Source: Epithemia pelagica
Taxonomy: Eukaryota; Protista; Bacillariophyta
DNA length: 64,000 nt
Direction: 5' to 3'
Assembly: GCA_946965045.2 (NCBI GenBank)
Contig: OX337234.1
Location: 2,914,001 to 2,978,000, forward strand
This document shows, one piece after another, positions 1 to 64,000 of this stretch. Below the pieces are notes generated by a model. That model saw only the letters and a program-made list of their open reading frames with translations, ran no database searches and had not been told where the DNA came from. Numbering within the stretch: position 1 is the stretch's first letter; every line of letters starts with the position of its first letter. The position numbers and the translations under genes are program-made.

Positions 1-60
1 GAGTTTGGCCTTTTGCGGAGGACGGATGGCATAACAAGCCACGTGGTTTCCCACACTTAC

Positions 61-1674
61 CAGCAAGTGCTCAGGACTGACAAATAAGAGATTTCCTAGG
101 GCACTGCCACAACGACACATGGAAGAATCCAGCAACACGGTTTGTTTGGGAGGACCATGCTGAGGCACATTTGACCACGAGGATTGAGTGGGTCCTTTCT
201 CCTCCATCCACGCCATGACATGTCCCAAATCGTAAATGAGAACATGGCCATTTCTGAATTATAGTGATATGAAACATGAAACGTCACAAGTGTAAGGAAT
301 CAGATAATAATCCAGAGATTGATTGGGCAATCTTGTAGCAACTTACAGATGCAACAAGGCTATGATATCGGGATTGTGAGCATTCCAATTGAGGGCAAGG
401 TATCCAAGGCTGGATGTCGAATCTCCCGTTGGCAAAGAGATGGGAACCATCATTGTGGGAGACACGTGAAAACAACCCGAGGCGCGAGCTTGATTGCTGG
501 TCGAACGATTGCGTTCACTGGTAGTTGTAGTGCTGGCAGTGGCCTCCGTGGTATTGCGATCCGTAGTATTGTTTGTTTTGTCGTTGGTAGGGGGTGCACC
601 TTGTGCTGTCGTTCTTGACGTGTCGTCCTTGTCTGCACACGAACGCAAATGACGACGACGACGACGCTCTTGTTGCAGAATCGACTTTTGTTGACCGTAC
701 CGATTCCGTCCTTGTCGATCCGCGGCAATGACGCTGTCCCAATCGTAAATGACCAAGGTCGAAGTGACCAAGACGGCCAACAATACTCCGTCCGGATCCC
801 ATTGCACATGACGAATGGGATGTCGGTGATGGTTATGCAAAGGTGTGGAGAGTTGCAACCAGGGTGCAACCTTCCACGGTGGAGGTTGAATAGGAGGAAC
901 TGCTTGTTGTTGTAGGCAGTACTGGTGGGGTCCATGAGTCGCACGATGATTCAACCAGTGCACAATCCCAGAACTTGGAGACGCAGCCGTCGTTCCATCG
1001 TTTGACTTTGACGAGACATTGGTAGTTTCGGCAAGGTCTGACTTGGTGATGATTGTTTCCGTGGAAGGTGGATTGACAAGATGTGGTTGGTAGTTTGCCA
1101 TCATTTGTGTCGATAGTTTTGTGGATTGGGAACTCGAAGTTTTCTCATCTTGAACAGCTGCATTTTCTAGCCGATGTTGTCCACGTGCGTTGGATCTTGG
1201 TTTCGCCGTTTGTTTCTTCGTACTTGACAACGGTGTTTGAAGAGAGGCGCCTTGTTCCTTTTTCGTTTTTTTGGAACTGGAGGCCGCACGTGGTTGCAAA
1301 AAGCTGGACAAGTTGCCTTGTCGAAGGGTCGAATCTTTTGCTTTTGTGGTCTTTGGCCTTGATCGTTCATTGGTTTGGCCTGGAGTCTGACGGTTCGCGA
1401 TTGTTCGCGTTGTTGCACACGGCTTTTTGGAGGACAGAAAAGACGTGGCTGGTCGTTCTCGCTTTGAACCTGTGGTCGGACCTCGTAGTAGGGAATTTGT
1501 ACCAGAGGATGCCGTTGGTTTGCTGAGCGGTTTTGACGAATGGTTCCGTGAGCCCTTGGTTGTGCTCCGCTCTTTGCTAAGTCCCTTTTGGTCGTCTTTG
1601 TTGTTGGATAAGCGACGTAGCACGTTCTTGCTTCGGTCGTCGTTGGTCATGCTTCTTCTGTCGTCGATGGTCAT
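61..1674 (-). CDS. WD40-repeat-like protein, 5' part; exons 347-1674 and 61-253, continuing off the left window edge
   Basis: The 443-aa ORF has a low-complexity basic N-terminus, then HPIRHVQWDPDGVLLAVLVTSTLVIYDWD. A GTAAGT..CAG intron at 254-346 joins LLHL to NGHVLIYDL in frame. A further GTAAG donor lies at 60. Confidence 0.6.
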
Positions 1675-2373
1675 GCTTGTTTTCTGAGTTGATACCTGTT
1701 ATCATGGGAGTCCTCCCAATCTCAAATCTCAATTCCAGCAGCAATCGGTTTGTTGGAGTTGGAGGCACTCATCCGAAAAGGCGGGGGAAGTCATGCGCGT
1801 TTGTGTGTTCGCCATACGCGAAAAAAAGACTTCCAGTCGCGGTAATTTATGGCGCGCTGAATTGCGCCACCACAAGTATTCTAGCGTGGTATGTGGACTC
1901 TAGTAGCCTAGCTCCTCTATTCTACGGAATTGACGAACTTGTCCAAGAACAAAATAGGAGTACATCATGAGACATCAAAAGCCACCAACGAGCATCCAGT
2001 AGTGGCAGTGCCATGATGTCCTGGTCAGATCCATTCTCACCAAGGGGCATGGTTGTCGGCATGTTGTTGGCATACGCGCAACAGCTTTCGGACAATCTGA
2101 AACGCCGCCGCTCATCCAAAGTTGCATACACGCCTCCTTTGTCTTGATGGCAAACGGATTTCTAGCTGCCATAGCCTCTTTCTATACTTTCAACTTTACA
2201 GGAAAAAATCGCGGTTGAATCCACACGATAGATCTTTCTCAACTCGGACTTGTCGCAGCACATTTTGATCCCGAGATGTCACCACAGCCAACCTATAACG
2301 AGGGCGACAAAAATACAGGACCATGCTTCACTCGCTGCATACACGTCTTGTTTCTCCTTGTCCGTGACTTTGA

Positions 2374-3405
2374 TTAGGGTGGCATGCGCAAGGCACCATC
2401 CAGTCGAATACAAGTACCGTTAATCATGGGGTTCTCCAAAATGTGCGCCACCAATTGTCCATATTCCGAAGGCCGGCCCAAGCGATTGGGACATGGGACA
2501 CTGGCACCCAATTCCTTTTGCACTGCGGGAGGCAAGCCCTCCAACAAGGGCGTTGCAAACAGTCCAGGAGCCTGCCACACACAAACAAAGGGGAGAGACA
2601 AGAAAAATGGCCAAGACAGGAACAAATGAGTCTGAAAATGAGATCATACCGTGAACAAGGTTAACGTTACACCAAATGCTCCCAATGAGCAGCCATTACA
2701 AAAGCGAAAGAAGATGGAACGTACAATGGACACGACTCGAATTCCCCATGGCGCCAAATCTCGTGCCATGGGAAGCGTCATTCCCACAATCGCCCCTTTG
2801 CTCGCTGAATAAGCGACTTGTCCCACCTGACCTTCAAAGGCTGCAATACTGGCTGTCTGAATGATACAACCACGAAGCAAATCCGTCTCGTCGCTGCTGC
2901 TACTACTATTCGTGTCGGTTGGAGTCGTCGTTCCTTGGACCATGCGTTCCGCGGCCAATCGCGCAACATGAAAACTTCCGATTGTATTCACTTGCAATGT
3001 TCGGGAAAATTCCTCCATGGCCTTGTCGGAAGCTTCTCCCTTTTTGTTGATCGTCTTGGATGCAGTCGCAATGCCAGCCGAATTCACAACTGCATTCACA
3101 GGTTGGCCAAATGTCTCTTGAACTAAGTCCAGTGCTTTTTCAATGGTTTCTGGCTTGGTCACATCCAATGGACAGAATCGGAGATTGGACTCCAAATCGG
3201 GAATGTTGTTGTTGTTCTCATCATGGTTCCGTTCTGGGAGGGTCGTGTTCAGCTGCTCGACAATGTTGGCTTGATAGGATGCTTCCGACAAGTCTCCCAC
3301 GACAACACGAGCACCTTTGTGCAACAACGTCCGAACGGCTGCAGCTCCCAATCCTGAAGCACCACCGGTCACCAACGCAACCGTATTTCGAAGCATCGTT
3401 GTCAT
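2374..3405 (-). CDS. HSD17B10: Short-chain dehydrogenase, 3-hydroxyacyl-CoA dehydrogenase type 2 (HSD17B10-like); exons 2725-3405 and 2374-2571
   Basis: Motifs [35 protein letters not shown] and the C-terminal [21 protein letters not shown] intron at 2572-2724 restores [15 protein letters not shown]. About 292 aa. Confidence 0.92.
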
Positions 3406-3663
3406 GGTGTTCTTTTGTGGGTGGTTCTCTTCTCTCCAACGAAAACAATATTGAAAATGAGAACACCAAACAAAAGCGACCAAAATTTTTTCTACGTTCG
3501 CTACCTCTATTAGCCTCTAGTAGCATCTTCCTATTAGGGGCGAGCAAGTTGTATGAGTAGGAAGAACTCAAAGAGCCGCATCAGCTGTTTTGTGGTCTCA
3601 ACCCATCCTTTTCTTAGAGCTAGTATAATGAGTTCTTTTCCTGCGAAATGTAAATTGCTGAGT

Positions 3664-5396
3664 CTAGTAGAGAAACCTTGGCCTTCGGAGTTCAAATGGC
3701 TTCACCTCCACCTCAAACTGGGAACCCGTCGGCGATTCTATACTACCGGGAACAAATCGCAAGTGACCCGCAAAGGAACCTCGCTTCATAGCCCCGCCAG
3801 TACAGGATTGATATTGGAAAATCCCATCGAAAGAATCGCCACTTTCCGTGTAACCTCCCTCATGAAGCAAAGGATACATACCAATCACACCCTCACCATC
3901 TACCTCGTGGGTTGTTCCGGCCACATCGTCTGTGATACGCCAATGCCTTGACCACAGCTGACAAGTTTCAAAACCTCGTTGAGAAGGAGAAACATATTCG
4001 CCTTCGTCTTGGCGTGTCAGGAGCCGTATCCGAACACTGTAAATGAATCCAAAGCGATTGGATCCGGGAACGTAAACGGCACTGGCAATAACCTCTACAC
4101 CACGCGTCACAGCTCGACTGACACACTGTACACCTTCTGTAATAACAGGAGAGGAATTGAGGGGAAATTGTGGATATAGTGTAATGCCTTCAATCACAGT
4201 GTCCCGGACTGGTACAGGTTCGACGCGACTTTCCCCCGATCTCAGTCGTCGAACATGCTCTTCAAGCCACAAAAGAAAGTCATCCGAGCGATCCATCGAC
4301 GTGCCGGTTATCTCCCCATCGACTGTCACTGCTGGTTCGGTACCCTGATGGGGAACAAAACACTCCAAGGCACCAGACCTCGAGTTCACAATATACAGTC
4401 TGCGAATGTTCCCAATATCAAACCCCACAATGACTCGTGCGGGCCGTCCCTGTCCAGGTGCTCCCGAGATCGTTCCTTCACGAATAAAACCACTCTGAAA
4501 TTGCAGGCATATGCTCGAAGCGGCCCCATATGCCGCATAACAGCCCATTAATCCTTGCATGGCCGTGAGCTCCGGAAAATCGGAAATTAGGCGTTGGCCA
4601 CGGTTAAACGCAAAGACGGCATAGCAAGCTTCCAATCCGGTTTTGTCCTGGCATGAGTCCCAATCAGAATGAGAAAGGCCGGTCCAACCTTCTCCTCCAA
4701 CGAGCGTAGATTTGATCTGCTCCCTACATCTAGAACTGCCGTGCGATTCTTGTCGCAAGTCACACCATTGGAACACTTGTTGCCAAAAGCGAGCAGCCCT
4801 TAAAAAGAACGGTGCGCGAACCAGATGGGTATCTTTCGCTGCGGATTGCACATTGCCTTTCTGATAAAATCGGGAGTTTACCTTTACCCACCCTTTCCAC
4901 GCTTCAAAAGCAGTGGGGGCATCCTCAATAAAGTCATCCTTCCATGGGTCAATGCCAAATAAAGAACCGGTGGTTGATAAAGAAGGATCGACGACCTTGA
5001 CTACCTGCCTCCACTCTTCTGAAGCGGCATCTGAACTCTTGTTGCTGCTGTTGATTTGATCACCAAACCCAAAATCTCTCTTCAACATGAGCTTCCACAT
5101 TTCTTCAGATTCTGTTCAAGAAATCAAGAGATCAAATTATTTCTCGCATGAGCATCGCTGCATTGGTGTAGTCTCTCATATGATAAAAAACGGCATGAAG
5201 GGTTTAACCTACCCTGTTCCTTGTGGAACATATTGTAACTTCGTCGGCAGACGACGCGAAGAGAAAGAACATCTGAGTGAGTTAGGTAAGGGCACAAGGA
5301 GAACAAGAACGCCGACGGCGGGAGAGAGACAAGCGATGCAGATTCCCCGTCGCCATTGTCTCTAGATGTCGAAGCAGGCACAGAGGACGAGGACAT
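3664..5396 (-). CDS. SKIP16: F-box / ApaG-domain protein (SKIP16-like); exons 5213-5396 and 3664-5111
   Basis: N-terminal F-box-like LPPSAFLFSLCPYLTHSDVLSLRVVCR; C-terminal ApaG motifs FIYSVRIRL, CQLWSRHWRI, GEGVIGMYPLL and FQYQSC. A GTAGGT..CAG intron at 5112-5212 joins the two ORFs in frame (543 aa). Confidence 0.85.
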
Positions 5397-6108
5397 GGCT
5401 AATGGCTATTGCTGAAAGTATCTGATTTCCAATGATATCTCTGGGAACTGAGTTTGAGTTTTTGGTAGGCACATCCATCGAATGACATTGATTTGACATG
5501 AAAAAGATAGGCCGAAGAGCTCTGCGGGACTGGGAACTGAGACTGACCGATTCTCCCCTCTTGAAAATGGCCTATCGGATGTCAGACAGACAATGTGTGA
5601 AGTCCCGCGTAAGCAGACTCGTGACTAAGCCGTCTCCCTCTCTCACACGAGCGTTATTACAAGAGTGCGGAAATTTTTTGGGCGCGCTCAGCGCTCACAA
5701 GACACGACTGGGGGACTTGGCCACTTTTTCGAATTCCATCACTTTTTCAAAGGTCGACGGTGACAAATGGAGGCGTGAATAGAAGAGCCAGTCTATTCCT
5801 CAATCGACAGAATCAAATTTGCAAGGATCGAATCAATCGTCATGTTACTGATATTTCTAAATTAGGAATGATTTCATGTGGTTGTGATGGACATGGCAAA
5901 ATTTACAGTAGTGACCAGGATATAAATATATGAATTCATGGCGCAGCAATGTGTGTGCCGTGGACAGCTCCAATCTCTGGGGTGTCCAGGATAACCCACT
6001 GATGCCTCGGTGGTTTGAAGTTCTTATGGAGATATGGTCATACATCTGAAGGTCCGACCTCCTCTAGATGTGTATGTTCGTGTATTCTTGAAACTGCAAG
6101 AGAAGTTA

Positions 6109-7590
6109 CTACTGTGCCTTATCCTTGTCTTCGTCGCTGTCATGTCCTGCATTCGAATTTCCAGAGGTGGACCGTTCAGTACTTCGTAGCCTGGGGGATG
6201 CCAGAAAGCTAAGTGCCTCTGCTGCCTGTGCTTTCTCTTCCTCCTCTTCTTCCGAGGAGGACGAGGAAATTGAACCTTGTCGGGGCTGTTTGGAAGGACG
6301 AGATGGTTTCTCGGCAGACGAGGACAGTGTCTTGCGCTTCTTGGTTGAAGAATGTGGTGCAGTATCGGCTGCACGCTTGATCGTCGAGTTCCAGCGATTC
6401 TTGATGGCATTGTCGGTTCGTCCCGGAAGTCGTTTAGCAATCTCGGCCCATCGGTTCCCCAATTCCTCATGAGCCTTGATAAGAGCGTGGTCTTCTTCTT
6501 CCCTCCATTCGCCCTTGTTAATAGTAGGATCAAGATGGTTGTACCATCGTTCGCGGCACTGCTTTCCAAGTCGGCCATTCAGTTGCCGAGCAATAAGAGA
6601 CCATTTCTTGGTGCCGTGCACTTCCACCAAATGAGCTACCGTGGCATCCTCTTCCGGGGTCCATGGTCCTTTGATCAAGCCTGGACGAAGAACTTTTTGC
6701 CAGCGATGCAAGCATTGGACGTCTGTTCTCCCCTTGAGACGACTGGCAATCTTCTTCCAGTTCTTGCCCCCAAACTCTTTGACCGCTTGCCGTAAGCGAT
6801 CATCTTCGTCTTCGGTCCATTTCCCCATGGATGCGCGACGCTTGAAGGAGGTGGACTCGTTCTTGACAGGAGAAGGCTCTCGTTCGGTGGAATGGGAGGA
6901 ATCGCCGTCGACATCGTCTTCGGCCTGGGATACGGTTGCAGCAGGTTTTCGTGAGGAAGGGCTGGACGCTTCCGATACAGACTGCGCCACGCGATGGACG
7001 AGTGGACTTGCGGAATTGGCATTGGGGGGAGACACGACCGCAGGAGAGTAGTTTGGAATACTGTGAATGTGAGCAGGTTCATTGTAGCGAGTGTAATAGG
7101 CATGGTGGGGTGGTGACATTGTATGAGGAGCATGCGAAGGGTGAGGAACTGGGTGTGGTGGTGGCGGAGGAGGAGGCACACGGACATAGCCGGGGTAAGA
7201 CGACCAGTACGAAGGAGGAGGGCCGTAATGTGCTGGATGGTGATGATAATGTGGCGCTGGATGCCGATGATCTCTGATTGCATGGACCGGGGCGATATGA
7301 TGAACGCTCGCGGGTGGAGCATGTTGGTGTACCATGGCTACGGTGTGAGCACGACGGGGAGATACATCTGCAGGTTGAATCTGTGTGGACGCATTGTACA
7401 TTTCCGGAGATGTAACGGTGATGTCAACGGGTGGCTCATCTCGATGTTCTGGAACCTGGTTTCGACGTCTGGGAGGAGTTCCTTCGTTGGTGCCGCTGCT
7501 TTTGCTCCCCGTATCCATGGAGGAAGCTGCTGCTGCCGCCGCATGGGCAAGCGCACCCAAAGCGCATGTCATGGACGATGAAGTTGACAT
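6109..7590 (-). CDS. MYB3R: Three-repeat (R1R2R3) MYB transcription factor
   Basis: Three tandem Myb repeats: [38 protein letters not shown] and [20 protein letters not shown]. The ORF opens at 7917, but the likely ATG is 7590 (MSTSSS). Confidence 0.9.
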
Positions 7591-8678
7591 GGCCGTTCCC
7601 CGTTTGACTCGTTTCTTGTCGTTAGACCTCCTTCTCGAGAAGGGAGAGCGTGGGTCTATGAGAGAAAGACAGTGCGGCCAACGAGTCGAAATGAGCCTGG
7701 CCCATGCAGATCTATCCGGTAGCTTCAGTTCTGAATTTTGAGCACTTAAAGGGACTAGGACGATTTGGAGCCCGTTAGACCATGCGAGCGGTACGAATTG
7801 CCAAAAATCAGTGGATGATTCATCCGTTGGTAGGCATGGAAGCATAGTTTGTGAAGATACATTTTGTCGAGCAAAAGTTTGTAAGAAAGACAAATTTTTG
7901 GGGCTATTGTCGACCATTCTCGATGCCGTCTGGCGACAAAAGACCGACCAACGTACACTGGATAATAACCCAACGACTCCTTCCGAGAAGACTCAACTAC
8001 TACTCAGTGGGTATCTATTTCGTTTTGTATTTACATTCAAAAATTTAATATTACCCTAAATATAGGTAGTAGTGACTCGTGGGGACATTTCAAAATTGCC
8101 CTTGAATATCGAGGATGACGGCTGATGATACACGCCGGCACTCCTCACATATTTTGGTCAGATTCCCACGAAGAGGGTTGTCTCACATGTTTCTTTGGGG
8201 GGCTTTGGTGATCTGTGGATTCATGGACCTGAGAAAGACCCTTCTACACTCTTTTTTGGCCAAAAGTCACAACACGAGAGGTGTCCGTTAGTCTGCCTTT
8301 CCAGTGTTGGACGGTCACTAGCGTGACGTTGTGTGTTTGCTATAGCAAAAACAACAGCTCCGAGGCATTAACAGGACTCTGCTCTACCGGTCCGAGTAGC
8401 AAGGAGATTTTGGCATGTCCAACAAGCAACCGTCCGATTGCACGTTCCTGTGTCTCTCTCAACGATCCTCCTCTACATGATTCCTGTAGATGAGGATATC
8501 CAAAACGGAATGTTTTATGGTAGACCCGAGAGTTCAACGGATGCACTCACTGATCCGGCAGTTGTCAAATTTCTTTGTTGTACAGGGGGTTCTGTTGGAT
8601 AAGGGAACATAGTTTCCCAATTTCAATTGCCGTAAAGACTCTCATTTTCATTTTGAAAAAAAGGCCTCCTCTACCACC

Positions 8679-9131
8679 ATGACCAACAAGACAGAGACGG
8701 AAGCTGCGCCGGAGTCGGCAGGTACCAAGGAGAAACAGGGTTCTACCTGTAACTTGTTGGAAGCAATCTGTGGCATTTTGGATCCCAGTCCAGAACCGGA
8801 ACCTACTCCTGAAGAACCTTCTTCCAACAAGAACGGTCTGGTGAAGCAGCGAGTGGAAGTTGCAAATCAGCTTGTGACATATGATCCCAAAGTTCCGGAA
8901 AGTGAAGAACCGGAAGCAGAGTCGAATCCAAACAGGGAAAGCTCCATGAAAACAGGTGGTGGCGATGGCAACTACTACGACAAGGACACTCCTTCTGCGA
9001 TCATGAGTCCAACAATGACTGAGGACGAAGATGATGAAGAGGAAGAAACTGAACCCCCTGTGAAGCCCACCAAGCAGCGCAGGAGCTGGTTTTGGCGTCG
9101 TCGGAAAAGCGCCAAAACCGTGGAACAGTAA
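8679..9131 (+). CDS. Hypothetical 150-aa acidic protein with a basic C-terminus (RRSWFWRRRK)
   Basis: Clean ATG-to-stop ORF in a gene-sized gap with host-like composition; no recognisable domain. Confidence 0.55.
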   Translation: MTNKTETEAAPESAGTKEKQGSTCNLLEAICGILDPSPEPEPTPEEPSSNKNGLVKQRVEVANQLVTYDPKVPESEEPEAESNPNRESSMKTGGGDGNYYDKDTPSAIMSPTMTEDEDDEEEETEPPVKPTKQRRSWFWRRRKSAKTVEQ

Positions 9132-9920
9132 AGAAAAACCAAACCGTGCAGTTTAATTGGGGACAAGGATTGTTTGTCGACATGTATAAAAGAGAAAGGG
9201 AAATGCATGTTGGGGGTACCACAGATTTGGCCATCATGCGTCATATTACTTGTCAACGCACCGTCTCAAAGATATTAATCTATTTCATAATGTCGAAGTC
9301 TACTAAGCCTATGTTGTCGCACACGTTTGTCTAATAACATTTTCGAGGATGGTTCTGTATGGACATGATGAATATACATTGATTAGAAAGTGTGCGTCGA
9401 ATTTTAGAACGGAAATTTCCAGTTCTCCCTTTGCCACGGGTTCGCACATCTCACGTCAAAATGGTCCGAGTCAGATCATAACCTCTATGACGCAGCGAAG
9501 TAACAATAAGCTCTCTTTCTGGGTTCACTCTACCTCTAGAGCGCATTGCAACGTCTATTGGGTGACGATAATAATAATATTCGAGTAGACGATGAGTGCA
9601 TCCAACTAGGTAGCAAAGATCACATTGAATTACACATGTCACAAAAGAAGGCGCATGAGAAAGGAAACCAGGAATTTCAATCATCTCTCCTCTTGAGCAT
9701 TTCCATTGTAAAGATGACATGGCGAATGACAAGTTACCGTCGTTGCGAAAATAGAGGGGTGTAGCTAGAGGGAGCTACCCCTTCAGAAGAAGTCTTCGTC
9801 CGTTTTTCGCCGAGTATCTTTGATGATCTCAAGAATCGAGCGAACTCGTCACTTGTGTTGTGCTTCGACGACCATCCAGACTCCAGACCAAAGGAGAAAG
9901 GGAGAATAGATAGCCCAAAC

Positions 9921-11102
9921 ATGGAAGAGGCTGGCACGGGTAGCAATGATTGGTGTACCATTGAGAGTGATCCAGGTGTGTTCACGGAACTCTTGGAAGA
10001 TTTGGGCGTCAAGGGCGTAGAACTGCAAGAATTGTGGTCCTTGGACGACGAAAGTTTGTTGTCGGAGATTGGGAACAGTCAAGTGTATGGGTTGATTTTC
10101 TTGTTTCAATGGATTGGCAAAAAAGAAGGCGAGAGCGACGAGGGGAGCAGTAAACCACAACCCTTGTCGGAATCGGAAATCCCCGACGATTTATTCTTTG
10201 CCCATCAAGTCACAACCAATGCCTGTGCCACACAGGCGATTCTCAGCGTCCTATTCAACAATGCTGGTACAGACGATCGCCCAATCAATGCAGACAATCT
10301 GGGGTCGGTGCTTTCCGAATTTCAATCCTTTACCAAAGACTTTCCACCCTCTTTAAAGGGTGTGGCTATTTCCTCCGTACGTACGATCTCACAGTTGCTT
10401 TTGCGGCATTGTTGAATTGTTATTTCGGACTGAATAATGAAAAGGAGAACATTGCTCACGGCGTGTTTGCTGGATATTTGATGCTTTTCGGGACGTGCTT
10501 TGTTTTTGGTGTGATATTACTCTCTCGATGATTCCAAACAGTCGGAAGAAATCAAAAAGAGCCACAACTCATTTTCGCGGCAAGATGCCTTTTTGGAAGA
10601 AGGCAAATTTCACATTCCCACGGGGAAAGAAGAAGCCTTTCATTTCGTGGCCTATGTTCCCGTTCATGGAAAAGTTTACGAACTGGACGGCCTCCAAAAG
10701 GGTCCAATCGTTGTGGGAGAGATTGGATCGGAAGAAGCAAGCGCGGTTCCTGCATGGTTGGCCGTGGCCCGTCAATCCATTCAAGAACGCATGGCCTTAT
10801 ATCAAAGCCAAGGTGGTGAGGATGGTAGTGGAATCAAGTTTAATCTCATGGCGGTGATTGAAGACAAGCGAATTGCCATTGCGGCGGCAGCGAGTTCCGA
10901 CAGTGAACGGGAAGTGGCCTTGCAACAAGAAGAAGCCAAACGTCAACAATGGAATTTGGAGAATGAACGACGACGACACAACTATGTTCCGCTCTGTATC
11001 CAAATGCTCAAGGAATTGGCACGAATGGGAATGTTGCCAGAACTGGTACAACAGGCCAAAGAACGAGTCATGACGCGGCGACTAGCTAAACAACAAGCAT
11101 AA
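9921..11102 (+). CDS. UCHL5: Ubiquitin C-terminal hydrolase, peptidase C12 (UCH37/UCHL5-like); exons 9921-10376 and 10542-11102
   Basis: WCTIESDPGVFTEL, catalytic TNACATQA (Cys), EAFHFVAYVP (His), YELDGL (Asp), FNLMAVIEDKR and C-terminal ENERRRHNY. GTACGT..CAG intron at 10377-10541. 338 aa. Confidence 0.93.
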
Positions 11103-11382
11103 TAACCTGGATCTAGGCTCGCTCGAACGTGTCGGAAGCCATGTTGATTGCTGCACACCAATTAGCCGCTGTAGTCGTTCGTGTCCCAGGGCAACAGCGA
11201 GATCGATGGGCTAAGCACAGTGCAAAGAAATTTGAGATGAGTTCATGACTCTCGAATCCACATCTTACGGAGTGGGAGTGTCGTCACAGCCTTGTGATCC
11301 ACACTGCTACTCGCCTACATGAAACATGAAGGACAAGCAAAATCTTTAAAGCCATGATAAATGACATTGATGATGATTGATG

Positions 11383-11412
11383 ACTCCTACTAGGAGTACC
11401 TCTAGGACTCTA
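11383..11412. promoter_or_regulatory. Candidate regulatory element: palindrome actccta-c-taggagt followed by ctctaggactct
   Basis: Same CTAGGAGTA core as at 19215-19245 and 53852-53885; intergenic between the UCH gene and the formin. Confidence 0.35.
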
Positions 11413-12411
11413 AGGACCGTTAATCGTAGAGTTTAGTTCGTGACTGGATGCGCCCGTGCGTGGAAATACGTGGCGGGACCATCGTTATGAAAAATGCCGA
11501 CTTCCGACCCGCATCTGCATCTGTATGGCACGCGTGTGCTCACCCATCTTGCCGGCGTGCGGAAGGAGGAGTACAATAGCTTTCGCTCCATTGATCAATC
11601 GTGGAGCTGCTCCGAACACGCCGGTCGACCTTTCATCCGTTGAGTAGGTCAGGCGCTCACGGTTCCCATCGATCGCCAATCCAACCCGGATGGCGCACGT
11701 CGTCCCACGGATGCTCGTTCGTTGGCATCTTCCGTTGTGGTGCTTCTCTTGGTCATAGTGGACTCTCCGTCAAACAGTACTCCTACGATCGTTCGGTCTT
11801 GGGAACTCCCAGCGCGGAGCAGCGCTACTGTAAAGATTTCAGTAGAATGACCCCCATCGGTTTTCTCAACGCCGAGGAGGTGGGGTGCAAGCAACGTGCA
11901 CGTTGTTGCGAGTCTTCATCTTTTTTTGCTCGACATGCTTGTAGAGTAGATAAATCATTGCAGGAGGAAGAGAGAGCCGTTCTTGTTTCGTCGGGCCATG
12001 GGAAAATCAATGCGCATCTGCAAGACTAACGAATAACTATTCCTCGCACACCTTACGCGACGACGGACGAAAATATTAAGAATCGTCGATTCATCACATC
12101 TTCTCTCCTTCACGCTCCGGTTCCCCCTCCTCGTTGGTGGATCGGTTCCCCTTGTTTGTGTGGGGTTGTGGCTATTGACGAGGTCCAGTCCTTGAGCAAA
12201 AGGGCAGAACGCAATATACAGGGAGCACATCCTTGGTGTGTGACACTGCTCCATAGAATCAACACGCAGTCATCGTTTGTTTGTGGCAGTTGAAAGACCA
12301 ACGGATCGCAGTCCATCCAAGTCACCACTCGCATTTTCGTTGTCCGAACAACCTTATCCAACAACAACAACAACAATCGCATTACGAAATCGTGTGTAAT
12401 CTACCACCACC

Positions 12412-15400
12412 ATGAGATCGATATTACGAGAAAGATCTACATTGTCCTCGTCCGGTCAGTTCCAAACAACAACAATGCAGCCGCAAGGATGGTCGCATGC
12501 TCGTACGCCGTTGGAAGAAAGTGCCTCTCAATTCAGCAACAACCGACGAAGGGAAAAGCCCAGTTTTTTAAAGTATGGAGAAGACGACAGTCCAGGAGGT
12601 GGCGGACGGCGCATGGGTGTCACACGTTCTCGCAGTAGCCTTCATCGATCCCGAGAACATGCGCGACAAATTGCGCAACTCAGCCGCAGTAGTCAACAGC
12701 AGCAACACCATGCATCGGAACAAGAGCATTCGTCCAAGATTGCCGCCTTTGCCGATTTTCAATCCGCCTTTGGTGGAGGCTCCTCCTCCTCCAACAATCC
12801 GTGGCAGCAACAACAGCACGAAGAAGCTAGACTGCCCGCGGCACCGCAACCAGTAGACGATTCGCTCTCCGATACCTCCTCGTTTTACGATCCACAAGAT
12901 CATTTTGCCATGGCGGCCGCCAAAAAGCACAGTGGCGCGGCCTCTCGGAGACAACAAGCCAGAATACAACAACAACCACAACAATTGCCACAAGCGCCCT
13001 TTGGTGATCAGGACTTTGAGGATACGTCCTTTACTGCGAGCGACTGGCCGGAACCCAGTCGAACCACTCCTTCTCCACGGTCCATGTCTACCATGCCTAG
13101 CAATTCCTCGATGCAAGCCAATTTTGTACATATCAAACAACAACAGGATGGCAGCTATCATCGACAGACATCTGCTGCTTCGTCTTCATCGTCTCGAAGA
13201 CAGTCGCACCACCAGCAACAGCATGCGGATCATAAATCCGGTGGCTCTTCCCAAAACAGTGCGGCCGCTCGACGGCGCATGCGGGCACAGATGCGAGGAG
13301 ATTCCATGGAACGAAGCTCGGTGATAAGCGATACTTCTTCGGTACAAAGTCCAGCATCTTCGCATGGATCTTCGTCTCGCCGTGCAGCAGCAGATACAAG
13401 AACGACAAGGCAACCCGCCTTGGTACAACGACAAATTTCAACGGGAAGTTCCTCCCATTTGAATCTGCCTCTTGCCTCTTCGGGACGGTCCGTTGGTTCG
13501 GCACGATCAGTGGCCTCTTCCACCACTTCGTCTCACCACCATCCGCCCATGCATCACCAAAACAGCAGTGGTAGTTCTCATGGAGTCAACGACTTGTTTG
13601 AACCGGGAGGCGCTGGCGGTGGTGCTGGTTTTACCTTTGATGCCTTTGGGTTGGATGCCTCGCAAATGAATGCCCAGTTGAATCGAGCCATGCATGATTT
13701 GGCCGGTTCGCATCCGGAAATTATGATGAACGGTCCCTTTCTCTCCAATGTGGGAGATGCCTCCAGCAGTGTCCACAGTGCGAGTAGCCCTCTTCCTCCT
13801 TCCAAATGGAACGAGGCCTCGCCCACTCGGTCACGGTCTTCCACACCCATTGCGGCTGCTGGTCCTCCAATGCCGGCGGCGGCCGGTGGATCCGACGAAG
13901 GAGGCTTTGTCGATGGGTTTCGAGTCAGTAAACGGCACATGCATTCTCCTTCCGGAAGCACCGAAAAGTCCTCTATTACCAGTGAAACCTCTTCTCAAGA
14001 TCGGAGCGGATTAGGTCGTAATGGCAGCAACCATGGGTCGTCTCGACGACCTCGCATTGTCCGTCCCTTGGGCAATAGCATGCAACCCAAATTGCAAACG
14101 CACAAGGTTGCGGCTGTAGCCACTACCTCATCCTCTTCAAGATCACGCTTGCGGAGACCTCCTCAAGACGAAATTGAGTTTGTTGATGTAGAATCCGATG
14201 TCGTCTTGGAAACGGACCAAGAACAGCATCCTCATGCTCCACAGCAACAACAACAACAGTCATCACTTCGACAGACGGAATCAGTCCGGCCACAACAACA
14301 ACAACCATTTGGTTCCCCCTCTTCCATACCATTTCCATCCACTCAACAACAGCAACAACAACCACATATGGTAATGGGAAGACCGGAAATCAAACAAAGA
14401 ACAATTGAAAACGAAAATCTTTTTGCACCACCACCCACATCGTCGGATCCAGGAGGTCCTTCCGATTTGGGTCCAGCCGAATTTGGTGATTTTGGTGGTC
14501 AAAATAGCAACGCGCCTTCCGAAGTGGGTGCACAATCGGATATGGGTGTCCAGTCCGACTTTTTTGGTAGTACGACAGGTGTTCGTAGCAATGTCCCATC
14601 CGATGCGGGGGTATCGTCGGATGTGGGTGTCAATGGGGACTTGGGGGGAGGAGCAGATTTGTTTCACCGTCGTCCGACGCACGATTCGAGCATTCCCTTG
14701 CAAGTCTTTTCTTCGTCATTATCGTCGTCCAAGCGTGGCAAGGCGCTTCGAAACAACCACGCCAAGGGTTCCCAAGACACGGCCACCACTGTCAGTACAG
14801 GGTACTCCTCCAATGCGCTGCCAGAACAGCAGCAACCAGAGAGTGGCAACCCAGTCGATCACAAGAGTCGTACTAACGACAACAACATCAATCCGAGCCA
14901 ATTTGAAGAAAAGAAGGATGACTACGACAGTCTCCGAAGTCGCTGGGAGAACAAGGACAAGAATAACAACTCGTCACCGCAACAACCGTCGCCACTCACA
15001 AGCGCCTACTTACAGGCTTTGCAAACCCAGTTTTCTAGGGAAGAGCAACAAAATGGCTCCAATGTGCCTTCACCAGAAGCCTTTCGCCGCAGTCAGCGAG
15101 GAGGAGACGCAGGTGGAGCCAAGTCGGAAGGTGGTGTTCGATTTTCTCGTCCTACGGAAACGGTTAATGCCGTGATGGATCGTTTGACATCCCCCCGAGG
15201 AGGGAAGGGACAAGCACTTTCGGATGTGGGATCCACACCCGAGTACCTAAGGGTCAAACTACGCAGAACCGGGGCTTCAACCGATGATCCGTCTCCGACA
15301 CAATCGTCCCAAGGCCATGATTCCAACCAAGAAAACAATGTCCCTGAAGATGTGTTTGGAGGGAACCGTCATGGTGGTGAGAGGGGTGACAATTCTTGGA

Positions 15401-18400
15401 AGTCTGAGCAACCTGTGTCCATGGTGGAACGGAGCAAGACTTATCAACAGCGGCGCGAACGGGAAATGTCACGTCCAGACGAGCAACACCACGAACATGC
15501 AATGAGAAATCCATCCGTGGACGAGCAAGATGATCGTGCTCTCCACCGGCAATTGCTTCAAGAGGATGAAAATGATGTGGACTATCACAACAACACTAGG
15601 GACACAACTGTACGACAACAACACCAACAACAACATCCCGCGTCATCTGTCCAGGAAGAACCCAAACAACAACCGGAACGTGATGTGGCTACTTTGATCC
15701 GAAGACGGATTGCGGCAAACAAACGCTCTGCCGAACAAGAGAGAATGCAACAGGAGCAGTCGTCACCAAGCGAAAATGTTTCCCAACAACCACGGAACTT
15801 TCGGCAAGTGGACGTTGCATCTTCGAATGGAGGACCGCCGATGTTTGAGCAGTCTCCCATTTCTCCGGCTCGTCGTTCGAATTATCCACAAGCCGAAGTG
15901 GATCATGATGATGAGCCAGCTCAAGATCCCCGTGATGTCATGATGCAAATGCTCAAAGCACGAGGAGCTGCTGCAAGTGCCGCACCTTATCAGGAAAAGG
16001 AGTTATCCAAACAAAGATCGCCATCGAGACAATTGGATTCGAAGCCGTCGATCGAAATAGCCCACACGCGAAGTAGTCTGGACGATCATCACGTCTCCAA
16101 ATCGACAACTCCAAAGGCAACCAAAATGATGCTTAACGCGTTTTTAGCTGGACGCGAATCCGTGGGGGAAACCGGAGGAGCAAAATCAATAGCAAGTGCC
16201 AGCAAGACTGGCAACAACGATGGACGCCCCGCATTGAAGGACGATCCTGAATACGAGCGGTATTTCAAAATGTTGAAACTTGGAATGCCGATTGATGTTG
16301 TCAAACATGCAATGACCAGGGACGGTGTAAACGCCTCTGTTATGGATGGAGATCATAACAAACCCGTACCAGTAGCAGGGGTGCCACTCAAAGATGACCC
16401 TGAGTACGAAAAGTATTTCAAAATGCTCAAGATCGGAATGCCCATGGACGCTGTTAAACATGCGATGTTACGAGATGGATTGGACTGTAGTGTAATGGAT
16501 CAAGATCACAACCTTCCTGTGGGTAAAAAGGGGGACGAAACTCTTCAGGATGAACCAAAAGAGAAGGACTCGCATCGACGAGCGCGACTTCATTGGAAAA
16601 CACTGAGAAAAGTAACTTCGAATTCGCTCTGGGCAAGACTGGATCAGGATATATCTATGGAGAATATTGAGATTGATGAAAATGAATTTCAAGAACTTTT
16701 CCAAGTCGAGAAAGGTGAAGACGTTCAGAAAAAGACTACGACATCGTCAAACACAGCTTCCCGGAGCACCACAGTTAGAGTAATTGATGGCAAACGAGCC
16801 AACAATGGGGGAATCATTTTGGCCCGATTGAAAATGTCTCACGACGAAATGGCCGATGCAGTTGATCGAATCAACGAGAATGTTTTGTCCGCTGAACAGA
16901 TTGAAAACATTATCGAGTATCTTCCGTCGAAGGAGGAGCGAAGAGCACTCGAATCGTACATGTTAGAGGGAGGACAAGACGCTGCAGAAAAGTTTGATGG
17001 CTTGTGTGAATGCGAAAAGTTCATGGTCTCCATGATGACAGTTAAGCATGCAAAACGGAAAGTAAGGGCCCTCCTATTCAAGCTTCAATTTGAACAGTGT
17101 TTGGATGACATTCTTCAAGACACACTTGCAGTAGAATCGGCATGTGACGAATTATTTAATTCGGTGCGGTTGCGACAACTGTTGGGTATTATTCTCACCT
17201 TTGGTAACCGCCTCAACACTGCTGGAAACAAGAAGCGAAAAGCCGGAGCGTTTACGTTGGATTCATTGCTCAAACTAAATCAAGCCAAAGCGTTCGACAA
17301 GAAAACTACATTTCTGCACTATGTCATTCTCATTGTTCAGAGGAATAATGAGATTTTGCTACGCTTCAAGGACGACTTACCAACTGTTTTCAAAGCTGAT
17401 AAAGTGTTCTGGGACCAATGTCTCACTGACTTGGATGGAGTTGAGAGCCAGTTAGAGAATGTTAGACGAATTGCTTTGTACCAGGCACGGCAGGCTCACG
17501 GGTACCGTCTGCGTCGGCACAAGTCTCATAGTGCGGACGATGGCGACGAGAGCTTGAGCGATGGCGAAATCTCTCTAACTCTTGAAGAAGAGGTCGAAGC
17601 CTTGCGTGCCACACCCATTGGAATTTTTACCCTCAGTGCAATTAAATACGTTTCATCTCTTCGCGACAAAGTGGAGGAGACACGATCCAAGTTCACACGG
17701 TTACTTGAGTACTTTGGAGAAGAAGAAACCACATGGCATCCCCATGAACTTTTCAGTACCATTGCTCAGTTTTGTCGCGACTTTGACAAGGCAAAGGATG
17801 AAGTGCTTGCAAATGAGAAAAAGAAGCAACGAGAGGAGCGCAAACGCCAGTCAGTGGCCGGGAAACCTCCGACACATTCGACGCCAGACCGCCGTCAGCA
17901 ACAGGAAAGGACGCCAGACCGCCGGCAGCAACAGGAAAAGACACTAGACCGCCGTCAACCAGAAAAGAAAATGCTGCGGGCATCTTCGTTCCAGCCTTCT
18001 ATTTCAGCTGTCATGAGAAGCAACCAGCCAACAAGTGCCGGATCCGAAGCACGAGAAAGCAAGCCTCGTTACTCCGCACCTCCCCAAGTTCCCCTCCACG
18101 ACGCTCGCCGTCGTGACGAGCCGAACAGCGAAACTGTCATGTTGAACGGGAGACCAGAGTCAAGCCATCACAATGAGGTTCCGTATCAACCGTACCATGG
18201 TCATATCGAAAGCGCCGGTGTAAATCATCACGATTTTCCCCACCACGAGGATGTTTCGGAAAGATCCATACTGGCAGCTGTGGAAGAGGAAGGAGCAATG
18301 CCGAGTCCCGGTGGATACGAGCAGTACGGTGCAATAGAAAACTATTCTAGCCCGCAATCCACCCCGACTCGGCAACCCTCTGTTCATGCGACATCTCGAA

Positions 18401-18996
18401 GATCGCGATCCAATCCTACGCCCAACGACCATCGTGCCATGCACCCATCCTATCACACTCCCGATACCAGCTATTCTCATGTCTCAATGGACAATGCAAT
18501 GCAAAGAGAACCGCCTTTGTCAAGATCCACTCACAGGAGTGACCATGGCGATGGTAACAAGCACGTGCATCAACAAACAAGACATGAGTCTTTCGACGAG
18601 CCACCGGCGCCTACCAATGTCCGAAGCGCGAGCATGTCTGCCTTGCGCCATAAAGCCCGAATGAAAGGAAAACTCCACCACCGTGCTACAGCTGCTCCTC
18701 CAGTCCATTCCAATAGTGTACCACTCGAAGCGGAAACAGCCACCACCACTCCCTTTGTGTCCATGCAATCCCGTGAACCACCACTGGCTCGACACGAACA
18801 AGCTCCTTCTCCCATTCCATCAGCGCCTCAAGCACTTCATGGTCAATCCTCGGACCAAGCATCCGTGGACGAAAGTGTCCACAGCAACAAACCCAAACAA
18901 ATGTCACCCCGATCCTCGTTTCGTCATAAAAGACGAATGGAAGTTCGAGAACGGATGCGTCAAGAAAAGGCATCCTCGACCAATCCAGTCAACTAA
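12412..18996 (+). CDS. Formin (FH2 domain) with a very long disordered N-terminus and two CCDC53-like helical repeats
   Basis: FH2 motifs RARLHWKTL, VIDGKRANNGGIILARLK, ILTFGNRLN, GAFTLDSLLKL and KTTFLHY. Two copies of LKDDPEY.KYFKMLK.GMP.D.VKHAM.RDG at about 16235-16480. Single 2194-aa ORF. Confidence 0.9.
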   Translation: MRSILRERSTLSSSGQFQTTTMQPQGWSHARTPLEESASQFSNNRRREKPSFLKYGEDDSPGGGGRRMGVTRSRSSLHRSREHARQIAQLSRSSQQQQHHASEQEHSSKIAAFADFQSAFGGGSSSSNNPWQQQQHEEARLPAAPQPVDDSLSDTSSFYDPQDHFAMAAAKKHSGAASRRQQARIQQQPQQLPQAPFGDQDFEDTSFTASDWPEPSRTTPSPRSMSTMPSNSSMQANFVHIKQQQDGSYHRQTSAASSSSSRRQSHHQQQHADHKSGGSSQNSAAARRRMRAQMRGDSMERSSVISDTSSVQSPASSHGSSSRRAAADTRTTRQPALVQRQISTGSSSHLNLPLASSGRSVGSARSVASSTTSSHHHPPMHHQNSSGSSHGVNDLFEPGGAGGGAGFTFDAFGLDASQMNAQLNRAMHDLAGSHPEIMMNGPFLSNVGDASSSVHSASSPLPPSKWNEASPTRSRSSTPIAAAGPPMPAAAGGSDEGGFVDGFRVSKRHMHSPSGSTEKSSITSETSSQDRSGLGRNGSNHGSSRRPRIVRPLGNSMQPKLQTHKVAAVATTSSSSRSRLRRPPQDEIEFVDVESDVVLETDQEQHPHAPQQQQQQSSLRQTESVRPQQQQPFGSPSSIPFPSTQQQQQQPHMVMGRPEIKQRTIENENLFAPPPTSSDPGGPSDLGPAEFGDFGGQNSNAPSEVGAQSDMGVQSDFFGSTTGVRSNVPSDAGVSSDVGVNGDLGGGADLFHRRPTHDSSIPLQVFSSSLSSSKRGKALRNNHAKGSQDTATTVSTGYSSNALPEQQQPESGNPVDHKSRTNDNNINPSQFEEKKDDYDSLRSRWENKDKNNNSSPQQPSPLTSAYLQALQTQFSREEQQNGSNVPSPEAFRRSQRGGDAGGAKSEGGVRFSRPTETVNAVMDRLTSPRGGKGQALSDVGSTPEYLRVKLRRTGASTDDPSPTQSSQGHDSNQENNVPEDVFGGNRHGGERGDNSWKSEQPVSMVERSKTYQQRREREMSRPDEQHHEHAMRNPSVDEQDDRALHRQLLQEDENDVDYHNNTRDTTVRQQHQQQHPASSVQEEPKQQPERDVATLIRRRIAANKRSAEQERMQQEQSSPSENVSQQPRNFRQVDVASSNGGPPMFEQSPISPARRSNYPQAEVDHDDEPAQDPRDVMMQMLKARGAAASAAPYQEKELSKQRSPSRQLDSKPSIEIAHTRSSLDDHHVSKSTTPKATKMMLNAFLAGRESVGETGGAKSIASASKTGNNDGRPALKDDPEYERYFKMLKLGMPIDVVKHAMTRDGVNASVMDGDHNKPVPVAGVPLKDDPEYEKYFKMLKIGMPMDAVKHAMLRDGLDCSVMDQDHNLPVGKKGDETLQDEPKEKDSHRRARLHWKTLRKVTSNSLWARLDQDISMENIEIDENEFQELFQVEKGEDVQKKTTTSSNTASRSTTVRVIDGKRANNGGIILARLKMSHDEMADAVDRINENVLSAEQIENIIEYLPSKEERRALESYMLEGGQDAAEKFDGLCECEKFMVSMMTVKHAKRKVRALLFKLQFEQCLDDILQDTLAVESACDELFNSVRLRQLLGIILTFGNRLNTAGNKKRKAGAFTLDSLLKLNQAKAFDKKTTFLHYVILIVQRNNEILLRFKDDLPTVFKADKVFWDQCLTDLDGVESQLENVRRIALYQARQAHGYRLRRHKSHSADDGDESLSDGEISLTLEEEVEALRATPIGIFTLSAIKYVSSLRDKVEETRSKFTRLLEYFGEEETTWHPHELFSTIAQFCRDFDKAKDEVLANEKKKQREERKRQSVAGKPPTHSTPDRRQQQERTPDRRQQQEKTLDRRQPEKKMLRASSFQPSISAVMRSNQPTSAGSEARESKPRYSAPPQVPLHDARRRDEPNSETVMLNGRPESSHHNEVPYQPYHGHIESAGVNHHDFPHHEDVSERSILAAVEEEGAMPSPGGYEQYGAIENYSSPQSTPTRQPSVHATSRRSRSNPTPNDHRAMHPSYHTPDTSYSHVSMDNAMQREPPLSRSTHRSDHGDGNKHVHQQTRHESFDEPPAPTNVRSASMSALRHKARMKGKLHHRATAAPPVHSNSVPLEAETATTTPFVSMQSREPPLARHEQAPSPIPSAPQALHGQSSDQASVDESVHSNKPKQMSPRSSFRHKRRMEVRERMRQEKASSTNPVN
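17881..17967 (+). repeat. 30-bp coding tandem repeat x~3 (TPDRRQQQE[R/K]) in the formin C-terminus
   Basis: acgccagaccgccgtcagcaacaggaaagg repeated at 17881, 17911 and, degenerate, at 17941. Confidence 0.9.
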
Positions 18997-19214
18997 TAGT
19001 GTAGGACCGATACACACTCTCGTTTGTGAGTTTGGTACTACCACGCCATGTTCGGTGCAACAATCGTACCGGTTTGGCCCGTTCCTCCGTGTTCCTCCTC
19101 ATATCATATCTCGCTAGAGAAATAGAAACCATGATCACTCTCTTCTTACCATTTATCATAGAGAACCACATTTTTCTGAGCCAAAAGAGGGGACATGGTG
19201 ATCACCTTGTATTG

Positions 19215-19262
19215 TACTCCTAGGACTACCTATTACCTAGGAGTAGCTAGCTAGCAGAGTAG
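19215..19262. promoter_or_regulatory. Candidate promoter element: inverted repeat tactcctagg-N11-cctaggagta in a TAG-rich patch
   Basis: Perfect 10-bp inverted repeat about 180-220 bp upstream of ORF 19439. Related motifs lie in other upstream regions. Confidence 0.4.
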
Positions 19263-19438
19263 TCGAGGGCGTCTGGGGGTTGTCCGTTCACGGACCTGTC
19301 GCGATCGGGTCGCGCAAGATCCTGGGGTTCACCCATCAACACATCAACAACACAACAGAATCAATTCTGTCAAAGAGAAAACATACATCGTGGTGCCTTA
19401 TTGGTGTGCAAGAGTGTGGCGTTGAGTGAAGCTCTAGA

Positions 19439-22400
19439 ATGGTTCTGTGGCATGCTGCAAACGTAGTGTCTGGGTTGGACCCGAGACGTGCGGATCGGGT
19501 TGAAATGGGCCGACGACTACCACGTGTTCTTATTGTTCCGTCGTCGTTGGGATGGATCATTCGTCTCGGTGTGTTGTGGTTGACGATTGGGAGTATCCAG
19601 GTCAGAGGCACCACTCCCTCCGAATCATCATCATCATCATCTTGCCGTGGTTCTCTGGATGCTTTCCAGAAACCGTGGAGTTCCAACGCCGCAGGACTTG
19701 CCGCGTTTGTTCCATCTCTCCCCTATCGTCGGCGGCGACATGCCTGGAATCCAACCAGCAGCCTCTTACCACCCGGGTGGCCTCCCTCCTCCCCAGTCTT
19801 GTCCAGCAAGGAACGCGCAGAACTCCAGTCTCGTCGACCCATGACGGACGATCCATCGCCATCACAAAAGGCCTCGAAACAGTCTAAACCAAAGGGTGTT
19901 ACCCTCAAGGAATTTTCGCAACGTGTCTTGGACAATCCCGCCAAATATTTGCCCGAAACCAATAACAAGAAGAAGAAGAAATCTAACTACAAACGAACGC
20001 GCAAACGTGTCGAAAATCCACAACAAACCTACTTGTATGCCACCCAGCGACGTGCCTTGCAACTCGAACGGAATCAACAAGAACAAGAACAAGAACAAGC
20101 CGATGGAGGAGAACATGACACCCGAACCAACAACAATAACAAGAATGACCTCCAGCAATCTGTTAAGGAATGGATTCGAGAATTCCATATTCCTCCGGGC
20201 ACGCATCATCATTGCAATCCAGAACACGAGGAAGAACAACCCGTGATTCGAGGGCAAATACGGGTCAGTGATGAGTTGCACAGTAGCAATGCCTTTGCCT
20301 ATTTGATTGAAAAACCGGCTGGATGGGCCATTGTGGGAAGCAAAGCAACAACAACAACAACGGCGGTAACGGGAGACAAGGATGACAAGAACCTCCAAAA
20401 AGACTCCCAACCAGTCCCATCCACACCAGCCGCACCGCCACCCAACACGGACTCTCGTCCAACGACACGGTCCAGGTATCTGCAACGAGTCAAGGTTCGA
20501 TATACCGAAGACGATGACGAATACGACAAGGACAAGACCGTGGCAGACTATGTGGAATACGATGAGCTCCAAGTCTTTGCCCTCATGACACCGACCGAAG
20601 TGCAAGAATTTTTGGAAGAGGGTGGAACCTTGCCCGAGGGAATGGTGGTCAATGCACAGGGCAAGGTCCAAGCCACCACGGACCACAAGAACCACCAATA
20701 CAAAGCATTGACCACACACCCGACAACAAGATCCACTGCGGAATCGGAGGTGGACTATTATTTGACGCAAGATTTGAATCAGACCGACACATTGGAACGT
20801 TGGAATCCAACTCAGTTGCAAACCATTCGACGCATTCAAGCACGGCAAGCTCCTCCATCACCCAACAACAACAACCATGCCGGTGGAACGTCGTGGACTC
20901 GTCCTTCCGTGATTCAATGGCTCAAGGATCATTTGGCCACCAATTACAATCGGACCATTCGAGGGGGCAATGTGTGGAAAGCTGTGGCGGGTGCCACACA
21001 GGTGGACGATTCTGGATTGGTGTTGGTCTGTCCCAAAACGGCCGTCCCCCATGTGTATTGCGATGTCAGTCAATACGTGGCCGTCGTGGGAGGAACGGGA
21101 AACCATTTGGCGGCGGCACTCGACAATTCCAAACCAATGGAGGAAAACGAGGCGGCTGTCGTTCTTGAAACAATGGCCAAGGTCCAACCAATGGCGACTC
21201 GCACGGACCGAGCAGTGCCTCGAAATTTGCAAAACACCAATCGTCATGTTGCCAAAGAGGACAATGATGTGGTGGAAACACTGTCGGTTACCATTCCCAA
21301 TGGTGCGTCGACTTGCAACGATGTGGTTCCAATTTGCCAAGAAGACCGAAACACTGGAATTCGAGGTAATCCAGCCGCTCATCCCTTGGATCGACGTGCT
21401 CGGCGCCGTTTGATTCATTGTCAAGCCATGACCGTGTCCAGCTTACTCTTTGACGATGATCCTGTTCATGTCGAATCGACGCAGGTTCCCGATGACATTG
21501 CCGTCTGGTCCAAACGAGGAGGACGGCCTACTGTAGTGTCGTCGACGCATCGGAGCCAGTCGTTGCAACTGTTTACACGCGGATCCTTTTTGGGACGATC
21601 CGCCTTGCAAGGTTCCAATTCGACCACTGCCTATCGAGAAATCAATGGAGCTGCCGACGGCTTTCCTGGATGGACCGTGGACCGATATGGGAAATGGTTG
21701 TGGGTCCAACACGATCCCAACTATCCCCGAGGACCCTTGCCTTCGATTCACGATGGATATACGGCCGGTGTGTACTATCTGGAGACTCGTCGACCCAATG
21801 ATCCTACTTTGCTTGCCATGGACCAACACGATGTGGTACACGATCGTCGACCCCGCTTGTTGGAAGGACAAGCAGCACCCGCTCTCTTTCCAGTCCTCGA
21901 AAATGGAATCCAGTACCTTGTATCGCTGGAAAAAGATTTGTCCACCGGTTTGTTTCTGGATCAACGTCCCCAACGACAGTGGTTGGCCCGTCATTGTGGT
22001 CCCACGACACGTTTGTTGAATTGTTTTGCCCATACCGGGGCCTTTTCCGTGGCCGCCGCGACGGCGGGAGCCTCTACCGTGAGCATTGACTTGTCTCAAA
22101 AATGGTTGCAACGCCTTCCCGAACATTTTCAAGCCAATGGTATGGAGTTTGATGAACGGCACGATGCGATTTACGGAGATTGTTTTGATTGGTTGCATCG
22201 CTTGGCCAAACGAGGAGAAACCTATGATATTGTCATTTTGGATCCACCCAGTGCTAGTTTTGTGGGTGGCCGGAAAAAGAAGCGATGGAGTGTTCAACAA
22301 GATACACCGGAACTGGTCGCCTTGGCCGCCAAATTAGTGCAACCTGGGGGGTTGTTGTGGACCACGACCAATCATGCCGGAATATCGGCCTTGCAATGGG

Positions 22401-22579
22401 CACGACTGTGTCAAAAAGGTTTGTTGGATCATCAACAAGCACGAATCGCTGCCGAGGAGGGAACTGGACGAGCACGGAAACCAAAGGCACCTCGCTTGGA
22501 ACGAGTTCAACCAATGCCAACGGATTTTCCCTCGATTGGGGCTCAAAATGTCAAGAATTTGGTATGGAGAATTCCCTAA
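19439..22579 (+). CDS. RlmI/RlmK-type SAM-dependent RNA methyltransferase fused to a degenerate RluA-like pseudouridine-synthase fold; possibly plastid-targeted
   Basis: C-terminal motifs YREINGAADGFPGWTVDRYG, STGLFLDQRPQR, LLNCFAHTGAFS, DIVILDPPS. N-terminal synthase-like motifs AYLIEKPAGW, QVDDSGLVLV, RRLIHC. Alternative ATG at 19505. Confidence 0.8.
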   Translation: MVLWHAANVVSGLDPRRADRVEMGRRLPRVLIVPSSLGWIIRLGVLWLTIGSIQVRGTTPSESSSSSSCRGSLDAFQKPWSSNAAGLAAFVPSLPYRRRRHAWNPTSSLLPPGWPPSSPVLSSKERAELQSRRPMTDDPSPSQKASKQSKPKGVTLKEFSQRVLDNPAKYLPETNNKKKKKSNYKRTRKRVENPQQTYLYATQRRALQLERNQQEQEQEQADGGEHDTRTNNNNKNDLQQSVKEWIREFHIPPGTHHHCNPEHEEEQPVIRGQIRVSDELHSSNAFAYLIEKPAGWAIVGSKATTTTTAVTGDKDDKNLQKDSQPVPSTPAAPPPNTDSRPTTRSRYLQRVKVRYTEDDDEYDKDKTVADYVEYDELQVFALMTPTEVQEFLEEGGTLPEGMVVNAQGKVQATTDHKNHQYKALTTHPTTRSTAESEVDYYLTQDLNQTDTLERWNPTQLQTIRRIQARQAPPSPNNNNHAGGTSWTRPSVIQWLKDHLATNYNRTIRGGNVWKAVAGATQVDDSGLVLVCPKTAVPHVYCDVSQYVAVVGGTGNHLAAALDNSKPMEENEAAVVLETMAKVQPMATRTDRAVPRNLQNTNRHVAKEDNDVVETLSVTIPNGASTCNDVVPICQEDRNTGIRGNPAAHPLDRRARRRLIHCQAMTVSSLLFDDDPVHVESTQVPDDIAVWSKRGGRPTVVSSTHRSQSLQLFTRGSFLGRSALQGSNSTTAYREINGAADGFPGWTVDRYGKWLWVQHDPNYPRGPLPSIHDGYTAGVYYLETRRPNDPTLLAMDQHDVVHDRRPRLLEGQAAPALFPVLENGIQYLVSLEKDLSTGLFLDQRPQRQWLARHCGPTTRLLNCFAHTGAFSVAAATAGASTVSIDLSQKWLQRLPEHFQANGMEFDERHDAIYGDCFDWLHRLAKRGETYDIVILDPPSASFVGGRKKKRWSVQQDTPELVALAAKLVQPGGLLWTTTNHAGISALQWARLCQKGLLDHQQARIAAEEGTGRARKPKAPRLERVQPMPTDFPSIGAQNVKNLVWRIP

Positions 22580-22634
22580 TTCAGCCTGTTGTTGTTCTAC
22601 GTATTCTCTGTTTTGTGAGGAGGGGGAATCAAAA

Positions 22635-23229
22635 AACTTTTGTGAAGGAAGCATTTTCGAGATCACTACCTCGTTTGAGATTTGTTTTTCAGAGTAGGTA
22701 GATAAGGTTAATACCTCTTGATATGTTTTTTCTGACTACCTAGATAAAAGGTTTAGTGTTATATCTCTTGAGAAAAGCGCGCGAGAATGTTTGCACCGTG
22801 TTTACGGCAAACGTACATCATGATGTTCAATACCTTCTTGGTCAAGAATATTGATGGCCTGCGGTTTAGTCTTAAACTCTCTCCATTCTCGGTATCGCTT
22901 ACCGAGACGAAATCCTCTCCACGATAGCATTGCTGTTACCAGATTCTCATGAGAAAGGAGGCGTTTTGCATCCGTCGTTCGCTTCCATTCACGAGAGAGC
23001 ATGTCATGCGGAGTCAAGTAGTACAACAGTACAACCCCAAATTGACTTCTTGTTGGCTCATGTGTCGTTCGACCATCTGGGAAGAAATGACTGGAACAAT
23101 TATTGTGTCGGCTTCAAAAATTGCTTTAGAATCCCTCACGCCCCAACTTTGAAAACAGCCGTTCTGGTTGTTGTATTTCCTCGCAAATGAAGACCCTTGT
23201 TATTATCCTTGATGGCTTGAATCTTGTCT
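22635..23229 (+). repeat. Local duplication, copy A; homologous to about 24896-24939 plus 38063-38556 (copy B, split by the transposon)
   Basis: gtttgagatttgtttttcagagtaggtagataaggttaatacctcttg occurs at 22673 and 38063. Homology continues, with substitutions and small indels, to gaatcttgtct (23229 / 38556). gaagcat.ttcgagatc occurs at about 22650 and 24918. Confidence 0.9.
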
Positions 23230-24682
23230 TCTATTTCGAAACGAATGAGCTTGTTGCTCTGTTACCACTATTTTTCACAAATCTCTTGGGCACCGGTTAT
23301 CCAGGGATTCGATTTCGGTCCTTGATTGGTCGCTGTTCGTGCGACTAGCCATCTCCTGATTCAACACTACCGCTGTGTATTTCCTGATCATCAAAGGACC
23401 CTGTCTCGATCTTTCTTCGGACTTTGGCAAGAATAATGGGAAGCGCACCGCAGGCACAAGCCCAGGCTTCAAGCTCGACACCATCGGTCGATTGAACTAC
23501 GTGGTTGTTGTTATCACTGGAAAGACGAATCTGCTTCAAGTCACGGTGGAACGGACCCATTGAAATGCCAAGGGTTTGCCACTCGGCACTAAAATCGCGT
23601 TCGTCGTCGCCCATATCATCCGGGTGCTTTTGAAACCATTGGATCACGGAGTCCACAACGAACCGGACAATTTCCGCAGCTGAATCACCATCTTCTGGAG
23701 TCAACGCGAGGGCCCTTTCCATTGATAGGTACCATTGGCTGCTGTTTTGGAAAAATGGGCAGTGGAATGCACTCTCTTTTACATGAACAATCTCTCTCCG
23801 AATCAGATCTTCGAGTCTGCCGAGTGAAGAATGGGGCAACAGTACATGTTCGTGACGCAACAAACATGTACGTAGCGACTTGTACACTTGCTGAAATGTT
23901 TCGTCGAGACTATGTGAGCCTCCTTCATCCACAAAACGTTTGACGGCAACAAGAAGTGAACATGCCACGGAGTCTCCAACAGGTCGGGACATGCGTAGGT
24001 TGTCTGTCTCGTTTTCCAAAGACGGCTCGGTCTCATTTTGACCCTGAAAGCCAACACGAAAAGCCCATAAAGCTTCGTTCTTATCACAAACAACCGGCAC
24101 AGTGTCGTTATTGTCGAAAACATTTGCCTTGACATTCGTGTCGAATCTGTGCCATTGCTTCTGTGGCGGGATATTTCCCTCCAAGTGAGCCACCGCGTAG
24201 ACAGAGTTGGAGATATCCAAAATAGTCAGATCCGTTGCGTTGCTACCAATTTCATGGTAACGAACGACCCTGCGCCCGATCGATATATTGCCACCACCAA
24301 AGTTTGCGAAGCCGTGGCCGGTGATGAGTCGTATACTACAAGCAGGGAGGGGAAAAGCTTCCTCCCCAGAACGCGCTCTCGCATAAATATCTTGAAAATA
24401 CAGACGATATTCATCGGGCAGGATCGGTGTAGATCGGTCCACCACCAAATCACGAAAGACGCGGTCAAGTTGATCCACAGCCGCTCCGAGGAACCCCGGC
24501 GCCAAGGTCAATTCCACTTGAGCGGCGGGGACGTTCAACACAAACGGCGTCAACGCAATTGTGTAAAAATACCACAGATTCTCTTCATAACGAGGCAGTC
24601 CGCCATCGCTGTAGATTAGTTGAACTGTCAAGCTTTCCATGTCCAAATTCAAGAAGTGTGGCTGTTTTTGTGGATGAAGCAT
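22802..24682 (-). CDS. Uncharacterised protein; main ORF 23345-24682 plus probable 3' exons 23140-23230 and 22802-23076
   Basis: The 445-aa ORF has a globular-looking composition. A GTGAGG..CAG intron at 23077-23139 joins two downstream frames in phase (KTRFKPSRII..LG-H-GRTTHE..DVRLP*). The link to the main ORF is not resolved. Confidence 0.5.
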
Positions 24683-24941
24683 TACCCCCCAGCGAGGGGT
24701 GAGTGAGTCCCGCAGGCCTCAGTCGGGAAAAAGTAAGGGAATGCAACAAAAAGGGCGACTGACCGGGTCGCCCCTGCTTGGGGCTATATGAAGCATTAGG
24801 TATCTCTCCCCAACGTTGGAAAGGCACCGTTGTGCTGCCCCCTACCCCTACCCCCAGAAATAGAGGTGAGTAGTCGGGTCGCATGTGTGTCGTGCTTTTG
24901 TGTTTGAAAATATGGTGAAGCATGTTCGAGATCCTACAATA

Positions 24942-24966
24942 CCGTAAATTGCGTTAGTTAAGCACC
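24942..24966 (+). repeat. Left terminal inverted repeat (25 bp)
   Basis: Perfect inverted match to 38032-38056. Confidence 0.95.
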
Positions 24967-24991
24967 GCCGGAATTAACGCCAATCGTAAGC

Positions 24992-25041
24992 GAGCAGTGT
25001 ATAGCTGTCTCCCATATATGGGAGACAGCTATGCACTGCTC
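24992..25041. repeat. 50-bp near-perfect subterminal palindrome, with a degenerate counterpart at about 28837-28888
   Basis: gagcagtgtatagctgtctcccata|tatgggagacagctatgcactgctc has one mismatch. The right-hand copy reads gagcagctggctgtttcccataaaatttatgggagacagctatatac. Confidence 0.9.
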
Positions 25042-25342
25042 CCTTAACTTTGACTTTCATTAACTTCGTCCAAAACCAAATTCTATCAAATCTGACTTCA
25101 TCGTTGGAAAGATCTTGAAATTCTGAACAACTTCATATATGATAGTCTACAGTAAATACACAGTCATTAGCGTGATATTTTGCTTTGAAAAATTGGCGAT
25201 TTTCCTCATTTTTGTTCATTTCGATCATCCTTCGCCCAAGGCCCAACTTTGGACCCTTCTATATTCATACCCTCTCAGCCGATCGTTGCAAGACTCTCCA
25301 TTCTGTCGATCAACATAGTGAAGAAGACGTCCACGAAAGGCA

Positions 25343-28300
25343 ATGTCGTCTGCAGTTGTACCTACGGAGAACGACGATCACGAGTCCTCACAGCCGAATT
25401 CGTCACAGTCACTCCTCGATGAAGATACTGATCAACCCGTCGCACCTCAAGCCCATACCTATCCAGATTCTGACCAACATACCAATCCACATTTCCCGCA
25501 ACCTCATGCTGATGGACACCAAGAAGCTGTCGACCATACAGCGGTAGCACAAGCTACTGTGAATCCACCAGAAACCAATCCAACCATCGATCCAATAACA
25601 CAGGAAACACAGACCGAGACGCAATTACCACTGCAACATCCTCTCAAGCAGCGTTCCCGATTCAGCTACTCGAAACGGTCTTTTGTGGCTCACGATGATT
25701 TCTGGATTCACCCCAACTTCTACGAAGAATTTCGCCGTCGGTTTCGACCGAATCTTACTGACCGCCCCCTTCGTCTTCTTGGCCGAATTGTTGAATGTCC
25801 GTCGAAGAAGAATGGAAATGTGTATGCAATTGTATGGGACAACCTTCAAATTTCCAACCTAAACATCCCACAAACCTGGATCAAGACACGGTTTGTCTCA
25901 ACACAATCTGTGAAGCAGAAGCTTCGTCACTTCATTGAAGTGTACGTTCCTCACCTGGACCCTCCAACTTTCAATAACATTCCGACTAATAGTACGGCCA
26001 ACAACGACAATCCAACCAACAACAACAATCCGACCAACAACAACAATCCAACCAACAATAACAATACTGCATCACGTTCACAAAGCCAACGTAGAGGAGC
26101 AGAGCAACCTCCTCCTTCGACCGCTGAACGAGCACAGAGAAGAGCAGCGATCAGGGACATTGCGGACGCCAGTCTTCGACGTTCTCCCCGCCGCCATGCA
26201 AGTTCATTGTCCAATCCACCATCAACTCAAGAGCGTGCACAGGGACGTGCAACTCTCATGACTGCACCAGAAGGAGGACCCTCTCCGTCCCCTCTTGAAA
26301 ATGGAGAGAACAACGATACTCCAATCAACCAAGTTGCAACACGTCTTTTTGGAAGCACAAGTACCGGTGCCTCGATGGTCACGACAAGACAGCAGCATCA
26401 AAACAACAGTACAGCCGAAGAATCTGAGGATGACAACGACTATTCCTCGGACGAAGATAACAATGGTGGCTATGATCTGGACGTGAATGACACTGTTCAC
26501 CGTAATATCGATCCACTCGACGACTACGAGGACAATGAAGAAGAGGATGGGGACATCAACAACGAAGAGGACGATACTTCTACAGCGTCCAACATTGATG
26601 AAGATCCCAACAATTCAACAAATTTGAAGGTTTTGATCGACAATTTACACTTCCACTACAAAAACATAGAGGCATCTGACAGACCTTTCTCGTGGGTCGG
26701 CCAAGAAAACCATCACCGCTCCATGTTCCGCGGTGGCGATGGTCTGAAGGTAGGGGTTGCGGATGAGTTTCAAACACCCTTTGATTGTCTCCGTGTCGTT
26801 GGAGGATTGTCCAAATCCATCATATCGGGCATGGCAGCGGCTACAAACAAATATTTCCACAAGAAGATTCGACCCAATCTTATGGGTCGCCGAGGATATT
26901 TCCACTCTCAGAAGTGGCAGGACGTCACATTACAAGAAATGACCCGTTTTCTTGGGATCATTCTCATGATGTCTTTACGACCACTCGACAGTGGCGGGTA
27001 TGCAGCGTACTTTCAGCCAAGCAACACAATGTACAGTCTTGGAACTGCCATTCCATCAGTGGAGATCCTGGATAGTGCTGGTTGGGCGACAAGGTACATG
27101 CGTCTTGCTCGGTTCCGTCAAATCAGAGGAGCTTTCCACCCAGAGTCGAAAGAGGCGGGACGAGGAGGTGACAAGTGCTTCCAACTCCGAAAACTTATCC
27201 AGGCTGTAAACGCAGCTTCAAAGAGATCCTTTCTGATCCCACAGGATCTTGCTTTCGATGAAGGTAGTATTGGTTGCCGGTCAAGGTACTGCCCGGTCCG
27301 ACAGTATAACAAGGACAAACCGGCAAAGTTTCGGGTGGACTTTTTCATTCTTGCGTCGTCCACTAGCTACGCTATTTTACACATGGACGTCTATCAGGGT
27401 AAGAATGCTACGAATTCGTACATTCGCGAGGAGGCTAAGCAACTTCCAACAACAATGAAGGCAGTCGTCAACGCCTGCTATGCTCTTGAACTCAACAAGG
27501 AAACAAGAGGATTCAGACATTTATCGTTGGATAACAGGTATGCTGCACCGCAGCTAATGGTAATTCTACGAGACCGTCTCAACGTCCTAGCTACTGGGAC
27601 TGTGCGCGTCAACCGTGTGGGATGGAGCAAAGTTCTCATGGATTTGAAGAAAACAAAGACAAACCGTGGAACCATGAAATTGGGACATGACGAAGTGAAT
27701 GGCATTGTAATTGGACAGTGGGTTGACTCAAAATGTGTCAATTTTGTCACGAGCTATGAGAATGTTGGGACGGGGAAGATCAAACGGCAGGTCGGTCCAA
27801 TCAAGATAGAGTTTCCGTGCCCCCAGCCCTTGATACGGCACCAAGACAACATGGGGGGGATTGACCATGGTGACCAAATGCGGTGCCAGATGGGCCGTTT
27901 TGCCACTCATGGACATTTTAAGAAGTGGTACAAGAAAACTGGTCTGGGCATCATGGACATTATGCTCTTGAATGCATTCATCGCTTGGAATCTCTCCGCC
28001 AGGGAACGACTTCGGTCCAGGCGTACAAAACTTACGAGGCATGATTTCTACACGTGTGTAGCCCAAGCAATGTGTAGTTATGTGGATACCGAGGAGATTG
28101 ATGCTTTGGCACGGCGGACCCAACAAAACACACGACCAACTTGTGAAGATGGTCACTACCCCATCCCTTTGGAGTGCAATAAAAAGGTTCCTTGTGTCGT
28201 TTGTTTATTGGAGTTTCGGTGGAAACGGAAGGAATTGGGAATGAAAGGACTTTTCTCGAATATTGGCCAATGTGCCAAATGTGGTATTGTCGCGCATTTA

Positions 28301-28630
28301 GTGAATTGTAAGGATGAACGAGAAAATGGATGGAAGATCCATAAGATGCCTCAATTTGCAGACCATACGTGCTTTGAGATTTTGCATTCGGTTCACGGTA
28401 AGGAGATATTCATGTGCCGTCCGGCGGAAGCGGGGATCAACTCCAGATACAAGTACACAACCAAGAAAAATCACCCTCTTGTGATGGAGTTGCGAGAGAA
28501 ACACGGCCTGTCTCCGGAGTTTACAAGGAAGAGACGATGGGTTGCATCATCAGTCTCTATGGAAGAAGAAGACGAGAGTGATAACAACAGTGGTGAGAAC
28601 AATGAAACAACAGAAATCCATGAATTGTAA
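25343..28630 (+). CDS. piggyBac-family (DDE_Tnp_1_7-like) transposase, 1095 aa, intact
   Basis: Catalytic-type motifs DLAFDEG, LSLDNRYAA and MGGIDHGDQ; upstream LQEMTRFLGIILMM and MRLARFRQIRGAFH; C-terminal Cys-rich CVVC..CAKC..AH. Confidence 0.9.
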   Translation: MSSAVVPTENDDHESSQPNSSQSLLDEDTDQPVAPQAHTYPDSDQHTNPHFPQPHADGHQEAVDHTAVAQATVNPPETNPTIDPITQETQTETQLPLQHPLKQRSRFSYSKRSFVAHDDFWIHPNFYEEFRRRFRPNLTDRPLRLLGRIVECPSKKNGNVYAIVWDNLQISNLNIPQTWIKTRFVSTQSVKQKLRHFIEVYVPHLDPPTFNNIPTNSTANNDNPTNNNNPTNNNNPTNNNNTASRSQSQRRGAEQPPPSTAERAQRRAAIRDIADASLRRSPRRHASSLSNPPSTQERAQGRATLMTAPEGGPSPSPLENGENNDTPINQVATRLFGSTSTGASMVTTRQQHQNNSTAEESEDDNDYSSDEDNNGGYDLDVNDTVHRNIDPLDDYEDNEEEDGDINNEEDDTSTASNIDEDPNNSTNLKVLIDNLHFHYKNIEASDRPFSWVGQENHHRSMFRGGDGLKVGVADEFQTPFDCLRVVGGLSKSIISGMAAATNKYFHKKIRPNLMGRRGYFHSQKWQDVTLQEMTRFLGIILMMSLRPLDSGGYAAYFQPSNTMYSLGTAIPSVEILDSAGWATRYMRLARFRQIRGAFHPESKEAGRGGDKCFQLRKLIQAVNAASKRSFLIPQDLAFDEGSIGCRSRYCPVRQYNKDKPAKFRVDFFILASSTSYAILHMDVYQGKNATNSYIREEAKQLPTTMKAVVNACYALELNKETRGFRHLSLDNRYAAPQLMVILRDRLNVLATGTVRVNRVGWSKVLMDLKKTKTNRGTMKLGHDEVNGIVIGQWVDSKCVNFVTSYENVGTGKIKRQVGPIKIEFPCPQPLIRHQDNMGGIDHGDQMRCQMGRFATHGHFKKWYKKTGLGIMDIMLLNAFIAWNLSARERLRSRRTKLTRHDFYTCVAQAMCSYVDTEEIDALARRTQQNTRPTCEDGHYPIPLECNKKVPCVVCLLEFRWKRKELGMKGLFSNIGQCAKCGIVAHLVNCKDERENGWKIHKMPQFADHTCFEILHSVHGKEIFMCRPAEAGINSRYKYTTKKNHPLVMELREKHGLSPEFTRKRRWVASSVSMEEEDESDNNSGENNETTEIHEL
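26009..26062 (+). repeat. 18-bp coding tandem repeat x3 (NPTNNN) in the transposase N-terminus
   Basis: aatccaaccaacaacaac x3 with minor substitutions. Confidence 0.85.
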
Positions 28631-29315
28631 AAGCAGCATTATATAAGTACCATAGTAGAGACAAACTTACCATCGACATGGTGGGGATTGCTTTGACAAT
28701 TCAATGATATGTTGCTTGTACCATTCGAGACATGGATAGATGACCTTCGCTGTGATGATTGCCGAAAAAATGAGACCTGTGTTTTAAGGTTAAAACACAC
28801 TCTTTTAAGGCGGTCTTAAGGGAGACAACTTATGCGAGCAGCTGGCTGTTTCCCATAAAATTTATGGGAGACAGCTATATACTATTCCGATAAGCTTAAA
28901 ACCCGTTCTTTACGAATGGCGTTAAGCACCACTTGCCATATTATCGTGTACATTTGCCCGCCATAGATTATTTACCGGTCGCACAAGCGAGCCTAGCATC
29001 CCATCGTGCTGTACGTTAAACGACCATAATGTGCTCAAGCTAATCTGGCGATACAAGAATCAAGAGGTAAACTGACGAATGAACAACTGACACACGGGTC
29101 GAATAAGCGACCGAATATCCCAAGGAGATTTCGTGCGTATCTTGAAGATCAAAGATCTACCAGTTTGCATGAACTCAACTTTGGAATGAAAGTTGATCGG
29201 GTCACTGTCTTTCAGGTTGATTGTTGGTTGAGGTGCTATACGTTGCAGGTATTGTATCTCTTCTTGTGACTATCTGAATTTTGTTTGTTGTCGACTTCGC
29301 CCTGCCACCGCCCCC

Positions 29316-32163
29316 ATGTCTTCGTCTGGCTTCTCTGCTCGCGCTTCGCTTTATCGCGATTTGCGTTCTGGTTCGCGTACTGAGCGTTCCGCTTCCCCGG
29401 TGTCTTTTCCGCCTCCTGCTCCGCCGCTCACGTCTCCTTCGGGTGAACTCGCGGTGGCTTTGTCGGACCTTGGCTTGGGGGTGGGCGTATCGACTGTGCA
29501 GGACCCTTCGGCGCGGGGCTCTCGTGGCTCTGCGTCGGCTAGTATGGGGGGGGGGGGGGGGGGATTTTGTGTCCGTGCCCTCCGGTCGTTCGTTTGGGGA
29601 CCAGTTCTTAGTGGATGCCACGATGGATCCCGGTGCGAGCACGGAAAGTCGCGAGTCCTTCTCGTTAGGCGGTCTCACGGAGACAGATTTGCTTGCGGCC
29701 ACTCTTCGCGTGGAAGCTCAAGCTGCGAATCGTTTCTCGGTGCAGGAAAGTTCGAACGAGGGACGCGAATCTTCCGCTAGTTTGTTCAAGAGTATCGTTA
29801 AACCGGAAGCGGCTAAAGCGGCTCGCGACACGAGTCAGTTTGCGGATTACGGCCTCGCGGAGACGCGAGAAGTGTCCTTCCATCCGGACGCTCGGTCCAA
29901 TCTTACGAAAGGTGAGCTTCCCGCGATTGCTGAGACTAACCCTAGTGTGAACTATCCTGCCGAGTTGCAAAATTCGGTTGCTCTATTTGCAGTTGATTTA
30001 AAGGAAGACAAGTTTTGTGGTGCAGTCGTGGGAGTTGCGGGCAAGTTCTGCCTCCATCTTAAGGGCCAGTGCCCCAAGAAATCGCATCATAAGGCATCTT
30101 CGTTCCTGGGCAGTCTTCGAGACCAAGGCATCGAAGAATGTTTGTTCATTTGCGTCCCTGTGCCGAAAGGCAATCTTAACCATGGCCAGCTTCCGACGCT
30201 TGCTTTTCAAGACCCGTTCCTGGAAACAACTTGGTTGGGTCGCTCCAAGGTTCAAGAAATGCTCCAAGCTCATAAGCCCGTATGGCTATGGTCGTCTATG
30301 TTCGCAATGCTCAGTGGCGAGATGCAGGGTCAGGAAAGGGAGCTAGCGAGTAGCGCTTTGCCAGGGACGCCTCTTTGTCACAAATCGGTAGAGCAGCTCC
30401 AAGCTGATGCAACCCAAACAGCTTTCACCCCAGCTCGTCGCTTGGAATTGGAAGACGTGGAAGTACCTTCCCCAACCAGTGAAGAGAGCGAATTGGAAGA
30501 TGTGGATCCATTGCTCGACGAAGATACTTTTAAAAATCGAGTGTCCCGCAACACGGTTACCACGGCTCAGGTACAACGCGCCACAGCGTCGGAACTCACG
30601 ACCATGCGATTGCGCCAAGCGGAGCAAAACCAACTCCTGAATGTACTTGTGGACAAGGTGAATGTCCTCAGTGGATTGTTGGGAGCTCCTCCTGAAGATT
30701 CAGGAGCCACGACGGTATGGCAAGCCATCAGCGAGTGGCATCAGAATCAAGAGAAAAAGAAGATTAACCCGGCGTTGTTGGAAGCCATCAAGGAAACACA
30801 GGCTCTCCACGGGGCCAGCTTTCAACGAATGTATGATTCAATCAATACACTGACCAACAAGCTACATGACACGAAGGGCGAGGCTATCCATTCGTCCAGG
30901 AAAGAAGTCGTAGCCATGCTCACAGGCGAGGTGAACAAAGCCATTTGGGCGGAGCTGTCGAAGGTTTCACCCACCCTCAAGGTAGCTGAGAAGTTTTTTA
31001 TTCGAGGTGGATTGTCTGAATTCGAGGAGCACATTCGACGGACGACAGCGGATGCTGTTCGAGCCGCGGGCGGCACCAATGGACAGTCATCGCTTTTCAA
31101 TTTGTCTCAAGCAGAAGTTGAAGACATCAAGCGGTTGATTGTTAAATTGGAAGAGGAAAGCGAGCTCAACAGAGTGCGCCTCACAGATATTGAAGCACGT
31201 TCAGAGAATTATACTGTCGAGATTGAGGGCAAGCAATTTTCTTCCTTGTCGCAGGTCACGGCTTTTGTTGCTTCCAACAACGTCCCTTCCTCTGTTCTGA
31301 AGTTTGTGGATGCGATCAGTCTGATGGAAAAAACCACGACGGGATCGCAGAGTTTCACGGAAAACGTGGACGTCCACTATCGCGGACAACGTTCCAACAT
31401 GGAGTCGCCCAGCGATCAAAAGGGGCTGTATTCGTTTCAGCTCATTGCACCCACGGCATTGGCCGGGACACCGGACCAGGCCCGAACTAATCCAAGAAAA
31501 CTGGCCCGAATGGACACGTATCAAAAATTCAAGGGGTCAGGGTCGAGAGACATGGGAGCGGCGAACATGATTCGGAAAATGATCGCCGACAAGTACCCAC
31601 CGTTGTTGTCTGAGATTGAAGCATCAACCATGTCTCGAGAAGCGAAAGCGATAGCGCGCTTTTTGCTGACGGAGTCTCGTAATTTTCTCGACTCTCTCTT
31701 CATATTCATGAAGGACCAAGTTGAAGATTATGGAGCCGACACCAAGCTCTCGGAGACACGTCGATGGGACCTTGTACAAAATATCACCAGAATTGTCTTT
31801 GAGGTCATTAGTCAACCAAGACGAGGTTGCAGTGAAATCACGCTCAACCAGGCGACTTCGCCAGACCGAGCTCCGGAATTGCTGTGGTCTGTTCTTCAAT
31901 CTCATCGATTGCAGAAGGAATTTCTGGACCATAATTTCAAAAACCACCCCAAGGTGGGACCGATGCTAACGCATTTCTTGCTTGATGTGGTAAGCTTCCA
32001 CGACGATGTTAATCCCATCGTAGATGATACCAAGAAAGCACTGAGTGAAGCACAACAAGCAAAAAGGAAAGTTGATGCTGTTGAAAGCCAAGTCAAAAAC
32101 TTGCAAGGACGTTTACCATCGAAGAAAGCCAAAGCGAATAAAGAAAACTCGGATCAGGCGTGA
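29316..32163 (+). CDS. Gag-like ORF1 of the YR retroelement, with an apparent 1-nt frameshift in an 18-G run (29546-29563)
   Basis: MSSSGFSARAS.. from 29316 runs to the G tract; the long frame continues DFVSVPSG... Cys/His motif C-x10-C-x6-C-x4-H (CGAVVGVAGKFCLHLKGQCPKKSH), coiled-coil segments and a C-terminal FKNHPKVGPMLTHFLL region. Confidence 0.7.
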
Positions 32164-35100
32164 GTAGAAGCCAAAGAGGCGAGGAAGAAAGATGAAGAAG
32201 GAAAAGACCTGGAGGGGCTCAGCAGAAGAGAGCAGTTCAAGGAAACGCCCATCACGGAGACCTACTCGTCTTGGATCAGGAGGCAAGTATCCCTGACTCC
32301 CGGGAACTTGCGTTTGGGAATTGTATCCGACGGGTTGCCGGCGTGGTTGTTTCTGACGGACAACTTGACCAACTGTCAGCTCCAATGGTTGACGCTTCCT
32401 GACAACCAGCAGCATTGGGAGAACTTAGTTCCCAAGAACACTGAAATACGGTGGCTAAGCACGCAACCTCCCACCAAGACAGACGCACATTCTATTGAAG
32501 ATGTGGTCATGGAACTGCCGGCTTGCGATGTTGTTGTGTTTGAAGGAAAGTATCGACCACCCAGAGCCAGCTCAGAATTCTGGAAACGTTCCACTCAAGT
32601 CGTCTTGGCACAACGCTCTCTCAGAGGCAAATCCCCAAGCAATTGGGCAGCGTCGTCACGAGCGCTTAACCATGCACAATTGGGAGGGGTGACCAACTGG
32701 AGTTGTCAATTTCATGTTTGGACGAGAAAGGACAGCGAATCGGTTTCAGCAGCGACCTTTTGGGAGGAAGAAATCTTGCAAGGCACTGATAGTTCATTCG
32801 AAGATTTGCTCGACAAGAAACAGACAGGCAAACGAGTTCGAGAGGATATTGAACCATCGTCTGAGACCAACAAAAATCAAGTGGACTGTGAAACTATCCT
32901 GAAGAAAAGAAAGAAGTTGTGGACACTACCAACAGTGTTCGGGTCCATGAGGACCAAGCGGCGTTTGACAGTGTCGGAAGTCTCGTTTTGCTTGGATGTT
33001 CCTTCTTCCTTAGCGAAAACGATGAATGAATCCACAAGTGAGGTGGTGGTGAGGGAATTGACAAGCCCCATCAAGGTTGCTGCGGCAATCGGCGCCTGCC
33101 TTGTAGAGTGGACGAAAAAACGGGATCGCACCAATGAGGAAGAGGACGACGGGTATAAATTGCCGAGTATCAAGCGAAGTCGTCTCTCAGCCGAAATGAC
33201 GACAAACCAACAGAAGAGCGAGTTGAACGCCGGAACTGTCGATCCAGTTGCAAGTATCGACAATGCATCATCCATGAGCAGGGGGCTGTTTCGAAGAGAC
33301 AGGTTGAACGACTATCGTCGCCCCAAGGACACGGGGGTCGATACCACCTCAGAGAAGGCCGTCAAGCACGACAAAGCAGCGGTCCCAGTCGACTTGTGGG
33401 ACGACCGGGTGAGGTATTTGTTGGGTCACACTCGTCTTCAAGACAACCATCGAAGAGCATTCGCCATTCTGCGATCAGCCATGCTGCGTCGCTGGAAAAG
33501 GAATGCCATCCGCTCGTGGGTTGATTGGTGGAACAAACATAGCGATAATATCAAATATAATGAACCTCGCTGGTGGAAAGTCTTGCATGAGCGAGGATGG
33601 CAAGCGTGTCGTCAAGCATTCCAAGCTGATTTCTGGAGTTGGCCCGCAGGATCAGGTGTCTTTTTCTGGCGATGGCCTCAAGAATACATCAGAGATGTGG
33701 CTCTCGGCGTCCCACCCCTCTGGACTGGGGTGCCTCGCCAGATTTTGGAGCCACAGCAAGGTTTGGGAGACGAAGAGACCATTACAAAGATCAAGGAAAA
33801 GCTTGACGACGTTCGTCTAAAGAAGTATGTGGGGCCGGGTCAATGGAAAGCCACCAGGAACTATTTCGCGGTCCCAAAGGGTGAAACAGATATTATAATG
33901 GTTTATGATGGCACCAAGAGTGGATTGAATGATTGTTTATACGCACCTTGGTTCCCTCTTCCGGATGCAGACGTGTTAGTTCGCACCTTGGACGATTCGT
34001 ACTGGTGCGTTGATAATGATTATGGGGAAATGTTCCTAAATTTTTGGATCCACCCCGGACTCCAAGAATTTAGTGGGATGGATCTCACGCCTCTATTCGG
34101 AGAAACAGAGACAGGCGAACTGTACATCGAAGGATGGTATAGATGTCCCATGGGACAAAGTCCTTCGCCATTCAATACCGTCCAGCAGACAAGGCGACTC
34201 AAGCGCGTCATGATGGGCGACCCAGGTGACGAAGAAAACGTGTTTCGGTGGTCGTCGGTACGAGTGAATCTACCAGGAACTGTGGACTACCAGCCCGGTG
34301 TGCTGTGGATAGCTAAGTATCGATCGACTGGAGAATTGGCAGCTGATGCCCATGATTATGTGGACGACTTGAGAGGAACGGGACCTACGGCCGAAGATGC
34401 ATGGCAAGTGAGTTTGCAAATTGCCAAAACAGCGTCGTTCCATGGCGTGCAAGACGCCGCCCGAAAACGACGAGAACAAACCCAGAGTCCAGGGGCGTGG
34501 GCAGGTGTAGTGTGTGGAACAGAACCACGCCGACCCTACAAAACCGTGTCCCAAGAAAAATGGGAAAAGACTAAGAAAGAAGTGGGACGTCTACGAGAAG
34601 AAATGGATCAGTTAGCTACAGCAACCCCGAAAAACACTATGAACAGTAAGACGCTTGAACAGGTGGCAGGTTTTCTCAACCATGTGGGACGAGCTTTCCC
34701 TGTTATCAGAATATATCTAAATGGCGTTTATGCCACGCTGAACAGCTGGCGACCGGATCGCGATGATGAGGGGTGGAAGATTGGATCAGACATGTTGCAT
34801 CTACAAGATCCCCTGGGCCTTGAAACTCCGAAGCGAGTTCGGATGGTCCCTCGAATGCGTTTTGACATTGAAGCCCTGGAATCCTTGACCACCGCGTCAT
34901 CACCACCACGGCGCATGTTAAGACCAGACAAACAAGGAGCCACCGCGCGCTATTTCTTTGGAGATGCATCAGGAGCTGGCTTTGGAATGTCGGGCTGGAC
35001 TCCTGGTGATCATCAAGTTGAGGTTGATTTTGGAGCATGGGACCCAAAAGCAATGCAAGGATCTTCATCCAATTTCAGAGAGCTTGCAAACATTGTGATG

Positions 35101-35967
35101 AAGATAGAACAATTGTCGGAGGAGGATCGTCTTAACTCATTGGCGGAAGTCTTTATCTTCACCGACAACATGCACGCGGAATCTGCCTTTTACCGTGGCA
35201 CAGCCAAGTTACCGGAAGTGTTGAGTCTCATGTTCCGTCTTCATCGTGTGTTGATGAAAGGAGAGGCCTTTATACACGTTGTATGGGTGGCGGGTAAAAG
35301 GATGATCACGCAAGGGACCGATGGTTTGTCAAGATCAGATCTGACGAGTGGGGTAATGCGTGGGGATGCGATGCTTGATTTCGTCCCATTACACCTCACC
35401 GCCGACCAAAGACAGCCAAGAGTCATCTCGTCTTTACTTCGTCGCTTGGTAGACGATACGGATCAAGTGCACGTATTAAAGATGAACGATTGGTTCTCAA
35501 AACCAACAGATAACGACGGAGTTTTCGTGTGGCTTCCACCTCCCTGTCTAGCCGATGTAGCGGTCTTCACGATGGCCGAGGCTTGGCATGTACGGCCGTG
35601 GAACACGCACATTTTCATCGCACCTTCACTGATGAGCGGACGGTGGCGACGGATGTTGGCTAAAGCATCCGACATGTTTTGTGTTTTGCCCTTCGAGAAT
35701 ACGATTTGGCCGAAAGAGTTAGAACACGAACCGCTAACGATTGCCTTCGCCTTTCCTCTTCTAAACAGAAATCCTTGGAGAGTTAAATTCACGGAGCTTC
35801 TCCGTGATGACCGAGATGTGTTGCGTCAGATGCACCGGAAATCTTTCGCACACGCGCGGGATTATTTGCGCAAACTATGGATATGCGCGCGGGCACTGGA
35901 AGCCATGCCTGGGGGCATATCATGCTCACTGCTATGTAGTTCCAGGAGACCAAGACCCGTTCCCTAG
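32164..35967 (+). CDS. Pol ORF: degenerate C5-DNA-methyltransferase-like domain, then RT, RNase H and a DIRS Dam-like domain
   Basis: RT motifs DNDYGEMFLNF, PMGQSPSP and DYVDDLRG (~34357). RNase H motifs FGDASG, SSNFRELAN, IFTDN and GTDGLSR. C-terminal VWLPPP..IFIAP. The frame is open from 32164, directly after the gag TGA. Confidence 0.88.
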   Translation, partial: VEAKEARKKDEEGKDLEGLSRREQFKETPITETYSSWIRRQVSLTPGNLRLGIVSDGLPAWLFLTDNLTNCQLQWLTLPDNQQHWENLVPKNTEIRWLSTQPPTKTDAHSIEDVVMELPACDVVVFEGKYRPPRASSEFWKRSTQVVLAQRSLRGKSPSNWAASSRALNHAQLGGVTNWSCQFHVWTRKDSESVSAATFWEEEILQGTDSSFEDLLDKKQTGKRVREDIEPSSETNKNQVDCETILKKRKKLWTLPTVFGSMRTKRRLTVSEVSFCLDVPSSLAKTMNESTSEVVVRELTSPIKVAAAIGACLVEWTKKRDRTNEEEDDGYKLPSIKRSRLSAEMTTNQQKSELNAGTVDPVASIDNASSMSRGLFRRDRLNDYRRPKDTGVDTTSEKAVKHDKAAVPVDLWDDRVRYLLGHTRLQDNHRRAFAILRSAMLRRWKRNAIRSWVDWWNKHSDNIKYNEPRWWKVLHERGWQACRQAFQADFWSWPAGSGVFFWRWPQEYIRDVALGVPPLWTGVPRQILEPQQGLGDEETITKIKEKLDDVRLKKYVGPGQWKATRNYFAVPKGETDIIMVYDGTKSGLNDCLYAPWFPLPDADVLVRTLDDSYWCVDNDYGEMFLNFWIHPGLQEFSGMDLTPLFGETETGELYIEGWYRCPMGQSPSPFNTVQQTRRLKRVMMGDPGDEENVFRWSSVRVNLPGTVDYQPGVLWIAKYRSTGELAADAHDYVDDLRGTGPTAEDAWQVSLQIAKTASFHGVQDAARKRREQTQSPGAWAGVVCGTEPRRPYKTVSQEKWEKTKKEVGRLREEMDQLATATPKNTMNSKTLEQVAGFLNHVGRAFPVIRIYLNGVYATLNSWRPDRDDEGWKIGSDMLHLQDPLGLETPKRVRMVPRMRFDIEALESLTTASSPPRRMLRPDKQGATARYFFGDASGAGFGMSGWTPGDHQVEVDFGAWDPKAMQGSSSNFRELANIVMKIEQLSEEDRLNSLAEVFIFTDNMHAESAFYRGTAKLPEVLSLMFRLHRVLMKGEAFIHVVWVAGKRMITQGTDGLSRSDLTSGVMRGDAMLDFVPLHLTADQRQPRVISSLLRRLVDDTDQVHVLKMNDWFSKPTDNDGVFVWLPPPCLADVAVFTMAEAWHVRPWNTHIFIAPSLMSGRWRRMLAKASDMFCVLPFENTIWPKELEHEPLTIAFAFPLLNRNPWRVKFTELLRDDRDVLRQMHRKSFAHARDYLRKLWICARALEAMPGGISCSLLCSSRRPRPVP

Positions 35968-37348
35968 AGACCTCAAACCTAAACAGTTCGAGATAGACGA
36001 GAATGGAAAGTTGGTTGAAGAAGACGAGGGATGGGAAACGACTATGGCAGAAAAGAAAGTACTGGATGCATGGTTCTGTCACGCTCGGCCAGGAGATCAC
36101 CTGATAACCCCTTTTCAATGTGAACTCTGCCATTTCAGGAACGTGTTTAAAAGAGATCCTAACATAGAGAGCGAAGAAGACAAGTGGGCGTTAAAGTGCA
36201 TTATACGCGCAAATCTAGACGCCTTCTGGGCCAGACGCACGAGTACCGTTCAAGGCAACACTCGGGAGATGGCTCGGTCAATGAGAATCCTGGAATCATT
36301 GCGAATTGCATCACCAACTTCCATCCATCGGCGAGGACCTTACCCCATTGAAGATGTGATGGGGATGATCCCGGCTATGATCTCGCTCCAGCGATCCTTG
36401 GACAAAGGACGCAATTCCAAGACCATCCATTGGGATACAATGAGAGGCGTACGGTCCACCTTCTCCAATTTCATTCACACGACTGTATCAGGAAGTCGAG
36501 GAGCGATGTTGAGCGATGGAAGAAGATCAACGCAAATTACGGAGGTTGTAGCCAATTCCTTGTGGTTTAAGCGATTCATGGACGGCTGCCATGAGAGAAT
36601 GGGTGACGTCAAAATCCAAGATGCGGCGATGTCCATAGAGTTACTTCTCGAGTTGGAGAGAATGCTTGAGTTGCAATACCAACAACTGAAAGAGAACAAT
36701 GGCGACAAATCGCTGTTTGAAGTTGTTACTTTGGGAGCTTCGCTCGTACTCGGATTTTCGAGCGCATTGCGAGGAGAAGAACTTGCACACATTCGCCTGA
36801 TGGAAACAATGGAATATACCAAGAGGGGCATAACACATCCAAAGTACCCGCACGTGTTATTAGCTCTGGAGGGGCGTTTCAAAGGACTCATTGCAAGACA
36901 AAAGCACAAGATACCGTTGGTAGAGACAACTCGCTCTGGAATCGCCAATAAGAAATGGTTGCTCCGGTTGTTTGCAGCATACGAGAAGTCAGGAGCGAGA
37001 TATGGACCATTGTTTCGTTCATCGCCTCGCGGAGAAAGAGCTGTGAGCATTCAACAATTGGACTTGTGGCTGCATGAACTGTTGATTGGATGTCAGAAAC
37101 AACACCCGGAACTATTGGGTAATGACATTGACTCGTTGTCCACTTACAGCTTTCGACGGTCTCTGCGAAGTGGCTCCACCACTCAAGCACGAAATCAAAA
37201 GGTACCCAAAGATGTGGTGGTACTCAACAACCGATGGCGGTCACAGGAACAGGCACGGTCAAGAGAAGCTCAGTCAGACATGATCGATTTGTATACTGAT
37301 GTCGTTGCGGCCCTCGCAACTCTATTACAATATTCAGAAGCTTTGTAA
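35804..37348 (+). CDS. Tyrosine recombinase (ORF3), 514 aa, overlapping the end of pol in another frame
   Basis: Catalytic-type motifs SALRGEE (R), GRFKG (K), YSFRRSLRSG (HxxR-equivalent), NRW and DLY (Tyr); N-terminal Cys/His motifs including PFQCELCHFRN. Confidence 0.88.
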   Translation: MMTEMCCVRCTGNLSHTRGIICANYGYARGHWKPCLGAYHAHCYVVPGDQDPFPRDLKPKQFEIDENGKLVEEDEGWETTMAEKKVLDAWFCHARPGDHLITPFQCELCHFRNVFKRDPNIESEEDKWALKCIIRANLDAFWARRTSTVQGNTREMARSMRILESLRIASPTSIHRRGPYPIEDVMGMIPAMISLQRSLDKGRNSKTIHWDTMRGVRSTFSNFIHTTVSGSRGAMLSDGRRSTQITEVVANSLWFKRFMDGCHERMGDVKIQDAAMSIELLLELERMLELQYQQLKENNGDKSLFEVVTLGASLVLGFSSALRGEELAHIRLMETMEYTKRGITHPKYPHVLLALEGRFKGLIARQKHKIPLVETTRSGIANKKWLLRLFAAYEKSGARYGPLFRSSPRGERAVSIQQLDLWLHELLIGCQKQHPELLGNDIDSLSTYSFRRSLRSGSTTQARNQKVPKDVVVLNNRWRSQEQARSREAQSDMIDLYTDVVAALATLLQYSEAL

Positions 37349-38031
37349 CAAAAGCAGAGAAGATTTCAAGGACGATATGGAGGGGGAAAGGATTGTACAC
37401 ATACGTGCACTCTGTCGTTTGCGAACTCACTGATGGAATAAGATGGGGTTCGAAGCTATTGGAGTTCCATGCTATTCTCACCTTGGCCGGGGGAATTGAC
37501 TTGGACGGCTTAAGCGGAGGTTCGCCCCGCGTGCTGACTCGGGACTAAACTCTTGAGGACTACCGGCTTCGGGACTCCGACGATTCTTCAGGGGGTAAGA
37601 GTTGGACTGGCCTTGACAGCGGCAGTACAGCGTCGATCTTGGTATCCATTCACACTTTGATGTTTTTGGATGCCGCTCCACTGGGAAGGAGTTCCCCTTA
37701 CCGTAATACAGCATAATCTAGACGATTATGACTGTTACTACCCAGCGTCATTCCACGACTCCAAGCCACGTTCGACCCTGTGTCAAAGGAAAGAATGCAG
37801 TTTACCTGGAAGAAATGAAAGTGCCATTATTTTGATATGCCATTCACCTATGTAACTTCTCATCCAACAGGCTTTCTTCTCCTTTACCGTTCTCACCGAA
37901 CATTTTTCATCGTGATATTTGATGTGTGCAGTGTGGGGCGGAAATGCTTGTTGGTACGGCTTCTACGGGGGCGCGCGAGCCTGATTTTGCGGAAATAAGC
38001 ACCAATGGCAAAAAATCGATGTACATTTGGT

Positions 38032-38056
38032 GGTGCTTAACTAACGCAATTTACGG
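38032..38056 (-). repeat. Right terminal inverted repeat (25 bp)
   Basis: Perfect inverted match to 24942-24966. Confidence 0.95.
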
Positions 38057-38062
38057 TAGGTA

Positions 38063-38556
38063 GTTTGAGATTTGTTTTTCAGAGTAGGTAGATAAGGTTA
38101 ATACCTCTTGGGAATGAAACGCGCGCTATAATGTTTGCACCGTGTTTACATCGGGTTCAATACAACACTGCATTTTCTTCTTGGTCAAAAATATTGATGG
38201 TATGCGATTTAGTCTTACACTCTCCGCGTTCTCGCTATCGCTTTCCGAGACGACAGCCTCTTCACGATAGCATTGTTCTTACCCGATTCTCATGAGAAAG
38301 CAGGCGTTTAGTATCCTTCGTTCGCAGCCATTCACGAGAGAACAAGTCATGTGGAGTCGAGGAGTATAACCATAGATTGACTTTGTAGGCTCATGTGTCG
38401 TTCGACCATCTGGAAAGAAATGACTGGAACAACTGTGTATGCTTCAAAAGCTGCTTAATCCATCACGCCCCAACTTTGAAAACAGCCGTTCTGGTTGTTG
38501 TATTTCCTCGCAAATGAAGACCCTTGTTATTATCCTTGATGGCTTGAATCTTGTCT
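38063..38556 (-). pseudogene. Duplicated, frameshifted copy of the 3' exons of the 22.8-24.7 kb gene (copy B)
   Basis: Colinear with 22673-23229. Deletions of about 2 nt and about 8 nt relative to copy A break the last-exon frame. Confidence 0.7.
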
Positions 38557-39806
38557 CTGTAAAAGGGAACATTGTACTCTTGTGGATTTTTCTTGGACCA
38601 AAAGATATCGTACAGGTCCATGCGGGGCGATCGACTCCCATGTCGTATCCACGTGGTTTCCCATGTTTGGGGATCCAGTTTCACAAAGGCACCCAGTGGT
38701 TCCGACCACTGGTAGGGGGACAAGGAATTTTGGGCCAACACGTCAAAAATATGGTCACGAATCTCATATCCACAGAGTTTGAGCCGTTGCCACGACCATT
38801 CAATGGATACATAGTGAATGGCGTGTTGACGCAAAAATTGTAACCCACCGGCCAATGCGGTGCATTCAAAACCCTCCACGTCAACCTTGAGAACGATTGG
38901 ACGGGAGCTGTGAGACGGAATATAGTCCAGGAGTCGATCCAATGGAATTCCCAGGGCATAGTCGTGGCCTTGTTTGAGTTGGTGGTCGTCGATCGTGGTT
39001 TTCCCTCGCTGGTCCCACTCTTGAACCGCAAAGGCACCCAAGTTTCTCTTGGCAGATTGCGTTTTGATTTCGACAACCGTGTCGGTCGCCGTGACAGCTC
39101 GACGAAACAATGTAATGGAATTGTTGTTCTGCTTGATTTCAGTCGGGGAGCCAAACACTTTTGGGTTGGCCATTAGTGTTTGGCAAATGCGTTGATAGTT
39201 TTGTGGTACTGGTTCAAAGGCAAAGACACTGTGACCCTTGGCAGCCGCTGTCAAGGCATACATTCCAATATTGCTACCCAAATCAATCAAGATGGAGTTG
39301 GAGTGTTCTTGGAGTGCCGCCATGGACAATTGCAAGGCTCCGCATTCAAAGCATCCCTCCTTGGCAATACTTGCCGAAATATACCGGTCGACGGCTGGAT
39401 CATGAATGCTCATGAGAAAGGATGGATCAGTGGACGTGGCAATCATTTGTCCCGAGGATGAGAGTTCTGGTGACGATTCAATCGTGGCACAATCGATCAC
39501 TCCATCATCGATAACCATTGTCGTGGATGCATTCGTGTCCAATTGGACTGGTTGTTGGTCCTCGACAGTATCAAAACGTTGACGAATGAATGGACCATTT
39601 TCAACCCCCATCTGTTTGCTTTGGAGAATAAGATTCATGAGCCACATGGTTGTGGTGAGGACAAGAAGAACCAGAAGTATCACCGACAACTTGTAGGGTG
39701 TGGAATGGACCTGTCGTTTTCGAACGGTTGTACTGTGGATGGCGTTTGTGGCTGCAGGAGTTCTCTCTCTTAGAACCTTGTTACGTTTCATACGGATTCG
39801 AGCCAT
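38463..39806 (-). CDS. FkbM-family SAM-dependent methyltransferase, type II membrane topology
   Basis: N-terminal TM segment LSVILLVLLVLTTTMWLM; IDLGSNIGMY, VFAFEPVPQNY and LKVDVEGFECTALAG. Confidence 0.9.
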   Translation of the reverse strand: MARIRMKRNKVLRERTPAATNAIHSTTVRKRQVHSTPYKLSVILLVLLVLTTTMWLMNLILQSKQMGVENGPFIRQRFDTVEDQQPVQLDTNASTTMVIDDGVIDCATIESSPELSSSGQMIATSTDPSFLMSIHDPAVDRYISASIAKEGCFECGALQLSMAALQEHSNSILIDLGSNIGMYALTAAAKGHSVFAFEPVPQNYQRICQTLMANPKVFGSPTEIKQNNNSITLFRRAVTATDTVVEIKTQSAKRNLGAFAVQEWDQRGKTTIDDHQLKQGHDYALGIPLDRLLDYIPSHSSRPIVLKVDVEGFECTALAGGLQFLRQHAIHYVSIEWSWQRLKLCGYEIRDHIFDVLAQNSLSPYQWSEPLGAFVKLDPQTWETTWIRHGSRSPRMDLYDIFWSKKNPQEYNVPFYRDKIQAIKDNNKGLHLRGNTTTRTAVFKVGA

Positions 39807-40689
39807 TCTGAGCTTTGAAATGGTTTCAGCACCTTTTTGTTTGAGACAAAAAGAAAGAGGGCTGCAAGGAGCTCAGATTCAAGATCTTTTCATCTAGAGA
39901 TCTCGACGAAAGAAACAGTGGATCAAGAAAATGTGTGGGCGGAAGCATCGTCTGGCGTGCTCGCCAAACTTTTATGCGACCTATACATGACTGAAAAAAC
40001 TAGCACGCCTATGACTCGTAGTGTAGTAGTGTAGTGTCTAGCTGCAGCAACTCATTTTTTCTGTATTCTAGTAGAAGGTGCATGAAAGTATGCACGAGGT
40101 AATCTACTCCGTACAAACATGTTACCATTCTCCAAGACGGTGACAGCTTCGTCCAACACAGAAGGACTGTTACTCTTGTGTGCCGTCGAAAATCAAATCG
40201 TGCCGGGAAGGCAATGGGAAAAATTGTCGTCGTGACATTCATGTTCTAGACAAAAACTGGCATTTGTTTATCGGGCCTCAACGTCGACCATAGGTAGTAA
40301 AGGCTCTACCACTCATTCATTCCCAAAACATACCAGCGAGCTTTGGGAATGACGCCGAGATCATGATCACAATGCACACTCCATTGGAGGAGGTACAACA
40401 GGCGTGGATTCTATCACGCTTTGGTGCGTTTGCTCTTTAGAACAGCTGTATTCCATACCCCCAACTCGACATGTTCATACTCTGTTGGAGGGGTGAATCG
40501 CAGTAGCACCTCAAGACAAGGAGCTGGGAGAAAAGACCATGAGATTGCCACACGTCGCACGGCGGTTGCACGTGCCACAACCAAAACTGTCACAACAAAC
40601 GAATCCAGTCTCCGCGAATCCGCCGCGAATCTGCCACAAATAACTCTGTTGCGATTATGGCCGTCATTGTGGGAGGATCCACCCGGTTG

Positions 40690-42051
40690 CTACGGCATCT
40701 TCCTTCTCTTTCCCGAACTGCGATCTGCCTGCATGTTTGTTCTTGATTTCATAGAACAGGGCTGACATTCCATGGTGGGAATGAATCCAAATTGACGTTC
40801 CAGATCCCAATCAATCAAAGAATGAGCCAGTTTGCTTTCCGATGGCGACAAGCAGAGAGCCAAGTGCTGTTTGTTCTTCCTAATGGGTGGTCGGCCACCC
40901 CACGCCATGATTCCATCCTCCTCGTCCCACGGACTACGAGTCGTCATGCCCATGTGTTTGTAATAGGTGGGTGCCACCCTTAAGCCAAACCGTTGCGCCA
41001 GTTCTCGAATGACGCGATGAGGATTGGCTTCAAAATCGCGCAAATGAAGGACCACAACGCGGTTGACCGCCGCAGTCGTCGTGTTGTTGCTGGTTTGATG
41101 GGCATTCCATTCGACAAGTTGATGGAGAAGGGCCAATTTGTAGGCACGCAGGGCAAAGACATTGTCAAAGGATGGAGGAATGGTGGGGGATTCTGTCGTG
41201 TTCACCAGCAGGCTGACATTGCGTTCTTTCCAATCGTTCCAGGGTAATGTAAAAAATTCTTGGTTGGACATTTTTCGTGTCTGATTTTTGGCTTGGAGAC
41301 CAATGTAGAAATGGCCATTACAAACCTTTTCTTTTGTCGTGTCGTTTGAATGGTTCACTTTAGTGTTATTCGTCGTCGTCGTCGTCGACGACGACATGGG
41401 AGGACAGAGATGCCAGGGTGTCCGTCGCATAGCATCGGCCCATTGACAGGGACGTCGTACAACCAAGACAAGGAGAGCATGATTGGATACGACCGTGGTA
41501 CTAAAGGTTTCCAGTTCGGCGGTAGTCAAGAGGGAATGTTGGGGACGCCAAATGTGTTTGTATCCCAATACGGGTACTTGAAAGGAATAGGGATATCTGG
41601 AATGATTGGAAGTGGCGTATTGAGGAAAGGCTTGGAACAAGGTTTGTTCAATAAAATTGGTTCCCGAATTGCGTTCCCCGAGTAAGTAAATGGACCGAAC
41701 CATGGCCGAATCTGTAGGTGTTAGGCCTTGGTAGTCGTTGAGCGGTGGCTTATTCTTTCCAGACCGAGTGTCTTCGGATGGAATGTCCTGTCGCCGGTTT
41801 CGTTTCAAGGGCCCTCGTCTGGCATGAGGTTGGTGTTGGCGTTGTTGGTGTGGTTGGCCGTGACTCTGCCGTGGACCACTGGAATCCGAGAAGAGGGGGA
41901 AATTCAAAAAGAGTACCAGCAACACAACAAGAACCATGCCGACGAGATACAAATCCTTGAGATTCCAAACCACATCACCCAGAAATCGATTGGGTTCCGG
42001 CTGTTGGTTCCGACTCTTGTGGCGGCGAGAGGCTCGATTCGTCATGGTCAC
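40690..42051 (-). CDS. Sulfotransferase-like type II membrane protein
   Basis: TM segment YLVGMVLVVLLVLFLNF; PAPS-loop-like IYLLGERNSGTNF; GYKH; LVLVVRRPCQWADAM; NVFALRAYKL. Confidence 0.65.
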   Translation of the reverse strand: MTMTNRASRRHKSRNQQPEPNRFLGDVVWNLKDLYLVGMVLVVLLVLFLNFPLFSDSSGPRQSHGQPHQQRQHQPHARRGPLKRNRRQDIPSEDTRSGKNKPPLNDYQGLTPTDSAMVRSIYLLGERNSGTNFIEQTLFQAFPQYATSNHSRYPYSFQVPVLGYKHIWRPQHSLLTTAELETFSTTVVSNHALLVLVVRRPCQWADAMRRTPWHLCPPMSSSTTTTTNNTKVNHSNDTTKEKVCNGHFYIGLQAKNQTRKMSNQEFFTLPWNDWKERNVSLLVNTTESPTIPPSFDNVFALRAYKLALLHQLVEWNAHQTSNNTTTAAVNRVVVLHLRDFEANPHRVIRELAQRFGLRVAPTYYKHMGMTTRSPWDEEDGIMAWGGRPPIRKNKQHLALCLSPSESKLAHSLIDWDLERQFGFIPTMECQPCSMKSRTNMQADRSSGKRRKMP

Positions 42052-42978
42052 GACAATGACAGCAACAACAACACTTGGCTCGTGTGTAGAATTGTGCCGA
42101 GTGCGTTGGTTGGTGTCAGGAGAGAGAATGCGTAGAGACAGTTCAAGCGTTGTTCTCTGCCTACTACTCGTTTCGATGGATGCAATCCAATAACTGAAAG
42201 GACGTCACGATGTTTCACTTTCCCATTGCTCTGATGACGATGAGACTCGCATCGTCCATGGGAATTGGGATGACAATCGAGTGTATGTTTGGGGGCGGTG
42301 GATGAAAAACGCGGGGGCGACACCATATCTCAAAAGGGGTGAGCTCTATCCAAAAGATGCTCTAATATGCCCAATGCAAAAGTCGTTTGTGTTGAAGAGC
42401 ATGGAATCCATGAGAATGGCAACATCTTTACAAGAAGCCCTACTAGTTTCAACTATGCAACCAATATGGAGTGGACGATGGTCTTGGTGCGAAAAAAGAT
42501 GGCATTCCTGTGGGACACCCACCAATCCGCCATCCACGTCGACCACAAACAGCAGGTAATATCATACCCCAAGAGAGTCAAAAGACCATTGATAGAGTCC
42601 ATGGACTTGACAACCACATTTCTCGCGAATCATAACTGTGGCCTCACCGGTTGCTGAAACAGTCCCACGCATGTACCGTGAACACCGCCACGACCATGGT
42701 TCACGTTCATACACCAGTCTCTTGTTGTTTCTCGATCCATCCCAGTTCTTGTGTGCACCTGAGGAAAATCCAAAGTATTGAAACTGAAGTGCATGGGATA
42801 TGCAGTCGTCAACGTTAGATGGACTGTGGTTCCTTGGTTCTCCATTCAAGTATTCCACCCCCTGGAAGGAAGGACGGCGATGGATGCAAACAAGGCTTGT
42901 CTTTTTGTAACGAAACGCATACATGTCCAGGCAGCTTTTTGGTGGGTGGTGGCACTCCATCGTTTCCGTGTGCCTCCA

Positions 42979-44718
42979 TCACTTTTTTCGCTTCTTGTGG
43001 GTACTGCTGGTAGTGGTAGCAGCTGCAGTCGTGGTGGCCAAGACGGATGCCGCCGCCGCTGCGGCCGCGGCTGCTTCCGTCGCGGCTGTCGTCGTTGTCG
43101 CGGTAGAACCGGCGGCCACGGCAGCCGCCGCCGCCACAGCCGTCGAGGGACTCGGAGCCGAGGCTGTCGTGTTGTTGTTGTGGTGGTTGTGCGTCAGTGT
43201 CAATCCGGGTGTTGCCTGGGAGGAGGACTGGGATGTAGCTGTTGTGGTGGTGGGTGCCGGAAGGGCGGAAATGCCGGTCCAGGATTCCAATTCTTGAATG
43301 CGCTTGTCTTGTTCGGCAATGCGGGCATCCTGTTCTTGAATGCGCTTGTCTTGTTCGGCAATGCGAGCATCTTGTTCTTGAATCCGCGCATCTTTGTATT
43401 CCAATCGAGCTTCCAACAAGGTGACACGATCGTATCCCCGCGACCCATTGGTTTGCAAGGCGGCCGTGGCCAAGGGACGAGCCAGGCCGTTCGAGGTGGA
43501 ACCACTGTCTGTGGCGGTGGCGGGAGCCGCGGCATCTCCGGATTCAGAGGCAGTATTGTCCTTTGTGGATGTGGTTTCACTTTGGGACTCTCCCAAACTG
43601 GTTGTGGTGGTCGTAGTAGAAGTAGTAGGGAGCGTACGGACCGGCGTCGCACCAACAAGGCTGTTAGTACTCGTATAACTGTCGGGCAAATTGCCTTGCA
43701 ATTCCTTGGCCGATCCTCCCAGTGCCAGGTATTCTTCCACGAGATTTTTCCAGGGATAATTGGGTACGACAATGTATTGTCCTTCAAAACTAACGCCCGA
43801 CAAGTACCCCTGGACCGTGACGCGATCTTGTTGCGTCAAGCCCAATTCCAAGGCTTCGACGGCATTGACTGTTTCTTGCGTCAAGCCACTTCCATCGGCA
43901 TTCAAGACTTCGACGGGAAAATGATGCAAGGCAACATAATCTCGCGTTTGTTTTTGCGTCTTGATATCCGTCGCTGACGTTCCGCCCGTCAAGTATTGAA
44001 AAAAGCGTTGACGACGTTGATTTTCAAATTCGTGCAAGACGGTTTTCTCAATCCGCCGATTGTGCGGCAATTCAATGTACCCCGCCCGACGGCCATCGCG
44101 ATGTTTGGCATGCGGTTTGTTGGGATCGGGTTGACACCAATAGGTGACAATGCGACGACAATCCTTGGGATTGCGACATTGACACTTGACCATTAAAATG
44201 CCATTGACATAGTTGCGTTCACTTCCGCGTTTCTTTTTGCCGCCCGGCGTTGTTGTTGTGGCTTCGACGGCCGATGTAGAGGGTGCTGATGCCACAACAC
44301 AGGTTGCAGCGGTGGATGGTGGTGGTACGTCCGTTGTTGTGGATGTGGTGGTGACGGTGGTGGTTGCGGCTGGTACGGTTGCTGTCGTGGACGGTTCGGG
44401 TGGGGCGGTTGGAGCCGCAGCAGCAGCAGCAGCAGCTTGTGTGGTTGTGGCTGTCGGTTGCGTTGTGGTCGTTGGAACCGACGCACTGGCTGTTGTGGTT
44501 GGTTTGGAACTACTACTACTAGTATTAGCATCCTTTTTGTTGGAGGACAGAGGCAAGGAATATTGCGAATGGTGATAGCCCGTCTTGGCCTTTTTGGCTT
44601 CAATCGTCGTCTTGGGAGGAAGGGGTGGTGCTTGCTTGGCGGTGCCACTGCTGCTGTCGTGTTCTTTTTCCTGCTGTTTGGCTCGTTTGCTCGATCGGGT
44701 TTCACGTTCGGGCGACAT
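42979..44718 (-). CDS. Low-complexity nuclear protein with a THAP-like Zn-binding domain and a short coiled coil
   Basis: CQCRNPKDC..RRQRFFQYL..YVALHHFP segment at about 43915-44186; heptad-like repeat IQEQDARIAEQDKR; basic C-terminus HKKRKK. Confidence 0.6.
   Translation of the reverse strand: MSPERETRSSKRAKQQEKEHDSSSGTAKQAPPLPPKTTIEAKKAKTGYHHSQYSLPLSSNKKDANTSSSSSKPTTTASASVPTTTTQPTATTTQAAAAAAAAPTAPPEPSTTATVPAATTTVTTTSTTTDVPPPSTAATCVVASAPSTSAVEATTTTPGGKKKRGSERNYVNGILMVKCQCRNPKDCRRIVTYWCQPDPNKPHAKHRDGRRAGYIELPHNRRIEKTVLHEFENQRRQRFFQYLTGGTSATDIKTQKQTRDYVALHHFPVEVLNADGSGLTQETVNAVEALELGLTQQDRVTVQGYLSGVSFEGQYIVVPNYPWKNLVEEYLALGGSAKELQGNLPDSYTSTNSLVGATPVRTLPTTSTTTTTTSLGESQSETTSTKDNTASESGDAAAPATATDSGSTSNGLARPLATAALQTNGSRGYDRVTLLEARLEYKDARIQEQDARIAEQDKRIQEQDARIAEQDKRIQELESWTGISALPAPTTTTATSQSSSQATPGLTLTHNHHNNNTTASAPSPSTAVAAAAAVAAGSTATTTTAATEAAAAAAAAASVLATTTAAATTTSSTHKKRKK
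43291..43392 (-). repeat. 42-bp coding tandem repeat x2.4 (IQEQDARIAEQDKR)
   Basis: ttcttgaatgcgcttgtcttgttcggcaatgcg(g/a)gcatc(c/t)tg at 43291 and 43333, partial at 43375. Confidence 0.92.
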
Positions 44719-44744
44719 TTTTCAAAAAAGACTAGAACCGTTTC

Positions 44745-44829
<85 letters not shown>

Positions 44830-44850
44830 GGTGGTGGTGGTGGTGGTGGT
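44745..44850. repeat. Compound microsatellite (TTG)28(TGG)7
   Basis: Uninterrupted trinucleotide arrays about 30 bp upstream of the ATG at 44718 (minus-strand gene). Confidence 0.97.
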
Positions 44851-45946
44851 ACAAACTCGCTCTCGTGAGTGTCTTCACTGTGCAGTATACTACTGCTGCG
44901 TCTGTTTTGCCTTGCTTGAGATTCGTGGACCACCACGCTGCAAAAAAAGACCTCGAGAGAATAAGAGGTTGGAAAGTTAAGTTTCCGTTGGTTGGAGTAT
45001 GGATAGAGCGAGAGACGTTGTCGAATGCTAGACCACTTTTCTATTCTCGAGAGAGAGGCGAGATCGATTGTTCTATTGTAGATCACCCACAAGAGAAGAG
45101 AGAGATGCTATGTTGATGCGTAGAGATTCAAAAGATGTGCTGTTTCTACGTGATTCTCTACGTAATTTGGGTACTGGTCCAAAGGGGTCAAGCAATTGAA
45201 GCACCCAACCTCTGGTTCGGGTGGCACGTTCCACTCCCCATATTTTCCACCATAGATACAGATATTTGCAAGAATGAACCATTATCATGTATAGCCTCTG
45301 AGTAGTATCAGATTTCACTCATTTTCTCCGCCCCGGCCAATCTGTTGTGCCCCACACACCGTCGTTCGGACGGAACGGCACTGCGGTGGAAGTGGACCAG
45401 GGAATGAATCTGAGCAGGGTTCCTATTCTCAACGTACTCTCTGGTGTTTTACTGTGCTGGTTCTCATTACTAGCATATAACATGATAAGAATAAGAACGA
45501 TGAGGGGTATTCTGGACAGTCGGTCCTCCACCACCCACCACAATGATGGTGTGGAGTTTGGAAGAGAGCCATTCGACTTTGGGACGATCTTGGGGCTTGC
45601 TGTGTGAGGCAGAGAGAGAGACGGAGTACACTACTGAGATCTACCACAGCCAAGGACAAGCCAAACGTTGTCCATCTCAGAGAATCTGTCTGCTTCGTTG
45701 GCACACACTAGAATATCTCTGATTGGGAAAATATCCTTCCTCCTCGTGCTTTGGTGTGAAACCCTTGGCACTTGGCACTCGCAGTGAGCTGGTTGGTTGT
45801 GAGACTTGGGTTGTTGCTGTTGTAAGGGAAACAACAACACGAGGTGGAACATTGAAAAGACAGCGACGAACGAAACCAAGACGAGGATTGGGAGGTAATA
45901 TAGTAAAGAGAGAGAGCGTATAGCGTAGAACCACACTCACAGAGAT

Positions 45947-47662
45947 ATGAGTTCTCGATCCAACCGAAAAACGACCTCCAAGTCGTCGTCGTCGGCCAAA
46001 CCACGAGACGAGGAGGAGGAGAACCCCAACGACAAGGATGAAACACCACCACCGCCACCTCGTCGATCCAGTCGTCGTCTCAGTGCCAAAAAAGAGGCCG
46101 AAGCAGTGAAAGAAGAACCACTCCCCAAAAAGAAGACGACCAAACGCAAAGTCATTCACGAGAGTGACCAGGACGACGATCCAGAGGACGACAAGCCTAC
46201 CAAGCAACAACAAGAAGAAGAAGAAGACGATGACCCCGATGGCATTGGCGATGCCGATCTTTCGGGGAGTGAAAGCAGTAGTGACGACGACTCGGAGGAG
46301 GAGGATGACACCTTTCATCCTTCGAAACATGGCAAGAAGGAACCAAAAAAGTCCAATGCGTCTGCCTTGCGAATGTTGGAAAAAATCAAAAACAAGGCCA
46401 AACAACCACCCAAAGCACGGCGGCGACCATTGTCGCGTCATGAGGAAGAAGAAGAAGAAGACGACGAGGATTCCGATGGCCCCGTCATTCCCAAGAAGCG
46501 ATTGCGCAAGCAACGGAAGGACGACACGGAGGAGGATGACGACGAGGACGACTTGGTCATTCCCAAACGAGCCAAACGAACCAGTGGAACCGACGATACC
46601 GCTGTCGTGCCACGCAAAAAGGATGTCATTGGTGACACCAAGAATAAGAAAAAGGGCAAAAGCGAGCCCACCAGCTCGTTGCTGGGAAACATGGCACAAC
46701 CACTTCCCGAGGAAACTACGGAAGCACAAGCACGGACCAATCGGAATCATCCAGGGGGTCGTTCTCGATGGACGGGTGGCGATCGCAACCCAGCCAACAA
46801 CACCAACAATCCCAACAACAACAAGATGAATCCTCCTCATCCAAACAATACTCATGCCAACAAGAGCAGTAGTGGCAAACAACTCGGGTCGGTCGCATTG
46901 TTGAATCTTCCCCATGACATTCCCCGGACCGGAGGACCGGCACCCACGACAGCCTTGTCGCCCCAGGCGCAACAACGATTGCAACGAGGTGTCAATGCCA
47001 TTGAGAAACGAATCTTGTCCCATGTCACACGCTTGTGTCAATCGTACCAATCCATCATTGTCCTTCCCGACCATTCGGACCTGGGAGGACGCTACAAACG
47101 ATCGAATCATTCTTCTGCTTCCTCCTTTGCGGCCACGATTGATTTGACGGGAAGCTTTTTGGTAGGCTCGTCGTCCTATTCCTCCAGCAACAGCAGTACC
47201 ATGCTCGAGTCCAAGAATCAGGTTCCTCCTCCAGGATTGGATCAATACGATTTCTTTGATACCAATGAGCAGGGAGATATTGTCTTGATGCCACGTCCAC
47301 CCATGTTCCCCGAAGATTTTCGACCCGACCAAAAACCGCATGCCTTGTCGTGGTGGGGTGTTGTGGAACCCTCCATGGGTGCGGGAAAATATGCACCATC
47401 CCCACAGGATCGCGAGAGTCGCACTACTCGATCGACCACCCGTCCGGCGGCTGCGGTGGAACCCTCGCATCCGTCTCGGTCTCATCATGCTTTGGCACAA
47501 CGAGGAACAGGAGGACGATCGTCCGGTGATCGATATGCACACGACACGTCGACGACAAGACAGCGATCGTTTCATCCATCTTCGGGTCCTGCACGAGGAG
47601 GAGGAGGATCGTCATCTCGCCCGGAACATGCACGAGGTGGTGGCGGCGGAGGTCGCCGGTGA
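45947..47662 (+). CDS. Hypothetical 571-aa protein, mostly acidic/basic disordered sequence, with a short ordered motif (EQGDIVLMPRPPMFPEDF..LSWWGVVEP)
   Basis: Long ATG ORF preceded by a purine-rich leader; multiple NLS-like basic clusters. Confidence 0.7.
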   Translation: MSSRSNRKTTSKSSSSAKPRDEEEENPNDKDETPPPPPRRSSRRLSAKKEAEAVKEEPLPKKKTTKRKVIHESDQDDDPEDDKPTKQQQEEEEDDDPDGIGDADLSGSESSSDDDSEEEDDTFHPSKHGKKEPKKSNASALRMLEKIKNKAKQPPKARRRPLSRHEEEEEEDDEDSDGPVIPKKRLRKQRKDDTEEDDDEDDLVIPKRAKRTSGTDDTAVVPRKKDVIGDTKNKKKGKSEPTSSLLGNMAQPLPEETTEAQARTNRNHPGGRSRWTGGDRNPANNTNNPNNNKMNPPHPNNTHANKSSSGKQLGSVALLNLPHDIPRTGGPAPTTALSPQAQQRLQRGVNAIEKRILSHVTRLCQSYQSIIVLPDHSDLGGRYKRSNHSSASSFAATIDLTGSFLVGSSSYSSSNSSTMLESKNQVPPPGLDQYDFFDTNEQGDIVLMPRPPMFPEDFRPDQKPHALSWWGVVEPSMGAGKYAPSPQDRESRTTRSTTRPAAAVEPSHPSRSHHALAQRGTGGRSSGDRYAHDTSTTRQRSFHPSSGPARGGGGSSSRPEHARGGGGGGRR

Positions 47663-49563
47663 GAGGAGGAGAATGATACGTTTTCGTGCGTCATTTGGAA
47701 GTGCAAAGGCCCGGGATATAGATTTTGTTTCCTCAAGAAAACCAATTGTCGATTCTCAAGATGCCTCAAGATGTGGTATACGCAAATTCTCAGGATACAT
47801 ACATTTTGTCCCTCTCTTCCGTCAAGACGAGCAATGACCGTTCTCAAGAATGGATGGAGTTCCAGTCAACCATATAAATATAACGAATCGATTCCGTTTC
47901 CATGCGACGACATTTCATAGACACCGGGACTGTTCATCCCGACGTGGGGAGTCAGGACCATTCGTCGAACCGAAGAAGAATTCAAACGTTGGCGACTGAC
48001 GGTGACATGACCGATGTGAAGAGTGGCGATAATTGTATTTTTGGAGGTCTTTCTATTTCAAGGATATTTGCCGTTTACGCAAGGCACAACTCTAGCTATT
48101 ATATACCAGGGAAAAGGTTTTGATTCAAATGTCTTGGATGCGATGGAGGTTTTTTGGACCAGACGAAATTGTATCTTCAACTAATAGGTTTCTCCGTTAC
48201 TGTGATGGAGCACCCGTGAATGGCTACACAACCAAAAGACGGTTTTGAACAAAGCGTCCCAGGAAGAGAGAAACGAAATTGTCGACCAGATTCCCGACAG
48301 TCTACGGTTCGGGCCCATAGATTGGGAAAGAAAGACGGCATGTTAAATTTTTACGCTATGTATTGATACCGTAGGGGGCCATGGAAACACCATCCGCCTA
48401 ACAGAGGAACAAGAACAAACATCAAGTCAACATACGAGGGATTGATTGTCATCGCGGTGAGGTGGTCCGTCCTCCGACAGCAACGCTGTCTTTTTGCAAC
48501 TTTATGTTTCCTTAAGCCCAACGCGGTAAGATGCAGCCATTCCATTGCTGCTAGATTCTCTTTGGGTTCTTAGGATCAACGCTTCCTATTGTTGGAGGAA
48601 TGTCGCATGTCGCCACAGGATTGTTTTGGCTGTGGAAAGTTGAACGTGCATAATAGAAGAACTTCAAAGACATGAACAAAAGGGATCATGTGGAAAACAC
48701 AGAGCGCACATGTGGTCTGGAAACATCCTACGCCCTTGATATGGGCCTAACTTTTCTAAGTTCAATTTGTCGTTCACGCGGGAGGACTTGCCTGTTCAAG
48801 TGGTTGCTTCCTCAGTGATGCTGCTATTAGAGACAAATCAGTTGGAGGAACAAGGTATGTTGATGGGAACATCAAATTCTCAACTCTTTATTGATGGCCC
48901 CAGCTGTGAGACTCACCTTTCTATATGTCCTTTTATATACACAGGCCGATAGGGATCTATTGGAGTAAAAGAAAACGTATCTTCCCAGAGTGGTTGGGGG
49001 TCTGATATGCTCGATTCATCTGCGGCACGTAGGAATAGTTTCATATAGGTATCAACTCTGCAACAAAGAATTGTTCTTATTGCTCTTGACACTTCAATGG
49101 ACGTGATCAGATGGTCCAAACATGTATGATACAACGGGAGGTGTGTGTGTATGTCCCTTTCTGTGGACGGAGAACCCTCTTGTTGACCCAATGACCCCTC
49201 AAACAACAGGCCTGGAAGGCGATGTGCAGATGGGTCAGGAAGAACTACATACGTGGTGAGTGCAAGGGTCGAAGCCACCCAAGAGGGTAGGACAGGGCTT
49301 GGATATGAGCAAGAGCAACCATTTGAAAGAAAAACCAAAGAAGCAGGGTCTATCATGAGTTGAAGCTAAATGCAGATGGTTTTGAATCAAACTTGGTGAA
49401 GCTATCAGGCTTAAATGGCGATAGTGTCGCAACAATCAACCTCGTGACTCGATGAGACAAGAGAAAGTCTGATCTAGGACCACGGGATGAAAGTTTCCTC
49501 TCCAGGACAACCCAGATGAGAGACATCATTCCATGTACAAGCCCCAAGTATAAATCGGTTCAT

Positions 49564-52500
49564 CTATTGACGCCGCAGTTGACTATGATGCTCAAAGAAA
49601 TGGCCAGTACTGATAACCTTGAGGAAAGGATAGGACCGTGTCATTCGGGCCACTATTTGAAGCTGCTGCTTGATCGAGACAGCTCCACGTTCTCCGGCAA
49701 GTTCCGAGAGATCTTCATTGACACTACGAATCATTTCGTCGTTGAAGCGACGACGCTCTCTCCACATAATAGTGCGACATTCATGTATCAGTAGCATTAA
49801 CATACCCAAGTCATCCGCGCCCAAAACGCTTGGATTATGTGAAGCTTTCGTATTGACTGGTGCAACGCACCGTGTATCTGGTGGGTTGTCTCTCATTACC
49901 AGAAGACGTTCGATGTCCAAGACAATGGATCGGAAGGACGCATAAGTTTCTTCTCGGCTCTTACCGAGTCTCAGAAGGGCGTAGAAAAGGTATCGGATGA
50001 TTCTAGTTTCCACGTACACAATCATGAACACTGGTGTAATAGCAGCTAGGTTCATGTTGATGTCATTGGCAGACATAACCCTGTTCATTCATTTTTTGAA
50101 AGTGAGAGACGATTCTACAAGACATCAACAGAGGACGACCGACTCGTCCGACTTACTCATCCATTGCATGAAGAGCATTCATCATTTCCTGTGACGAAAC
50201 ACAAACGTGAGTCTCTTACCCAAAGCCACGGGTATAACACCGTCCATCGTACCTTTTTGAGCCACTGCATCTCAATGAAACTCATGCGAACAACCTCCAA
50301 TGTATTCAAACCAAGAGATTTCATATATTCCTCCTTCATTTCTTCTACCAATGTCACATCCATCGCATCTGCCAGAGATTGGCGTTGGGTGTCGGGCATG
50401 CCAGGATGGGTGTCGTCCAACCAGCTCTTGATCATTTTCTTTAAAACTTCAATGGACTCCATGCGAGCTTTTTTGTCACTGAAACTTGTCCGCCCTTTCC
50501 AAATTTCGTCGAATCTGTGGTTCAGGTGAGGGCAAGTGTGAGGGGGGATGCAAAGCAGAGAAAAACTACTAGACAACGTAGTCAGGCAGAGGTTGCTACT
50601 CACATTGCCATGACGGGTGCTTGTATGCGGGTGACGACAAAGTACTTGACTGATCGTACAAGGGAGGAAATCAAGATTCGAAACCTTCCATGCCGTACCA
50701 ACCAAATGGCAAAGGGGATACTAGGGGCCAAGAAGAACCAATTTCGTCTCCACCAATTGGGAGGTTGCAGTCGTTCCAGTCTCCGTTGTCGTTGAATGTC
50801 CATGACATCTTCCATGGCATTCAAGAGCTCTGAAACTTCTTCCGTCAAGGCTGGCAAATCCGCAATCACGACACGAGATGTACCGGGCGTTTGCTCCATG
50901 CCTGGCGTCATACCTTCGGCAGTGCGGACAGGCCCCGCATCCAGTGCCCAAGTTGGAAGAGCTGCATTTTTACGCAGAGAAGTAGGCGGAGCCACGAAAC
51001 TATCGTCAACAGCTCGAGTGGGCGACTCATGGCTTTCGTTGTCATATTGATCTGTTGCACTGCCGTTCCAATTTGATTCAAATGGCAAGGAGACGGTGCC
51101 GTTCGAGGCTCGGTTCAATTGCCTTCTTACTAATGCAATCGCATCTACCGACCACTTGGCCAAGAACAGGGGATCATCGACAAAGGTTCCACCTCCATCT
51201 CGATTCCGAACGTGAACATCTCCGCCCAAACCTCGTTTGAGGTCATTGGTGCTTTCATGTTTGGATGGTATTCGGCCAAGTTTGGATGACAACTTGTGTG
51301 ATTGGCCTTGTCGAATGCAGGTTAAAGACTGCCGCCCGCTACTTCGTGACTCGTTGCCTTCTCCATCGGAAACGACAGGCGTTCGATTCAACGAGGATCC
51401 ACTACTGGTCTCACGTATCATGCCCGGGTCTGCGTCATCCAGGTCTCGTTGTCTCGATGCAGCGCCTCCAGGACCAGGCATGTTGCTTGTTGTTGGTGGA
51501 AATGATTCTTGTTCCTGAGGCATTGGTTGTGGTGGCGGTGGTGGTATGGATTCGAATTCTTCTTCGGGTTGAATGGATCCATCAAAACCTGGTGCCACTT
51601 GGGCCCACCAATGACCTCCCTGTCCCAAGACACCCCATTGCGCCACACCTCGTTGCCAGCCGGCATGTAACAAATGTTGCTGCAATTCTCCAATGGCGGC
51701 ACACCGTCGCGCCAAAACGGCTTGACTTTGGGCCACCAATTTGCCCACTCGACGATGATTGTATCCACCCTCCGACATCCATACTGTTGTTTCCGATATC
51801 CCGTAAAAACCAAATGTCAAAACACGACACAAACGGAGAGACACACAAATCAAGAGAAAAACGCACAAGGTTGGAAAACTAGCGCTCCAAAGCAACGCAG
51901 TAGCACGAGACGTGTACAAACCCAGTCATTTTTTGTAGGGTCGTATTTGTGGTGAGTGGTTCTCTTACCTAACGGTCCCGCTTCCAAAAAGGACCATCCT
52001 GGATGTTCCCATCGCAAGGACCAAAAGCGAAGAGCAGAGTTCAATTCGACAGCTTCTTCCAAGGCCAAATCACGCCACGCTCGAATCGTTCCTTCCGCTA
52101 AATGAGCTGCCGTTTCCGCAGTGGCATTGGCTCGTGCTTGTAGGTTTCGATGTGGGGGACGATCGCGACGACGAAGCGGAGGAGCCATGGGACGTTGGTG
52201 CAATACCTCTTCGTCGTCGTCGTCTTCGAGGCACAAGGGTGGAGCTTCCGACCAACTGCCTTCATCGGCAGCAGTCAACAAAGAAGACGATTCTCGTGGT
52301 AGTGGAGGAGGATGAACCGAGGAGGATGTATGTGTTGTTCCACCTCTACTACTACTTTTACGTTTCCAGCCACTGGGTGTGGTTGTGTTTGTGGTCTCCT
52401 GGTCGTGATCGGTACCCATTTCGTCCCCCAGGGGCAAGCCCACTGGTGTTTCGAGATTGTTGTCTCCTCCTCCTCCTGTAACAGGATTGTTGTTGTTGTT

Positions 52501-53649
52501 AGGAAGGGACGGCAAGGAAGACGATTGACCAGGTACCGCCACGGACCGAAGGGAGGTGGAGGTATTCCTTGCGAAACGTGGTTCTTCTTGTTCTGGTTCT
52601 TGAAATAGGGAGGTTTCCAAAGGTGGATGAACGTCGGGGACAAGATTGATAAAGGATCGAATGGCAGACATGGATTGATGCCGATGAGCTGTATGTCGTC
52701 CTCGAACGGATTGATACGGATTTCGCAACAAGGTACTGGTCCAATCCAAGACCGTGTCGCTACTACTGCTGTTGCCGCCACCTCCAAACGTGATACTCGG
52801 CCGTCGACCCGTTCGATTGCTACTACTGCTGGAGGGATTGGTACGAGACGTGGCTCGTCGTCGCAATTGGCGTTGTCCTTGACGTTCTTGGCGTCGTTGC
52901 AGTGAGACAATAATGGAGGAGGAGGAGGGTAAATCGGCGGAGGAGTCTTCCAAACTGCTCGAACTGCTCCAACTGGCATTGGAGGATCGAGGGAGAGCCG
53001 ATTCCATGGGTGAATAATCATGATAGTTGGATTCCTTGTAAAAGGATGAGACAGCTCCCGCCAAGGTCGAATAGGTGGCTTCGGCTGCATAATTCAAGGA
53101 TTCATTGGCTTGATTCCAAGGAGCCGAAAACCAGGATGTGTAGGATTGCTGTGGTTGCTGCGCATCAGTCGTCGTTGTTGGAGTGTTTAGGGTATGGCCG
53201 TCTATCGATAATGGTGTGGACGAATGACTGACACTTGCTGTAGTAGTTGTTGTAGTTGTGCGAGTAGCTACATGAGACGGATTCGGATCGTAGGAGGTGG
53301 AAGGATTAGAAGATGTGGCGGTGTTGGTTGAGGTGGAATCGGCATAGAGTGTATTCAATGAAAACGACGAAGGGGAGAACCAATTTCCAGCTGGGGTTGC
53401 CGATTCCTGGGACGATGAAGAGGATGGTCCTGTCGTCTGGTGGTGGTTGTAGTTGCCACCGGTGGTAAACATGCCCGACAACGTCGACGATGATGATCCA
53501 GTGGCAGAGTCGACGTAGTCTCTCGCATTTCCTCCAGTTCCAATTCCAGATCCTCCTCCTTCTCTTCCTCCTCCCAACTGATGAGGTGTGTCCCTGCCGC
53601 TGCTGGATCCTGCCGGAGTTGTGTCTTGCGTCCACAGTCGAACCACCAT
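49564..53649 (-). CDS. NCA2: NCA2-domain protein (nuclear control of ATP synthase 2 family), 5 exons: 51969-53649, 50604-51783, 50253-50514, 50157-50188, 49564-50080
   Basis: Four GT-AG introns join four ORF-track frames into one 1223-aa frame. The spliced C-terminus FIEMQWLKKEMMNALHAMDEVMSANDINMNLAAITP resembles the NCA2 core. Confidence 0.75.
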
Positions 53650-53988
53650 GGTCTGGTCGAGTTCCTATTTCCTATTTTTTGCTCCAGGGAAGAATCCAGA
53701 CGCGCTCTCACCTCCTGTATGTGTGATGTCACGGAGTCGCGGATGGCGTCCTGAAGAAGTCCGATCCCTTAATTGACAGCGACTGACATCATCGCATCCG
53801 AGTTGACGTTTCCATCGAATACACCCAAGCGGGTAAAATTAGTATGTGTCTCTAAGGAGTACTTAAGATAAGCGACCTAGGAGCGACTATCTCCATACGG
53901 GGTGCGCCGTGCGCCCAACTTTCACCACAAAGTTTCAATCCACCATGGTGGTCTTCCAACAAGTGTTTTGGAACAAGCTCACGAAGAA

Positions 53989-55008
53989 ATGGAACCTAAA
54001 AATGACAAAAATAACGCTGGTGGCGTCCAACAGGACCTGATCCATGTCCAAGAGGAAGAAGAACCGGAGATGAAGGATCCCTTTGATTGGATCCTTCGAT
54101 GTCAACGACGGTCGTTTTCCTCGACACAACAAGACGGTAGTAGTACCACCCCCAGTACAAATGATGCGGATGATCCTCCAATGCGTGTCTTGCTGTGGCA
54201 CAGTCCGACTCCCCCAATCCCAATCGCGACCGAACAGGCCTTGTTGGCTGGCAAGCAATTGATTCGATATGGTGCCAAGGAACGAGGCATGATGAAGTCG
54301 CAACCCGATTGGAGAAAGAACCAAGTTCGTCGCTTGTGTGATCAACATGGTGTATCTGTAGAACTCGCCCTCTCCTTACGACGACATGTCATGAAACAAT
54401 TCAACCCCTACAAGAACATGCCGGCTTTAAGATTGGGGAGGGAAGACGAGATTCTAGAATCTTCCCGTCGGTTTGAAGGAGTGATTCACGAGTTGTTGCA
54501 ACGACAAGATGTTCCCTTTTATTCTGAAGCCGAAATCAAACGTCACATTCAACAACACCGAGGTCAACGACCCTTTCCTCCGACACCCGACTTTGTGTTG
54601 CACCAGGAAATGGTCATTGAGACCTTTGTGTACAAGAAGAATAAAAATGACCGAGGGAGTCGCAAACGCCAACGGACTCTGAAGAATACTTCTCAAATTC
54701 GTACAATTCAGCGACGATCTGTTTGTTGGATCGATGCCAAAATGTTTTATGGAGCCTCCACCATTGATCATGACAACAACAGTGCGGTGGGATGTTTGTT
54801 GGCCACAGCGCGCAAATACACTGCCGTCTACGGACCGGGTGCCTTTGTCTTTTTTCATGGCTATGGAGATCAATTGGCCAACGAATTGGATCAAACGGGA
54901 ACCATGGCCTTGGACTGCACCGGAGAGCATGTCCATTGCTTGTTGAAACCGGTTCGTGATCACCAACGAACGTGGTGTGCCGATGCCAAGGGAGACATTT
55001 TGCCATGA
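53989..55008 (+). CDS. CDIN1: TPD-motif PD-(D/E)xK nuclease-like protein (CDIN1/C15orf41 family)
   Basis: FYSEAEIK, PTPDFVL, VCWIDAKMFYGAS and RKYTAVYGPGAFVFFHGY. First ATG at 53989. Confidence 0.72.
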   Translation: MEPKNDKNNAGGVQQDLIHVQEEEEPEMKDPFDWILRCQRRSFSSTQQDGSSTTPSTNDADDPPMRVLLWHSPTPPIPIATEQALLAGKQLIRYGAKERGMMKSQPDWRKNQVRRLCDQHGVSVELALSLRRHVMKQFNPYKNMPALRLGREDEILESSRRFEGVIHELLQRQDVPFYSEAEIKRHIQQHRGQRPFPPTPDFVLHQEMVIETFVYKKNKNDRGSRKRQRTLKNTSQIRTIQRRSVCWIDAKMFYGASTIDHDNNSAVGCLLATARKYTAVYGPGAFVFFHGYGDQLANELDQTGTMALDCTGEHVHCLLKPVRDHQRTWCADAKGDILP

Positions 55009-55289
55009 AGAGAGATACCATCTTTAGGATGATACAACAAACACAAGAGAAGCATAATGGCATACGAGAGACTCTCTCTCCCTGTCCCTACTACTTCTCT
55101 TTGGAATAGATGTGTATAGTGTATAGTTGTAGAGTGGCACGCCTTCACAAGTGAGGCCAAGTGCATCCGCCACGGACCCTCCCAACCCGTTTTAACGCTA
55201 TACACCGGACTCTATAACACCATCGAATGCTTCTGTCCATCTACCTAGTAGAATTGATTGGTAACGTCAGACTACCTTAGCTTCCCTAA

Positions 55290-55810
55290 ATTGTTGTCGT
55301 AATAGCAGAACGATTTCCCAAACCAAATTGTAAACAATGCGATGAATCTAGGCGAAACAAACATTGTCCATATGACAGGGTGACGGGATTCATGATGGAG
55401 TTCATCTTGTTGTATTTTCGTACCTGTTGAAAAGTCGGATGCAGGATCCATTCCGTTTCCAACAGCTGCATCGTGCAAGACATAAGCGCTCGATCATATG
55501 TTCACCTCGCGTCAATCGCCACCTGGGCGACTCGGTCACAGAAAGGAAACCCAACACAGTCGACACCAAGCAAGGAATGGCACAAAGTATCACACATTGG
55601 TGCCAATTCCCAAGCTGTCCATCGTTTCCCAGACTCAACCATGCCAAAGCGGGCAGCAATAGAGTCCCGCATGTCCAAACGAATTCCATGTACAACAGAT
55701 GACGTCCACAATGGGAGGTCGGACTAAACTCGGCAAATGTATCGAACGGAACCGTCAGCCCGCCGACTCTTAAGCCCACCAGGAATCGGACAAGTAACAG
55801 CGCTGTGAGT
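55290..55810 (-). pseudogene. Fragment of an MFS (SV2/SVOP-like) transporter gene, frameshifted, 5' part missing
   Basis: LLLVRFLVGLRVGGLTVPFDTFAEFSPTSHCGRHLLYMEFVWTCGT..VTESPRW in one frame continues as DAAVGNGMDP..FIALFTIWFGKSFCYY in another. It has no start, and conserved-looking positions are substituted. Confidence 0.75.
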
Positions 55811-55817
55811 CGTAACG

Positions 55818-57008
55818 TTATTCTCGCTCGAGGAAAGACTTGTGAGCAGCCCATTTTTTGTTGGTGTCTTGTAATTTCCATTCAATGCATTCCTGGAAGA
55901 TTGCTTTGTCGGTGACATAGACCACAGAAGTCCATGCATCGTTGGCAACCTTTTGTGCCCCGTTCATGGCCGCAAACACGGTTGCAAGCTCTTGGTAGTA
56001 AAACGTGAGTCGGAGGACGACGCGGTATCGATTCCCATGATCTGCCACGCGGTCTTCAGACACCTCGCTCACAGACAAAGCCACTAACGGTATTCCTTCC
56101 GGGACGTTGAGGCCGTCTAGTTGTTGATGAAACATCCAGCTAGCAGCCACCATGTTGTTTTCGTCGTTTTGAAATTTCTTGAACATGGCCTTATCTTTCA
56201 AATGACACTTATAGTGTGCAATATGAGGAAAGGGCTTATCAATGCTCTGATAGCGAGCTAGATCCGTAGTTGGTTCTACTGGCTCTGTGACAGGCACGGA
56301 GAGCCGGTATGAATGCAATTGATCCAGGGACTGACATGGCGACTCAAAATCTTGCGGGTGATAGTCTTGCAATCGAATGCGCTGGAGATCACGTGGGGCT
56401 GGCACTGCCTTTGGAGTGATGGGATCCAGTTCAATCCCATCCAAGTGAAGGAGGTCTTTGTGAATTTCCCATGCGTTTATAGCGGTCTGAAACGCACTTG
56501 CGGAGTCATCGTTCATAAAGTAGGCTGTAGCCACAAGATCGTCATTTTCATACCTCACTAAAACTCCTTCCGCTTGAGAGAAACGCCCGTTGTGTTGCTC
56601 CAACAACTTGTAGACATTTCCCCTTGCTCCCTTCGACTGCTTGGCTTGTCGTATCTTCAATCCTACGAAGTACACGGCGGGCGGATGAGCCGCGGCTCTA
56701 GCAGCAATCCGCGGAACGGTCAGAAACAAAGCAGTATCCTCGCTTTTTCCGGGCTCCGGAACACAACCTGTGGGAGGCACAAAATAGGTCACCAATGGGC
56801 TGCTCGCCTTGAGACGGTCCTCACCATGGACGGTTGTTTCGCGAACTTGTACCTCTGCCGGTGAAAGCTGACCTTGAAGGTTTTGTTGCCTCACAAACGC
56901 TTTACGCAGGTCCTTGATTTCCGCATCATCTTTCAGATCCGTGACAGTATCAAATAACCAGTCATCAGAAGAGTCCTTCCATCTTACCCACACCTCGTTA
57001 TTGGCCAT
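55818..57008 (-). CDS. Crinkler/CR-like protein: Ubl-type header, middle alpha/beta domain and C-terminal HNH-like nuclease domain
   Basis: Header MANNEVWVRW..DLKDDAEIKDLRKAFV..GKSEDTALFLTVP; C-terminal YKCHLKDK..DENNMVAASWMFHQQLDGLN. Likely ATG at 57008. Confidence 0.6.
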   Translation of the reverse strand: MANNEVWVRWKDSSDDWLFDTVTDLKDDAEIKDLRKAFVRQQNLQGQLSPAEVQVRETTVHGEDRLKASSPLVTYFVPPTGCVPEPGKSEDTALFLTVPRIAARAAAHPPAVYFVGLKIRQAKQSKGARGNVYKLLEQHNGRFSQAEGVLVRYENDDLVATAYFMNDDSASAFQTAINAWEIHKDLLHLDGIELDPITPKAVPAPRDLQRIRLQDYHPQDFESPCQSLDQLHSYRLSVPVTEPVEPTTDLARYQSIDKPFPHIAHYKCHLKDKAMFKKFQNDENNMVAASWMFHQQLDGLNVPEGIPLVALSVSEVSEDRVADHGNRYRVVLRLTFYYQELATVFAAMNGAQKVANDAWTSVVYVTDKAIFQECIEWKLQDTNKKWAAHKSFLERE

Positions 57009-57080
57009 GGCGTTCTGGATTCCCTGGATCAGAATGCGTTGCTGTTGTTGTGGCCTGATGGAAAGGGAACCACTATTCGA

Positions 57081-57120
57081 GGGGGTGTTAGTTTCAAAAG
57101 GCAGCAATATGATTGGGTTA
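57081..57120 (+). repeat. Conserved putative left end of transposon copy 1, repeated at 61161-61200
   Basis: gggggtgttagtttcaaaaggcagcaatatgattgggtta vs gggggtgttagttttccaaggcagcaatatgattgggtta (37/40). Shared blocks gtcttacc, cgaatcacgga and gattccatcagccgatc follow. Confidence 0.85.
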
Positions 57121-57388
57121 GAAATGTCGTTTCACAAAAAATCACTTAGGAAACAAATGTCGTTACAGGTGTCTTACCGTGTCCCGGGAACCCATCGAAT
57201 CACGGACAAAAAACATGGAGGGAAGATTCCATCAGCCGATCCGGTCGGTCCTTCACGGTCGCCCATGGCATGGCCAAGTCGACCATTGCGACAAGTCCTC
57301 TTCTGACCATCTTATGACCCTTTTGAGCATGGTCAGAAGCCTGGAAAAGAGGATACACTTCAATAAGTTAGAATAACAAATAGAGATC

Positions 57389-60300
57389 ATGAGTTCTGCA
57401 GCACAATTCACAGCGGCCAAGGCCATGGGGCCACAGTCGCAACGATACGGAAATCAGTACTCTCGTTGGCCAAAGAAGAGTTGGAAGAAGCGTTCAGGTT
57501 GGAGAAAGATGGACCTTTCGGTCATCTTTGAGTCCGACATTGACTGCCCCATCTGCAGGGCCAAGGCAAGAGGAATGGCCATCCCTCATCGCCCTCACCA
57601 CCCCAGATGCAGCAAAAACACAACAACAAGGGGCAAGGGAATGAACGATGGAAGAGGAGCAGAGGTAGTGGCCTCAGAAAAGGCCCAGGCTGCCCATGCC
57701 AAAGCAATCCGCAAGCAACTTACCAGTGCAGAGAGATTGTCCGCCTCCAATGTCACACAGGAGGCACTCAACACTTTCATGGAGCATCGTCCAAATTGCT
57801 CGTCGAAAAAAGCAACGACAAGAGACGCTGAAAATGAAAAAACACAATCAACTACGGAGACTACGGCAACGGAAAGTTCTACCGTTGGTGGCGAGGAAGG
57901 CGTGTATGTTCCAACAGCCGAAGATTTCAAGTTTGAGGTAATTATGCGTGTGACAGCAGTACCTACGGAGGTGCATGTCCCACGTGCTGTGCATGCGTTG
58001 GCGAGTTATGTGACCGACACGTGCCTTGGTTCTAAGCGTTGTGTTGAGAATTTGAAACCTTTCTTCACTAATATTACCGTTACTGTACCCCCCATTGCCG
58101 ACAACACGAGTGCTTTGTACGACTCGATTGTGGGACAGGAACTCCTGGTTGTTGATTGGGAGCTGTTTTTCCCCAGTCACCACTTGCGTTGTCCTCGTTG
58201 CCGGGGTAATCTCCAGCGTACGCGATCGAACTTTTCAAAAAACAAGTCCCTTTTCCCCATTTTCGCCATGTCTGGTCCCCCAAAGTATGCAATACTTATG
58301 GGATACAAGTGTGCCGGGTGCTCGGCTGCCTTCTATGCGAATGATGGAGAATTGCTCGCACGACTGCCTCCCTACATGGCTATGTGTTACCCAGTGGAAT
58401 CCAAGTATGCTAGAGGAACATCGCATCTAGCTAAAGATGCTACGAGGATTATGGAAGCATCAATGGTAACCTATGGCAATGGGGATTACATTAGTCGGAT
58501 GCTTTATGAAGGAATCAACACCTACTATGAAGACAAGACAATGAGATACTATTCTTATTGTGCTGCTACAGGAAAAGAATCAGAAGACTACGTGCAAAAG
58601 GATGGTGAGTTTCTGGTTCGCTACCCACCTTTAGGCGAGACAATCCGCCAGCTATATGATGATGGAGCAAGCTCCGAGTGGCAACCCTGGATGGTGTCTG
58701 ATAATGAGAGAAACACAAGAGAGATTCAAGGGGTTAGATGCCAGCACATGTTTGCTCACGACCACACCCACCAGGTAGTGAAAAATTATCCAAGACGCCT
58801 CAATGCAGCTGCAATGTGGACCATGGCAACAGAGACAGGAGAAATTGCTTGTGCAGTGTTAGTGCACGACACATCAGCACTCGAGTTTGCACATGCTGCG
58901 GAACAAGTGCTGAGACGTACCGGGTTTTGCCCCAAGGCCATGTACTCTGACACATGGCCTTGTGGCAAGGATTTTTGGTTGTTGTTGGTTGATGACTTGG
59001 AGGGCCGTCTTGGCCTTTTCCATTTCATACAGAGGATCACCAAGACGCTCAGACAACGGCACATTGACTTTGGGATAGCCATGAAGGAATTGTTGGATGC
59101 AATCTACGAGTACCATCCTGAAGACTTGGAGAAACTTGTTGGTTCTTTGAAAAATGGAACCATGTCAAGCTCCAAGAAACAATACACAGACGAAGAGATC
59201 AGTGAAATGATGGGAACAAAGACCTTTCGACAGAGGTACTCAAAGCACTTACGGAAGATTATTCGGGGTGGCGATACGATTGTCCTCAACTTGGAGGAGT
59301 GGAAGTGCAAATACAAGTGCACTTCCACTCCTGGCAAGCCACCAGCACGAGGCCGATTGGATCCACACTCCAATCAACCTCTTTTTACGGCCGAAACACA
59401 TCAAGCACTGGAAAACTGTAAAGAGAAGGCAAAGTTCCTTGCTGATCCCTTGCCCGTGGAGAAAATGTATCGTGAGATACCTCCATCACCAAGATCAAGC
59501 AACCAGCTAGTGGAGTACGTACCTTTGAGAGGAGAGAGTAAGCTCGAGAGCTTTCATGACAATTTGACGCATTTTGCCAACTGTGGCATGCGAGAAACTC
59601 TCGCAGATGCTTTGAATTTGGCAGGCACGGCCCAGTTTAACAGGGCAATTCGTCACAAGATGAGAATCATGACGAAGTCTCAAGAAGAACGTTCAGTGGT
59701 GCCTGCAGGATGGGAAATGGTGGTGAGTTTTGGTAACGCATGCAAAACAAACATGATCAATATACTTGCCTCGATGTCTGGAGCTTCTCGTCCTCCCTTT
59801 CCAGAGGTTGAGAAGCTTCCAGAAGATACGGGAGAACGGTTTTTCTCCGAGTACCTGGAAACGAGAAAAGAAATCACACAACAAGTTCCAAAGCATCCAC
59901 TCAACGATCGATGCCAGTGCCGAAAATGTGCGAGCAACAAGAAGAGGTTGCCGCATGACACGTCCATTCCATTGTTGGGTTTGGCAGAGGAGGAGTCAGA
60001 GGTCGAAGATGAAATCCAACAAATACAACAACCACAGACACAGCCAGAAACACAACAACAGACACGGCAAGAAACACAACAACAGACACAACAACAAGAA
60101 ACAGCACAAGCACAGGCAATCAGTAGCAATAAGAGAAAGGAAAGAGAGGGAGAAGAAAAAGAGAGCGACGATTTGGATGAGAACAACATCAGCAACAAAA
60201 AGCAAAAGGTTACAAACAACAGCGAAGCCTTACCAACAACAACGATGGCAGCAACAAATCAATCAGCAGCGACAGTGCAGGATCAACAACAACAACACAA

Positions 60301-60694
60301 AGAGCCTCAAAATGCAGCAAACAGCACACCTGCAATGGCAACAACAGCAAATGGGTTGGTGGTACTGCAATCGACAACAACAACAACGACAACAAGACAG
60401 AAAAACCAACCTGTCAACCCGTACAAGCAAAATCAGCAACGGCCAACAACACTCCCCGATCAACAGCAATACCCCTTTGCATTCCACAGCAATCCCCATG
60501 GCTGGGGTGGTCTTCAATCCGTCCCGCAATGTATGCCCACCGTTCCTCCCTTCGGACCACCACCTCGTGTCCAAACCCAGTTCTGTTGCGTCAAGTACAT
60601 GAAGTACTGCGTAGAACGAGGGAAAGGACGTCCACCCCATGACCGACGCTGCCCCAAACGAGCCTTGAACAAGGCACCATCTTCATTCTCTTGA
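57389..60694 (+). CDS. Large putative transposase (MULE/Dada-like C/DxxH group), 1101 aa, copy 1
   Basis: N-terminal CPIC..HRPHHPRC; CPRC..CAGC zinc ribbon; acidic motifs AHDHTH, MYSDTWP, LGLFHFIQRI and RGESKLESFH; Q-rich tail; C-terminal FCC..PPHDRRCP. Confidence 0.65.
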   Translation: MSSAAQFTAAKAMGPQSQRYGNQYSRWPKKSWKKRSGWRKMDLSVIFESDIDCPICRAKARGMAIPHRPHHPRCSKNTTTRGKGMNDGRGAEVVASEKAQAAHAKAIRKQLTSAERLSASNVTQEALNTFMEHRPNCSSKKATTRDAENEKTQSTTETTATESSTVGGEEGVYVPTAEDFKFEVIMRVTAVPTEVHVPRAVHALASYVTDTCLGSKRCVENLKPFFTNITVTVPPIADNTSALYDSIVGQELLVVDWELFFPSHHLRCPRCRGNLQRTRSNFSKNKSLFPIFAMSGPPKYAILMGYKCAGCSAAFYANDGELLARLPPYMAMCYPVESKYARGTSHLAKDATRIMEASMVTYGNGDYISRMLYEGINTYYEDKTMRYYSYCAATGKESEDYVQKDGEFLVRYPPLGETIRQLYDDGASSEWQPWMVSDNERNTREIQGVRCQHMFAHDHTHQVVKNYPRRLNAAAMWTMATETGEIACAVLVHDTSALEFAHAAEQVLRRTGFCPKAMYSDTWPCGKDFWLLLVDDLEGRLGLFHFIQRITKTLRQRHIDFGIAMKELLDAIYEYHPEDLEKLVGSLKNGTMSSSKKQYTDEEISEMMGTKTFRQRYSKHLRKIIRGGDTIVLNLEEWKCKYKCTSTPGKPPARGRLDPHSNQPLFTAETHQALENCKEKAKFLADPLPVEKMYREIPPSPRSSNQLVEYVPLRGESKLESFHDNLTHFANCGMRETLADALNLAGTAQFNRAIRHKMRIMTKSQEERSVVPAGWEMVVSFGNACKTNMINILASMSGASRPPFPEVEKLPEDTGERFFSEYLETRKEITQQVPKHPLNDRCQCRKCASNKKRLPHDTSIPLLGLAEEESEVEDEIQQIQQPQTQPETQQQTRQETQQQTQQQETAQAQAISSNKRKEREGEEKESDDLDENNISNKKQKVTNNSEALPTTTMAATNQSAATVQDQQQQHKEPQNAANSTPAMATTANGLVVLQSTTTTTTTRQKNQPVNPYKQNQQRPTTLPDQQQYPFAFHSNPHGWGGLQSVPQCMPTVPPFGPPPRVQTQFCCVKYMKYCVERGKGRPPHDRRCPKRALNKAPSSFS

Positions 60695-61086
60695 TTGACC
60701 TGAATACCTGCATGACAAACAACAAAAAGAAAAATTCGTAGTGAGTAACATCGTAGCAAAAAAAATTATGTCAAGATCTTGTGCGAGGTGCAAGCAGTTC
60801 CGATCGTGATGCGAAGCACAGACTGGATACGCCTCATCACATGCTACGTAGAACCACGTGAAAGGTCATCGGATGGTCGGGAGGATTGTACCAGTGTAGA
60901 ATGTCGTTTCAATAACAAAAAGGTGCTGAAACGACATGAAGGGCTTAATCGTTTTGGAGGGGAAGTGCCTTCTCCCCTCTGAGGGAAGCTTGGAGCTTCC
61001 TAGAACATTTCATACGTCAGAGGAAACAAACGTGAGACTGCGAGCAATACGCGGATCGATTTCATGAAGGAATCTGACTTACGGAA

Positions 61087-61149
61087 TCTCCTTCTTCTCT
61101 CCTTCTCTCTCCCCCTCCTCTCCCCCTCTCCTCTGCCTTCTCCCCCCCT
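61087..61149. repeat. 63-bp polypyrimidine tract (G-rich on the minus strand) immediately before the second element end
   Basis: tctccttcttctctccttctctctccccctcctctccccctctcctctgccttctccccccct contains a single purine. Confidence 0.85.
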
Positions 61150-61160
61150 ATTTTCATTCA

Positions 61161-61200
61161 GGGGGTGTTAGTTTTCCAAGGCAGCAATATGATTGGGTTA
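61161..61200 (+). repeat. Conserved putative left end of transposon copy 2
   Basis: 37/40 identical to 57081-57120. Confidence 0.85.
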
Positions 61201-61453
61201 GACATGTCACACAACAATTAAACACTTAACGAAAAACAAGTTAAAAATGTCTTACCTCGATTTAAAACCAATCCCACGAAGGCCCCGAATCACGGATTGG
61301 CAGCAAGAAAAAAACCAAAAAAACCTCCAAGTTGGATTCCATCAGCCGATCGAGGCGGTTGCTCGCGCCATTGTCGACACAACACAAGACGACAACGAGA
61401 CATTGACCACTTTCTGGCCATCTCAGACCTGTAGACAACGTAATCGAATAAAG

Positions 61454-64000
61454 ATGGTTAGTAGGTCATCCTCTGGTGCTGTGCAATCATTTGCAGCAGC
61501 ACAAAGTGCTGCAAGAGCAGCAATGGGTCCCCAGTCGCAACGACTGGGCAACTTGTATAGTCGACTCCCTGTTCGACACGGACAACGACGCTCTGGTTAT
61601 CAAACACTTACCGGAGTCGTGGAGTTTCAACAAGAGATTGATTGTTGTGTGTGTAGAGCCAAACACAACAACCTCCCCAAACCACACAGATCCCACCACA
61701 TGCTCTGTCCACTCAACACCAAAACAAAGGGAAAACCACACAAGACAAACGAACTGGGACAGATCAAGAGACTGGTGGATAAAGCAGCGAAGGAGAGGGA
61801 AAGAAACAACAAACAACCATTGTCTGAAGCTGAAAAGCACAGACCAGGGATCACCATGGAGGACTGGGAGGACTTCATGAAGCCGCGTCCCAATACGGCC
61901 AAAAAAGTGTTGAACCCAGGAAAACTCACTCTAGAGTCGTTGACAGGTGAGAAGTTGGCAGAAGGGAGAATGGGCGAAATCAGCAACGGTCAAAGTGTGA
62001 CAGTGACAGAGCTGCGCATGTCGGCTGAAAATTTCAAAAAGGAAATATTACATAGGGTTACACATGGTACATTCAACGGTATCACGTGTCCCAAGACAAT
62101 GCATGCGCTTGCCTCATTTATGCAAGAAGCGTGCCTGGGGACAAAGCGTGATACGAGTGTGCTATCAAACTTCTTTGACGGTATGGAGTTTTGTGTACCG
62201 GCCTGCGCTACCAACACGTGTGCTTTGTACGACTCGTTTTCTCGCCAGAAACTCTTGGTTGTGGATTGGGAACTCTTTTTTCCTGGAGAAGTACTCTTTT
62301 GCCCTCTATGCAATGGTAAACTCCATCGGACACGGAGTAATTTCTCCAAAAACAAGTGTCTTTTCCCCCTATTCGGAAGCTCTGGTCCCCCAAGATACGC
62401 CATTGTCATGCACTATAGGTGCTCGGCATGTAAAACATGCTTCCAAGGGAATGAAGGACGATTTTTAGCAAAACTCCCACCTTGGATGGCCATGGCATAC
62501 CCTGTGGAGCCAAAGTACGCTCGTGGGATGGCACATCTTACTCGAGATGCTACCCACATGCTAGAACACTCTATGCTGACCTACGGCAATGGAGATTATT
62601 TTTCTAGAATGATCTACAGTGGTATCAATACAGACTACAAAGACAGACAAACAAGGTACTATTCATTCTGTGCATCCACTGGCCAAAAAAGTGAGGACTA
62701 TCCCAAAAAGGATGGCGAGTGGCTGGTCAACTTCCCTCCACAAGGTGACACCATCCGTCAGCTGTATGACGATGCGGCTAGTTCCAATTGGAATTGGTGG
62801 GGTCTGTCGGATCATGATAGACACACGAGAGAAATGCAAATGGTGAGATGCGAACGAACATTTGCGAATGATCATACTCACCAGACAGTGAAAAACTATC
62901 CCTCAGCCTGTAAGGCAAAGGCCCTGTTTGACGTAGCCAACGAAAAAGGTGAGATCGCCTGTGCTATTCTCGTTGAAAATACCAAAATCCAGGAGGTGAG
63001 CCATGCTGTCGAACAGCTTGCTCGTCGGCCATGGTTTTGTCCGAAGGCCATGTATACTGATACATGGCCTTCTTCCATTGACTTCTGGGTCTTGATTTGG
63101 GGTGACGAGGTGAAGGGTTGCCTCGGCCTGTTTCATTTCCTGCAGAGAATTGTGAAGACTCTGCGACCAAGACACATTGATTATGGGCGAGCACTCCGTG
63201 ATCTCAAAATGGCCCTGTATGAGTATAATGATGAGGATATGAATAATGTCCTTCAAGCGCTGAAAGAAGGAAAAATGTCAAGTAGCAAGAAACAATACAC
63301 TGAGGGTGAGATACAGGATCTGCTCGACACTCCAGAGTTTGGACGAAGGTATGGAAAGTACATACGAAAAATGATCCGCTCGAAAGAAGTCATCATTGCG
63401 AAGCTGGAAGAATTCAAAGTGACCTATAAGGTCACTGCCTCACCAGGCAAGCCATCAGCAAGAGGTCGACGAGATCCGCGGACAAATCAACCTCTATTTA
63501 CGGAGGATACTCATCTCGCGATAGAAAATTGCAAACAAAAGGCAGTGTATTTGTCAGATCCACTACCACTTGAAGACATGTATTTGACAGTTGCAGCCAA
63601 CAAGAATTCACGCCACTCCTTACCTGAATACATTGCAGTCAGAGGGGAATCCAAGTTGGAGAGCTTCCACGACAACCTGGCAAACTTTGCAAATTGTGGA
63701 ATGCGTGAGAGCCTTGCAGACAATCTTAACCTACAGGGAACAGCGCATTACAATCTTACCATTCGATTCAAGCATCGATTGCTTGCAATGACTCTTGATG
63801 AGCGATCTCTTGTTCCAGCCGGATGGGAATGTGTGGTTCCTTATTGGAACCACACTGAACTGCGATTCATCAATGAAATGGCTGTGAGTTCTGGATCGCA
63901 ACAACAATTTCAATGGGTTGAAAACTTACCAGAAGACACTGGTGAACGCTTTTTTTCGGAATACTTGGCACAACAGAGCAGACGGAAATTGGAGATTCCG
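61454..64000 (+). CDS. Second paralogous large transposase, open to the window end (849 codons visible; not in the ORF track)
   Basis: Manual translation from ATG 61454 gives MVSRSSSG..CCVCRAK..HRSHHMLC..LVVDWELFFP..RTRSNFSKNK..NDHTHQ..YTDTWP..LGLFHFLQRI..RGESKLESFH, colinear with copy 1. No stop was seen. Confidence 0.8.
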   Translation, partial: MVSRSSSGAVQSFAAAQSAARAAMGPQSQRLGNLYSRLPVRHGQRRSGYQTLTGVVEFQQEIDCCVCRAKHNNLPKPHRSHHMLCPLNTKTKGKPHKTNELGQIKRLVDKAAKERERNNKQPLSEAEKHRPGITMEDWEDFMKPRPNTAKKVLNPGKLTLESLTGEKLAEGRMGEISNGQSVTVTELRMSAENFKKEILHRVTHGTFNGITCPKTMHALASFMQEACLGTKRDTSVLSNFFDGMEFCVPACATNTCALYDSFSRQKLLVVDWELFFPGEVLFCPLCNGKLHRTRSNFSKNKCLFPLFGSSGPPRYAIVMHYRCSACKTCFQGNEGRFLAKLPPWMAMAYPVEPKYARGMAHLTRDATHMLEHSMLTYGNGDYFSRMIYSGINTDYKDRQTRYYSFCASTGQKSEDYPKKDGEWLVNFPPQGDTIRQLYDDAASSNWNWWGLSDHDRHTREMQMVRCERTFANDHTHQTVKNYPSACKAKALFDVANEKGEIACAILVENTKIQEVSHAVEQLARRPWFCPKAMYTDTWPSSIDFWVLIWGDEVKGCLGLFHFLQRIVKTLRPRHIDYGRALRDLKMALYEYNDEDMNNVLQALKEGKMSSSKKQYTEGEIQDLLDTPEFGRRYGKYIRKMIRSKEVIIAKLEEFKVTYKVTASPGKPSARGRRDPRTNQPLFTEDTHLAIENCKQKAVYLSDPLPLEDMYLTVAANKNSRHSLPEYIAVRGESKLESFHDNLANFANCGMRESLADNLNLQGTAHYNLTIRFKHRLLAMTLDERSLVPAGWECVVPYWNHTELRFINEMAVSSGSQQQFQWVENLPEDTGERFFSEYLAQQSRRKLEIP

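Follow-up and report, generated by a model that had tools for sequence, protein, structure and literature searches.

A conserved, probably catalytically dead domain with a predicted C5-cytosine-methyltransferase fold opens the Pol protein of a diatom tyrosine-recombinase-type retroelement

The window, a 64,000-nucleotide stretch of the Epithemia pelagica genome, carries a copy of a tyrosine-recombinase-type retroelement of 8.8 kb (29024..37825), the bounds of which were placed where blastn homology to the sister copies L001 and L002 ends. The element and all features within it lie on the + strand. A terminal repeat segment, A1 (29024..29286), matched both A1 and A2 of L001, and a second segment, B1 (37388..37825), matched both B1 and B2 of L001. 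In L001, these segments form split direct repeats in the order A1-B1-A2-B2, with A1 and A2 identical at 100% and B1 and B2 at 99.6%, and a terminal repeat of 209 nt was found in L014. Blastn against L001 indicated that A1 and B1 are present in the window copy and that a 3′ A2-B2 unit is absent. A repeat search inside the window copy returned no terminal or inverted repeats, and the repeat structure is visible only in L001. Between the repeat segments lie a gag-like ORF1 (29281..32163; first ATG at 29623, 846 aa), a Pol ORF of 1267 aa (32164..35967) that has no internal stop and its first Met at codon 116, and ORF3 (35804..37348; ATG at 35807), which overlaps the 3′ end of Pol in another frame. 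ORF1 had no Pfam match, and homologous ORF1s lie upstream of Pol in L001, L002, L014 to L018, and L023. When all three ORFs of the window copy and their relatives (sets of 50, 6, and 5) were searched against Pfam, no family was named apart from one weak RT_RNaseH_2 match in relatives.

ORF3 is a putative tyrosine recombinase. Residues R323, K360, R452-x-x-R455, W478, and Y497 were invariant in seven homologues and are spaced as in tyrosine recombinases (YRs); ORF3 gave no Pfam, PHROG, or PDB match, and hhalign against two phage integrases was blank. The sequence-only reading, made earlier from the letters of this DNA, had taken the element for a YR retrotransposon, and that frame was supported by the A1-B1-A2-B2 repeats of L001, by weak but repeated matches to reverse transcriptase (RT) profiles, and by the invariant R..K..RxxR..W..Y series of ORF3. 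We conclude that classification of the element as a diatom PAT/Ngaro-like retrotransposon of the DIRS order is supported. Unlike PAT-like and Ngaro elements (PMC4157794), the diatom element adds an N-terminal Pol extension of approximately 500 aa, made up of a C5-cytosine-methyltransferase (C5-MTase) fold and a pre-RT region, separates gag from pol by an in-frame TGA, and encodes no protein recognized by Pfam.

The gag-like ORF ends in a TGA (32161-32163), and Pol opens directly after it in the same frame. The same arrangement was found at 8 of 8 loci, with gag ending in TGA, Pol continuing in frame, and no further stop between them. The first part of Pol is a leader peptide (32164..32304) that includes PITETYSSWIRRQV at 32248-32289 and is conserved in P0002, P0004, and P0005. 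The leader has no Met, which implies that Pol is translated as a Gag-Pol fusion, and the first Met of Pol in the window copy falls within the C5-MTase-fold domain. We infer that the fusion would be made by read-through of the conserved in-frame TGA.

Downstream of the C5-MTase-fold domain, Pol is built of segments that differ in conservation. A charged linker (33124..33354) is poorly conserved, with amino acid identity of 0.34-0.43 and a dN of 0.76-0.77 against sister copies, and is followed by a strongly conserved pre-RT region (33355..33870; KAVKHDKAAVP ... FFWRWP) with a dN/dS of 0.07. The putative RT core (33871..34600) contains YVDD at 34357-34368, and in 44 relatives the Y-x-D-D columns showed little or no variation. 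Searches of Pfam and of PDB sequences returned no match for the core; a PADLOC RT model weakly matched four of five relatives at the corresponding position (E 7.6e-4 to 0.03). An RNase H-like region (34936..35343) has invariant D/E/D/D columns and includes FFGDASGAGFG at 34954-34986 and FIFTDN at 35152-35169, and it was here that Pfam RT_RNaseH_2 gave its weak match in relatives (E 0.012).

The N-terminus of Pol is formed by a domain of 273 aa (32305..33123) for which AF2, Foldseek, and family conservation indicated a catalytically degenerate C5-MTase fold. The sequence-only reading had claimed such a fold, lacking the Pro-Cys and ENV motifs, for 32164-33100; the domain itself was recovered by AF2, Foldseek, and column statistics over 93 members, but its bounds are slightly narrower, at approximately residues 48-320 of the frame opening at 32164. 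The AF2 model, built on 50 relatives, had a pLDDT of 92.6 and a pTM of 0.90, and all five models fell within a pLDDT of 91.5-92.6. The predicted fold has the two lobes of a class-I MTase, the small one being of the target-recognition (TRD) type, together with a hairpin of strands 6 and 7 and a C-terminal helix that returns. When the model was searched against the PDB with Foldseek, the best 39 matches were all C5-MTases (E 9e-8 to 6e-4; probability 1.00; TM 0.47-0.59), including Dnmt2, M.HaeIII, DNMT3A/B, MET1, DNMT5, and the M.HhaI enzyme that the earlier reading had named as a comparator. The alignments of these matches ran over 310-460 columns and spanned both lobes. The first enzyme of another kind in the list was Dim1, at rank 40 with a TM of 0.28.

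Sequence and profile searches returned little for the same domain. Neither the window domain nor any of 50 relatives matched PF00145 at an E of ≤1, and searches against PDB sequences (phmmer and hmmsearch), PHROGs, and NCBIfam were all blank. For profile-profile comparison, the relatives retrieved with E. coli Dcm all showed an identity of 79% or more, which left their profile too shallow to serve as a comparator, and the comparator used was E. coli Dcm plus eight phage C5-MTases collected by tblastn, with hhalign run locally and Dcm motif positions read from those columns of the natural sequence P0052 that were invariant. The full domain alignment gave no hhalign match to the Dcm alignment. 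The best local match joined domain residues 219-272 to Dcm 400-456, which is the motif IX-X stretch (E 0.007-0.012), and a second, co-linear match fell on the Dcm motif IV region (E 0.3), with probabilities of ≤5% against the Dcm/phage alignment. A likeness to motifs IX and X had been pointed out beforehand, and the best local profile-profile match, weak as it is, fell on that same stretch.

One reading of these results is that the fold match is an artefact, in which a generic Rossmann-like fold or an over-confident AF2 model meets a motif likeness that arose by chance. The blank profile searches, the low hhalign probabilities, and a sequence identity of only 8-13% to the fold matches are what an artefact would give. 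However, the best 39 structures are C5-MTases, drawn from animals and plants as well as from fungi and bacteria, and the scores of other Rossmann MTases were far worse. The alignments cover both lobes, the five AF2 models agree, and hhalign, as an independent line, picked out the same motifs locally and in matching order. An artefact is therefore extremely improbable. Since neither sequence nor profile searches tie the domain to PF00145 or a solved MTase, the case for fold homology is built from the predicted structure, for which the TM-scores are moderate (0.5-0.6), together with the weak local profile matches. A conserved domain family, an AF2 model that matches C5-MTases, and the hhalign match at motifs IX-X together place the motif likeness beyond chance. 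We conclude, from the modeled structure, that the domain is very probably a genuine homologue of the C5-MTase fold, although an extremely distant one.

The peptides on which the C5-MTase proposal had been based were all present in the + strand frame opening at 32164, and their coordinates were recovered. Strand 1 and its loop, at the position of motif I, read LRLGIVSDGLPAW (32308..32346; DSSP E2-7), with G5, P12, and W14 conserved and no G-x-G. Strand 4 and its loop, at the position of motif IV, read DVVVFEGKYRPPRAS (32527..32571; DSSP E76-79), in which the loop is FEGKYRPP with no conserved Cys. The strand 6-hairpin-strand 7 unit, at the position of motif VIII, reads LNHAQLGGVTNWSCQFHVWTR (32665..32727; DSSP E114-122 and E133-141) and carries the family signature H123-x3-G127-G128-V-T130. 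A motif IX-like helix, RRLTVSEVSFCLDVP (32959..33003), was defined by column conservation and by the best local hhalign match to Dcm, and SPIKVAAAIG (33064..33093) lies at the position of motif X inside the hhalign IX-X alignment, with P255-x-K257 conserved in place of Gly-Asn. The assignments of motifs I, VI, and VIII follow secondary-structure position rather than a residue-level structural alignment. An equivalence to motif I and a residue-for-residue likeness to motif VIII, both proposed earlier, were compared by secondary-structure position; Q-x-R-x-R of motif VIII was found in 0 of 93 copies and G.G of motif I in 2 of 93.

Loss of the catalytic and cofactor motifs extends through the family. 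The Gly loop of motif I (F-x-G-x-G in Dcm) is missing from all but those two copies, and G10 is present in 51%. Reading of the frame confirmed that the window copy lacks both Pro-Cys and ENV. Across the 93 copies, the motif IV Pro-Cys (P176-C177 in Dcm) occurs at the aligned loop position in only two, P0007 and P0193, and Cys does not exceed 18% in any column of the motif IV loop. No copy of the 93 has the motif VI ENV after strand 5, where the acidic share is ≤8%, and none has the Gly-Asn of motif X. Likewise, the positions after strands 2 and 3 show no conserved acidic residue. Of six motifs for catalysis or cofactor binding that C5-MTases conserve, the domain fails five, and the losses predict that methyl transfer to the C5 of cytosine has been lost. 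With the Gly loop, the strand 2 acidic residue, Pro-Cys, ENV, QxRxR, and Gly-Asn missing family-wide, the domain is almost certainly no cytosine methyltransferase. We conclude that the domain is, as judged from its sequence, in all likelihood catalytically dead for C5 methylation across the family.

Despite the loss of its catalytic hallmarks, the domain is conserved. An exhaustive phmmer search returned 48 matches, and a profile HMM of the domain, scanned against the 85 Pol relatives of at least 1100 aa, found it N-terminally in 83. Short, 300-aa matches were considered as stand-alone host genes and rejected; the Epithemia example proved to be part of a complete gag-pol-ORF3 element that had been called as a fragment. 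The copies compared span 17-98% identity. Purifying selection, proposed earlier as a test among homologous elements, was found, with a dN/dS of approximately 0.09 where dS could be estimated, and dN against sister copies was 0.18 for the domain, 0.77 for the linker, and 0.04 for the RT. Many conserved positions are Trp, Gly, or Pro. Among the 93 copies, R219 and E225 are present in 100%, H123, G127, G128, D231, and P255 in 99%, W114 in 98%, K257 in 97%, P233 in 95%, and T130 in 91%. The near-invariant residues fall in three places, the hairpin of strands 6 and 7, the helix of motif IX, and the position of motif X, and hhalign aligned R219/E225 of motif IX with R401...E406 of Dcm. Persistence under selection without catalytic hallmarks points to a non-enzymatic use of the fold.

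We favor the explanation, at a probability of roughly 0.6 taken as a whole, that the domain is a pseudo-enzyme which the Gag-Pol fusion has retained as a module without catalysis, probably for binding nucleic acid. The strand 6-7 hairpin and the motif IX and motif X positions would correspond to parts that line the DNA-facing cleft in real enzymes, and a domain that no longer catalyzes would bind or clamp the RNA, the cDNA, or the target DNA of the element for the RT or the recombinase. The nucleic-acid-binding role, taken on its own, is put forward tentatively and with a little less than even confidence.

The same conserved residues could be read in another way. The invariant polar set H123, T130, E225, D231, and K257 could mark a new active site, such that the domain would still be an enzyme with a changed chemistry or substrate, for example, RNA, an RNA-DNA hybrid, or another base, acted on through the His/Asp/Glu/Lys set in place of the canonical Cys/Glu. 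These residues are near-invariant across copies of 17-98% identity, and selection on the domain is strong. The C5-MTase fold is also known to serve other reactions, and its top matches here include a C5-carboxymethyltransferase and Dnmt2, which methylates tRNA. An enzyme of this class, however, would have to work with neither the Gly loop after strand 1 nor the acidic residues after strands 2 and 3 conserved, and there is no conserved nucleophile. Moreover, the motif IX helix, which houses R219, E225, and D231, is structural in canonical C5-MTases. Changed chemistry is thus an unlikely account. A domain that serves only as a structural spacer or assembly unit of Gag-Pol, for example, in multimerization or particle incorporation, without any ligand, would sit exactly where this one does, at the Gag-Pol junction, and would keep the Trp, Gly, and Pro residues that are typical of a fold core. 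The invariant charged or polar, surface-type residues R219, E225, D231, K257, and H123 are hard to explain by folding alone, the neighboring linker has a far higher dN than the domain, and we consider a purely structural role improbable.

A further alternative is a protein-protein module comparable to DNMT3L, in which the dead DNMT-like domain would act as a decoy or a regulator toward chromatin readers or the DNA methyltransferases of the host by binding, recruiting, or titrating them. DNMT-fold proteins that are dead but conserved do exist, and DNMT3L chains were among the MTase-fold structures found in the PDB; the diatom domain resembles DNMT3L in having a C5-MTase fold that is conserved with its catalytic motifs lost. 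The two differ in that DNMT3L pairs with DNMT3A/B as a regulator of the host, whereas the diatom domain is part of a retroelement polyprotein. Capture of epigenetic domains by retrotransposons has happened repeatedly (PMC5890265; bioRxiv 10.64898/2026.05.21.726589). However, the conserved residues, as placed by secondary-structure position, would concentrate on the cleft side and not at a known dimer interface. Moreover, the CpG observed/expected ratio of the element is 0.97, with no difference from its flanks, and the lack of depletion gives no support for a methylation-linked history of the element. The roles suggested in the sequence-only reading, a methyl-CpG sensor, a decoy, or an integration-targeting device, are speculative. 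Recruitment or titration of host factors is doubtful on these grounds, and the non-catalytic, probably nucleic-acid-binding module remains the preferred reading.

At its other end, Pol carries a five-stranded alpha/beta domain (35368..35934) with W-x-P-P-P at 35530-35544, the AF2 model of which (pLDDT 86.9) has five strands with flanking helices and is marginally like phage Dam N6-adenine MTases. Eukaryotic retrotransposon DAM domains are described as a five-stranded sheet with flanking helices, like the TR-2 to CD-2 part of phage and bacterial Dam (bioRxiv 10.64898/2026.05.21.726589). The sequence-only reading had named a Dam-like module here from two peptides, VWLPPP and IFIAP, and these were found at 35527-35544 and 35611-35625. 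In BFVD, the best named matches of the domain were phage DNA N-6-adenine-methyltransferases (E 3.7e-3 to 9e-2; TM 0.3-0.42), and a PDB fold search returned nothing below an E of 0.07. No DAM profile or other Pfam family matched the Pol C-terminus or six full-length relatives, even at an E of ≤10. The Pro-Pro(-Pro) is conserved in 88-98% and the preceding Trp in 100%, but Asn of the Asn-Pro-Pro motif is found in 4% in the column before the prolines, where the window copy has Leu. The peptides of the Dam-like claim were confirmed and its fold has marginal support, and both a Pfam match and the catalytic Asn are absent.

Two MTase-derived modules in one Pol might also act together. The N-terminal DNMT fold and the C-terminal Dam-like fold, both dead, would then form an epigenetic reader or decoy in a large, unannotated diatom family, binding methylated or unmethylated DNA or host methylation factors so as to steer integration or evade silencing. 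If true, the pair would be a transposon-encoded counterpart of DNMT3L-type regulation; we regard joint action of this kind as a long shot.

Retrotransposons that have captured active DNA methyltransferases, in Symbiodinium, in Klebsormidium, and as EpiLTRs, are a recent discovery and bear on manipulation of the host epigenome. SymbioDIRS-Dnmt3 elements are DIRS-like retrotransposons of dinoflagellates with a Dnmt3-type DNMT in Pol, and their DNMT domains are detectable by HMM, retain the main residues for catalysis, and carry out de novo methylation of CG (PMC5890265). SymbioDIRS-Dnmt3 and the diatom element are alike in being tyrosine-recombinase-type retroelements with A-coding-B-A-B repeats and a C5-MTase-fold domain in the Pol polyprotein, in having an RT too diverged for Pfam, and in keeping the DNMT domain under purifying selection. 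In contrast to SymbioDIRS-Dnmt3, the diatom domain is invisible to Pfam and has lost the SAM loop, Pro-Cys, ENV, QxRxR, and GN family-wide. With bacterial and phage C5-MTases (M.HhaI, Dcm; PF00145), the diatom domain shares the overall fold and the R-x-L-T-x-x-E pattern of motif IX, and it fails the PF00145 profile.

EpiLTRs are LTR retrotransposons of Cymbomonas and Euglena that carry both DAM and DNMT domains; they are of the Ty3/Gypsy type, have chromodomains, and show recognizable, apparently intact MTase motifs (bioRxiv 10.64898/2026.05.21.726589). Like EpiLTRs, the diatom element combines a cytosine-MTase-type and a putative adenine-MTase-type module in a single retroelement, the DAM-like module of the diatom element being marginal, and it is a DIRS-order counterpart to these dual-MTase elements. 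Unlike EpiLTRs, it is of the YR type, has no chromodomain, places its DNMT-like module at the N-terminus in degenerate form, and has a DAM-like module with marginal fold support and without the Asn of the Asn-Pro-Pro pocket. The searched text of PMC5890265 and of bioRxiv 10.64898/2026.05.21.726589 makes no mention of diatoms. We conclude that DNMT-carrying retrotransposons are already known and that what is new is a diatom YR element whose DNMT fold is degenerate. Purifying selection can thus preserve a C5-MTase fold within a retroelement polyprotein when its catalytic hallmarks have long been lost.

More than 400 relatives have no Pfam annotation of any kind, such that HMM-based surveys miss the domain entirely, and MTase-derived modules in mobile elements may be far commoner than reported. 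The family is a natural series for studying the passage from enzyme fold to pseudo-enzyme. Its full-length relatives come from diatom genomes and aquatic metagenomes, and a diatom host is supported by the named relatives, which are from Epithemia clementina and Mayamaea pseudoterrestris.

Pol of the 8.8-kb tyrosine-recombinase-type retroelement at window 29024-37825 (+) opens with a 273-aa domain (window 32305-33123, +) that a sequence-only reading had interpreted as a degenerate C5 cytosine methyltransferase (C5-MTase) fold. All peptides quoted there are present in the + frame from 32164, including LRLGIVSDGLPAW (32308-32346), DVVVFEGKYRPPRAS (32527-32571), LNHAQLGGVTNWSCQFHVWTR (32665-32727), RRLTVSEVSFCLDVP (32959-33003), SPIKVAAAIG (33064-33093), and VWLPPP (35527-35544). 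AlphaFold2 modeling from a 50-sequence alignment predicted the domain with a pLDDT of 92.6 and a pTM of 0.90, all five models scoring at least 91.5. The predicted order is strand-helix-strand-helix-strand, helix, strand 4, helix, and strand 5, followed by a strand 6-7 hairpin, then a small mixed lobe and, last, four helices; this arrangement would suit a class-I MTase lobe followed by a lobe for target recognition and by a returning C-terminal helix. When the model was searched against the PDB with Foldseek, ranks 1 to 39 were exclusively C5-cytosine methyltransferases (probability 1.00; query-normalized TM mostly 0.44-0.59, with a single match at 0.37; alignment length mostly 310-460 columns). 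The best matches were S. pombe Dnmt2 (E 9.3e-8) and M.HhaI (2.6e-7), accompanied by C5-carboxymethyltransferase, human DNMT2, M.HaeIII, EhMeth, prophage and Shigella Dcm-type enzymes, DNMT3A/B, MET1, and DNMT5, and the first non-C5 enzyme appeared at rank 40 with a TM of 0.28. With C5-MTases on top of the structure search, the proposed fold was borne out for the modeled domain.

One rival explanation is that the fold match is an artifact. The domain drew blanks in profile searches of Pfam, PDB, PHROGs, and NCBIfam and when its whole alignment was compared with Dcm by hhalign, and hhalign of a trimmed domain profile against E. coli Dcm plus eight phage C5-MTases returned weak local matches. The best of these paired domain residues 219-272 with Dcm 400-456, corresponding to motifs IX-X (E 0.007, probability 5%), and the second paired residues 55-85 with Dcm 149-179 in the motif IV region (E 0.3). 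Both weak matches keep the order expected from the fold and lie in motifs named by the sequence-only reading.

Canonical motifs were sought across 93 aligned, near-full-length copies of the domain, whose identity to the window copy ranges from 17 to 98% (median 23%). Reference positions in Dcm were F93-x-G-x-G97, P176-C177, E224-N225-V226, Q274-x-R-x-R278, R401..E406, and G435-N436, all invariant columns of the natural sequence P0052, and motifs I, VI, and VIII were placed in the domain by strand position, not by residue-level structural alignment. G.G following strand 1 occurred in 2/93 copies, as did Pro-Cys in the post-strand-4 loop, every column of which contained at most 18% Cys. E-[NQ]-[VIL] following strand 5 and GN at the motif X position were found in 0/93. 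Q.R.R in the strand 6-7 hairpin was likewise found in 0/93. The sole canonical motif surviving in the 93 copies is the motif IX Arg/Glu pair. The domain has the fold of PF00145 but lacks a match to its profile and five of six motifs. Absence of Pro-Cys and ENV was confirmed for the domain stretch of the window copy. Because the canonical motifs other than IX are missing or restricted to 2/93 copies, we conclude that cofactor-binding and nucleophile residues were lost family-wide. The two Pro-Cys relatives, P0007 and P0193 (the latter from locus L015), both read FEGPCRPP exactly where hhalign pairs Dcm P176-C177 and carry no other canonical motif; their Pro-Cys may have been left over from the ancestral active site.

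Exhaustive phmmer with query residues 48-329 retrieved 48 proteins at E<=1e-3 (24-60% identity), and a domain profile HMM run against proteins already collected placed the domain N-terminally in 83/85 Pol relatives that are 1100 aa or longer. Among the 93 copies, R219 and E225 are 100% conserved; H123, G127, G128, D231, and P255, 99%; W114, 98%; K257, 97%; P233, 95%; G175, 92%; and G5, W14, and T130, 91%. Between the window copy and its sister copies L001 and L002, for which synonymous sites are saturated, non-synonymous divergence was 0.18 in the domain, compared with 0.04 in RT and 0.77 in the linker that follows the domain. Where dS was estimable (L001 versus L002), domain dN/dS was 0.09, indicating purifying selection. 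From the family conservation, low dN, and low dN/dS, we conclude that the domain is a selected, ancestral part of Pol, fixed at its start. Between linker and RT, ~170 aa without a recognizable family (window 33355-33870; KAVKHDKAAVP ... FFWRWP) are also strongly conserved (dN/dS 0.07).

The domain would act non-catalytically and would most likely hold nucleic acid, whether template RNA, cDNA, or target DNA, because the invariant residues cluster at the hairpin, the motif IX helix, and the motif X position, all of which are turned toward the DNA cleft in genuine enzymes. Alternatively, the domain could be a re-tooled enzyme or could serve as a DNMT3L-like protein partner or decoy.

The gag-like ORF ends in TGA (window 32161-32163), and Pol follows in the same frame with no other stop between in 8/8 loci (the window, L001, L002, and the further loci L014-L018). 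In the Pol frame, 12-116 codons separate the TGA from the first Met, which in the window is codon 116 and falls inside the domain, and relatives share a conserved peptide ahead of the domain. The simplest reading of these sequences is that the TGA is read through, possibly in a programmed manner, to produce a Gag-Pol fusion, which would place the MTase-fold domain directly after Gag. In that position, a purely structural junction module is a further alternative to nucleic acid holding.

The sequence-only reading also ended Pol in a Dam-like domain. The region from 35299 to the Pol end was predicted to form a five-stranded sheet with flanking helices (pLDDT 86.9). The PDB fold search gave no match below E 0.07, and its list was dominated by SAM-dependent methyltransferases, including N6-adenine RlmJ, M1.HpyAVI, and CAPAM. 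In BFVD, the top named matches were phage 'DNA N-6-adenine-methyltransferase' proteins (E 3.7e-3 to 9e-2, TM 0.3-0.42). Retrotransposon DAM domains are described as having a five-strand sheet, flanking helices, and a conserved Asn-Pro-Pro triplet (bioRxiv 10.64898/2026.05.21.726589). Here, Trp is present in 100% and Pro-Pro-Pro in 88-98% of copies, but Asn in 4%, and the DAM profile did not match the Pol C terminus. Thus, a Dam-like C terminus is plausible but marginal; if Dam-like, this module also looks inactive.

DNMT domains within retrotransposon Pol are already known from SymbioDIRS-Dnmt3, SymbioLINE-DNMT, and KnitGypsy-Dnmt3, in which they are HMM detectable and keep key residues (PMC5890265), and EpiLTRs combine DAM and DNMT in a single LTR element (bioRxiv 10.64898/2026.05.21.726589). 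In contrast, the present family is diatom-borne, its DNMT-fold module is N-terminal, motif-less, and profile-invisible, and the accompanying C-terminal module, possibly derived from Dam, lacks the catalytic Asn. Our literature search found no published description of such a family.

Pfam gave zero matches for the three element proteins, and the precomputed Pfam field was empty for all >400 Pol relatives, which are 39-97% identical over RT to the C terminus and come from diatom assemblies and aquatic metagenomes. HMM-based TE surveys would overlook the whole family. Named hosts are the diatoms Epithemia clementina and Mayamaea pseudoterrestris; an Epithemia 323-aa 'hypothetical protein' proved to be a fragment call within a complete gag-pol-ORF3 element. 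The RT assignment rests on Y-x-D-D columns, invariant or nearly so among relatives, and on PADLOC RT model matches at the corresponding position in 4/5 relatives (E 7.6e-4 to 0.03), and the putative RNase H rests on weak RT_RNaseH_2 matches in relatives. Direct profile tests for a recombinase in ORF3 were all blank, and its candidate assignment rests on R323..K360..R452-x-x-R455..W478..Y497, invariant in seven homologues.

The gag-like ORF (29281-32163, first ATG 29623), Pol (32164-35967, 1267 uninterrupted codons), and ORF3 (35804-37348, ATG 35807) are co-oriented (+) and each open in the window. Element bounds were set by DNA homology to L001 and L002, both drawn from one ENA assembly. Repeats in L001 are ordered A1-coding-B1-A2-B2 (A1 = A2, 262 nt, 100%; B1 = B2, 445 nt, 99.6%), the same layout as the split direct repeats that define PAT/Ngaro-type members of the DIRS order (PMC4157794; PMC5890265). 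In the window copy, A1 (29024-29286, +) and B1 (37388-37825, +) are present and A2-B2 is missing (37826-38062 compared with L001 15509-16236), though its three ORFs are open. In L001 (10001-15015), the Pol call is ~190 aa short and the ORF3 call is split in three despite the near-identical terminal repeats, and the L002 Pol call is broken into at least 2 pieces. In L017, a 9.4-kb JGI metagenome contig, ORF3 precedes gag; such a permuted order would be consistent with a contig assembled from copies in tandem or circular form. CpG observed/expected was 0.97 in the element (29024-37825) versus 0.86-0.94 in flanking host sequence; since the element does not differ from its flanks, CpG loss driven by methylation is not indicated.

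Directly upstream, a 1095-aa ORF (25343-28630, +) carries a piggyBac-type transposase domain (DDE_Tnp_1_7, E 1.5e-42). A direct repeat of ~500-560 nt (22673-23229 and 38063-38556; 81-100% identical in pieces) bounds a 15-kb block containing an unannotated 445-aa ORF (23345-24682, -), the piggyBac-like ORF, and the retroelement, and could reflect segmental duplication or composite insertion. At its 3′ end, an FkbM-type methyltransferase ORF (38463-39806, -) runs into the right-hand copy of this repeat. Farther downstream, ~1.5-kb stretches at 58102-59607, within a 1101-aa ORF without a Pfam match (57389-60694), and at 62212-63720 are 65% identical to each other and are probably tandem paralogues.
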